The notes under the pieces: model-generated
What the model was told of the DNA's origin: nothing
Databases searched by the model: none
The model's input: only the letters and a program-made list of their open reading frames with translations
Shown here: positions 1 to 32,980 of the stretch, piece by piece
Layout of the letters: each line of letters starts with the position of its first letter
Position numbering within the stretch: position 1 is the first letter of the stretch
Made by a program: the position numbers and the translations under genes
Source: an uncultured Pirellulales bacterium
Lineage (GTDB): Bacteria; Planctomycetota; Phycisphaerae; Sedimentisphaerales; Anaerobacaceae
Direction: 5' to 3'
Assembly (NCBI GenBank): GCA_964475805.1
Contig: CAYZAH010000001.1
Coordinates: 1 to 32,980 of the forward strand
Length of the DNA: 32,980 bases

Positions 1-3000
1 ACACCATCGAGGTAAACCCGCAGAATTACACCAGCGCCAGAGCATTTTTCGCGGCGAACAACATGAACGTGCGGGCTCTCAATGGCCTTTCGGTGCCGCG
101 GTCCATGCTGCCCGACCCAGATGAGATAGCCCGGAGAACCATCACAGACGTGGATTACGACGGCATATTCGTGGACCACAACCAAGAGAACCGAGTACAG
201 TTCTATTACGACGAGACCGATTTCCCACTGGTTGAGGACGACTTGCTCTACAAATGCCTCGAACGATTCGACTTCAGGCCTGATTTCGTGCTTCTCGACA
301 GTGCCGGGCACATGGGGAGTATCGAATTTGATTATCTCATAGACCATCTACAAGCCGAATGCTATATCGCGCTGGATGACATCTATCATGTCAAGCACCA
401 TTGCAGTTTTCAGCGAATACAGAGTGATCCGCGATTCGAAGTCTTCACGGCCTCAAAGGAAAAGTTCGGATTCTGCATCGCTCGCTTCATGCCTGCCCGG
501 AATGTTTGCGAGCAATCTGTGAAACATTTCCTCTGGGTGCGGACGGATTCCATCGGTGATGCGGTACTGGCCTCTTCCATGCTGGCGTTCGTTCGCGAGA
601 GATACGGCCATCCGAAGATAACCGTTGTGTGCCGCAGTCATATTGCCGAGTTGTATGAGAACTGCCCATATGTAGACGCCGTAGTGACGTTCGATGAAAA
701 GCAACTTCTGAACAACTCAGCGTATGCCTCTGAAATATTCGAAAGCGTACGAAATCTGAGAGTGGATTGCACGCTGAACTCGGTCTATTCGCGAGACGTT
801 ATTTGTGACCTTATGGTCGGGGCCAGCGGAGCCGGATTGCGCATCGGTATGCATGGCAACCTTTGCAACATTTCCGAGGAGTTACGGGCACAACACGATC
901 AATGGTACACGCACCTTCTATCTAGCGCGGGAGAACGCAAATCCGAACTGGAACGCCACGTTGACTTTCTGCATGGCATAGGATGCGAGGTCGATGAATT
1001 GACGCCGAAAATCTGGTTGACAGTGGAGGATGAAGCATTTGCCGACGATTGGTTTGAGCGGCACGGCTTCCATCCGCAACAGACTGTTGCTTTGTTTGCC
1101 GGAGTGCAAAGCCCCGAACGGATATACACACATTACGGCAAGGCAATTGCCGAGATATGCAGGGAGAATGGTTTTTCCGTGGTCGCCCTTGGGGCTGGCA
1201 ACGACCGAGAACTGAATCGGCATAATCTGAAGGACATCGAGAATGCGGGCGTGAGAGCCTGTGATTCATCTGGCAAACTCACACTGCGCCAGTCTGCTGC
1301 GATCATCAAACGCTGTCACTTGGCCGTCGGCGCTGAGACCGGATTGGCACATATTGCCGCCGCCGTGGGGACAGAACACGTCATTGTAATTGGGGGCGGC
1401 CAATTCGGACGTTTTATGCCCTATTCTCCACTGACATCGCTCGTATGTCTGCCGTTGGTCTGCTACGGGTGCGGCTGGAAGTGTGCATACCGAGAATCCC
1501 AGGTTTATTGCGTCGCATCCATACCGCCGGATGTCATCGAATACGCCGTTCGAGAAACCTTGCGAACACCATCAAGCAAGCCACGCTTGTTTGTTCAGGA
1601 TCGCTCGCTGTGGGATCCGCAGCAAGGAACACCTCAGTGGGAACCGTTTGACCGAATGCTTAATGTTGAGAACGTCGAGATCATTCCGGTCAGCTGGCCC
1701 ACCAAAAACAACACATCCACCGAACAAACGACTTCCTCCGTGGACGTTAGTATTATCGTCGCGACGAAGAACCGCGCTCATCTGCTCGATGATATGCTCA
1801 CCAGTGTTAAGGAAGCGGCTACGGGTGTAGCCTGTGAAGTAATCGCTATCGAAGGAGGCTCTTCCGACCACACCCGGCAGATTCTGGAAAAGCACGGAAT
1901 CACCCAGGTTTATGACGAGTCGGAATGTCTCGGACCGGGCGAGCACTCGTGGGCACAGTTGTATAACTTCGGGTTCTCAAAGGCACGCGGCCGGTGGGCG
2001 ATGTATGCCAGCGATGACATTGTTTTCGAGAAAGGATGCATCGCAAAGGCGGTCGACATTTTGCGGGATCAGAAATCTCCGTCTGTTGCAGGAGGTGTTT
2101 TCTTCTATCGAGAAATAATCCCTGAATATCCCGGCTGGGAAAAACAAGGGATTTGTTTTGCTCTCGGGCACAAACTGTTGATGAACTTCGGACTCATCCA
2201 ACTCGACGTGTTCAAAAAGCTGGGCGGATTCGACGAGACTTACTTGTTCCGCGGCGCCGATATCGATCTTTCCTTCAAGATTTACAAAAACGGGCAACAA
2301 CTTATCCCCTTGTCCGGCTGTTTATTGATACACAATAACGTACAGGACGAACTGAAAAAGAAGGGCCTCCAAACAGCTCAGAGGGACCACCAATGTCTCC
2401 TGCGAAAGTGGAAGGATTTCGTGCCTCCCAGACTGGATCCGCCCAAGCGTCTATTCTGGGAACCACAATACGCAACGGCATTCACGATGCCAAGTGAACT
2501 GGAAGACGTGAACGTCGGCACTGAGCACTTCTGGCACGGCCTTGCATGTCTGCAAATCGGCCAGCACCACGAGGCGGTAAAATGGTTTTCACAAGCCCTA
2601 AACATTTCCTGCAAACACTGGACGGTGTTTTGGCTTGTGGCCGAAGCGCTATATCACATTGGATACAACGAGCAAGCACGAAAGACAGCAGATTTTGTTC
2701 TCAGGATCAATCCCGGCTGTGTTGAGATACAACCCCTGTTGAATCGCCTGAAAAGTCGCATACAACCCATCGTCGGCACTGACCGGAATGCCGGGAGCGG
2801 CCCCGTGATCCATGTGCCTCGCTCACACTTCGTCATTGAAGTCAAATATGGTGGGATTGGCGATCACCTGTTCTACAGCCATTTGCCTCGCATCGCAAAA
2901 CAGAGCGGCCAATATGACCGTGTTTATATATCTAACCACTCCAAATTCAGAAGCCCGGAGTATCGCGAACTGGTTTGGGAGCGCAATCCCTACGTCGATG

Positions 3001-3542
3001 GCTTCTGCGACGAAAACGCAGATTATCCAGTGTTTGATTCCGTCGAGGAAGGCACGAACATTCTGGATAAGATCATGCTGTTGCGAGGTCTGGATGATGG
3101 AAAGCGGTTTCATGAACCCGAGTTGTACCTAAAATGTCAGCGCAGGACGGACTTGTGCGATGCAGTTGTCTATGATCCTAACTTTGTATCGTATGTCGGA
3201 GACGTTTCCAGAGAGGAGATCGAAAGTTTCCTCCGACACAATCACATTCACGTGACGCATCAGATGAGATTGTGGGAGAAACATTATGCTCTCGATCATT
3301 GCGACACGATACTCCGGACGGATACGTTGGAGGACTTCTGCCAGGTTATTGTGTCATGCAGACAATTGTTATGTTTGTCTTCGGGAACGGCGACTCTCGC
3401 CGCGGCGCTCGGCAAGCCTGCTATCGTCTTCTGCGGAAACGGCCAGAAAAAGATGTTCCACCATTCGCATTTGCATAGATACGTAAACTGTTCCACCAAA
3501 ATCAGCTCTGCCAAACGCATTGAGAACGTGTTGCAGGTATAA
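1..3542 (+). CDS. Multidomain glycan-modifying polyprotein, probably 5'-partial: class I SAM methyltransferase-like segment + GT9 (heptosyltransferase-like) + GT2 + TPR-like + second GT9-like/GxGD module
   Basis: The frame is open from nt 3 to the window edge (TIEVNPQNYTSARAFFAANN precedes the first ATG at 63), so the real start is likely upstream. Approximate modules from the translation: MTase-like nt 3-500 (FDFRPDFVLLDSAGH, IALDDIYHVKHH); GT9 nt 525-1560 (FLWVRTDSIGDAVLASSMLAFVRERYGHPKITVV, AVGAETGLAHIAAAVG); GT2 nt 1740-2340 (VSIIVATKNRAHLL, YASDD); TPR-like nt 2520-2730; second GxGD module nt 2820-3539 (IEVKYGGIGDHLFYSHL, SSGTATLAAALGKPAIVF). Confidence 0.8.
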   Translation, partial: TIEVNPQNYTSARAFFAANNMNVRALNGLSVPRSMLPDPDEIARRTITDVDYDGIFVDHNQENRVQFYYDETDFPLVEDDLLYKCLERFDFRPDFVLLDSAGHMGSIEFDYLIDHLQAECYIALDDIYHVKHHCSFQRIQSDPRFEVFTASKEKFGFCIARFMPARNVCEQSVKHFLWVRTDSIGDAVLASSMLAFVRERYGHPKITVVCRSHIAELYENCPYVDAVVTFDEKQLLNNSAYASEIFESVRNLRVDCTLNSVYSRDVICDLMVGASGAGLRIGMHGNLCNISEELRAQHDQWYTHLLSSAGERKSELERHVDFLHGIGCEVDELTPKIWLTVEDEAFADDWFERHGFHPQQTVALFAGVQSPERIYTHYGKAIAEICRENGFSVVALGAGNDRELNRHNLKDIENAGVRACDSSGKLTLRQSAAIIKRCHLAVGAETGLAHIAAAVGTEHVIVIGGGQFGRFMPYSPLTSLVCLPLVCYGCGWKCAYRESQVYCVASIPPDVIEYAVRETLRTPSSKPRLFVQDRSLWDPQQGTPQWEPFDRMLNVENVEIIPVSWPTKNNTSTEQTTSSVDVSIIVATKNRAHLLDDMLTSVKEAATGVACEVIAIEGGSSDHTRQILEKHGITQVYDESECLGPGEHSWAQLYNFGFSKARGRWAMYASDDIVFEKGCIAKAVDILRDQKSPSVAGGVFFYREIIPEYPGWEKQGICFALGHKLLMNFGLIQLDVFKKLGGFDETYLFRGADIDLSFKIYKNGQQLIPLSGCLLIHNNVQDELKKKGLQTAQRDHQCLLRKWKDFVPPRLDPPKRLFWEPQYATAFTMPSELEDVNVGTEHFWHGLACLQIGQHHEAVKWFSQALNISCKHWTVFWLVAEALYHIGYNEQARKTADFVLRINPGCVEIQPLLNRLKSRIQPIVGTDRNAGSGPVIHVPRSHFVIEVKYGGIGDHLFYSHLPRIAKQSGQYDRVYISNHSKFRSPEYRELVWERNPYVDGFCDENADYPVFDSVEEGTNILDKIMLLRGLDDGKRFHEPELYLKCQRRTDLCDAVVYDPNFVSYVGDVSREEIESFLRHNHIHVTHQMRLWEKHYALDHCDTILRTDTLEDFCQVIVSCRQLLCLSSGTATLAAALGKPAIVFCGNGQKKMFHHSHLHRYVNCSTKISSAKRIENVLQV

Positions 3543-3545
3543 GAT

Positions 3546-6500
3546 ATGGTCATAGTGAAACTATACGGCGGTTTGGGCAATCAGCTTTTTCAATACGCGA
3601 TGGCTCGGAGAATCGCAAAAGAGAGTCATTCGCTCCTTAAGCTTGATGTATCAACGGGATTTGAAAACGATTTCTATCGGCGCACGTACAGTCTGAATCA
3701 TTTCAACATCGCCGAACATTTCGCCTCGCCGAAAGATATTGTGGGATTACGGTACATCAAAGAGAAGTACTTCCATTTCGATCCTGACATTCTGGACCTG
3801 CATGACGGCGTCTACCTGGACGGATACTGGCAAAGCGAGAAGTACTTCAAGTCCGTCGAAGACGTCATTCGTGATGAGCTAACCGTAAGAGAACCGCTTC
3901 AAGGCGCCAACCTGAAAATTGCCGAAGAAATAACCCAGACTCATTCGGTATGCGTCCATTTGAGAAGGCTCTACGGCATTTCATGCCGTCAAGTAGACAC
4001 TCAGGGTGTGAATATACACGGCTCGGTCCCACTCGATTACTATTACCGCTCCGTCGAACGGCTCACCCAAACGATCAAAGACCCACACTTTTTTGTCTTC
4101 AGCGATGACCCGGGCTGGACACGGGACAACTTGAAACTGCCCTATCCGACGATGATCGTCGCGAGTAACGGGCCGGGCAAGGATTATGAAGATTTGCGTT
4201 TAATGAGTCTGTGCAAGCATCATATCATCGCCAACAGCACGTTCTCATGGTGGGGAGCGTGGCTGAATTCCGGGAAGGACAAAACGGTTTTTGCTCCCGG
4301 GCAATGGTTCAACGCCGCCGAGCACAACGTCAAAGACCTCATCCCTGAAACGTGGACTAAGATTTCCGCACCGAAGCCCCCTGCTGCCGATCTAAGTAAA
4401 TATGGCCGTTTCATAAGCTATGGATTGTATCAGGAAATTCAGTCGAAGACTGCCGAGACCGAGAGGCACTCGCCAAAGATTTCAGTGATCATCCCGTGTT
4501 ACAACCAGGCTCGTTATCTGCCCGAGGCGGTTGAGTCTCTGGTCCATCAGACCTATACCAACTGGGAGTGCATCATCGTCAATGACGGCAGCACCGACGA
4601 CACGGTAGAAGTAGCTAACCGGTTGATTGCCAGGTATCCCGACAAACAGATTCGATTTATTGACAAACCACACAGCGGCGTATCCGACACTCGCAACGCG
4701 GGGATTGAGGTCGCTACCGGCCAGTGGATACTGCCGCTCGACAGCGACGATATGTTCGAGCCGAGTTTCATGCAGAAGGCGATGGATATCGTCAACCATG
4801 AGTCAAAGGTAGATGTCGTCTTCTCAAATATGCAGGAATTCGGCGCCTCGCATGGACAGTGGATACCGGATGAGTACTCCCGCGAGCAGGTCATGCTGAC
4901 CGATACGATGCCTTACGCAAGCCTGTATCGCAAGGAGCTCTGGCACAAGGTGGGCGGATACGATAAGCCGCTGAGCGTCATAAGGCAACCGGAAGACTGG
5001 AGCTTCTGGATAAGCTGCTCCAAACACAACGTAGTCGTTAAACGAATCCGGGAGAGGCTCTTCCTCTACCGCGTTCACTCCCAGAGCACGTACCTTACAA
5101 AGATCAAACCCAACCGCCGGCTTGCGTGGGCTTTTGTCGCTACCTGTCATCCGGACCTGTATTCGCCTCAAGTACTTGTCGAGGCGTGGCGGTTGATCTC
5201 GGATTGCCCTGATGGTGTTTACGCTCGAATCATCGAAGCGACTGAGAAATGTCCCAACTCCGGCTTATCCTGTTTTTGGCGGGCCTTGGTGGAGAGAAAA
5301 CACTGTCAAAAAGACGAAGCGACAAAGCACTGTCTGGAGGCAGTGGAGAAAGCCAGAAGGAACGATTGGCAAGCCGCCTTTATTTTGATGAACTGGCAAA
5401 AAAATGACGGTGAGTTTGCCTCTTCGGCTGAAAGCCTGCAAAGACTCCTGGAGATCAGGCCTGATTTCGAATGGGCGCGAGATATGTTGCCAGCCGCCGC
5501 TCAAGATAGTACGCACAGTGAACGGTCTATCCCAAGCGGTATGCGAAGAATCCTGTTTTATTTCGATAGAATCGGTAATCTCGATCAAACCAGTCCCGCC
5601 GGCACGGTTATCTCCGTATTCAACCTCGCAAAAATGCTCCAAGCTCATCGGCCTGGCGTGGAGATTCACATAACCGGCAACCTCGTGAGCCGACCCGAGC
5701 AATATGAGTCCCTTAAGATCCTTCCTCTACCCCCAGCCGACAAACGATCAGAGTTCCTTTCGGAATACGACATCGTTTTCTTCGCTACGCACATCCGGTG
5801 GTTCAAAGAAACGCCCAAACGTCCTGGACAAGTGTGGTTCATCCACCAACATTGCTGGGATTTCGACGATGAATCGAGACCTCGTATCGGAGACGTGGAT
5901 GCCGTGATCTGCCTTTCGGAATATCACAAAGCGTTTCTGGAAAGCAGAGGTATCGCCGCAGAGAAACTCGTTATCATCCCCAACCTCATTGACACAAACA
6001 GGTATCGGCCCGGAAACATCCGTCGAGACGAACGCTCGATTATGTTTGCCGGAGGGATTCATCCACACAAGGGAGTGCATCTTTTGTTAGATGCGTTTCA
6101 GTTGGTTCGTCGGCAAATGCCCGATATTACATTGCACCTCTACGGTGATGGAGCCATGTGGCGAGGTGGGGATGATTACGGAAACTACCTCAAGAGCGTA
6201 AAACCGCAGGGCGTCTATTTCCACGGATATATCGACCAAAGCCGGATGCCCGATATTTACTCGAAGCACGGGATATTATGTCTACCCTCCGTACTGGAGA
6301 GTTTCGGCCTCGTGACAGTCGAGGCCCAGGCTTGTGGCTGTGTCCCAATCGTCCACAAGGTCGGAGGTGTAGCAGCTACTTTAGCTGACGGCTCGACCGG
6401 CTTCTTGTACGAGCCGAATACCCCGCAAAAACTGGCCGAGGCAATACTCAAAGCCATGCGAACGGTTGATCTGGATCCGTCTTTTCGCCAACGGGCAATG

Positions 6501-7724
6501 GATTTTGCACGTGACCATTTCAGTATGACAAAAGCGAATCGCTACATTTCTGTGCTTGAGGACAAAATCGACGACATCAGGCGGGCAGGTGATTCAAAAG
6601 CGGCAGTCGGTCAAAATACCCAAAGCCTTCAAGCCGGCTCAAGTGAACCCTTAGTCAGCGTAGTCATGCCTGTTTGTAACGGCGCGTGCTACATTGGACA
6701 GGCCATTGAGAGTGTTCTGACGCAAGACTATTCCAATATCGAGATCGTAGTCATTGACGACGGTTCTACGGACAATACCCGCCAGATCATCTTAGGTTAC
6801 AACGACAGGCGTATCAGATACTTGCATCAGGAAAACAAGGGCGTCGCCAGCGCTCGAAACCTCGGTATCCGCCAGGCCAAAGGACAGTTTATTGTACCCC
6901 TGGATGCCGACGATATGATGACGTCATCTTGCATCTCCAGGCATTTGGCCGAATTCAAGAGACATCCTGAGGTGGATTTAGTCTACTCGGACGTCCTGCT
7001 CATCGACGAAACCAGCCATCCGCTAAGGCTGATGAAGAAACCTGAGTATTTGGACCGCAGACATCTGATCAGAGATCTGTTCCGTGCGGGCCATCCGATA
7101 GTGCCTTTCAGACTTGGGATCAAAAAGAGCGTCTTCGATAGGATCGGCTTCTATGATGAGAGTCTGCTGGTCGGCGAGGACTACGATATGATGAGGCGCT
7201 TCGTCAAAGCCGGACTTATAGCCCGTCACCTGGGCGAGGCTTTACATTTGCGAAGAGTGCAGCCGAACAGTCTCACGAGGATGCACTCAGCCCAGAAAGC
7301 AAAATGCCATTTCGACGTTGTTAAGCGATTCGTTAAGACATTTGCATGTGACGAGTTATTTCCGGACGTAGCGTGGGACGAGATGTCTTACAACAAACGG
7401 CGGGTACACGCAAGATGCCTGGTCGTCGGCACGTATCTCGCTATGGGCCAGGACTTCTCGAATTCGAACTCGCCGCGCATCTATGTCAGGATGGCTTTCG
7501 AAGAGGCTTGCTCACATCTACGGGAATGCCTTGAGATCGATCCCGACAACCTGGCAATCCGACAACTGTTGTACAAGTGTGAACGCGGGAAGCGAAACTA
7601 CGAGGATGGTGCCCAGCCGACGAGTTTACTGCCGGCGCTCGCCACTCCACGACCGGCCGCCGTCGATTCCCGCGAGGCGGTGGTTCCTGAGGATGAGAAA
7701 GTCGGTGTGGGCGTGAACAAATAA
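3546..7724 (+). CDS. Four-GT polyprotein: GT11 (alpha-1,2-fucosyltransferase-like) + GT2 + TPR-like linker + GT4 + GT2 + TPR-like tail
   Basis: The ATG lies 4 nt after the upstream stop. GT11 nt 3546-4370 (KLYGGLGNQLFQYA, VHLRR, IIANSTFSWWGAWL); GT2 nt 4476-5105 (SVIIPCYNQARYL, VNDGSTDDT, LDSDD); TPR-like nt 5250-5480; GT4 nt 5544-6560 (LPSVLESFGLVTVEAQACGCVPIVHKVGG); GT2 nt 6651-7295 (SVVMPVCNG, IDDGSTDNT, LDADD); TPR-like tail nt 7407-7583. Confidence 0.85.
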   Translation: MVIVKLYGGLGNQLFQYAMARRIAKESHSLLKLDVSTGFENDFYRRTYSLNHFNIAEHFASPKDIVGLRYIKEKYFHFDPDILDLHDGVYLDGYWQSEKYFKSVEDVIRDELTVREPLQGANLKIAEEITQTHSVCVHLRRLYGISCRQVDTQGVNIHGSVPLDYYYRSVERLTQTIKDPHFFVFSDDPGWTRDNLKLPYPTMIVASNGPGKDYEDLRLMSLCKHHIIANSTFSWWGAWLNSGKDKTVFAPGQWFNAAEHNVKDLIPETWTKISAPKPPAADLSKYGRFISYGLYQEIQSKTAETERHSPKISVIIPCYNQARYLPEAVESLVHQTYTNWECIIVNDGSTDDTVEVANRLIARYPDKQIRFIDKPHSGVSDTRNAGIEVATGQWILPLDSDDMFEPSFMQKAMDIVNHESKVDVVFSNMQEFGASHGQWIPDEYSREQVMLTDTMPYASLYRKELWHKVGGYDKPLSVIRQPEDWSFWISCSKHNVVVKRIRERLFLYRVHSQSTYLTKIKPNRRLAWAFVATCHPDLYSPQVLVEAWRLISDCPDGVYARIIEATEKCPNSGLSCFWRALVERKHCQKDEATKHCLEAVEKARRNDWQAAFILMNWQKNDGEFASSAESLQRLLEIRPDFEWARDMLPAAAQDSTHSERSIPSGMRRILFYFDRIGNLDQTSPAGTVISVFNLAKMLQAHRPGVEIHITGNLVSRPEQYESLKILPLPPADKRSEFLSEYDIVFFATHIRWFKETPKRPGQVWFIHQHCWDFDDESRPRIGDVDAVICLSEYHKAFLESRGIAAEKLVIIPNLIDTNRYRPGNIRRDERSIMFAGGIHPHKGVHLLLDAFQLVRRQMPDITLHLYGDGAMWRGGDDYGNYLKSVKPQGVYFHGYIDQSRMPDIYSKHGILCLPSVLESFGLVTVEAQACGCVPIVHKVGGVAATLADGSTGFLYEPNTPQKLAEAILKAMRTVDLDPSFRQRAMDFARDHFSMTKANRYISVLEDKIDDIRRAGDSKAAVGQNTQSLQAGSSEPLVSVVMPVCNGACYIGQAIESVLTQDYSNIEIVVIDDGSTDNTRQIILGYNDRRIRYLHQENKGVASARNLGIRQAKGQFIVPLDADDMMTSSCISRHLAEFKRHPEVDLVYSDVLLIDETSHPLRLMKKPEYLDRRHLIRDLFRAGHPIVPFRLGIKKSVFDRIGFYDESLLVGEDYDMMRRFVKAGLIARHLGEALHLRRVQPNSLTRMHSAQKAKCHFDVVKRFVKTFACDELFPDVAWDEMSYNKRRVHARCLVVGTYLAMGQDFSNSNSPRIYVRMAFEEACSHLRECLEIDPDNLAIRQLLYKCERGKRNYEDGAQPTSLLPALATPRPAAVDSREAVVPEDEKVGVGVNK

Positions 7725-7728
7725 AGAG

Positions 7729-7755
7729 TTAAGAAAAACCACCGTCAACCGATAA
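7729..7755 (+). promoter_or_regulatory. Candidate sigma28 (FliA)-type promoter for fliD
   Basis: TTAAGAAA-N11-ACCGATAA compared with the enteric consensus TAAAGTTT-N11-GCCGATAA. The -10 matches 7/8 and the -35 is weak, but it shares TTAAG with the flagellin promoter at 27669. It lies about 80 nt upstream of the fliD ATG. Confidence 0.4.
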
Positions 7756-7835
7756 GAGACTATATAAGGGCGTCCGCCGGTTGCCTGTACAGCCGGCCTG
7801 AAAGTACGCCAGGTTGAATAGAAAGGTAGAAACGG

Positions 7836-10184
7836 ATGGCCACCATAAATCTACCCGGCTTGTCCACGGGGATCGACACGAGCCAGATCATTCAGCAATT
7901 GATGGCGGTCGAGCGCCGCTCGCTCAATTTATACGAAGAACGCAAGAGCACATGGGACGAACGTAAGAGCGCTCTGAGCACGTTGGAAGGCAAGCTCAGC
8001 AACTTGAAAAGCGCCGCCAGCGCCCTTTCCGACGCCGACGGGCTCCGCGCCTTTAAGACGGCCTCCAGCGACTCCGACAAGCTGACCGCAGAGGCTTCCT
8101 ACAATGCCTTCGAGGGAAATCACACGGTGGTTATCAACCAGTTGGCTACTGCGGAGCGCTGGGTCCAGACGGAAGGCATCGAATACGCCGAGGACTACGT
8201 GGGAGCCGGCACATTTATTTATTCCTACGACAACAAGGAAGCCACTATAACAACCACAGAGACGACCACCCTTGAGGATTTGGTCGGTCTGATTAACAAT
8301 GACGCAAACAATCCCGGCGTGACTGCCAGCCTGCTCTACTACAACGACGCCTACCACCTGGTGTTGAATGGAAATGACGCCGGCACAGATTATCGAATCT
8401 CGATCAACGAAAGCAGCACAGAGATGTGGCAAGCCGATAGTGAGCTGACGTACGCCGGGGACAATGCGACGCTGGCGACGAAGATCACGGATATCGATCA
8501 ATTCAGTGGAACACTCTCGGGTGATGAGGTGATTGAGATCACGGGCACGGACCATAACGGCAACACCATTGCCCAAGTGAACCTCAGCGTGACGAGCAAT
8601 ACAAAACTCAGCCACCTCATTAGCGAAATCAATGATGCTTTTGACGGGATAGCGAAAGCCACCTTAGAAAACGGGAAAATAATCCTGACGGACAAAGCAC
8701 CCGGGGCGAGCGATCTTTCGATTAGTCTCAATTATAGTGATAGCAACGCGTCGTCTACATTCACCTTGCCGACTATGGCCGTGTTGACGGAAGGTGGAAT
8801 CGCGACGGCCAACCTCACCGGTTTTACCGCGTCTGATTTTACGCAGACCCAGGCCGCTCAAAATTCTTTGATTCGAGTCGATGGTTATCCTTCCACTTCA
8901 GCGGTTGCCGAGGTTCAGACGATGGAACGCAGTCCGTCGCCGAACGACGGTACCTACACTTTAACGTATGAAGGACAGACTACGGCCGCCATCGCTTATA
9001 ATGCATCCACCTCTGAAATTCAAGCCGCACTGGAGGCGCTGTCCACCATAGGCGCCGGAAGCATAACAGTAGGAGGCGGAACCGAGGGTCTGGCAGATGG
9101 TGCTGTGACGTTCACATTCAGCACCACTCTCGGCAACGTGAGCATGATATCGGTGAACGGCAGTGATCTTGGCCCGAGTGGCTCGACTGTTACCGTTGAA
9201 GAAACAGCAAAAGGCATCCCGGCCTACATCAGCCGGAGTTCCAACACGGTAGATGACGTGATTCACGGAGTTGCATTGCACCTGCACGATGTCACGGACG
9301 CCACGGGTGAAGAAATCACGTTGACCAGGGATATCGAGTCGGTAAAGGACCGATTGACCTCCATGGTCGAGGCCTATAATCTCGCTGTCGCCAATATTCA
9401 AGAGACAACCGGCTACGATAGTGATACTAAACAAGCCGGCGTGCTCATAGGAGATTACGTCGTACGGACCATCGAGTCTCAACTACGCACACCCTTTGTC
9501 GCGCGGACCAGCGGTTTTGTCGTAGACATCGACACCTTCCTAATGCCCGGTCAGATTGGCCTTGAACTGGATAAAGACGGGCTTCTAAATCTGGACTCCA
9601 ACGCACTCGATGAAGCGATCGCTGAGGATTATATGAGTGTGCTGGCCCTCATTGGAGCGGACAAAACGGGCAGCAGCAACAGTAATACGATCAAATTCTA
9701 CGGCGCCGCCAGCAATTATACGACCGCGAATACATATGACGTGGAGGTCACCGTCAACGGCGGGGCTATCACCGGCGCAAGAATCAAGCTCTCGACCGAG
9801 TCCGAATGGCGCGACGCGACGTACAGTGGCAATATCGTCACAGGCGACAGTACGTTCGACAACAACGGCGATCCCGTGCATCCGGAAAACGCCCTTCAAT
9901 TGAGCGTGGACCTGAGTCAGGACGGGACATTTGACGCTACCGTCAGAGTCCGGCAAGGTTTTGCCGGGGCATTAGAAGACGCACTGGACAACATGCTCAA
10001 GGTAAGCACCGGTTCCATTCAGATGGACCGGGACAACGTGGACGACCAAATAGAAATACTTCAGGAGAGGATTGACCTCGAAGACTATCGTCTGACAAAA
10101 CGTGAGGAAAGACTGACGGCTCAATATGCCCGTCTCGAAAAAACTCTAACCCTTCTGCAAAGCCAGTTGAACGCCCTGAGTTAA
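7836..10184 (+). CDS. fliD: Flagellar filament cap protein FliD (hook-associated protein 2), long form (782 aa)
   Basis: N-terminus LPGLSTGIDTSQIIQQLMAVERRSL and C-terminal coiled coil RLTAQYARLEKTLTLLQSQLNALS are typical of FliD. Central motif AQNSLIRVDG ... YISRSSNTVDDVIHGVALHL. GGTAGAAACGG precedes the ATG. Confidence 0.93.
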   Translation: MATINLPGLSTGIDTSQIIQQLMAVERRSLNLYEERKSTWDERKSALSTLEGKLSNLKSAASALSDADGLRAFKTASSDSDKLTAEASYNAFEGNHTVVINQLATAERWVQTEGIEYAEDYVGAGTFIYSYDNKEATITTTETTTLEDLVGLINNDANNPGVTASLLYYNDAYHLVLNGNDAGTDYRISINESSTEMWQADSELTYAGDNATLATKITDIDQFSGTLSGDEVIEITGTDHNGNTIAQVNLSVTSNTKLSHLISEINDAFDGIAKATLENGKIILTDKAPGASDLSISLNYSDSNASSTFTLPTMAVLTEGGIATANLTGFTASDFTQTQAAQNSLIRVDGYPSTSAVAEVQTMERSPSPNDGTYTLTYEGQTTAAIAYNASTSEIQAALEALSTIGAGSITVGGGTEGLADGAVTFTFSTTLGNVSMISVNGSDLGPSGSTVTVEETAKGIPAYISRSSNTVDDVIHGVALHLHDVTDATGEEITLTRDIESVKDRLTSMVEAYNLAVANIQETTGYDSDTKQAGVLIGDYVVRTIESQLRTPFVARTSGFVVDIDTFLMPGQIGLELDKDGLLNLDSNALDEAIAEDYMSVLALIGADKTGSSNSNTIKFYGAASNYTTANTYDVEVTVNGGAITGARIKLSTESEWRDATYSGNIVTGDSTFDNNGDPVHPENALQLSVDLSQDGTFDATVRVRQGFAGALEDALDNMLKVSTGSIQMDRDNVDDQIEILQERIDLEDYRLTKREERLTAQYARLEKTLTLLQSQLNALS

Positions 10185-10268
10185 GGCGAACAAAGTATGG
10201 TTTACGAGTTGCGATTGTTGACTGTGTGACTCTGTCGAATCTGTAGATCGCAAATCGAAAATCAAACG

Positions 10269-11342
10269 TCAGGTGGTTGCTCTTTTGCGGCGTAAGCGAT
10301 AGATCATGGCCAGCACTTCTGCGACGGCTACGTACAGACCTTCAGGGATAGGATGGCCCGGTTCGACCGTTGAATAGATGGTCCTGGCAAGCTCCGGTCT
10401 GGTGACGATGGGCACGCCGTACGCCCGTGCAATTTCTCTTATCTTCTCGGCCAAATGGTCCGCCCCTTTGGCGACTAACACGGGCGCATCCATGGTTTTG
10501 GCATCATACCGAAGCGCCACGGCCACGTGTGTGGGATTGACGAGAACGACGCTCGCCTTGGGCACCTCCTTCAACAACCGCTTGGCAGCCATCCCCAACT
10601 GGATTCTCCGAATCCGCCCTTTAACCTCCGGTGAACCTTCCGTGTCTTTGCGCTCCTGTTTGACCTCTTGCCGTGTCATCTTCAAATCTTCTTTGTACTT
10701 CCATTTCTGATAGAAGGTGTCCGCGATTCCAACGACCAGCAGTGCAATGCCGACACGGATCACCAGGCCAAGGATAATCTGAGCGATAGCCGCAAGCATT
10801 TGTCCGGACCAGGTCCATCGAAGCCTGGCAAGCGTATCGAGTTTGTCACGCAGATAAAACCATACGATCAGTGTGACAAAAATCAGTTTCACTATCGACG
10901 TCAAGAGTCTCACTATAGACCGGGCGTTTACCAGTTTTGCGAATCCTGTGACCGGATTGATCTGGTTGAATTTCAATTTTATGGCGCCCGGCGAGAAATT
11001 CAGCCCCCCAATACCAACACAGGTCGCCGCCACGCTTACGAACAGCACAGCAAGAATAGGAGTGATAACCAACGCAAGATCAATCAGCTTTCTATGAACG
11101 AAGCCCATAAATGCCCTTGCGTCGGTAAACAAGCCAGTCTGGCATGACATCCCCTCCTTCATCTCCGTTTGCATCCACTGCATGAGGCTCGGACTGAACA
11201 GAGCCAGCATGGCCACCAGCACCAAGAGCGTCACAATCGACGTTAACTCCTGGCTTTGCGGTACTTGCCCCTTAACCTTCGCGTCCTTCAACCGCTTTGG
11301 GGTTGGTTGTTCTGTTTTCTCGCCGGCCGAGTCCTCTGCCAT
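10269..11342 (-). CDS. flhB: Flagellar type III export switch protein FlhB
   Basis: N-terminus EKTEQPTPKRLKDAKVKGQVPQSQEL, four TM segments, and the NPTH autocleavage motif (VLVNPTHVAVAL). Confidence 0.95.
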   Translation of the reverse strand: MAEDSAGEKTEQPTPKRLKDAKVKGQVPQSQELTSIVTLLVLVAMLALFSPSLMQWMQTEMKEGMSCQTGLFTDARAFMGFVHRKLIDLALVITPILAVLFVSVAATCVGIGGLNFSPGAIKLKFNQINPVTGFAKLVNARSIVRLLTSIVKLIFVTLIVWFYLRDKLDTLARLRWTWSGQMLAAIAQIILGLVIRVGIALLVVGIADTFYQKWKYKEDLKMTRQEVKQERKDTEGSPEVKGRIRRIQLGMAAKRLLKEVPKASVVLVNPTHVAVALRYDAKTMDAPVLVAKGADHLAEKIREIARAYGVPIVTRPELARTIYSTVEPGHPIPEGLYVAVAEVLAMIYRLRRKRATT

Positions 11343-11358
11343 GTTCTATCCCAGATCG

Positions 11359-11379
11359 TTGACTATTGACAATTGACTA
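11359..11379. repeat. Three tandem heptamers TTGACTA-TTGACAA-TTGACTA (minus-strand sense TAGTCAA-TTGTCAA-TAGTCAA) 16 nt upstream of the flhB ATG
   Basis: Read directly from the sequence. Located in the 111-nt fliR-flhB spacer. Confidence 0.6.
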
Positions 11380-11453
11380 ATCGCACGCGAGCAGTCCCCC
11401 GGTACACGTAGACTCTTCATTAGTTAGTAGCCCACGGACAATCCAAACGGTCT

Positions 11454-12206
11454 TCATAAGGGCAACAGTTTTCCCATTAGGTCGGCGAATTCAGACACGA
11501 AGGTGCTGATGAGCGGCAGGAATGCAACCATCATTAATAATCCCAGGCCCACACGCAACGGCAGGCTAATGAACAGTATATTCATTTCCGGGATCATGCG
11601 GGCCAAGATCGCCAGTACAACCATCAACAGCAAAGACGCCGCCAACATTGGAGCAGCTAATTTCAGGCCCGCCACCAACATGGTCGAGCCTGCTCGAATC
11701 ATGCCGCTGGCCAGGACGGGTATTGTCGGGATACTGCCTGGCGGAAACGCCTCATAGCTCTTCGATATGGTCAACAGGAACAAGTGGTGGCCGTTGGCAT
11801 TGAGTAGAAGGAGGATGAACACCATCTCCAGAAGACTACCCAGTGGCTGCGTGGCCTCCCCGGTCAACGGATCCAGAATCTCGGCCATTGTCAGGCCCAT
11901 CTCCTGTTCCACGACGTGCGCGCCAAACCTGACGGCGGCGAACAGAACAGCCGCTACTAATCCCAGAGCCAATCCGTACGTGCCTTCGTTGATGATGAGC
12001 AACACCATTTCCGGGAAGGAAGCCTGTCTGACCGCGGCAGGAATGGGTGTGATCATCAGGAAGAAGATCGACAATAGCAAGGTCAATGAAATCCTGACCC
12101 TCATCGGAATGCTTGCCCAGCTAAAGACGGGAACGACCATGAGAAACGCCGAAATCCGCGTTAGGACCATCACAAAGCCAAGCAGTTTCCCACCCATGAA
12201 CGGCAT
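11454..12206 (-). CDS. fliR: Flagellar export gate protein FliR
   Basis: 250-aa polytopic membrane protein in the canonical position after fliQ, with a FliR-like N-terminus (LLGFVMVLTRISAFLMVVPVFS). Confidence 0.9.
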   Translation of the reverse strand: MPFMGGKLLGFVMVLTRISAFLMVVPVFSWASIPMRVRISLTLLLSIFFLMITPIPAAVRQASFPEMVLLIINEGTYGLALGLVAAVLFAAVRFGAHVVEQEMGLTMAEILDPLTGEATQPLGSLLEMVFILLLLNANGHHLFLLTISKSYEAFPPGSIPTIPVLASGMIRAGSTMLVAGLKLAAPMLAASLLLMVVLAILARMIPEMNILFISLPLRVGLGLLMMVAFLPLISTFVSEFADLMGKLLPL

Positions 12207-12209
12207 AGA

Positions 12210-12479
12210 TCAGCGCCCAATATTCTGAATCTGGCCGAAGATTTCATTCGTGAACCGAAGAACGACATCCAGAATCCAGCCACCGCAGACCAATACGACG
12301 ACGCCTACAGCCAGAAGCTTCGGGACGATTGATAAGGTCATGTCGCGGATGGACGTTACGGCCTGAAGCAACGTAACGACCACACCAACAATGATACATG
12401 TCAGTAAGATCGGGGCTGACAGAAACAAAACTGTCTCGAGGGTACGCCGACTTAGGTAAAGAACGAAACTGCTATCCAT
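12210..12479 (-). CDS. fliQ: Flagellar export gate protein FliQ
   Basis: 89 aa, two TM segments, LSAPILLTCIIVGVVVTLLQAVTSIRDMTLSIVPKLLAV, located between fliP and fliR. Confidence 0.92.
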   Translation of the reverse strand: MDSSFVLYLSRRTLETVLFLSAPILLTCIIVGVVVTLLQAVTSIRDMTLSIVPKLLAVGVVVLVCGGWILDVVLRFTNEIFGQIQNIGR

Positions 12480-12527
12480 AACTTGTGTCTCATATCTTGT
12501 GAATCAAAACTCGTGCACTCGCCCAGG

Positions 12528-13397
12528 CTAATGGAAGCTCAGGCTGAGGTTTTTTGCCAGCAGCCCCCAGCCGTCAACGAGAATGAATAACATGAGCTTG
12601 AACGGCAGTGAGATCATTGCCGGAGGCAACATCATCATCCCGGCACTCAGCAGGACGCTTGCGATCACCATGTCCACCAGGAGAAAAGGGATAAACAGCA
12701 AACAGCCGATCTCAAACGCCGTACGGAACTCGCTGATGATAAAGGCCGGAATGACGATATACATGTCGATATCTTTGAGGCTCTTGGGAGGCTTGATCTT
12801 AGCCATCTCGACAAAAAGAGCCAGATCAGCCTGTCGGCTCTGCCGAAGCATGAATTCCTTAATGCAATCACTGGCTTTGGTACTTGCGGCCTGAAAATCG
12901 ATCTCGTCCGTCAGATAAGGTTGGATGGAGCTGGCGTTGATCTTCGCAAACGTTGGCGCCATGGTAAACATCGTCAGAAACAGAGCCAAGCCTATGATGG
13001 CAATGGTCGGCGGGATTGTCTGAGTGGTCAACGCCCGCCGGATGAAGGCCAGAACGATAACGATTCTCGTGAATGACGTCATCATCATTAAAAGACTCGG
13101 CAATACCGCCAGGCCCGTGAAGACGATGACGAGCTTGACCGGTGTAGACCAGTCCTTTCTTTCCGGCTGTCCGGCTGTCGCTTTGTCTACAACCGTCAGC
13201 AAATCCCCAATATTCGGGATTCCATCCGCTTGCTTGTCTGGTTTCTGTGTCTCCGTAGGCATACTGGGCATTACCGGAGGCTTGATCGTACTCTCGTCCT
13301 GACCAGCGCACAATCCCGTCGGTATGAAAGCAAGCCCGATGTACAGCGGAATTAAACAAAGTAGTTTGATCGGCCGAGTTATCCTATGGGTTTTCAA
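12528..13397 (-). CDS. fliP: Flagellar export gate protein FliP (with signal peptide and N-terminal extension)
   Basis: Conserved core LPSLLMMMTSFTRIVIVLAFIRRALTTQTIPP ... FLLVDMVIASVLLSAGMMMLPP. The TTG start overlaps the fliO stop (TTGA). Confidence 0.93.
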   Translation of the reverse strand: MKTHRITRPIKLLCLIPLYIGLAFIPTGLCAGQDESTIKPPVMPSMPTETQKPDKQADGIPNIGDLLTVVDKATAGQPERKDWSTPVKLVIVFTGLAVLPSLLMMMTSFTRIVIVLAFIRRALTTQTIPPTIAIIGLALFLTMFTMAPTFAKINASSIQPYLTDEIDFQAASTKASDCIKEFMLRQSRQADLALFVEMAKIKPPKSLKDIDMYIVIPAFIISEFRTAFEIGCLLFIPFLLVDMVIASVLLSAGMMMLPPAMISLPFKLMLFILVDGWGLLAKNLSLSFH

Positions 13398-13924
13398 CTG
13401 TAAATCATCTCCTGGGCCGGTACCGTTGCGGGACCGGGGGTTACGTCCGCCAGCTTCGTGACGTTCTCGTTTGTGCTGCCTATGAGAATACGTCGGTCGC
13501 CTATCTCGATCAGATGCACGGCTCTACGAGGCCCAATGTGAACTGTCTCGACAATCCGAATTTCTTTACCGGGCAACCGGGTGATCCGGGGTAGGAATCT
13601 CTTTGAAACGTACATCGCCGCCACACCGAGAACAGCAACGAACAAAACCGCAAGCATTGCTCTAAGGAAGATTTCTCCGTTGCCCGTGCGATAATCCGAC
13701 CTGTCTGAAAAGTTAAGATCCTTGGCAAATAGACCACCATCTTCATCTGTCCCCGCCGGCTGGGGTTCATTGGGTTCGGCCGTCGACTCCCCTGATACCG
13801 TTCCACCTGCGGACGACCGAGCGGAGCAAACGATCAACGCGCCGTTGCCCAGAGCAGCAATGATCAAAAGAACGACTGTCTTTTTCTTGAATCGAGTCAC
13901 ACTGAAACTCGCGCTACACACCAA
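13394..13924 (-). CDS. fliO: FliO/FliZ-like flagellar export protein (start uncertain)
   Basis: Single-TM protein immediately upstream of fliP. C-terminal IRIVETVHIGPRRAVHLIEIGDRRILIGSTNENVTKLADV is FliO-like. The longest ORF begins at TTG 13924, and the in-frame GTG at 13900 is an alternative. Confidence 0.7.
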   Translation of the reverse strand: MVCSASFSVTRFKKKTVVLLIIAALGNGALIVCSARSSAGGTVSGESTAEPNEPQPAGTDEDGGLFAKDLNFSDRSDYRTGNGEIFLRAMLAVLFVAVLGVAAMYVSKRFLPRITRLPGKEIRIVETVHIGPRRAVHLIEIGDRRILIGSTNENVTKLADVTPGPATVPAQEMIYS

Positions 13925-13978
13925 ATACCATCAATGAGCCGTCACCCGGCGGCGCAAAACAAGCGCCTGTATCAACTG

Positions 13979-13994
13979 AGCAAATAACGTGCCG
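13979..13994 (-). promoter_or_regulatory. Sigma54 (-24/-12) promoter candidate for fliOPQR-flhB
   Basis: The minus strand reads CGGCACGTTATTTGCT compared with the consensus TGGCACG-N4-TTGCW. Spacing is exact and only the first base differs. It lies about 55 nt upstream of the fliO start, in a 172-nt gap. Confidence 0.6.
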
Positions 13995-14068
13995 AAATGC
14001 CGAAAACATGCGTTGACTCAGTTTAGGAGGCAGTGATGAGGTAAAGATCACATGCGCGTGCTGAAAAT

Positions 14069-14087
14069 CTGTCCAAAAACTTGACAG
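14069..14087 (-). terminator. Weak hairpin + U-rich tail just after the motB' stop
   Basis: Minus-strand RNA CUGUC-aaguuuuug-GACAG followed by AUUUUC. The stem is only 5 bp. Confidence 0.25.
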
Positions 14088-14096
14088 GCGCAAAAA

Positions 14097-14876
14097 TTAG
14101 CCGGTCTTCCTCAATACGGCAATAAGGATCTGCGACTTCTTGGAAAACGGGCTGTCTTGATTCGCCCAGTCTCCTCCCGAGCCGGCTCCCCAGGAATAAA
14201 CAGACCACCTGGATTGTTCAGTAAACGAACTCTGCCGGCCCTGTAAACTCGACTGCGAGGACAACGACAGGTTGCTTCGCAGGAAATCCGCCACGACCTT
14301 GGCTCGCCTGGCCGAGAGAAACACTCGTTCTTTCTCAGTTCCACCATCGGACGCCAACCCCAGTACATACAGAATAACGCGTTTGCGACTGGCATCCTGC
14401 CGTAAATCTCGACAGAATCCCGTCAGGAATTGTCTGGCCGACTCATCCAGGCTGTCCCCACCGGGCGAGAAATGAACGTTAGCTACCGAATAGTCGGCCC
14501 TTTCCGCAGCGACCGGTGAAGGGACAATCATTGCCTGTTCCCTGAGCTTTTCACAAATCCGACGTAGCTCTTCAATGTTGGAGTCGATCATCCTGCCGTC
14601 GTCCGACTCATCCGGACTTTCCGTTGGGTATTTGAGCTTAGGATCACCCAAATTCGGTACGTTCGACCGCCCGAAGAGCATACCGAGCCCAATGCATCTG
14701 AGCGACTCTATGAAGGAGTCTCTGCCTTTATCAAAAAGCTCAGGGTCCTGTACGTCCGCGAGGGACAGTAGCATGACGAAGAACGTCAGTAGGAGCGTGA
14801 CCATGTCCGAATAGGTCACGATGTACCCCGGAACCTTTGCCCCCCCCTCCTCGCGTTTCGATTTCCGCCATTTCAA
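14097..14876 (-). CDS. motB: Second MotB-like stator protein (OmpA-like C-terminus)
   Basis: Plug/TM motif GYIVTYSDMVTLLLTFFVMLLSLA with the conserved Asp. OmpA-like C-terminal segment (LSARRAKVVADFL). The TTG start overlaps the stop of the upstream motB (TTGA). Confidence 0.8.
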   Translation of the reverse strand: MKWRKSKREEGGAKVPGYIVTYSDMVTLLLTFFVMLLSLADVQDPELFDKGRDSFIESLRCIGLGMLFGRSNVPNLGDPKLKYPTESPDESDDGRMIDSNIEELRRICEKLREQAMIVPSPVAAERADYSVANVHFSPGGDSLDESARQFLTGFCRDLRQDASRKRVILYVLGLASDGGTEKERVFLSARRAKVVADFLRSNLSLSSQSSLQGRQSSFTEQSRWSVYSWGAGSGGDWANQDSPFSKKSQILIAVLRKTG

Positions 14877-15559
14877 TTGTACACATTCCGCTTCAATAGA
14901 GTGATCTCAACCATGCGTCCGGAGGTCCGGCTCCCTGAACCGTCACGGGCCACAATGCCCGCCGCCGAGATACTGAAGCGATTGGGGTCCATGCTCCGCT
15001 TTTTGGTGAGATAATCCATGATGGCCCATGCTCGCGGCAAGCCCAAGCTCCGGCCGTTTTGCACCTCGGTTGGTCCCGTTTCACTAACCACAACGCGTCC
15101 CGGGACCCTCTGCAGAACCCCCTCCATGAGGTTCATGACGTCTCGGCCTTGTTGCGTGAGAATTGCCCCCCTGCCCCAGAAGACCTTTTGCGACGGGATG
15201 AGAAACACCATGCCGCCGTGGAGATCCTTAAGTCCAGCTTCTTTCATCAGAGCTTCTTCCAACTTTTCAGCTAACGTTGGCTTCTCGCTGCCTTTTTTAC
15301 GCTGGACCTTGTGTTGAATGGGGTCGGAAAAGGTTAGCGCGTCCCTCGGCCTGATTCGCGGTGTGTCCGTGATGCTATTTAATGCCTGAGAGTAGACAAC
15401 TCTCAAGTCCGAAAAGATTTTGTTGTCAAAAGACGAAAAACTCAGAAGGAGCACAAAGAATGTTAACAACAGCGTCATACAGTCACTGAAGGTAACCATC
15501 CATTCCGGGGCGCCGGGCGCCTCATCAGATTCCGGCGGCTTCTTCTTGCGCTTGCTCAT
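14873..15559 (-). CDS. motB: MotB-like stator protein
   Basis: PEWMVTFSDCMTLLLTFFVLLLSFSS with the conserved Asp. C-terminus RAWAIMDYL ... GRMVEITLLKR is OmpA-like. I prefer the ATG at 15559 (MSKRKKK), which overlaps the motA stop as ATGA. The ORF-track start at 15595 would overlap motA by 40 nt. Confidence 0.85.
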   Translation of the reverse strand: MSKRKKKPPESDEAPGAPEWMVTFSDCMTLLLTFFVLLLSFSSFDNKIFSDLRVVYSQALNSITDTPRIRPRDALTFSDPIQHKVQRKKGSEKPTLAEKLEEALMKEAGLKDLHGGMVFLIPSQKVFWGRGAILTQQGRDVMNLMEGVLQRVPGRVVVSETGPTEVQNGRSLGLPRAWAIMDYLTKKRSMDPNRFSISAAGIVARDGSGSRTSGRMVEITLLKRNVYN

Positions 15560-16326
15560 ATTGTTGCCTTGACTTCCTCTCGCCGGCTCTGGCAAATGAA
15601 CGCTTGCATTTTCTCTCGAATCGTCGTCGGATTGTCACCCTCAGCTATCGCGCATATTCCTTCGACGATCATTTCCATCGACGTCGTTTCCGCCTTGGAA
15701 TAAATCCCCAGTTTCCCCGCCAAGGGAATGAAGATCAAGTTGGCGGCAAACGCTCCGTAGAACGTCGTGAGCAACGCGACGGCCATACCGGCACCGATCT
15801 GGTCCGGCGAGGACAGATTCTTGAGCATCTGAACCAGCCCGATGAGCGTCCCGATCATGCCAAAGGCTGGCGCCGCCGCACCCATGAATTCCAGGATTTT
15901 CTTGCCGTCCGAGTGACGGTCTTGAAGGTTATCGATCTCCAGCGATAAGAGGTCCCGGATAACGTCAGAATCCTGTCCATCCACGAGCATCTGCATACCC
16001 TTGACAAAGAACATGTCGTTAATCCTCGGAATCTCCTGCTCCAGAGCCAACGCGCCGTCGCGCCGATTAATGACGGCAAAGTTGATCATGTTCTGTATCA
16101 GCTCCGACGGAGGCGAGATTTTGGTGATGATCGTCTTCTTGATAACGCCAAATATTCCCAAGAACTGAGGCAGAGAAAAATGTATGAGCGTTGAGCACAA
16201 CATACCTCCAACGGTGATCGCCAACGAAGGAATGTGCACAAAGGACTGCCAGCCGCCTCCGACAACAATGGCACCGACCACGACAAGAAAACCAAGAACC
16301 ACGCCCACAACAGTGGCAATATCCAT
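15556..16326 (-). CDS. motA: Flagellar stator protein MotA/PomA family
   Basis: Four-TM MotA/ExbB-type protein (MDIATVVGVVLGFLVV ..., GAAAPAFGMIGTLIGLVQML, MAVALLTTFYGAFAANLIFIPLA). I prefer the ATG at 16326, preceded by GAGGGAGAG. The ORF-track TTG at 16344 is less likely. Confidence 0.92.
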   Translation of the reverse strand: MDIATVVGVVLGFLVVVGAIVVGGGWQSFVHIPSLAITVGGMLCSTLIHFSLPQFLGIFGVIKKTIITKISPPSELIQNMINFAVINRRDGALALEQEIPRINDMFFVKGMQMLVDGQDSDVIRDLLSLEIDNLQDRHSDGKKILEFMGAAAPAFGMIGTLIGLVQMLKNLSSPDQIGAGMAVALLTTFYGAFAANLIFIPLAGKLGIYSKAETTSMEMIVEGICAIAEGDNPTTIREKMQAFICQSRREEVKATI

Positions 16327-16330
16327 AGGA

Positions 16331-17053
16331 CTACTCTCCCTCAACGATTTGTTTCAACCTGTTGCACAAGGCTGCGGCTAGCGAAGGCTCCGAGCCGGCC
16401 AGCTCAGCCAGAACCTTGGCTTTGGTCCGGTCGGTCATGTAATACAGAATCTTGGCCGCGTCGTCGAGGCTTCTGTGCGATCCGTCGACTTCGGTATTCT
16501 GTTCCGACCCTTCTCCACACATATTCGACATTATCTTACTGGCGCTCGTCGCGTCCATCTTGTCGTAGGTCGCTGCGATGGAGACCAGATTGACCTTTTC
16601 CGACACTTCAATCTCCAACCTGCTCTTGAGCAGTTTGTCGCGCTCGCTTTTCAGCGAGGCAACGGTCGAAGCAAGCTCGGTGCGCAGGTTGTTTAGGTTC
16701 TCGATGTCCTCCTTGAGCACATTCTGAGCCACATGCAGCCTCTTTTCTCGCACCTGAAGACCTTTCAGCTTGTCGTCATAGTCCCGCATTTTCTCGCGGA
16801 TACTCTGCACAAGACTCTCAAGCTGTTGCTCCGTCATGCTTTCTTTGGTCGGAGCAGAGCCTTGATCACTAACGCCCATCATACCCGCTTTTGGCCGGAC
16901 AAGCGGCTGTTGGATCCGGCTATCAGCAACCGCGGGCGGCTCGGTTTGATCGGGTTGCTCTGCCGCAGAAGGACTCGTCAGCCACGCGCAGGCGAAGGCC
17001 CCGGCAAAGGCGACCAATCCCGCAGCCGCTATGAGGACCACCTTCTTGATCAT
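16331..17053 (-). CDS. Membrane-anchored coiled-coil flagellar protein with an MgtE_N-like C-terminus (YlxF/FlbB/MotE-like position)
   Basis: N-terminal TM (MIKKVVLIAAAGLVAFAGAF), a long coiled coil, and a C-terminus SIAATYDKMDATSASKIMSNM ... AAKILYYMTDRTKAKVLAEL resembling the MgtE intracellular N-domain fold seen in the gene after fliJ in other flgB-type operons. I prefer the ATG at 17053 (GGAGAG SD) over 17086. Confidence 0.55.
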   Translation of the reverse strand: MIKKVVLIAAAGLVAFAGAFACAWLTSPSAAEQPDQTEPPAVADSRIQQPLVRPKAGMMGVSDQGSAPTKESMTEQQLESLVQSIREKMRDYDDKLKGLQVREKRLHVAQNVLKEDIENLNNLRTELASTVASLKSERDKLLKSRLEIEVSEKVNLVSIAATYDKMDATSASKIMSNMCGEGSEQNTEVDGSHRSLDDAAKILYYMTDRTKAKVLAELAGSEPSLAAALCNRLKQIVEGE

Positions 17054-17063
17054 CGGTGCTCTC

Positions 17064-17510
17064 CTAACTCTGAGTTTTCCGAACAAACGAGACTCCGGCC
17101 CTCTCGTCCAACTCTTTCTGTTCGAGTCTCTCTTGCTCAGCTATGAATTCTTCCCTTGCTTGTGCGCGCAACTTTTCCAAACCCTGTTTGTACCTTCTAA
17201 TCTTCAAGACTTCGGCGACTTTCTCTCGTTGTTGGCGCTCCAGCACGTGTATCTTGTCTTTAAGTTCTTTGATCCGTTCATCGCTTGTCACCGAATGCCT
17301 CAGAAAGAACTCCTGCTTATCCAGCCGGCGTTCCGGATTCTCCCCAGCCAAGCCGTGAATTATGTCTTCCAACATCTTCTGTTGCATCAGCAGCTCCCCA
17401 CGTGTCGCAGCTAACTTCTCGGCCAACTCAAACAACTCCGCCCTGGCCTTCTGCTCTTCCTTTTCCCTGATGTCGAGGACACGCTGTAACCGCCATACAA
17501 AACGTCTCAT
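17064..17510 (-). CDS. fliJ: Flagellar export chaperone/stalk protein FliJ
   Basis: 148-aa all-helical protein, RLQRVLDIREKEEQKARAELFELAEKLAATRGELL, positioned after fliI. Confidence 0.85.
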   Translation of the reverse strand: MRRFVWRLQRVLDIREKEEQKARAELFELAEKLAATRGELLMQQKMLEDIIHGLAGENPERRLDKQEFFLRHSVTSDERIKELKDKIHVLERQQREKVAEVLKIRRYKQGLEKLRAQAREEFIAEQERLEQKELDERAGVSFVRKTQS

Positions 17511-17557
17511 TCAATTTCTCTGCTTCACGCTCAATACTAGGGCACGCCGAACGCCAC

Positions 17558-18922
17558 TCACTGCGCGCGTGAGCTCAATAATCTGTCCCACGACTGGCTG
17601 ATGGACGTCAACCGCCGGACGGTCTCCGAGAATTCCGTTCTTTCGCGCGTCGGCTGAACAAGGAACTCCCGTATCTTATCAATTAGAGCAACAGCTCCAT
17701 CAATTCGGGGATTGCTCCCCGGAGAAAACGCACCGATGTTGATCAGGTCCTCGGCGTCGCGATAGATGGCGTAGATCTCTTTGAGCCTCTGTGCGGCACG
17801 CTTGTGCTCGTCGCTCGCAATGACGGGCATCAAACGGCTGATACTCTGGAGGATATCCACCGCCGGATAGTGACCCCGCTCGGCTAATCTTCTCGATAGA
17901 ACGATATGCCCGTCCAGCAGACTTCGAGCACTGTCGGCCACCGGGTCGCCCAGGTCATCGTTCTCCGCCAGAACCGTGAGAATACCCGTGATACTCCCAC
18001 TCTCGGCACAGCCCAAACGCTCGACAAGCCGGGGCATCAGGGAAAACACACTGGGGCAGTAGCCCTTGGTGGCCGGCGGCTCGCCGGCCGCAAGACCGAT
18101 TTCCCGCTGAGCCTGGGCAAAACGAGTGAGAGAATCCATCATGAAGAGAACGTTTGAGCCTTTGTCTCTGAAATACTCGGCAACCGTGACGGCGACGAAA
18201 GCCGCCTTCACGCGCTGGATGGGAGGAGAATCCGACGCGGCCACGACGACAACACTTCGTGCCAGCCCTTCCGGTCCGAGGTCAGACTCGATAAATTCGC
18301 GAACTTCCCGGCCTCGCTCGCCGATCAGGGCGACCACATTGACATCCGCTTCGCTCGAGTTGGCGATATCGCCGAGCAGGACGCTCTTGCCCACGCCGCT
18401 GCCCGAAAAGATACCCACTCTTTGCCCCTTGCCGCAGGTCAACACGCTGTCTATAGACCGAATGCCGAGGGCCAGAGGACTCACGATCTTTCCACGGCTC
18501 AAAGGCGGCGGGCTACTTGCGTTCAGAGGCTTGATATCAGTACCCGCCAACGGCCCTTTACCATCGATAGGTTCCGCCAGTCCATTGAGAACTCGTCCCA
18601 GAATACGACTGCTCAGTATAATATGGCGCGGCGTAGTTCGCGCCGTCACCGTATCGCCGGGAGATATACCTTCTATATGTTCCAACGGCAATAGGATGAG
18701 ATGGTCGTCCTTGAAGCCGACCACCTCGGCCAGCACACGACGGCCGCGACGAATCTGGATGCCGCACAACTCCCCCAACCCGATCGCCGGGCCGGAAGAT
18801 TCTACCGATTGGCCGGAGACGCTCACCACTAAACCTTGACAGTCCAGCAGATTCACATCGCGAAGTGCCGAATGGAACTTATCAAAATCTATTAGATTAG
18901 GACCAGTCTTTGTTGCGACCAT
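17558..18922 (-). CDS. fliI: Flagellum-specific ATPase FliI
   Basis: Walker A GIFSGSGVGKSVLLG, Walker B VLFMMDSLTRFAQAQRE, F1-beta-like overall. Confidence 0.97.
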   Translation of the reverse strand: MVATKTGPNLIDFDKFHSALRDVNLLDCQGLVVSVSGQSVESSGPAIGLGELCGIQIRRGRRVLAEVVGFKDDHLILLPLEHIEGISPGDTVTARTTPRHIILSSRILGRVLNGLAEPIDGKGPLAGTDIKPLNASSPPPLSRGKIVSPLALGIRSIDSVLTCGKGQRVGIFSGSGVGKSVLLGDIANSSEADVNVVALIGERGREVREFIESDLGPEGLARSVVVVAASDSPPIQRVKAAFVAVTVAEYFRDKGSNVLFMMDSLTRFAQAQREIGLAAGEPPATKGYCPSVFSLMPRLVERLGCAESGSITGILTVLAENDDLGDPVADSARSLLDGHIVLSRRLAERGHYPAVDILQSISRLMPVIASDEHKRAAQRLKEIYAIYRDAEDLINIGAFSPGSNPRIDGAVALIDKIREFLVQPTRERTEFSETVRRLTSISQSWDRLLSSRAQ

Positions 18923-18925
18923 AAC

Positions 18926-19531
18926 TCAGTGTGACCTCTGAAGCGCCTGGCTAACTCGTTCCAAATTCTCCTCGATCAGCGATTTGACAATTCCCTTGGG
19001 GGTCTCGAGCAGGCACTCCGCCCGCCCAATCGTTGGATCGGGTACAAACTTCACACCCGCGAAAGCATCGTCCAGTTCATTCTCCGCAAGAGATTCCGAG
19101 GACGGCTCATTCGATAATGTCTTGCGAAATTGCATATGGTCTTCCGGATTCAGATGCACCACAACATCGTGATGGCTTGGTGCATTCGTGAGCGCTTCTT
19201 TAATGATGGACTCTATCTCGTAGTCACCATTTTCCGTCTTCTGCAGGAGAATCTTTCTGGCAATTTCCACTGAGAGTTTGGCGATTTGGTCTCCGTGGTT
19301 TACAAAGAGCCCGTCATAGAACTCATTCAGCTTACCCGCCGCACTGCGAAGAGCCTGGCAAGTTTGTGTAAGCACTTCTGGTAGCTCACCACTCGTCCCT
19401 TGGAGTTCGCGAGGCGACGAGTCGGGAGTATTAGGCTTTAGCTTCCGAGTTCCGAGTGTCGAGTCCTGAGCGTCGATAACCGTGGCTGAGGCAATCGGTC
19501 GGGATAGATTGATTGTGACTGAATTGGGCAT
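18926..19531 (-). CDS. fliH: Flagellar export protein FliH
   Basis: Positioned between fliG and fliI. The C-terminal segment VVVHLNPEDH ... GRAECLLETPKGIVKSLIEENLERV is FliH-like. Confidence 0.85.
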   Translation of the reverse strand: MPNSVTINLSRPIASATVIDAQDSTLGTRKLKPNTPDSSPRELQGTSGELPEVLTQTCQALRSAAGKLNEFYDGLFVNHGDQIAKLSVEIARKILLQKTENGDYEIESIIKEALTNAPSHHDVVVHLNPEDHMQFRKTLSNEPSSESLAENELDDAFAGVKFVPDPTIGRAECLLETPKGIVKSLIEENLERVSQALQRSH

Positions 19532-19535
19532 CAGA

Positions 19536-20573
19536 CTACTCTTCTACAAACATAAGCTCGCCCTTTTTGTTCATCTCCCGAAGAACCTGGACAATCTCCT
19601 CTCTGGCGTTCTCTATATCCTCCTTTCTGGGAGCGGACATAAGCGATGTCTCCTCGTCGATTGTAGCGACGGCTCGTTCGGAAAGATTGGATCGGATCTT
19701 TTTGGCCACCCCCTCATCGGCTTTTTGCAACGCCAATGCCAGTTTCGTGGCATCGATTCCCCTCAGCGCCTCTTGCAGCGATCTATCCGTCACCTGTGGC
19801 ACATCCGTCCAGACGATCATCAGGTCCGCTACCGTATCGGCGGTCTTGTCGTCTTTTCCCTTGATGGCCTCGAGCAAACCATCCCGCAGCCCTTGGCTGA
19901 GATTGCGCAAGATCACGGCCACTTTTCTTAAGGACTGTTCGGGCCGGTCGGCCGAAGCCTCGTCCGAGCCGCCGGTCGAAATCGCCTTAAGACGTCTGCA
20001 AATGGTCTCTGCGATGCGCGCCTTCGCTTCCATCGTCACCATTTCACGGCCAGCCATTCGATGGATGGCGCTGCGCCGGACTTCCTCGCTTAGAAGCTCC
20101 AGAACTGCCGAACTTTTCTTGACCGACAGTTCCGACAGAACCACGGCCGCCGCTTGCGGATGCTCATCGGCCAAAACAGATGCAATCGCCTGGGGCTCGG
20201 CCGAACGAATCGAAATGAAAGGATCGCGCTTGTTTAGCAAATGTCGTATCTGAGCCTGGATCTGCTCGGTCTTCTCGTGCCCCACGGTACTTCGTAACAT
20301 GTCGTTCAGAAACCTGTTGAGATGGAATTCCTCGCCGGCTCGTAGTGAAGAGCAAAATTGCTGGATGACTTCGGCGCTCTGCTTACCTGTTCTCAGGCCG
20401 GCCGCGTCCAGATAGGCCAACTCGACTGCTAATTCTTGAACCGCTTGAGGGTCAAGCCCCTTGACCAATTCCGCTGCCGTGGCGGCGTCAAGACTCATCA
20501 ACAGCATCGCCGCCTTTTGTTTGCCCGTCAATGCCATCCGTCTATTCCCCGTTCCCTTCGATCCAACTGGCAA
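19536..20573 (-). CDS. fliG: Flagellar motor switch/rotor protein FliG
   Basis: LTGKQKAAMLLMSLD N-terminus, armadillo-like repeats, and a torque-helix region near the C-terminus. The real start may be the ATG at 20537 (MALTGKQKAA), just after the fliF stop, rather than 20573. Confidence 0.93.
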   Translation of the reverse strand: MPVGSKGTGNRRMALTGKQKAAMLLMSLDAATAAELVKGLDPQAVQELAVELAYLDAAGLRTGKQSAEVIQQFCSSLRAGEEFHLNRFLNDMLRSTVGHEKTEQIQAQIRHLLNKRDPFISIRSAEPQAIASVLADEHPQAAAVVLSELSVKKSSAVLELLSEEVRRSAIHRMAGREMVTMEAKARIAETICRRLKAISTGGSDEASADRPEQSLRKVAVILRNLSQGLRDGLLEAIKGKDDKTADTVADLMIVWTDVPQVTDRSLQEALRGIDATKLALALQKADEGVAKKIRSNLSERAVATIDEETSLMSAPRKEDIENAREEIVQVLREMNKKGELMFVEE

Positions 20574-22065
20574 ACAACTGCCTGACGCGTTCGGGATTGC
20601 TCTCTAATGCGCGCGCGATCTGTCGGCGCAAGAACAAAGGCTGCGAAACCTCGGAGCCGCCTGGAGCCAAACCTGGAAGAAGACCGGCTGCGTCCTCACT
20701 CCCCGGCGGCTGGCCCGATTCCGCCTTGAGCCGGACCTTTTTCTTTGCCCCTTTGAACATGCGCAAAACGAGCAGCGCGCAAATCGCCATGATCCCCAAC
20801 GACGCCTGCCCGGCGATCGCCAGATAATCGAGACCGCCCGAGACGTCCGCGTCCGCCAACAGATTGGGCGCAGGTTGAAATTTGGCGCTAACAACTTTGA
20901 GCGAGTCTCCGCCCGCAAGATTCAGGCCAAGCGCGTTTTCGATCAGCTTTTCGACGTCATTGGCATCCATGATCTTCGCCGTGACCCCGTTCGCATCGGC
21001 CGCATTCGCATCAGCCACCGATAAGTCAACAACCGCGGCCACGGACAGAGACATGATCTCGCCGGGCAGAACCACTTCTTGCGTCACCGTCTTGCCCACC
21101 TGGTATTCGGTGACAATGGTCTCGTCTTTCTTGGTGCTCCCCGGCGTCGCTGCGCCGCTCGCAACGGTCCCATTGCTCGCTGCGATTTCTGAGCCGTTTG
21201 TAATCTCTTCCTTTGTGGCGACACCTTTCGGCTCGTACTTCTCCGTGACGGTGTTCACGCTATTCATGTCAAGCACGGCGTGGACCCTCACCTTTGCCCG
21301 TCCCGGACCCAGGACGGTTGTGAGCAACTCTTCGACTTTGTTCTGCAAACTCTGCTCCACTCTTTCTCTGTAGTCTTGTACGGTGCCGGCCCCGCTGGCC
21401 ATTTCCTGGCCCGATTTGCCGGAGAGGAGACGTCCCTGACTGTCAATGACCGTCACGTTGTCCGAGGTAAGACCCTCGACGCTGCCCGAGACCAAATGCG
21501 TGATGGCCGCGACGTTCAATGCGCTCAGTCGATAGCCCGGCTGAAGTCGAAGAACCACGGAGGCCGTCGTCTTGCCCGCTTCCGACGTGAAGAGCGTTTG
21601 TTCCGAACGCACAATATGAACCCGGGCGTGAGCCACGCCGTCGATCATCTGGATACTCTTGGCAAGCTCTTCCTGGAGCGCGCGTTTGAGGTTAACGCTC
21701 TGGACAAAGGGGCTGACGCCGATCTTTTCATTCTCAAATATCTTATATCCCCCCTGCTCGCCCGCCGGCAGCCCGTCTCTCGCCAAATCCAGGCGAAGCT
21801 GATAGACCTTCTCTTTCGGAACGTAGATACTTGTCCCGCCGTTCCGCAATTCATAGGCAACGCCCTGTTCGGCGACCTTCTCTACAACTTCAGCCGCCTC
21901 TTCAGGAGCAAGCTCCTGGTAGAGCATCCTCATATCGGGCCGGCGAGCCCAGTAGACGAGCAGCACACTGACAAGGCCGAAAGTCACGATAATTGCAACA
22001 AGTAAAGCTCGCTGCACGAGACTTATCTTTTGCCAAATGGCCCTTATCTTCTGGAGAAAACTCAT
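20542..22065 (-). CDS. fliF: Flagellar MS-ring protein FliF
   Basis: N-terminal TM followed by MRMLYQELAPEEAAEVVEKVAEQGVAYELRNGGTSIYVPKEKVYQLRLDLARDGLP, and a C-terminal TM plus FliG-binding tail. Confidence 0.95.
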   Translation of the reverse strand: MSFLQKIRAIWQKISLVQRALLVAIIVTFGLVSVLLVYWARRPDMRMLYQELAPEEAAEVVEKVAEQGVAYELRNGGTSIYVPKEKVYQLRLDLARDGLPAGEQGGYKIFENEKIGVSPFVQSVNLKRALQEELAKSIQMIDGVAHARVHIVRSEQTLFTSEAGKTTASVVLRLQPGYRLSALNVAAITHLVSGSVEGLTSDNVTVIDSQGRLLSGKSGQEMASGAGTVQDYRERVEQSLQNKVEELLTTVLGPGRAKVRVHAVLDMNSVNTVTEKYEPKGVATKEEITNGSEIAASNGTVASGAATPGSTKKDETIVTEYQVGKTVTQEVVLPGEIMSLSVAAVVDLSVADANAADANGVTAKIMDANDVEKLIENALGLNLAGGDSLKVVSAKFQPAPNLLADADVSGGLDYLAIAGQASLGIMAICALLVLRMFKGAKKKVRLKAESGQPPGSEDAAGLLPGLAPGGSEVSQPLFLRRQIARALESNPERVRQLFASWIEGNGE

Positions 22066-22092
22066 GGAGCTTCTTTCCTATGAAGTGCTAAA

Positions 22093-22173
22093 ATGACACG
22101 TCAGTGTCATCCCGAGCGAAACCGAGGGATCTGACTCGTGAAAATAAGATTGCTTCGCTGCGCTCGCAATGAC
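22093..22173. repeat. Compound palindromic (REP/MITE-like) element in the fliE-fliF spacer
   Basis: Hairpin ATGACAC-gtca-GTGTCAT (22093-22110). Then two inverted ~26-nt units: GTCATCCCGAGCGAAACCGAGGGATC (22106-22131), and 22148-22173, whose reverse complement is GTCATTGCGAGCGCAGCGAAGCAATC (18/26 identical by my hand alignment). Each unit is self-complementary at its ends (ATCCC/GGGAT and ATTGC/GCAAT). Six-frame translation gives the peptide LLRCARNDR. Confidence 0.7.
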
Positions 22174-22183
22174 AGGGTCGCAA

Positions 22184-22228
22184 TCACTTTAGTCATTTTA
22201 GTCACTTTAGCTCACTTTAGTCACTTTG
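22184..22228. repeat. Five tandem copies of the 9-mer TCACTTTAG (one variant TCATTTTAG, one 1-nt insertion, last copy truncated)
   Basis: Read directly: TCACTTTAG TCATTTTAG TCACTTTAG c TCACTTTAG TCACTTTG. It ends 1 nt before the fliE stop codon at 22230. Confidence 0.85.
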
Positions 22229-22229
22229 C

Positions 22230-22583
22230 CTACAGCGGCATATTCATCGTCTGTTTATACGCTTCGATAAGCTTGTTCCTGACACCGACCAGCAGCTTGA
22301 AACTCGCATCAGCCTTGGCGGCGGCGGAGGCCACGGAAGTAACGTCTTCGCTCTTGCCGGACAGAAAGTCTTTAATGGACATGTCCGATGATTGCTGGAT
22401 ATCATCAACCTGCGAAAGATAGCTTTTGATCGCGTTGGCAAATTGTGTCTTGTTCCCGTTGGCACCGCCCGCCTTTGCGGTCCCAAGAGATTCCAGGCCG
22501 GCGCCGGCTCGGGCGGCGTCCGCCTCCCAGATGCTCTTCATGGATTCGACAGACTTGCCTACGTTGGCATCAAAGTTAACCAT
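22230..22583 (-). CDS. fliE: Flagellar hook-basal body protein FliE
   Basis: 117 aa. C-terminus AAAKADASFKLLVGVRNKLIEAYKQTMNMPL is the typical FliE signature. Confidence 0.93.
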   Translation of the reverse strand: MVNFDANVGKSVESMKSIWEADAARAGAGLESLGTAKAGGANGNKTQFANAIKSYLSQVDDIQQSSDMSIKDFLSGKSEDVTSVASAAAKADASFKLLVGVRNKLIEAYKQTMNMPL

Positions 22584-22591
22584 AAGTTCAC

Positions 22592-23083
22592 CTATCGGAG
22601 TAATTCGAGCGTAGTTTCAACCATCTGCTGATAGCGTTTCAAGACGGCTACGTTGGCTTGATACACGCGCGTCGCAACATTGAGGTTCATCATCTCGATG
22701 GGCAAATTAACATTCGGCATGGAGACGTATCCGCTCTCGTCCGCCAGAGGATTGCCCGGATCTAATATTTTCTGAAAATCGCTCATATCAGTGAAGACCT
22801 GGTCCGCCGTGACACCGCCCATCTCGTCATCCGCTCGGAGGATCACTTCGTGTCTTCGGTAAGGCTCGCCCTGGCCCGCGTCGACGGTACGTGCATTGGC
22901 GACGTTCGATGAAATCATCTCCATCTGTCGGCTCTGCGCCCGCAGGCCGGAAATGGCTATATCTATGGGCCTGAAACTACCATCAACTTCCACTTGCTTT
23001 GGTCCCTTCTCAAGTTGACTAATGTCTATTGAACGGCTCGTATGGAACGATCTGTCATCAACGCGGAAATAGTCAATAGTCAA
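22592..23083 (-). CDS. flgC: Flagellar proximal rod protein FlgC
   Basis: ISGLRAQSRQMEMISSNVANARTV N-terminal rod motif, and C-terminus ANVAVLKRYQQMVETTLELLR. Confidence 0.95.
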   Translation of the reverse strand: MTIDYFRVDDRSFHTSRSIDISQLEKGPKQVEVDGSFRPIDIAISGLRAQSRQMEMISSNVANARTVDAGQGEPYRRHEVILRADDEMGGVTADQVFTDMSDFQKILDPGNPLADESGYVSMPNVNLPIEMMNLNVATRVYQANVAVLKRYQQMVETTLELLR

Positions 23084-23085
23084 TC

Positions 23086-23454
23086 CTACTGCGTTCCGAC
23101 CGCCAGCTCGATCTGGTTGTATTTTTTGGCGAGCAATCGGACAAACGCACGGTGGCGAATTGTGTTCCTAATCATTTGGCCGACCTCGGTTTCGTAGTTG
23201 ACGTCGTTACCGTTGGACTTCACCGGGGTCTTCTCGGGCCGGTAGATTTCGGGCGTGATCTTCCCAAGGTCAACCGCGTCGCCCGATTTGACACACTTGG
23301 CAAGCAGTTCCTCAAACTTGACGTCGATCCTCCGGTAGCCGGGAGTCTCAAGATTGGCGATGTTGCTGGTTATCGCTCGCTGTCTGAGACTTTCGGCCTT
23401 TATGCCGGCCTCGATAAGATCGACTATGTTGTTCGTTCCGGACATCCGGATCAC
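23086..23454 (-). CDS. flgB: Flagellar proximal rod protein FlgB
   Basis: SLRQRAITSNIANLETPGYRRIDVKFEELL. The longest ORF starts at GTG 23454. The ATG at 23445 sits 8 nt after GAGG (GAGGTGATCCGGATG) and is the more likely start. Confidence 0.93.
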   Translation of the reverse strand: MIRMSGTNNIVDLIEAGIKAESLRQRAITSNIANLETPGYRRIDVKFEELLAKCVKSGDAVDLGKITPEIYRPEKTPVKSNGNDVNYETEVGQMIRNTIRHRAFVRLLAKKYNQIELAVGTQ

Positions 23455-23492
23455 CTCGATAAATACACAAACATCATCCGGCCAAGAACAAC

Positions 23493-23508
23493 TGCAAGAA
23501 TCATGCCA
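23493..23508 (-). promoter_or_regulatory. Sigma54 (-24/-12) promoter candidate for the flgB operon
   Basis: The minus strand reads TGGCATGATTCTTGCA compared with TGGCACG-N4-TTGCW (one mismatch, exact spacing), about 40-50 nt upstream of the flgB start. Confidence 0.65.
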
Positions 23509-23850
23509 GATGTTCCGGGATCACTCCGATCGGCGATTCGAGACTGAAATCGACAACTCGCGAGCAGCAAGCGCGTCTGGATATTCACGGTGGTGTAAGG
23601 ATATCATACAACACGCATCCCTTCCGATGGGAGGTCTCTGAGTCCCTGGACGCGCCGGATCGCGGCCTTTGGAGTCCTTGTGTCGCCTTACTAATGGGGC
23701 GCCTCGGAAATCTCTGCCTAACCATGGGAATCTTTCTCCGCATTCGGGACCGCACATCAAGCGTTCTGTCACAACCATTGTTTTTTCAATATTGATAAGT
23801 ATATAAAATCACATCATTTACGCTTCAAAGAGCCTTGAAGACGGCTCCTC

Positions 23851-23866
23851 TGGCATAGAAGTTGCT
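23851..23866 (+). promoter_or_regulatory. Sigma54 (-24/-12) promoter candidate for fliK and downstream genes
   Basis: TGGCATAGAAGTTGCT compared with TGGCACG-N4-TTGCW (exact GG/GC spacing), about 30 nt upstream of the fliK ATG at 23896. Confidence 0.65.
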
Positions 23867-23895
23867 CATTCCCTCCTGTCTTGTAAGGTGTGCGC

Positions 23896-25620
23896 ATGAA
23901 CGTCAGCTTGATGATGATGGATACTGTTTGCAGCGGGCCTGTTCGCGGTGCTCCGACACCCTCGAAGGCGCGGACAGACGACGATCACAAGCCGTTCTCT
24001 CTGATTCGGGAGAACATGTCACCCGAAGTCCGTCCATGGGAAAACGTAACGTCCAATAAAACCGCAAGAGTCGGCGAGGGAAACTCCACTGAAAAGGCAT
24101 TGCGCGAATCTGACGATGCGACCTCAAGAAAAACGGATGCCGGAGCCCCGCCGACAGACCGAGATGACCACGCCCCGAAGGAAACAGACTTAGTTTCCGA
24201 CACGAATGTGCAACCGGACTCGGAAGTGATCTCGCGAACCGAGGAGTGTAAGCCTGAAGAACAAAGCAACGCAGTGACAAACGAGCAGCCTCTCGAAATC
24301 GAGGTGTTTTCGTCAAATCCCGCGTTGAAACGCGGTGACTCTATTCAGGTATCGGATGAGGCTTCGGAACCGATTGCTACGGAGGCCATCGCGGCGGAGG
24401 CAAGCCAGGGAACCCCGGAAGGTGTCCCGATGGACGCATCTGGGAATACGCCTGCGGCATCTGATAGTTCCAAGATGGAACAAAACGTCAATAGCCCGAC
24501 TCCGGCGGTGCCAAACGGAACAACTGCTCACGTGATAGGCAAAACCAACACGCAAAGCGATTCAGAATCAGCGGACGGCGCTTCTGCGGGAACTGGCGGG
24601 ACAAGTGCATCTCGCGAGAGTACACCCACAGACGGAGATAGTGCGCCTGCCATCGAGGTTCCGCAACAACTTGGATCGAATACGAAAGACTCGATCTTCA
24701 ATAGCCTGGTGGATCCTGAGAGTGAGACAACGGGCAACCTCCAAGAAGCGATGTCGGATCAAGCCAAGACTTCTGAAACACAACTTCACGTCACGAAGGG
24801 TGCCTCAGACAAAGATGTGTCAGTTGGCGAGACTGTGTCTAAACAAAACGATCCAACCGATGAAGAGTCCGCGGACCCTGAAGACCATCTCTTGGATGCG
24901 AATCCTGAACCGCGAGCCTCCAACCCACGATTCGAGGACGGCACACCCTCGACCCAACAGAACCATTCATCCGATGATAATGGCCCACAAGCAAGATCAG
25001 AGCAGACATTCACTCAGAGCGCCGCGAACCGATTCGTGGCCTACGATTCACGATTCTCCGATTCAAGCGTGGAAGCAAACACTCCGACAACCGCCCAAAA
25101 ACCGCAAATGGAAAACTCCGAATGGGCCTCGTCCGGCCAGACCTCTACAGACGTCGGCAAACAGGTTCTCGAATCGATTCAGAGTACCCTGAGCGGCCGA
25201 GGCTCAGACCAGCAGATCACCGTCCAGCTCAATCCGCCCGAACTGGGCAGAGTCTCTATACGATTCCAAGAACAAAACAACGAGCTGACCGGCCATCTGG
25301 AGGTCAACAAGCCGGAGACCCGAGCAGAAATCGAGCACGCGCTTCCACAAATGATACGCAATCTTGCCGATTGCGGCATCCACATCAAGCGGATCGACGT
25401 TACGCTCTCACAGCACGATCGGCCGCAATACGGGGCGACGGGCGACTCCTTGCCGCAGAATAGCTGGTCCCAACAGGGAAATTCCGCGGATTCACAAGCG
25501 TGGGACAAAGATGCTTATACGGACGGGGTCAGTGAATGGTCGCCGAACAACACGTACGAGCGAATCAGCGAGTTGCAGGAGATTCCGGCGGGTGACGGCT
25601 CCGTCAATGTGCTGATATGA
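23896..25620 (+). CDS. fliK: Flagellar hook-length control protein FliK
   Basis: C-terminal Flg_hook-type domain: QITVQLNPPELGRVSIRFQEQNNELTGHLEVNKPETRAEIEHALPQMIRNLADCGIHIKRIDV. The long N-terminal region is rich in S/T/D/E/P and low in complexity. I prefer ATG 23896 (AAGGTG SD 5 nt upstream) over GTG 23890. Confidence 0.88.
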   Translation: MNVSLMMMDTVCSGPVRGAPTPSKARTDDDHKPFSLIRENMSPEVRPWENVTSNKTARVGEGNSTEKALRESDDATSRKTDAGAPPTDRDDHAPKETDLVSDTNVQPDSEVISRTEECKPEEQSNAVTNEQPLEIEVFSSNPALKRGDSIQVSDEASEPIATEAIAAEASQGTPEGVPMDASGNTPAASDSSKMEQNVNSPTPAVPNGTTAHVIGKTNTQSDSESADGASAGTGGTSASRESTPTDGDSAPAIEVPQQLGSNTKDSIFNSLVDPESETTGNLQEAMSDQAKTSETQLHVTKGASDKDVSVGETVSKQNDPTDEESADPEDHLLDANPEPRASNPRFEDGTPSTQQNHSSDDNGPQARSEQTFTQSAANRFVAYDSRFSDSSVEANTPTTAQKPQMENSEWASSGQTSTDVGKQVLESIQSTLSGRGSDQQITVQLNPPELGRVSIRFQEQNNELTGHLEVNKPETRAEIEHALPQMIRNLADCGIHIKRIDVTLSQHDRPQYGATGDSLPQNSWSQQGNSADSQAWDKDAYTDGVSEWSPNNTYERISELQEIPAGDGSVNVLI

Positions 25621-25817
25621 AACAGATAGAAAGGCATGATACGACTGTCGCGTCGCTTCGTGAAGCGATCGCGAAAGACCCTCAGATACCGCGCTTCCAC
25701 AATGCCTTGGGACTTGTCCTCGAAGATCGTGGCCAATTTGAGGAGGCGGTCCCGCTCGATCCCAGGTGTACCGAGACCTTTCATATGAAGGCCGGACACT
25801 GGGACTGGAAGCAGTAA
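25617..25817 (+). pseudogene. 66-codon TPR fragment paralogous to the N-terminal TPRs of the next gene. Either a relic of a duplicated TPR-GT gene or a small stand-alone TPR ORF.
   Basis: HDTTVASLREAIAKDPQIPRFHNALGLVLEDRGQFEEAV aligns with HNQAIELVREAIAQDQDVPQFHNTLGAALRAAGQFEEAI (nt 26128-26232 of the next gene; about 19/34 identical in the core by hand count). It then degenerates and stops. Its ATG overlaps the fliK stop (ATGA). Confidence 0.4.
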
Positions 25818-25947
25818 GCGCCATTATGAGCGACTTGGAACAGACGGACAGCACGTTAGAAGGATCGTTCGGTCTTACGGTCTCTATGAGTTCGACGAAG
25901 CCAGCCATCGGTGGGGAGATGTGATACGACAGGAGCAGAAGCTTGAC

Positions 25948-27564
25948 ATGCAAGCGACAAGCGTTGGTGAAGCTGTGAATACCGCCGTGCGCGAGTATGA
26001 GGCGGGACGTTTGGCGCCGGCCGAACGCGCGTGTCGGGCGGTCCTCCAAAGCCATCCTCAGAACGCTCATGCCTTGCACCTGCTCGGGGCCATCACATAT
26101 AAGAAGGGACTCCACAACCAGGCGATCGAGTTGGTTCGAGAAGCGATTGCGCAAGACCAGGACGTACCCCAATTCCACAACACCCTCGGAGCCGCGTTGC
26201 GCGCCGCCGGGCAGTTCGAGGAAGCCATTGCCGCTTATGAGCGGGCGATATCACTCGACCCTGAATACCTCCGCGCCTACATCAACATGGGCAATGCCCT
26301 CGTTTTCCAGGGCCGATACGCCCGTGCGGCAGAGAAGTACCGTCACGTGATATCGCTGGACCCGACGTGCGTCGAAGCCTACGACTGTATGGCTGTGGCG
26401 CTTCAATACCAAGGACAATATGACGCGGCGATTGTCGCGTGCAATCAGGCCTTAGCGCTCGATCCCGATGACGTGGAGACCTACAACACAATGGCCTGCG
26501 TGCTTATGAGGCAAGGTCGCTGCGCTGAAGCGATTGAGACATACAAGCGCGTCCTTCAAATCAAACCCGACTATGCCAAGGCCCACTGCAACCTGGGGAT
26601 GGCGCTTCTGCTCAGTGGAAGACTCAGGGAGGGGTGGGCTGAGTATAGATGGCGAGTCCGTACCGGAAACGTAGCGTGCTCGCCGCGTTATGACTCGCCT
26701 TGCTGGGACGGTTCGCCTTTTGTGGGCAAAAGACTCGTCGTGCACTTCGAGCAGGGCTTCGGCGACAACATCCAATTCATACGATACCTGCCGATGGTGA
26801 AGCGTCGCGGCGGCACGGTCATCTGCGAGATGCTGAGACCCCTGGTGGGCCTCTTGCGAGGATTTCCGGGAATTGACGAATTGGTAGAGGCTTCGTCCAC
26901 GGGCAAGTCGTCCATAAACAGCGACCTGCACGTACCCTTGTTAGAACTTCCAAGGATATTCGGGACGGCTTTGCACACCATACCCTGCGACGTTCCTTAC
27001 CTTCATGCCGACCTGTTGAAAGCCGAATACTGGCGGAAGAAACTCTCTATGCCGGGATTCAAGGTAGGGATCGTGTGGGCCGGGACACCCGCTCACATGG
27101 AGAATAGGGCTCGCTCTTGCCGTTTGAGCCACTTCCTGCGACTGTCAAAGGTCCCCGGCATGCAGCTTATCGGACTGCAAAAGGGTGCCGCCGCCGGACA
27201 AGCTGATGAAATGGCGACAAGGATGTCAGTCATGAATCTCGCTGATGAGCTCCATGATTTCACAGATACGGCCGCGGTGATCGCCAACCTGGACCTGGTG
27301 ATCTCGGTGGATACCGCCGTTCTGCACTTGGCCGGGGCGATGGCCAAGCCGGCGTGGGCAGTGCTGTCTTTCGCACCCGACTGGCGATGGATGCTGGATC
27401 GAGACCACAGCCTCTGGTATCCGAGCATCAGGCTATTTAGGCAAAGCAAATACGGGGATTGGGGCGGCGTCTTCGAGCGTATAGCGGAGGAATTGGCGAT
27501 ACTAAGCGACTCGATGCCCGTAACTCGTGGCTCGAGCACCGAGATTCAAGTCTTCACAAAATGA
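25948..27564 (+). CDS. TPR-repeat + GT9-like (GT-B) glycosyltransferase with FlmG-type architecture; candidate flagellin glycosyltransferase
   Basis: About seven TPRs (nt ~25960-26690; e.g. AHALHLLGAITYKKGLHNQAIELVREAI, AYINMGNALVFQGRYARAAEKY). The C-terminal domain carries GT9-like motifs VVHFEQGFGDNIQFIRYLP, VGIVWAG, and LVISVDTAVLHLAGAMAKPAWAVLSFAPDWRWM. I prefer the ATG at 25948; the ORF-track GTG is at 25921. It ends 248 nt upstream of the flagellin gene. Confidence 0.8.
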   Translation: MQATSVGEAVNTAVREYEAGRLAPAERACRAVLQSHPQNAHALHLLGAITYKKGLHNQAIELVREAIAQDQDVPQFHNTLGAALRAAGQFEEAIAAYERAISLDPEYLRAYINMGNALVFQGRYARAAEKYRHVISLDPTCVEAYDCMAVALQYQGQYDAAIVACNQALALDPDDVETYNTMACVLMRQGRCAEAIETYKRVLQIKPDYAKAHCNLGMALLLSGRLREGWAEYRWRVRTGNVACSPRYDSPCWDGSPFVGKRLVVHFEQGFGDNIQFIRYLPMVKRRGGTVICEMLRPLVGLLRGFPGIDELVEASSTGKSSINSDLHVPLLELPRIFGTALHTIPCDVPYLHADLLKAEYWRKKLSMPGFKVGIVWAGTPAHMENRARSCRLSHFLRLSKVPGMQLIGLQKGAAAGQADEMATRMSVMNLADELHDFTDTAAVIANLDLVISVDTAVLHLAGAMAKPAWAVLSFAPDWRWMLDRDHSLWYPSIRLFRQSKYGDWGGVFERIAEELAILSDSMPVTRGSSTEIQVFTK

Positions 27565-27668
27565 GATTTTTTTTGCGGCTTTTACGTATCTTGCCTGTAT
27601 TATCGATCTTAGTCTCCGCCGAATTACCGGTCCAACGATTTTGCCCCTATTTGCCTGCCAGAAATCCC

Positions 27669-27695
27669 TTAAGTTTCCGTTATCGCCCTCGATAA
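27669..27695 (+). promoter_or_regulatory. Sigma28 (FliA)-type promoter of the flagellin gene
   Basis: TTAAGTTT-N11-CTCGATAA compared with TAAAGTTT-N11-GCCGATAA. Spacing is exact, the -35 matches 7/8, and the CGATAA core is intact. It lies about 118 nt upstream of the ATG. AAGGAG SD at 27799-27804. Confidence 0.7.
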
Positions 27696-27812
27696 TGACC
27701 ATTGAAGTAGCAGTGGCCGTTGTGCGTGTTGAATGTTTCAGGACCGACATCCTCAGGGGCTTTCAACGAGGCCACGGAAACGTGTCTGGTACAGTTTTAA
27801 GGAGCCAAAGAT

Positions 27813-28625
27813 ATGTTATCAATCAAGACCAACGCCATGGCGGCAAATGCTGCTCGGCACTTAGGAAACACTTACGGCGCCCTTGCTCAGTCGGTCGAGA
27901 GGCTGTCGTCAGGCCAGCGTATCAACAGCGCCAAGGATGACGCCGCCGGCTTGGCAGTCCGAGAACTGATGCGAGCCGACATCGCCGTACTCCAACAGGG
28001 CGCTCGTAATGCACAGGACGCGATCAGTATGGTACAAGTTGCAGAAGGCGGCATGCAGACAATCAATGATCTGCTCGTAAGGATGAAGCAGTTGGCTGAG
28101 CAGGCGGGTACAGGGACGTATTCTGCAGCGCAACGGTCTCTCTTGAACAACGAGTTCGACGAATTGGCCAATGAAATTGATCGCATTGCAGGGTCGGCCA
28201 CGTTCAACGGCGTCAGCTTGCTCAATAGCGCCAGTGGCACCATATCCGTGATGTTTGGCGATGTAACGGACCGCATCACCATCAACACCACTAACATGAC
28301 TCAGTCCGCGCTTTCCATCAACACTCTGAGCATCAACCAAGCAGCCAGTGCGCAGGCGGCCTTGACGACTTTGGCCACGGCCATCAATACAGCGAATTCT
28401 GCTCGGGCAGCATTCGGTGCGAAGATGAACCGTCTTGACAATACCGTCAACGTCATCAATGTACAGGTCGAGAATCTTACGGCATCAGAATCTCGGATTT
28501 CTGACGTCGATGTGGCTACCGAAATGGCCACCATGACAAGAAACCAAGTATTGGCCCAAGCCGGTGTGGCCATGTTGGCGCAAGCCAATGCCGTGCCGCA
28601 GATGGCATTGAGTCTCCTGAGATAA
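27813..28625 (+). CDS. fliC: Flagellin (minimal D0/D1-only form, 270 aa)
   Basis: N-terminus MLSIKTNAMAANAARHLGNTYGALAQSVERLSSGQRINSAKDDAAGLAV and C-terminus MTRNQVLAQAGVAMLAQANAVPQMALSLLR. The central segment is short and Ser/Thr-rich (SASGTISVMFGDVTDRITINTTNMTQSALSINTLSINQ). Confidence 0.97.
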   Translation: MLSIKTNAMAANAARHLGNTYGALAQSVERLSSGQRINSAKDDAAGLAVRELMRADIAVLQQGARNAQDAISMVQVAEGGMQTINDLLVRMKQLAEQAGTGTYSAAQRSLLNNEFDELANEIDRIAGSATFNGVSLLNSASGTISVMFGDVTDRITINTTNMTQSALSINTLSINQAASAQAALTTLATAINTANSARAAFGAKMNRLDNTVNVINVQVENLTASESRISDVDVATEMATMTRNQVLAQAGVAMLAQANAVPQMALSLLR

Positions 28626-28635
28626 TCGCCATCGT

Positions 28636-28731
28636 CAGAGTAGGGTGTGCAAGAGTATCTTGTGCAAGCGAAAGCCCCCGGCTCAATAGAGCCTCGCGTG
28701 TGTCAGATTATGGACTGCACACCCTACACTG
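28636..28731 (+). other. Long-range inverted repeat / structured fliC-fliS intergenic element
   Basis: CAGAGTAGGGTGTGC (28636-28650) pairs with GCACACCCTACACTG (28717-28731), 14 of 15 positions. Inside it are the direct repeat TGTGCAAG (28646 and 28661) and the hairpin GGCTC-aata-GAGCC (28680-28693). The palindrome CCCGAAAATTCGGG follows at 28738-28751. Confidence 0.5.
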
Positions 28732-28797
28732 TTTAGCCCCGAAAATTCGGGATCTTCACACTCGAAGATATAGAACCTGGTTTCAAGGAGCGATGAA

Positions 28798-29157
28798 ATG
28801 CAGGGAATCAAGGCATACCAGGATAGTGTGGTGACCACACAGAGCAGGGGTCGTCTCATCGTCCTATTATATGACGGCGCCATCAAGTTCATGAAGCTGG
28901 CGATCAAGGAACTGGAAGCGAACAACTACGAAGCCAAGGGGCGATACATAAACAAGGCCCTGGACATCATCAATGAGCTCAACGCTATCCTGGATATGAA
29001 CGCCGGAGGAGAAATGGCCTCGAATCTTCGCAAACTCTACTGTTTCATGATCAAGCACCTCACGGAGGCCAACATTAAACGCGATCCCGAGATGATCCGA
29101 GAGGTCATCAGGCTCATGGAAGACTTGAATCAAAGCTGGAAAGCCATATCCGGCTGA
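28798..29157 (+). CDS. fliS: Flagellin-specific export chaperone FliS
   Basis: 119-aa four-helix protein: YQDSVVTTQSRGRLIVLLYDGAIKFMKLA ..., INKALDIINELNAILDM, and SNLRKLYCFMIKHLTEANIKRDPEMIREVIRLMEDL. AAGGAG SD. Confidence 0.93.
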   Translation: MQGIKAYQDSVVTTQSRGRLIVLLYDGAIKFMKLAIKELEANNYEAKGRYINKALDIINELNAILDMNAGGEMASNLRKLYCFMIKHLTEANIKRDPEMIREVIRLMEDLNQSWKAISG

Positions 29158-29271
29158 TCGATCCAATCCGCCTTCGCCGTCAGCGTGTCCCTCGTCGCGA
29201 TCGGCCCACGGCCAGCACCGTCAAATCGATGACTCCTGGTTGCCGATTGCCGATTTCAATCGTAAATTTTA

Positions 29272-29286
29272 CCCGCTGACGGCGGG
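29272..29286 (-). terminator. Weak hairpin after the oxidoreductase stop
   Basis: The minus strand reads GCCCGC-cguca-GCGGGU followed by AAAAUUU. The stem is short and there is no clean U-tract. Confidence 0.3.
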
Positions 29287-29303
29287 CAAGAATCGAAAAT
29301 CCC

Positions 29304-30665
29304 TTAGACTTCCTTCCACTGGCCGGGAATGGGAACGTCAAACCAACCGCCCCGGTCGGCTTTCGCGGGCGCTGGACTATCGTAACTCAGCTCATCGAGA
29401 TAACTGCAGAACTGGAAGTTGGAGTTCATCATCTGGTCCCAGGTGACTATCTCGTTGGTATGGCTCGCGGCCCGACCCATTAGCGCGGTAAGGTCCGAGT
29501 AAACCGCTCGCTTGATTTCGTTGTGCGGCCGATCCTTGCGGATACTGGCGATGAAGTCGTTCCACTCGTATTGCCACGGACTATATCGATCCTTGGTGGG
29601 CGTCCAGGAAATGTTCGATCTTTCGATCCGCTGGTCCTTGAACATGTGGACGGTGGCGGCATGAATGTTGCCGGAGAACTGTGCGGCGCACTTGGTGCCG
29701 TGGATAAAGGTAGCGAATTCCGTGTGTGTCTTGTTCATTCGACGAAATCCACAGAACGCCTTCGTCCCATCGGCAAAAGTGTATTCCATCGAGTAAACGT
29801 CGATATTCTGCCCGTGGTCCCGACTGTGAGGGACCCGACCGCCCAGCCCGTGACAGGAAACGGGCCAGGAGTCTTTAATCCAGCAACACTCGTCGATCTG
29901 ATGGATCAGGTTATCAACCATATGGCCTGAACCCACCCAGAATAGATGCGCTTTGCCGAATTGCAGTTGGCTCATCAGCTCGTTGGCCCTTTCGCCCTGA
30001 TCCCCAAGCCAGCCGACTCCTCCCAGGCGGTTGGCACGGATCAATGGGATTTGCCCCATTTCCCCGTTGCGGATTTTCTCGATGAGCGCCTGACGGGCCG
30101 GAGAGTGGCGGCATTGAAGCCCGGCGGCTACCTTCAGGTTCTTGCTTTTCGCGATTTCATCGGCCCGAAGCAGTCGGTGCAGACCAGCCGGATCGGGCGC
30201 GAACGGCTTTTCCATGAAGACATTGATACCCTTCCGAATGGCATATTCAACGTGCACTACCCGGATATAGGCCCGCGTCGTGCACATGGCGATATCGCCG
30301 GGTCTGAGAATGTCGATAGCCTTGCGATAGGCATCGAAACCGATGAATCTACGATCTTCCGGCACGTCGATCTTGTCGCCAAACCTTTTCTTAAGAGCGT
30401 CATGCGAACTGTTTAGCTTCTTTTCCAAGAGGTCGGCCATCGCATAAAGCTTGATCGGACCGCCGTCAGAAACATTCAAAGCATCGCCAACGGCGCCGGA
30501 GCCGCGGCTACCGCAGCCAATCAGGGCCAGGCGAATCGTGCTGTCCTGGCCCGCAAAGGCAACAGGCCCCAGGCGGCTGAGGACCGCCGCACCCGCGGCA
30601 AGCGAACCACTTTGTTTGAGAAACTCTCGACGATTGACGTTAGACGTGCTGACGGGCTGAGTCAT
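29304..30665 (-). CDS. Gfo/Idh/MocA-family oxidoreductase with a twin-arginine (Tat) signal
   Basis: True start MTQPVSTSNVNRREFLKQSGSLAAGAAVL, at ATG 30665 preceded by AGGAGG. Rossmann motif IRLALIGCGSRGSG. The ORF-track version reaching 31148 is an upstream over-extension that overlaps the next gene. Confidence 0.88.
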   Translation of the reverse strand: MTQPVSTSNVNRREFLKQSGSLAAGAAVLSRLGPVAFAGQDSTIRLALIGCGSRGSGAVGDALNVSDGGPIKLYAMADLLEKKLNSSHDALKKRFGDKIDVPEDRRFIGFDAYRKAIDILRPGDIAMCTTRAYIRVVHVEYAIRKGINVFMEKPFAPDPAGLHRLLRADEIAKSKNLKVAAGLQCRHSPARQALIEKIRNGEMGQIPLIRANRLGGVGWLGDQGERANELMSQLQFGKAHLFWVGSGHMVDNLIHQIDECCWIKDSWPVSCHGLGGRVPHSRDHGQNIDVYSMEYTFADGTKAFCGFRRMNKTHTEFATFIHGTKCAAQFSGNIHAATVHMFKDQRIERSNISWTPTKDRYSPWQYEWNDFIASIRKDRPHNEIKRAVYSDLTALMGRAASHTNEIVTWDQMMNSNFQFCSYLDELSYDSPAPAKADRGGWFDVPIPGQWKEV

Positions 30666-30881
30666 GGTTGCCTCCTGAATTAATAGTATAGCACAACGGT
30701 TGTTTAGGCGTTCGATGGCATAAACACGGTCCCGGAATATATTCTCTGAGATGATACAAGGTATTGCTTTCGATTTCAACCGCCTTGTGGCGGGTGCCAA
30801 AATAATGATTGCGGTCGCGGGCGGCTCGCAATAATCTGAAAGCAAACAGAGTTTTGCGTACGACAGATTTGGGAGGCCAAT

Positions 30882-32510
30882 ATGAAAACACATATCATCG
30901 TCACACTGACGTTGCTGGTCAACACTTGCGGCGCATGGGCTAACGTGGGAGACGTCGTGAAAACCATCGAGACGCCGGGGCCTTGCCCAAAGGGCCTGAC
31001 CTTCGACGGAAAGAACCTCTGGCTCGCAGATGCCTTCACCGACAAGATCTACGCAATCGAACCTGATACGGGCAAAGTGGTCCGAAGCTTTGAAACGCCC
31101 GGCTACGAGCCGGAGGGCCTGGCGTGGGATGGCGAGGGCCTCTGGCACGCCGATTCAGCCGAGAATCTGCTCTACCGGCTCGATCCACACTCCGGCAAAG
31201 CCACGAAGGTGATCGAATCGAGCACGAGCAACCCGCGAGACATGGCGTGGGACGGAAAGTTCCTCTGGATCGTCGATCACAAGAAGGACGTCCTGATGAG
31301 AGTCTCACCCGTGGACGGTTCGGCCGTTCGGTTCTTCGACTCCCCGGCGGCGGAACCTACCGGAATAGCGTTCGACGGCAAGTATCTGTGGGTGGCGGAC
31401 CGACTCGAGAACAGGATTTATCTCGTCGATCCGGCGGACGGACTGTGCCTCTCATCGTTGCGCAGCTACGGGCCGCTTCCTTACGGCCTGGCCTGGGATG
31501 GCGATTTCTTATGGAACGTGGATTACGAGAACCGCCAGATTTATAAGGTGAAGGTTTTCGATAGGAACATCCTGAGCAAGTGGGATAAGCGTCAGATGGC
31601 GCTGCATTTTGTCAAGGAATTCCGTAACTACGGGCCGGGAACCGTGGACGCTCTGGACGTTTATCTTCCTCTGCCGATCAATCGCGACAATCAAACGCTC
31701 CTTGGCCCGATTGAATTCGACTCCGCGCCGGCGGAGATCATCGAGGACGACTGGGGACAAAAGATCGCCCATTTCAGTTATAACAATATTGAAAGCTACA
31801 GACTTATCAGAGCAGGCTGGAAGGTCAAGGCCAACATCTACGCCGCGGAGTACTTCCTCTACCCCGACAAGGTGGGAACTATCGACGCAATCCCGAGGGA
31901 GATCAAAGACAAATACCTTCAAAACGCTGAGAAATACCTCATTAATGACCCGTACATCAAGAAGCTCGCGCATCAAATCGCGGGCAACGAGAAAAATCCC
32001 TACTGGATCGCTCGACGCGTGCTGGATTATCTGGGCAAGAATTTGAGCTACAATCTCAAGCCGATAGGAGGATGGAACCCGGCGCCGGTGGTCCTCAAGC
32101 GCGGCACGGCGTCGTGCTCGGAGTATTCGTATTGCATGATCGCACTATGTCGGGCTTCAGGCGTTCCAATACGATACGTCGGGGCGGTTAGCCGGCGAGG
32201 CGACGACGGCTGGATGGATGACGTGTTCCACCGCTGGGTGGAGGTCTATTTGCCTCCCTACGGCTGGATCCCCTTCGACGCTAATAAGGGCGATCGAACT
32301 CGGCCCGGCGACAAGGTCCTGGGCGTGGGCAATATTTCGGCCCGGTACATTATCACTACTGAAAACGGCGGCGGCGACAAATACCTGTGGTTCGGGTACA
32401 ACTACGGCTACAACTGGACGAGCGAGGGCAAGTGCCACGTGCACGATCAAAACTACGGCCTGTGGTCCAATTTCGGCGAGAAGAAGTACAACAAACCCGA
32501 GGGCGAATAG
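30882..32510 (+). CDS. Secreted fusion: five-repeat beta-propeller (glutaminyl-cyclase-like) + transglutaminase-core (Cys-His-Asp) domain
   Basis: Signal peptide MKTHIIVTLTLLVNTCGAWA. Five ~45-aa repeats with the (F/W)DGxxLWxxD motif (LTFDGKNLWLAD, LAWDGEGLWHAD, MAWDGKFLWIVD, IAFDGKYLWVAD, LAWDGDFLWNVD). Transglutaminase-like core GTASCSEYSYCMIALCRASGVPIRYV ... FHRWVEVYLPPYGWIPFDA. GGGAGG SD. Confidence 0.85.
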   Translation: MKTHIIVTLTLLVNTCGAWANVGDVVKTIETPGPCPKGLTFDGKNLWLADAFTDKIYAIEPDTGKVVRSFETPGYEPEGLAWDGEGLWHADSAENLLYRLDPHSGKATKVIESSTSNPRDMAWDGKFLWIVDHKKDVLMRVSPVDGSAVRFFDSPAAEPTGIAFDGKYLWVADRLENRIYLVDPADGLCLSSLRSYGPLPYGLAWDGDFLWNVDYENRQIYKVKVFDRNILSKWDKRQMALHFVKEFRNYGPGTVDALDVYLPLPINRDNQTLLGPIEFDSAPAEIIEDDWGQKIAHFSYNNIESYRLIRAGWKVKANIYAAEYFLYPDKVGTIDAIPREIKDKYLQNAEKYLINDPYIKKLAHQIAGNEKNPYWIARRVLDYLGKNLSYNLKPIGGWNPAPVVLKRGTASCSEYSYCMIALCRASGVPIRYVGAVSRRGDDGWMDDVFHRWVEVYLPPYGWIPFDANKGDRTRPGDKVLGVGNISARYIITTENGGGDKYLWFGYNYGYNWTSEGKCHVHDQNYGLWSNFGEKKYNKPEGE

Positions 32511-32513
32511 CAC

Positions 32514-32558
32514 GATTCGAGGGCGTTCCGCCTTCGAATCGCGGGTAAGATGCCCGCG
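32514..32558. terminator. Two adjacent GC-rich hairpins between convergent genes (possible bidirectional terminator)
   Basis: GATTCGAGGGCG-ttc-CGCCTTCGAATC (12-bp stem including one G-U pair, 32514-32540), then CGCGGG-taagatg-CCCGCG (32540-32558). There is no obvious U-tract. Confidence 0.4.
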
Positions 32559-32636
32559 ACACGGTGGGTGGCAGCCTCAAGCGGAGCTTGGGGATGGCCG
32601 CGAACGCCGGATTCCTGCCAGACACATGGTGTTCGT

Positions 32637-32980
32637 TCAGGCTTCCACGGCGAACGTGGGCTTTCGACTCTTCCACGCCCCGCCTGTGAAGTCGGGGACT
32701 TTTACGGGCTTGCTGCCCGAGGCAATCGACTGCTCCGAAAGCGGGCCGATCACGCTCATGGTCACCGAATCGTAGACGTCGATGGGAGTCTGCGTTCGGT
32801 TTCGGACTGCTTTGATAAACTGTTGAAGTTCGAGAAAGTCCGTGCCGCCGTGGCCGCCCTGGGCGCCCTTCTTCCACCATGTGTGCTCGTATTTCTCCTG
32901 GTAAGGATCGAACGGCTCCCACTGGTGGTATTCAGGGCTTTTGTCGAGAACATAAACCGCATTTCGTTGCTCGTTGTAGA
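32637..32980 (-). CDS. 3' end of a second Gfo/Idh/MocA-type oxidoreductase (5' end outside the window)
   Basis: My own reverse-strand translation, in phase from 32978: YNEQRNAVYVLDKSPEYHQWEPFDPYQEKYEHTWWKKGAQGGHGGTDFLELQQFIKAVRNRTQTPIDVYDSVTMSVIGPLSEQSIASGSKPVKVPDFTGGAWKSRKPTFAVEA*. It is not in the ORF track because it has no in-window start. Confidence 0.65.
   Translation of the reverse strand, partial: YNEQRNAVYVLDKSPEYHQWEPFDPYQEKYEHTWWKKGAQGGHGGTDFLELQQFIKAVRNRTQTPIDVYDSVTMSVIGPLSEQSIASGSKPVKVPDFTGGAWKSRKPTFAVEA

What the first reader, a model, noticed from the sequence alone, without database searches (positions are those of the whole stretch)
1..7724. Two giant fused glycosyltransferase 'assembly-line' proteins (1 MTase-like + 7 GT modules, each with TPR-like segments) sitting directly on fliD
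Seen in the sequence:
- Two same-strand ORFs are separated by 3 nt.
- The first concatenates MTase-like + GT9 + GT2 + TPR-like + a GT9-like module.
- The second concatenates GT11 + GT2 + TPR-like + GT4 + GT2 + TPR-like.
- All GT2 modules keep a DxD-type motif (SDD, DSDD, DADD).
- The pair ends 111 nt upstream of fliD, with a possible sigma28 promoter in between.

Established knowledge:
- Flagellin glycosylation genes commonly cluster next to fliC/fliD.
- Those I recall are mostly sets of single-domain genes.
- The known dedicated flagellin transferases FlmG (Caulobacter) and GmaR (Listeria) combine a GT domain with TPRs that recognise the protein substrate.
- GT9-fold enzymes can O-heptosylate proteins (the TibC/AAH autotransporter heptosyltransferases).

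Inference:
- Fusing this many catalytic modules with TPR-like segments beside the filament genes suggests a processive machine.
- It could build a complex glycan, possibly containing fucose or heptose and methylated, on a flagellar protein or sheath.
- I am not aware of a described system with this architecture.
- The alternative is an envelope-polysaccharide locus that is adjacent by chance.
Basis: partly seen in the sequence, partly recalled or inferred. Interest (0 to 1): 0.8.

Follow-up and report, generated by a model that had tools for sequence, protein, structure and literature searches.

The report
Giant fused glycosyltransferases beside flagellar cap gene
Two huge proteins that each string together several sugar-adding enzymes sit directly upstream of the flagellar cap gene in a planctomycete, and this arrangement recurs across many species, so they most likely decorate the flagellar filament with a complex sugar chain, although no experiment has yet shown this.

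Summary
ORF1 (bases 3-3542, cut by the contig end) and ORF2 (3546-7724) are intact, same-strand and 3 nt apart. Together they carry seven glycosyltransferase (GT) modules: GT9, GT2 and a compact GT9-like fold in ORF1; GT11, GT2, GT4 and GT2 in ORF2. They also carry part of an O-methyltransferase-like domain and three weak TPR-like segments.

ORF2 ends 111 nt before fliD. That gap holds a sigma28-like motif also found before the flagellin gene.

A 99.7%-identical database protein shows that full-length ORF1 is 2,090 aa, with one more GT2, a Methyltransf_24 domain and an unknown domain.

The adjacency is not chance:
- Every planctomycete relative examined keeps giant GTs ending about 50-175 nt upstream of fliD. 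Some are single ORFs of 3,000-4,000 aa.
- The conserved methyltransferase-GT9 unit lies within 10 kb of fliD or flagellin in 30 of 80 species genomes from several phyla.
- In four other genomes the same unit sits next to a Wzm/Wzt O-antigen-type exporter, and never next to both.

Best reading: a cytoplasmic, multi-module flagellar glycosylation island, built with the enzyme logic of polymerase-terminator O-antigen systems. A separate TPR-GT beside the flagellin gene is the likely priming enzyme. The target protein, the sugars and any processivity are unproven.

Verdict: a new variant of a known kind.

The parts
3..3542 (+). ORF1, the C-terminal 1,179 aa of a ~2,090-aa multi-module glycosyltransferase; its N-terminus is lost at the contig end
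   Evidence: It is open to base 3. It aligns end to end with L001 aa 902-2067 and L002 aa 736-1908. It is 1176/1179 identical to P0373, a 2,090-aa protein.
3..512 (+). C-terminal part of an O-methyltransferase-like (class I, COMT/YrrM-type) domain; the SAM-binding half lies upstream of the contig
   Evidence: A family profile matches YrrM 5zw3 (E 1e-3) and COMT (E 4e-3). The domain is always paired with the following GT9 module (98 of 120 homologues). It is homologous to the C-terminal extension of a Wzt ATPase in L089 (E 5e-47).
513..1592 (+). GT9 module 1 (heptosyltransferase-type GT-B), ending in four invariant Cys
   Evidence: Pfam Glyco_transf_9 E 2e-16. The PDB profile matches 1psw at 6e-16. 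The AF2 model (pLDDT 85.5) gives Foldseek matches to 3tov (E 4e-18, TM 0.75-0.80), WaaF and WaaC.
1710..2402 (+). GT2 module with an SDD motif
   Evidence: Pfam Glycos_transf_2 E 1.7e-13. The motif AMYASDDIVF is present.
2403..2777 (+). TPR-like helical segment (weak)
   Evidence: ANAPC3 E 0.006, TPR_2 0.03. LcrH/SycD TPR chaperone model E 7e-6, below its cut-off. TPR_19 E 8e-4 in the L001 orthologue.
2778..3539 (+). Compact GT9-like module; member of a large unannotated stand-alone ~250-aa family
   Evidence: No Pfam hit. 352 homologues, mostly ~250-aa 'hypothetical proteins'. AF2 pLDDT 92.5. The Foldseek top 30 are all GT9. Stand-alone members lie in Wzx/Wzy loci.
3546..7724 (+). ORF2, a 1,392-aa protein with four GT modules
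   Evidence: The same architecture occurs in P0002-P0011 at 68-79% identity.
3546..4415 (+). GT11 module (alpha-1,2-fucosyltransferase family)
   Evidence: Pfam Glyco_transf_11 E 8e-26. The HxRR motif is conserved in three of four relatives checked.
4443..5165 (+). GT2 module a (DSDD)
   Evidence: Pfam Glycos_transf_2 and Glyco_tranf_2_3 at aa 310-501. The motif is at aa 399-402.
5166..5525 (+). TPR-like segment a (weak)
   Evidence: TPR_2 E 3.4e-5, 24.1 bits against a cut-off of 27.
5526..6575 (+). GT4 module (GT-B, retaining type)
   Evidence: Glycos_transf_1 E 1.2e-29 and Glyco_transf_4 E 2.4e-6. The EX7E motif ESFGLVTVE is conserved.
6633..7355 (+). GT2 module b (DADD); this module type is the last one before fliD in all relatives
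   Evidence: Pfam hit at aa 1038-1198. Module map.
7356..7724 (+). TPR-like segment b (weak), C-terminal tail and stop codon
   Evidence: TPR_14 E 0.004 and TPR_19 E 0.014. Homologous segments precede fliD in L028, L032, L034, L061 and L068.
7730..7755 (+). sigma28-like promoter motif TAAG-N14-ACCGATAA upstream of fliD
   Evidence: Pattern scan. The same geometry occurs before the flagellin gene, and the motif is conserved in L001. Alignment.
7836..10184 (+). fliD (filament cap), 782 aa
   Evidence: FliD_N E 1.8e-22 and FliD_C E 1.4e-39; NCBIfam.
25921..27564 (+). TPR + GT9-like GT-B protein (FlmG-like architecture); candidate flagellin-priming transferase
   Evidence: TPR families E down to 4e-39, with Glyco_transf_9 E 4e-6 at aa 427-478. 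Heptosyltransferase I model E 3e-7. Strong homologues lie beside flagellin in other phyla.
27670..27695 (+). sigma28-like promoter motif upstream of the flagellin gene
27813..28625 (+). Flagellin, 270 aa, short type, with a Ser/Thr-rich centre
   Evidence: Flagellin_N E 1.3e-36 and Flagellin_C E 1.9e-24. Ser+Thr is 17-33% in aa 120-240.

Best explanation
The two ORFs are the core of a flagellar glycosylation island in a Sedimentisphaerales (Planctomycetota) bacterium.

**Proposed mechanism**
- The two proteins are soluble and cytoplasmic. Each carries several independent glycosyltransferase active sites on one polypeptide, joined by short helical (TPR-like) linkers. ORF1 also carries sugar O-methyltransferase-type domains.
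- A protein-directed transferase attaches the first sugar to Ser/Thr of a filament protein before export. Flagellin is the most likely target, and possibly also the long, Ser/Thr-rich FliD. The best candidate for this priming step is the separate TPR-GT encoded beside the flagellin gene.
- The fused modules then extend that sugar into a hetero-oligosaccharide, roughly one module per linkage.
- The conserved methyltransferase-GT9 unit may add and methylate a chain-end residue. This would mirror terminator modules in ABC-transporter-dependent O-antigen synthesis.
- Swapping of modules between close relatives diversifies the glycan.

**Shown versus inferred**
- Shown: module identities, intact ORFs, a soluble character, conserved linkage to fliD or flagellin, and mutual exclusivity with Wzm/Wzt exporters.
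- Inferred: the acceptor protein, the order of action, the capping role, and the donor sugars.
For: **Module identities**
- Pfam, NCBIfam, PDB profile and Foldseek results agree.

**Soluble character**
- No hydrophobic segment was found in either protein.

**Conserved synteny with fliD**
- Giant GT(s) followed by fliD occur in L001-L003 and L088 and in 20 species-level genome loci from Sedimentisphaerales, Anaerohalosphaeraceae, Pirellulales and Phycisphaerales.
- The giant ORFs end about 50-175 nt upstream of fliD.

**Linkage of the MTase-GT9 unit**
- It lies within 10 kb of fliD in 20 loci, and of flagellin, flaF or flbT in 10 more, out of 80.
- Among the 39 loci with full flanks, 20 are linked in this way.
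- The linked genomes include Geobacter, Desulfobacterales, Ignavibacteria and Brocadia.
- In Geomonas oryzisoli, four giant GT and TPR-GT genes abut flaF/flbT.

**No exporter nearby**
- No ABC-transporter ATPase or Wzm was found in any flagellar-linked locus. Both are immediately adjacent in the four non-flagellar loci L031, L076, L085 and L089.

**Supporting context**
- Upstream genes in relatives are nucleotide-sugar enzymes.
- Modules are swapped between relatives that are 74-76% identical.
- A FlmG-like TPR-GT lies beside a short, Ser/Thr-rich flagellin. FlmG-type enzymes have this two-domain design (PMC7591256).
- Long, methylated flagellin glycans are known elsewhere (PMC3958885).
Against: - There are no biochemical or mass-spectrometry data for any member of this family.
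- The modules are not flagellum-specific. Homologous giants sit beside Wzm/Wzt, a Solidesulfovibrio plasmid copy has no flagellar neighbours, and stand-alone C-module homologues are in Wzx/Wzy loci.
- fliD has its own sigma28-like promoter, so co-regulation of the GT genes with flagellar genes is not shown. No such motif was found upstream of the GT genes within L001.
- About half of the full-flank loci show no flagellar gene within 10 kb.
- Exporters could lie more than 10 kb away.
- A glycan built by eight or more modules would have to pass the narrow flagellar export channel.
Confidence: 0.6

Rival explanations
1. The giant proteins build an envelope glycan, such as an O-antigen, capsule or exopolysaccharide-like polymer, on a lipid carrier. 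They would act as polymerase-terminator enzymes, with export by a transporter encoded elsewhere. The position next to fliD would reflect shared surface-structure regulation or genome history, not a flagellar target.
For: - Homologous giants with the same MTase-GT9 unit lie directly after wzm-wzt in Ca. Magnetomonas (L089), Geomonas paludis (L076), a Geobacter MAG (L031) and a Nitrospirae MAG (L085). In L089 the MTase-like domain is fused to a Wzt that carries a cap-binding Wzt_C module.
- C-module homologues occur in Wzx/Wzy loci.
- Multi-module polymerase-terminator proteins with methyltransferase terminators are established for O-antigens (PMC11231755).
Against: - No ABC ATPase, Wzm, Wzx or Wzy-like gene lies within ±10 kb in any of the flagellar-linked loci. 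In the exporter-type loci the transporter is immediately adjacent.
- The giant-GT-then-fliD order is kept across at least four planctomycete orders. Chance or drift would not preserve this.
- In other phyla the link is to flagellin, flaF and flbT.
Confidence: 0.17
2. The glycan is flagellar but flagellin is not its main target. The system would modify FliD (the cap), which is unusually long and Ser/Thr-rich here, or another exported axial protein. Alternatively it would make a filament-associated coat or sheath material.
For: - In Planctomycetota the conserved neighbour is fliD, not flagellin. In the window the flagellin gene is 20 kb away and has its own TPR-GT.
- FliD is 782 aa with 22-30% Ser/Thr through its middle.
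Against: - In Desulfobacterota, Ignavibacteria and Brocadia the same MTase-GT9 giants lie next to flagellin, flaF and flbT.
- fliD and fliC are both late filament genes that commonly flank glycosylation islands.
- Nothing in the sequence identifies the acceptor.
Confidence: 0.15
3. The giant ORFs are decaying or chimeric genes, or an assembly artefact of a metagenome-assembled genome, with no coherent function.
For: - The window is a MAG contig cut inside ORF1.
- Module content differs between relatives.
Against: - There are no internal stops over 3.5 kb and 4.2 kb.
- Independent assemblies give 68-99.7% identical full-length proteins.
- Catalytic motifs are conserved.
- The TAA-NNN-ATG junction is conserved.
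Confidence: 0.02

Closest known systems
Flagellin glycosylation islands (e.g. Pseudomonas aeruginosa PAK 14-gene island; Aeromonas hydrophila AH-3 polar flagellin heptasaccharide; Geobacillus FGI)
   Same: - GT and sugar-modification genes are clustered with late filament genes.
- The enzymes are cytoplasmic and soluble.
- Content varies between strains.
- Known glycans can be long and methylated (PMC3958885, PMC5109656).
   Different: - Here the GTs are fused into proteins of 1,400-4,000 aa instead of separate genes.
- The families include GT9 and GT11.
- The lineage (Planctomycetota) has no studied case; no paper was found.
- No nonulosonic-acid pathway is visible in the window.
- Glycosylation itself is untested.
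Multi-module polymerase-terminator proteins of ABC-transporter-dependent O-antigen synthesis (WbdA/WbdD, WbbB, Klebsiella O7 ORF6; PMC11231755)
   Same: - Several GT modules sit on one soluble polypeptide, with one module per linkage.
- Methyltransferase domains are joined to GT modules.
- The distribution of modules over polypeptides is flexible.
- True homologues of the MTase-GT9 unit occur next to wzm and wzt, where Wzt carries a Wzt_C module.
   Different: - The window's locus and its planctomycete relatives have no Wzm/Wzt and sit on fliD.
- The module count (8 GT + 2 MTase over two proteins; at least 7 GT-type and 4 MTase-type Pfam hits in one 3,993-aa ORF) exceeds the described 2-3.
- No coiled-coil ruler was identified (not tested).
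FlmG (Caulobacter/Brevundimonas flagellin glycosyltransferase; PMC7591256, bioRxiv 10.1101/2022.03.25.485807)
   Same: - It has N-terminal TPRs plus a C-terminal GT-B domain.
- The 547-aa protein at 25921-27564 has this design and sits directly upstream of a short (270-aa) flagellin gene.
   Different: - Sequence homology to FlmG could not be tested, because no FlmG sequence was available here.
- FlmG transfers pseudaminic or legionaminic acid, for which no pathway genes are seen in the window.
- The giant ORFs themselves are not FlmG-like, and their TPR-like segments are weak.
GT9 LPS heptosyltransferases (WaaC, WaaF) and TibC/AAH protein heptosyltransferases
   Same: Two ORF1 modules share the GT-B fold and donor-site motif.
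   Different: - Module 1 matches WaaF, WaaC and 3tov but not TibC: TibC is absent from the top 50, absent at E<=1 by sequence, and the TibC/AAH family model scores E 0.012 (14.6 bits) against a cut-off of 200 bits.
- The C module is about 80 aa shorter than known GT9 enzymes.
- The donor sugar is unknown.
Viral and eukaryotic multi-GT proteins (chlorovirus PBCV-1 A111/114R with three GT functions; LARGE1; K4CP)
   Same: Several GT activities are fused so that one protein builds consecutive linkages of one glycan (PMC7826918; bioRxiv 10.64898/2026.06.04.729992).
   Different: - These have two or three modules.
- Their sequences are unrelated and their targets differ.

Membership tests
Flagellar (flagellin) glycosylation island | GT genes clustered with filament genes (fliC, fliD, flaF, flbT), with the clustering conserved in relatives | tested here: met
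   fliD lies 111 nt downstream. The same order is found in L001-L003 and L088 and in 20 genome loci, and 10 more loci link to flagellin, flaF or flbT.
Flagellar (flagellin) glycosylation island | Cytoplasmic pathway with no lipid-carrier export or polymerisation machinery | tested here: inconclusive
   No transmembrane segment was found. No ABC ATPase, Wzm, Wzx or Wzy homologue lies within ±10 kb of the flagellar-linked loci. The window's own upstream DNA is missing, and more distant genes were not examined.
Flagellar (flagellin) glycosylation island | Flagellin or another flagellar protein actually carries the glycan | not testable with these tools
   This needs mass spectrometry of purified filaments.
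Flagellar (flagellin) glycosylation island | Expression with the flagellar regulon | tested here: inconclusive
   The sigma28-like motif precedes fliD and the flagellin gene. None was found upstream of the GT genes within L001, where the operon start lies beyond the available DNA.
CAZy GT9 | Significant match to the Glyco_transf_9 model and a GT-B fold like WaaC/WaaF | tested here: met
   Module 1: Pfam 60.4 bits against a cut-off of 22; Foldseek 3tov E 4e-18. C module: fold only, with a GT9 top 30 at E 4e-6 to 2e-3 and no sequence-level membership.
CAZy GT9 | ADP-heptose as donor | not testable with these tools
   No heptose-pathway genes are in the window. Donor specificity cannot be read from the fold.
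TibC/AAH protein O-heptosyltransferases (BAHT) | Match to the family model, an iron-finger Cys4 motif and a dodecameric assembly | tested here: not met
   TIGR04414 scores E 0.012, 14.6 bits against a cut-off of 200. No TibC hit at E<=1 by profile. TibC is absent from the top 50 folds for module 1. A Cys4 motif exists but is unmodelled. Oligomeric state is not testable.
FlmG-type flagellin glycosyltransferase (applies to the 547-aa neighbour, not to ORF1/ORF2) | N-terminal TPR domain plus C-terminal GT-B domain, encoded with flagellin genes | tested here: met
   Searches give the domains. It lies directly upstream of the flagellin gene. Homologues lie beside flagellin in L065-L067, L081 and L084.
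FlmG-type flagellin glycosylation (applies to the 547-aa neighbour) | Sequence homology to Caulobacter FlmG; binding of flagellin; nonulosonic-acid donor | not tested
   No FlmG sequence was available in the tools, and no pse/leg genes are in the window.
ABC-transporter-dependent polymerase-terminator glycan assembly | Multi-module GT protein with a terminating (e.g. methyltransferase) module | tested here: met
   Homology of the MTase-like domain to a Wzt-fused domain is shown.
ABC-transporter-dependent polymerase-terminator glycan assembly | Adjacent wzm/wzt exporter, with Wzt carrying a cap-binding module | tested here: not met
   Absent from the window and from all flagellar-linked loci. 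Present only in L031, L076, L085 and L089.
ABC-transporter-dependent polymerase-terminator glycan assembly | Coiled-coil molecular ruler separating terminator and polymerase | not tested
   No coiled-coil predictor was run. The helical linkers score weakly as TPR.
GT11, GT2 and GT4 modules of ORF2 | Pfam matches above the gathering score, with family motifs | tested here: met
   DSDD and DADD; EX7E and HxRR.

The most novel reading that the evidence does not exclude
These are flagellum-dedicated 'assembly-line' glycosyltransferases, and the order of modules along one to four giant polypeptides (up to about 4,000 aa) mirrors the order of sugars in the filament glycan.
- The conserved methyltransferase-GT9 unit sets the chain end.
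- A conserved GT2-TPR module next to fliD does the first sugar-to-sugar step.
- The system would be an O-antigen polymerase-terminator toolkit re-used for protein glycosylation in several phyla.
- Glycan structure could then be read from, and re-engineered through, gene architecture, as with polyketide and non-ribosomal peptide synthases.
Probability: 0.15. Interest if true: 0.85.

Novelty: new variant of a known kind. Interest (0 to 1): 0.6.

Why it matters
Flagellar glycosylation is known mainly from pathogens, where separate small enzymes add one or a few sugars.

This case suggests three things:
- Many environmental bacteria (Planctomycetota, Desulfobacterota, Ignavibacteria, anammox bacteria) instead use very large fused enzymes.
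- These enzymes share a conserved methyltransferase-GT9 unit with O-antigen-type systems.
- Their modules are shuffled between close relatives.

If confirmed, it would give:
- a natural set of modular glycan builders;
- a link between envelope-glycan and protein-glycan machinery;
- a testable rule relating module content to glycan structure.

It also points to two unannotated domain families that deserve models: a ~250-aa compact GT9-like enzyme, and the methyltransferase-like partner of GT9.

Tried and rejected
- **Exact-sequence look-ups.** The look-up of ORF2 found no contig. The look-up of P0181 (Geothrix) failed. P0034 returned no DNA and no downstream genes.
- **sigma70 and terminator scan.** No sigma70-type promoter was found in 7400-10400, and no more terminator-like sites than chance.
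- **C module by sequence.** Profile searches of the PDB gave nothing significant (E 0.18 at best). hhalign against the GT9 profile gave only 19-21% probability. The question was settled by structure prediction instead.
- **TibC-type idea for GT9 module 1.** This was rejected.
- **ORF1's TPR-like + C module as an FlmG-like unit related to the 547-aa TPR-GT.** BLASTP gave E 0.065, limited to the TPR part. Stand-alone C-module homologues in Wzx/Wzy loci also argue against protein specificity.
- **First exporter scan.** It appeared to find 'Wzt' everywhere. This was traced to the MTase-like domain fused to the Magnetomonas Wzt, and the scan was repeated with the ATPase and CBM parts alone.
- **Horizontal transfer.** Composition gives no clear signal (GC 0.48-0.55, GC3 0.60 against 0.64-0.69 in neighbouring genes).
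- **RNA genes.** The Rfam and tRNA scans were empty.
- **Literature.** Searches found nothing on planctomycete flagellin glycosylation or on GT9 in flagellin islands.

Full report
**What is in the window.** The window is a whole 32,980-nt contig of a metagenome-assembled genome. ORF2's exact sequence is recorded from one NCBI contig of that length. The nearest named relatives are Sedimentisphaerales and Planctomycetes MAGs.

Gene order across the window:
- Bases 3-3542 (+): ORF1.
- Bases 3546-7724 (+): ORF2.
- Bases 7836-10184 (+): fliD.
- Minus strand, 10269-23454: a long flagellar operon (flhB, fliR, fliQ, fliP, fliO, two motB-type genes, motA, an unknown gene, fliJ, fliI, fliH, fliG, fliF, fliE, flgC, flgB).
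- Plus strand: a fliK-like gene, a 547-aa TPR + GT9-like protein (25921-27564) and a 270-aa flagellin gene (27813-28625).

ORF1 has no stop upstream of base 3, so the contig end cuts it.

**Check of the observation.** The junction reads TAA-GAT-ATG, a 3-nt gap. The same TAA-NNN-ATG junction is present in three relatives.

Pfam places these modules in ORF1:
- GT9, E 2e-16.
- GT2, E 1.7e-13.

Pfam places these modules in ORF2:
- GT11, E 8e-26.
- Two GT2 modules, E 5.6e-71 together.
- GT4, E 1.2e-29.

The three TPR-like segments score below Pfam's thresholds (E 3e-5 to 0.03). They recur in orthologues.

The DxD-type motifs SDD, DSDD and DADD are present, as are a GT4 EX7E motif and a GT11 HxRR motif.

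Two modules that Pfam misses were resolved by other means:
- **N-terminal 170 aa.** This is the C-terminal part of a class I O-methyltransferase-like domain. A family profile matches YrrM (E 1e-3) and catechol O-methyltransferases (E 4e-3). The glycine-rich SAM motif (IIETGTYLGTGTT) lies just upstream of the contig end in all homologues.
- **C-terminal ~255 aa.** This folds with high confidence (pLDDT 92.5). Its 30 best PDB matches are all GT9 enzymes.

A database protein that is 1176/1179 identical to ORF1 is 2,090 aa long. Its extra 911 residues hold an unassigned ~300-aa domain, a GT2 module (E 6.5e-12) and a Methyltransf_24 domain. The complete pair is therefore about 3,480 aa, with 8 GT modules and 2 methyltransferase-type modules.

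**Link to the flagellum.** The 111-nt gap before fliD contains TAAG-N14-ACCGATAA (7730-7755). On the + strand, the only other match in the window lies upstream of the flagellin gene (27670-27695). One more match falls on the - strand inside ORF1 (2284-2260). About 0.6 matches per window are expected by chance on both strands. The motif is conserved before fliD in L001 and, more loosely, in L002 and L003. fliD therefore has its own late-gene promoter. Whether the GT genes are flagellar-regulated remains open.

The adjacency itself is strongly conserved:
- In three contigs with 70-75% identical ORF2 orthologues, and in one with a 58% identical relative, the order is giant GT(s), then fliD, then the same flagellar operon.
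- A scan of one genome per species with a profile of the methyltransferase-GT9 unit returned 165 relatives, of which 80 loci were kept.
- Searching those loci with the window's flagellar proteins found fliD within 10 kb in 20 loci, all from Planctomycetota-type genomes and always downstream.
- It found flagellin, flaF or flbT in 10 more loci, from Geobacter, Desulfobacterales, Syntrophobacteraceae, Ignavibacteria, Melioribacteraceae and Brocadia.
- Among the 39 loci with full flanks, 20 have a filament gene nearby. By my own estimate, flagellar genes occupy only about 1-2% of a genome, so this is a large excess.
- In the cultured Geomonas oryzisoli, proteins of 1,565, 1,298, 1,103 (TPR-GT41) and 590 aa (TPR-GT41) abut flaF/flbT, preceded by nucleotide-sugar enzymes.

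**Fusion state and module swapping.** In planctomycete relatives the DNA upstream of fliD encodes either one very large ORF or several:
- Single stop-to-stop ORFs of 3,993 aa (L009), 3,178 aa (L007), 3,068 aa and 3,062 aa.
- Two to four ORFs, for example 1,093 + 1,557 + 1,459 + 935 aa in L042.

The L009 ORF holds six GT2 stretches, a GT9 module and four methyltransferase-type hits.

A module-by-module map shows:
- The window's full order is kept in L001, L002 and L006.
- L003 replaces the first half of ORF1 with GT2, GNT-I-like and GT4 modules, while the remainder stays 74% identical.
- In all 23 loci a methyltransferase-GT9 unit lies upstream, and a GT2b-type module, often with its TPR-like tail, is the last one before fliD. 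The middle modules vary.

This is the pattern expected for a surface glycan under diversifying pressure.

**The modules are general glycan-building enzymes.** Three results show this:
- The C-terminal GT9-like module belongs to a large family of stand-alone ~250-aa 'hypothetical proteins' with no Pfam model (352 hits). Two examples lie in classical Wzx/Wzy polysaccharide loci.
- In Ca. Magnetomonas plexicatena a homologous 1,855-aa giant directly follows wzm and wzt. That Wzt consists of the ATPase domain, a Wzt_C carbohydrate-binding module and a C-terminal domain homologous to the window's methyltransferase-like domain (E 5e-47). The GT9 module opens the next gene.
- Wzm/Wzt also lie upstream in three genome loci: a Geobacter MAG, Geomonas paludis and a Nitrospirae MAG.

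None of these four loci has flagellar genes within the locus. None of the flagellar-linked loci has any ABC ATPase or Wzm. The two contexts are mutually exclusive in this sample.

In described ABC-transporter-dependent O-antigen systems (PMC11231755):
- Multi-module proteins carry one GT module per linkage.
- A methyltransferase-containing terminator caps the chain.
- The Wzt carbohydrate-binding module recognises that cap.

By analogy, the methyltransferase-GT9 unit may make a capped chain end. This is inference only.

**Most likely mechanism.** ORF1 and ORF2 lack hydrophobic segments, and no exporter is nearby. A glycan built in the cytoplasm can reach the cell surface without a lipid carrier only if it is attached to a protein that is itself exported, and the flagellar type III pathway is the obvious route.

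The 547-aa TPR + GT-B protein directly upstream of the flagellin gene has the two-domain design of FlmG, in which the TPR domain binds flagellin and the GT-B domain transfers the sugar (PMC7591256). Its close homologues sit beside flagellin, flaF and flbT in other phyla. The flagellin is short, with a Ser/Thr-rich centre.

I therefore propose priming by the TPR-GT, extension by the fused modules, and methylation and possibly capping by the methyltransferase-GT9 unit. FliD, which is 782 aa and Ser/Thr-rich, may also be a target. Long, methylated flagellin glycans are known, such as the Aeromonas heptasaccharide and the Pseudomonas PAK glycan (PMC3958885), so a chain of this size is plausible. 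Processivity, module order, donor sugars and the acceptor are all unproven.

**Comparison with known systems and novelty.** The kind of system, a flagellar glycosylation island, is known. So is the fusion of two or three GT modules, as in WbdA, WbbB, Klebsiella O7 ORF6 and chlorovirus A111/114R. What I could not find described is:
- fusion on this scale in a flagellar locus;
- the conserved order of giant GT followed by fliD across Planctomycetota;
- a methyltransferase-GT9 unit shared between flagellar and Wzm/Wzt contexts;
- the unannotated compact GT9-like family.

The literature library is incomplete, so prior descriptions may exist. I rate the finding a new variant of a known kind, of moderate to high interest as a comparative-genomics lead that still needs mass spectrometry and genetics.

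Noticed in passing
window 25921-27564 (+), with 27813-28625: A 547-aa TPR + GT9-like GT-B protein sits directly upstream of a short 270-aa flagellin gene, which is FlmG-like architecture. Strong homologues (E 1e-76 to 1e-129) lie beside flagellin, flaF and flbT in Desulfobacterales and Ignavibacteria. There they often carry an extra C-terminal GT4-like domain, giving about 1,025 aa.
   Followed up: partly
window 2778-3539 (ORF1 aa 926-1179); loci L086, L087: The C-terminal module belongs to a large family of stand-alone ~250-aa proteins with no Pfam model (352 hits at 45-57% identity). The family is GT9-like by predicted fold and is found in Wzx/Wzy polysaccharide loci of Bacteroidota and Acidobacteriota. 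It is a candidate for a new GT family or subfamily model.
   Followed up: yes
L089 7981-9990 (Ca. Magnetomonas plexicatena Wzt): This O-antigen-type Wzt ATPase carries, after its Wzt_C carbohydrate-binding module, a ~240-aa methyltransferase-like domain homologous to the start of window ORF1 (E 5e-47). The partner GT9 domain opens the next gene. The conserved didomain is thus split across the transporter and the glycosyltransferase.
   Followed up: partly
window ~1461-1511 (ORF1 aa 487-503): GT9 module 1 ends with four invariant cysteines (CxxCxxxCx8C), conserved in all ten profile sequences. This may be a metal-binding finger. The AlphaFold2 model has low confidence there, and no relation to the TibC iron finger could be shown.
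   Followed up: partly
window 7836-10184: FliD is unusually long (782 aa) and has a Ser/Thr-rich middle (22-30%). Relatives keep nearly the same length (782-789 aa).
   Followed up: no
window 14097-16344 (-): Two adjacent MotB-type genes (259 and 240 aa; only the first has an OmpA-like domain) follow one motA. The same arrangement occurs in L001, L003 and L088.
   Followed up: no
window 16331-17086 (-): A 251-aa ORF between motA and fliJ matches no family, apart from faint coiled-coil-type hits including the collar protein FlbB (E 0.006). A gene of 240-242 aa with no Pfam hit holds the same position in L001, L003 and L088.
   Followed up: no
window 29304-31148 (-) and 30882-32510 (+): These two ORFs appear to overlap by 267 nt on opposite strands. 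The GFO/IDH/MocA-type oxidoreductase has a twin-arginine signal at aa 171-199, so its true start is probably near 30640 and the overlap is an ORF-calling artefact. The neighbour is a transglutaminase-core protein with beta-propeller-like repeats.
   Followed up: partly
L005 (Solidesulfovibrio carbinoliphilus plasmid, 97.9 kb): A 1,812-aa homologue with two copies of the methyltransferase-like domain and two GT9 domains lies on a plasmid. Its neighbours are NeuB, a CMP-sugar synthetase, an aminotransferase and a teichoic-acid-type glycerophosphotransferase. No flagellar or Wzm/Wzt genes lie within 10 kb.
   Followed up: no
P0373 aa 1-310 (N-terminus missing from the window): The first ~300 residues of the full-length ORF1 orthologue match no Pfam family. 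The region is conserved in the L001 orthologue.
   Followed up: partly

Follow-up and report, generated by a model that had tools for sequence, protein, structure and literature searches.

A gene in the flagellar cluster of this stretch (the window: the whole 32,980 nt analysed, from an uncultured Pirellulales bacterium) probably codes for a cytoplasmic enzyme of FlmG-like design that O-glycosylates flagellin, and is called TPR-GT in the following. In the mechanism that we favour, seven N-terminal TPRs would bind flagellin that is unfolded or freshly synthesised, and Ser/Thr of the flagellin central segment would receive a sugar from the C-terminal GT-B domain before FliS-assisted export. The donor would be nucleotide-activated, either a heptose or a different NDP-sugar. 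Within the GT-B domain, D273 would be the likely catalytic base, and the donor sugar would be bound by D455, T456, and H460, while multidomain glycosyltransferases encoded upstream of fliD would probably extend or add to the glycan. Apart from the FlmG class, only one class of glycosyltransferases dedicated to flagellin is, to our knowledge, described, and a search of the literature on Planctomycetes found no flagellin glycosyltransferase that is FlmG-like or of GT9 type.

The TPR-GT gene (Table 1) is situated in a planctomycete-like flagellar cluster, just 5' of a small flagellin gene. Its reading frame had been described before, in a reading made from the DNA alone (the sequence-only reading), as coding for 539 aa; the frame is real, but this count included the stop codon. 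An alternative in-frame start, GTG at 25921, would lengthen the protein to 547 aa. The syntenic orthologue in a related locus (L002) is 71.5% identical, and the AlphaFold model of the full-length protein (pLDDT 90.1, pTM 0.85) is without signal peptide or membrane segment. The two-part composition of TPRs and a GT9-like domain, also proposed in the sequence-only reading, is upheld by strong Pfam TPR matches spanning aa ~10-230, by the seven TPRs of the model, and by PF01075, which scores 26.7 bits against a gathering cut-off of 22 in a partial match covering aa 418-469 only (profile positions 153-205 of 247). In a PDB sequence search, TPR-GT matches OGT and SPINDLY best, through their TPR domains. 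By analogy with FlmG (PMC7591256), the TPR domain would be the flagellin-binding module.

Table 1. Positions of the features discussed, counted from the first nucleotide of the window.
Feature	Position	Strand	Description
ORF1	1..3542	+	3' two-thirds of the gene of a multidomain enzyme (~1,900 aa); Pfam
ORF2	3546..7724	+	1,392-aa multi-glycosyltransferase: GT11-like, GT2, GT4, GT2; short TPR stretches; Pfam
fliD, filament cap	7836..10184	+	PF02465, PF07195; directly 3' of ORF1/ORF2
fliK, hook-length control	23890..25620	+	upstream neighbour; PF02120
TPR remnant	25617..25817	+	66 codons; Pfam TPR_11, TPR_17
TPR-GT gene	25948..27564	+	ATG to stop; 538 aa; TPRs, then GT-B domain
TPR domain	25963..26661	+	aa 6-238; DSSP on model: 14 helices = 7 TPRs
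GT-B catalytic domain	26704..27513	+	aa ~253-522; two Rossmann-like lobes; domain-only model pLDDT 88.5
N-lobe motif EQGFGD	26749..26766	+	aa 268-273; translation, profile alignment
C-lobe motif DTAVLH	27310..27327	+	aa 455-460; fits heptosyltransferase signature D(T/S)(G/A)XXH
Putative sigma-28-like promoter of flagellin gene	27669..27695	+	TTAAGTTT-N11-CTCGATAA; consensus match only
Flagellin gene	27813..28625	+	270 aa, D0/D1 only; Flagellin_N 4-139, Flagellin_C 186-269 (Pfam)
fliS, flagellin export chaperone	28798..29157	+	PF02561, E 3e-40

The FlmG used for reference is that of Caulobacter (C. vibrioides, L001), found in the genome via a published primer; in NCBI it bears the name 'flagellar protein FlbA'. 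BLASTP aligns TPR-GT with this protein over the full length, collinearly over both domains, with 27% identity (E 4e-40), and the two catalytic domains alone with 30% identity (E 4e-29). Experiments on FlmG assign flagellin binding to its TPR domain and donor specificity to its GT-B domain (PMC7591256; bioRxiv 10.1101/2022.03.25.485807). Like FlmG of Caulobacter crescentus and Brevundimonas subvibrioides, TPR-GT combines N-terminal TPRs and a C-terminal GT-B domain in one soluble protein; the motifs EQGxGD, LAGA, and WYP are common to both, and both are encoded beside ~270-aa flagellins consisting of D0/D1 only (in Caulobacter, three flagellin genes of ~273-278 aa lie within 5 kb of the FlmG gene). 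Despite this general similarity, there are clear differences between them: TPR-GT stems from another phylum and is only 27-30% identical, its seven-TPR protein is ~60 residues shorter, a Pfam GT9 match is found in TPR-GT and none in FlmG, and TPR-GT is accompanied by giant multidomain glycosyltransferases, whereas FlmG is accompanied by the nonulosonic-acid pathway. Judged by these alignments, TPR-GT is a true but distant relative of FlmG. The label "FlmG-type" of the sequence-only reading is borne out by the collinear homology together with the conserved linkage to flagellin and fliS.

Concerning the flagellin gene, ORF coordinates and Pfam confirm the previously reported minimal flagellin and its distance from TPR-GT, with exactly 248 nt between the TPR-GT stop and the flagellin ATG. 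About 46 residues are situated between Flagellin_N and Flagellin_C. The loop that had been described as Ser/Thr-rich indeed contains 13 Ser/Thr in 38 aa from residue 139, and residues 136-190 consist of Ser/Thr to 31%, compared with 13% in the remainder. In an alignment with orthologues and one Caulobacter flagellin, the protein falls into a minimal size class, as do the Caulobacter flagellins. This flagellin is presumably the acceptor. The putative sigma-28-like promoter in front of its gene is the sole match in the window at ≤3 mismatches (chance expectation 0.17), and an xCGATAA element is found 130-143 nt 5' of the flagellin ATG in four of four loci compared. Such a promoter implies separate transcription units, so that TPR-GT and the flagellin gene probably do not share a transcript. 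Scans for sigma-70 promoters and terminators between nt 25400 and 29300 yielded matches at chance level, Rfam (E ≤ 1) returned no RNA element for the 5' UTR of the flagellin gene, and this UTR does not fold more stably than shuffled sequence (z -0.64).

In every related locus examined, fliK is located 5' of the TPR-GT orthologue, and fliK – TPR-GT – flagellin – fliS is a gene order also seen in related contigs of Planctomycetota. Two of these loci (L003 and L005) exhibit the order fliK – (paralogue + GT2-like) – orthologue – ~270-aa flagellin – fliS, and a third (L007) the order fliK – orthologue – GT4 – flagellin – fliS, the position of fliS being kept in all three. Since the same gene order is found in independent contigs, the arrangement is not one of chance. 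Between fliK and the orthologue, relatives possess an intact FlmG-like paralogue together with a small GT2-like gene; in the window, a TPR remnant is found after fliK, the best match of which is aa 49-113 of the L002 paralogue (40% identity, E 3e-14) and the DNA of which is 73% identical to this paralogue over 92 nt. By these matches, the remnant is a relic of a second FlmG-like paralogue.

The two FlmG-like paralogues and the GT2-like gene at the same spot in relatives, the TPR stretches that ORF1 and ORF2 possess themselves, and the location of TPR-GT directly after fliK, probably transcribed apart from the flagellin gene, are also what one would expect if TPR-GT were associated with the flagellum without priming. 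It would then extend a glycan begun by another enzyme (such as the ORF1 part with TPRs and a GT9-like lobe or, where relatives are concerned, the paralogue lost here), or modify FliD, the hook protein, or FliK. We consider this unlikely, because the TPRs and GT-B domain of FlmG act directly on flagellin (PMC7591256), because the flagellin gene is the most constant neighbour of the orthologue, and because the paralogue has been lost in this genome whereas the TPR-GT copy is intact. Given the TPRs and GT9-like lobe of ORF1 and the paralogue and GT2-like gene of the relatives, more than one enzyme could act directly on flagellin; for TPR-GT itself, a priming role is plausible.

The giant glycosyltransferases are encoded by ORF1 and ORF2, directly 5' of fliD. 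The 5' part of ORF1 lies outside the window, as the sequence-only reading had implied: nt 3-62 contain no stop, and from nt 3 onwards ORF1 aligns to aa 736 and following of its 1,921-aa orthologue P0393. Within the window, its domains follow each other in the order methyltransferase tail – GT9 – GT2 – TPR – degenerate GT9 C-lobe. Three GT9-like modules had been counted previously; the one in TPR-GT has an intact signature and the one at aa ~150-500 of ORF1 clearly belongs to GT9 (PF01075, 60.5 bits, motif ETGLAH), whereas the third, at aa ~920-1159 of ORF1, comprises a GT9 C-lobe only (Pfam E 0.019; hhalign 90%, E 1.4e-6) with the degenerate motif SSGTATL. With the family profile, hhalign aligned only TPRs in the ORF1 C-terminus. 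BLASTP of the TPR-GT catalytic domain found nothing in ORF2 and, in ORF1, nothing beyond a match of 42 residues at the GT9 motif (E 0.04), and the GT9-like modules of the window are therefore no recent duplicates of each other. In a related locus (L012), a sugar-nucleotide synthesis block is followed by the ORF1 and ORF2 orthologues and then by fliD, deoxy-sugar synthesis genes being situated directly 5' of the giant glycosyltransferases in the orthologous locus. From this genomic context, elaboration of the glycan by the giant glycosyltransferases upstream of fliD is plausible.

Concerning the catalytic domain, a Foldseek search with this domain alone placed the GT9 structures 3TOV, 1PSW, 2GT1, 2H1H, and 6DFE at ranks 1-8 and 10 (E 4e-8 to 6e-6, TM 0.49-0.57), and TibC (4RAP, 4RB4) at rank 13 and below (E ~5e-5, TM 0.48-0.51). 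In hhalign, the domain matched a four-sequence GT9 alignment with 95.9% probability (E 5.9e-9); single-sequence comparisons were weak (66% vs WaaC, 27% vs WaaF). No solved structure was found in the PDB by sequence, either with the isolated catalytic domain or with the family profile, and it is the fold comparison that is informative for this domain. As modelled, the catalytic domain has a GT-B fold and its nearest solved structures are GT9 enzymes; a relationship of the C-terminal domain to GT-B transferases, as presumed in the sequence-only reading, is thus found both in these structures and in the homology to FlmG.

The precomputed PF01075 match is present in most close homologues of TPR-GT. 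The family of the catalytic domain is very large and uncharacterised, with 41,038 representatives at 50% identity and some proteins containing 2-6 tandem copies, and because it is so enormous, membership by itself implies no flagellar role. The size and phylogenetic breadth of the family, the multiple copies of some members, and a close relative in a Desulfobacterales genome with no flagellar gene within 8 kb would all suit a general TPR-glycosyltransferase with a non-flagellar substrate (an envelope glycan or another protein), located inside the flagellar cluster by chance of place; GT9 enzymes, moreover, classically act on the LPS core. This explanation appears still less probable than a non-priming flagellar role, as six out of seven related contigs inspected, across three lineages, exhibit linkage to flagellar genes, as the homology to FlmG extends over both domains, and as the model is that of a protein without export or membrane signals.

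Both GT9-like motifs of TPR-GT quoted in the sequence-only reading are present (Table 1), the N-lobe motif being common to FlmG in the form EQGLGD. Profile-profile alignment places G-D273 of the target on G12-D13 of WaaC, in which D13 is the proposed catalytic base (PMC5713226), and aligns D455-T-A-V-L-H460 with D261-T-G-L-S-H266 of WaaC, i.e., with the D(T/S)(G/A)XXH signature that contacts the heptose (PMC3559599). Mutation of the WaaC residues aligned here reduces activity by a factor of thousands (PMC5713226). In 53 homologues, E268, Q269, G270, G272, and D273 of the N-lobe motif and D455, T456, and H460 of the C-lobe motif are invariant. For K192 of WaaC, the invariant R389 is a candidate equivalent by position only, since the alignment is unreliable there. 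TPR proteins of flagellar loci can be chaperones or regulators, but a non-catalytic flagellin-binding or regulatory protein with a retained glycosyltransferase-like fold is very improbable in view of the invariance of the catalytic-base and sugar-signature positions and their alignment to key WaaC residues.

At the site of the C-lobe motif, which reads SVDTAVLHLAGA in the target, all 19 FlmG-proper sequences examined exhibit G(F/P)(S/A)NA(T/S/A)xN and have lost the GT9 signature D-T-A-x-x-H kept by TPR-GT, whereas the D-T...H form is found in all 11 target-clade sequences and both paralogues scored. The extended FlmG-proper signature, G(F/P)(S/A)NA(T/S/A)xN-(L/I)-(A/G)-(A/G)-A, which was derived here and not taken from the literature, is absent from the target. 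This clean split of the subfamilies at the sugar-contacting motif (D-T-x-x-x-H in the target and in heptosyltransferases vs S/A-N-x-x-x-N in FlmG) suggests the site of donor specificity in these enzymes; studies of FlmG could assign it to no smaller unit than the entire GT-B domain, and the motif split offers a finer, testable handle. Since FlmG-proper has lost the heptosyltransferase signature and the target keeps it, TPR-GT is not an orthologue of FlmG, and the pseudaminic and legionaminic acid chemistry of FlmG is not simply transferable. The pocket being of the heptosyltransferase (GT9) type and not the altered one of FlmG-proper, the donor of TPR-GT is probably neither CMP-pseudaminic nor CMP-legionaminic acid. 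Neither the window ORFs nor, in L012, the 10 kb preceding the ORF1 orthologue contain a nonulosonic-acid synthase gene, and no heptose synthesis genes (gmhA, hldE-type) were seen in the window or in L012; the island related to ORF1/ORF2 in L012 points to deoxy-sugars and branched sugars.

More distant relatives of TPR-GT adjoin flagellin/FlaF/FlbT in Nitrospina and fliK/flgD/flgE in Scalinduaceae (anammox). With these relatives and a homologue in the same genetic position here, the FlmG design may be far more widespread than has been assumed. TPR-GT might even represent a large multi-phylum branch of TPR-guided cytoplasmic flagellin O-glycosyltransferases that is sister to FlmG, has kept the heptosyltransferase donor pocket, and puts heptose or another non-sialic NDP-sugar directly on flagellin Ser/Thr, but in this full form the proposal is tentative and rather doubtful. 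If it holds, FlmG-type flagellin glycosylation would occur widely outside Caulobacterales, FlmG-proper would have branched off secondarily and been adapted to nonulosonic acids, and the heptose or other non-sialic sugar would prime a complex, possibly branched-sugar glycan built by the giant glycosyltransferases. TPR-GT provides a first lead on a family of ~41,000 clusters labelled only "tetratricopeptide repeat protein" in databases.

Among other known systems, the best structural neighbours of the catalytic domain are WaaC/WaaF (GT9; 2GT1, 2H1H, 6DFE, 1PSW, and also 3TOV), the equivalents of whose D13 and D(T/S)(G/A)XXH are conserved in TPR-GT. However, TPR-GT is only 12-14% identical to them and its Pfam match is partial; it possesses a TPR acceptor-recognition domain where WaaC/WaaF have a lipid A-Kdo binding surface, and its context is flagellar, whereas theirs is LPS. 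TibC/AAH (BAHT family) are cytoplasmic GT9-related GT-B enzymes that O-glycosylate Ser of a secreted protein and constitute a precedent for protein O-heptosylation. TibC is, in contrast to TPR-GT, an iron-containing dodecamer without TPRs that acts on an autotransporter passenger domain; phmmer and a profile search gave no TibC match, such that the likeness to the BAHT family is structural only. In GT41 enzymes (OGT, SPINDLY), as in TPR-GT, a TPR superhelix feeds a protein substrate to a GT-B domain, and SPINDLY and OGT are the top Foldseek matches of the full-length protein, via the TPRs and with an rmsd of 13-23 Å; TPR-GT is nevertheless no GT41 member, as PF13844 does not match and the catalytic-domain Foldseek search goes to GT9, without OGT in the top 50. 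Maf enzymes (MAF_flag10) perform the same job in many bacteria, but with a catalytic domain of the GT-A type, which shows no relationship in either sequence or fold and which Pfam does not find in TPR-GT, and with the TPRs at the C-terminus; for Maf-1 of Shewanella, the TPR domain is described to bind flagellin (bioRxiv 10.1101/2023.12.03.569772).

The window holds a flagellar gene cluster according to its open reading frames and Pfam matches (see table), and the named homologues found for the target and for ORF1 belong to Planctomycetota, chiefly to Sedimentisphaerales and Phycisphaerae; the window probably stems from this group as well. The sequence-only reading described the target as about seven TPRs followed by a GT9-like domain, encoded just upstream of a minimal flagellin; this description is accurate, and the observation is confirmed. 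The 538 aa of the target match many Pfam TPR families as well as PF01075 (GT9; 26.7 bits at a cut-off of 22), the latter match being restricted to aa 418-469. The AlphaFold model, for which an alignment of 53 homologues served as input, is confident (pLDDT 90.1, pTM 0.85) and exhibits 14 helices at aa 6-238, i.e., seven TPRs, followed by two Rossmann-like lobes. The intergenic gap to the flagellin gene amounts to exactly 248 nt, and in the 270-aa flagellin around 46 residues separate Flagellin_N from Flagellin_C (Pfam), with a Ser/Thr content of 31% at residues 136-190 vs 13% elsewhere. The reading also counted three GT9-like modules, a number that holds, but they are not of equal strength: The middle of ORF1 (a giant glycosyltransferase gene upstream of fliD) encodes a solid GT9 domain (Pfam, 60.5 bits), whereas its C-terminus matches the GT9 C-lobe only and carries a degenerate motif (hhalign 90%).

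Features of the window, with strand
Feature	Position (nt)	Strand	Remark
ORF1	1-3542	+	truncated at 5' end
ORF2	3546-7724	+	multi-glycosyltransferase
fliD	7836-10184	+	
flhB, fliR, fliQ, fliP, fliO, two motB-like, motA, 251-aa ORF, fliJ, fliI, fliH, fliG, fliF, fliE, two rod genes (window order)	10269-23454	−	
motB-like gene	14097-14876	−	
motB-like gene	14873-15595	−	
motA	15556-16344	−	
251-aa ORF	16331-17086	−	between motA and fliJ
fliK	23890-25620	+	
66-codon TPR-only ORF	25617-25817	+	start inside fliK stop codon
target	25948-27564	+	
target catalytic domain	26620-27561	+	query of family search
sigma-28-like site	27669-27695	+	sole such match in window
flagellin	27813-28625	+	
fliS	28798-29157	+	
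614-aa Gfo/Idh/MocA oxidoreductase ORF	29304-31148	−	
transglutaminase-core + beta-propeller protein	30882-32510	+	

Concerning the FlmG-type label given by the sequence-only reading, flmG was located in a Caulobacter vibrioides genome with a primer from the supplement of the FlmG paper (PMC7591256); three flagellin genes (~273-278 aa) lie within 5 kb of it. In BLASTP, the target aligns collinearly with the 596-aa FlmG across both domains (27% identity, E 4e-40). The catalytic domains alone match over their whole length (30% identity, E 4e-29), such that the homology is not an artefact of the TPRs. As FlmG is described in the literature as confined to Caulobacterales, a FlmG-like protein outside this order constitutes a moderate extension of the known system.

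The closest homologues of the target, with catalytic domains 56-78% identical to its own, are found at the same genomic position, and the order fliK, orthologue, ~270-aa flagellin, and fliS is found in three related contigs (L003, L005, L007). Between fliK and the orthologue, L002, L003, and L005 possess two further genes, a GT2-like one of 264-272 aa and another FlmG-like paralogue of 542-598 aa, as do L004 and L006, which are shorter contigs; this paralogue resembles Caulobacter FlmG more closely (E 1e-53) than the target does. The window has lost both genes, and what is left is the 66-codon TPR-only ORF, whose best match is the paralogue (E 3e-14; 73% DNA identity over 92 nt) and which is a relic of it. 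More distant relatives of the target are encoded beside flagellin, FlaF, and FlbT genes in a contig of Nitrospina and beside fliK, flgD, and flgE in a genome of Scalinduaceae; for a member of Desulfobacterales, no flagellar genes were found within 8 kb. In the Nitrospina contig (L008, 5847-12440), the FlmG-like gene lies between two TPR + GT41 (OGT-like) genes, with a GT4-TPR gene nearby, such that several TPR-glycosyltransferase classes co-occur beside one flagellin.

A search with the catalytic domain of the target yielded 41,038 representatives at 50% identity (E ≤ 1e-3; 19,160 at E ≤ 1e-30), and some single proteins of ~1,000-3,100 aa (P0241-P0390 among the matches) contain two to six tandem copies. 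The database labels of family members are those of TPR proteins only. Since the family is so large and multi-copy, membership alone does not imply a flagellar role; the argument for such a role comes from the homology to FlmG together with the conserved synteny. The target is a genuine FlmG-like protein of TPR + GT-B architecture whose flagellin context is conserved, and its most likely function, which we consider reasonably probable, is that of a flagellin O-glycosyltransferase.

By sequence, the catalytic domain found no match in the PDB. Modelled alone (pLDDT 88.5), its first structural matches are GT9 enzymes (3TOV, WaaF 1PSW, WaaC 2GT1/2H1H/6DFE), and the protein O-heptosyltransferase TibC ranks lower. 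An assignment to GT41 (SPINDLY/OGT), as offered by matches of the full-length model, was rejected, these being made via the TPRs only at an rmsd of 13-23 Å. The family profile aligns with a small GT9 alignment (95.9% probability, E 5.9e-9), and in the profile alignment D273 of the target falls on the catalytic base D13 of WaaC, and D455-T456...H460 on D261-T262...H266. In WaaC, the heptose O3 is contacted by D261 and H266, and the mutants D13A and D261A are thousands of times less active (PMC3559599, PMC5713226). The DTAVLH of the target fits the heptosyltransferase signature D(T/S)(G/A)XXH published there exactly, D455, T456, and H460 being invariant among the 53 homologues, as is D273.

With the catalytic domain of FlmG as query, a distinct subfamily was obtained (FlmG-proper), whose members are labelled "flagellar protein FlbA" by NCBI; a precomputed PF01075 hit is present in none of its best 120 matches. 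EQGxGD is common to FlmG-proper and the target clade, whereas G(F/P)(S/A)NA(T/S/A)xN, found in 19 of 19 FlmG-proper sequences examined, is replaced by SVDT(A/S)xxH in the target clade and the paralogues. The target belongs to a sister branch to FlmG that retains a heptosyltransferase-type pocket. The interpretation of the sequence-only reading is partly supported, namely for the FlmG-like architecture and flagellin context, and the target may have the proposed priming role. The choice of FlmG between Pse and Leg has been placed experimentally in its GT-B domain (bioRxiv 10.1101/2022.03.25.485807). Since this domain sets the donor and the changed positions are sugar-contacting in GT9, the donor of the target would differ from that of FlmG.

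Genes for nonulosonic-acid or heptose synthesis are lacking in the window. ORF1 extends past its 5' end (nt 3 corresponds to residue 736 in orthologues, which are 1,920-1,970 aa long), and the N-terminal parts of these orthologues consist of methyltransferase and GT2 domains. In L012 (1-15766), where the orthologue of ORF1 is 74% identical to it, a sugar-nucleotide block is followed by the orthologues of ORF1 and ORF2 and then by fliD. The composition of this block (epimerase/dehydratases, a dTDP-sugar isomerase, E1/transketolase-like enzymes, a short-chain dehydrogenase, and a TPR-methyltransferase) suggests deoxy-sugars or branched sugars in at least part of the glycan and, ahead of fliD, an island for flagellar glycosylation.

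A sigma-28-like site (TTAAGTTT-N11-CTCGATAA) precedes the flagellin ATG by 143 nt, and an xCGATAA element occurs 130-143 nt upstream of this start codon in all four loci compared (the window and three related ones). As this site, a consensus match only, precedes the flagellin gene, the target is probably transcribed separately and earlier, together with fliK. Such an order would fit an enzyme needed ahead of its substrate, and for Caulobacter the glycosyltransferase is reported to be made before flagellin (PMC7591256). The flagellin leader of ~115 nt exhibits neither an Rfam match nor an unusual fold.

In FliK, the N-terminal ~430 residues are acidic, rich in Ser/Thr/Pro, and of low complexity, the sole recognisable domain being the C-terminal Flg_hook (aa 438-510). 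Downstream of motA, the two motB-like genes form a tandem pair; both encode the MotB plug, and an OmpA-like domain is detectable only in the distal gene. For the 251-aa ORF, no Pfam family was found, and the only matches are weak ones in NCBIfam, including the spirochaete collar protein FlbB (E 0.006). The oxidoreductase ORF contains a twin-arginine signal at aa 171-199 and is therefore probably over-extended, with its true start near aa 162 (about nt 30660); its apparent overlap of 267 nt with the transglutaminase-core + beta-propeller gene, listed as convergent, would then vanish.
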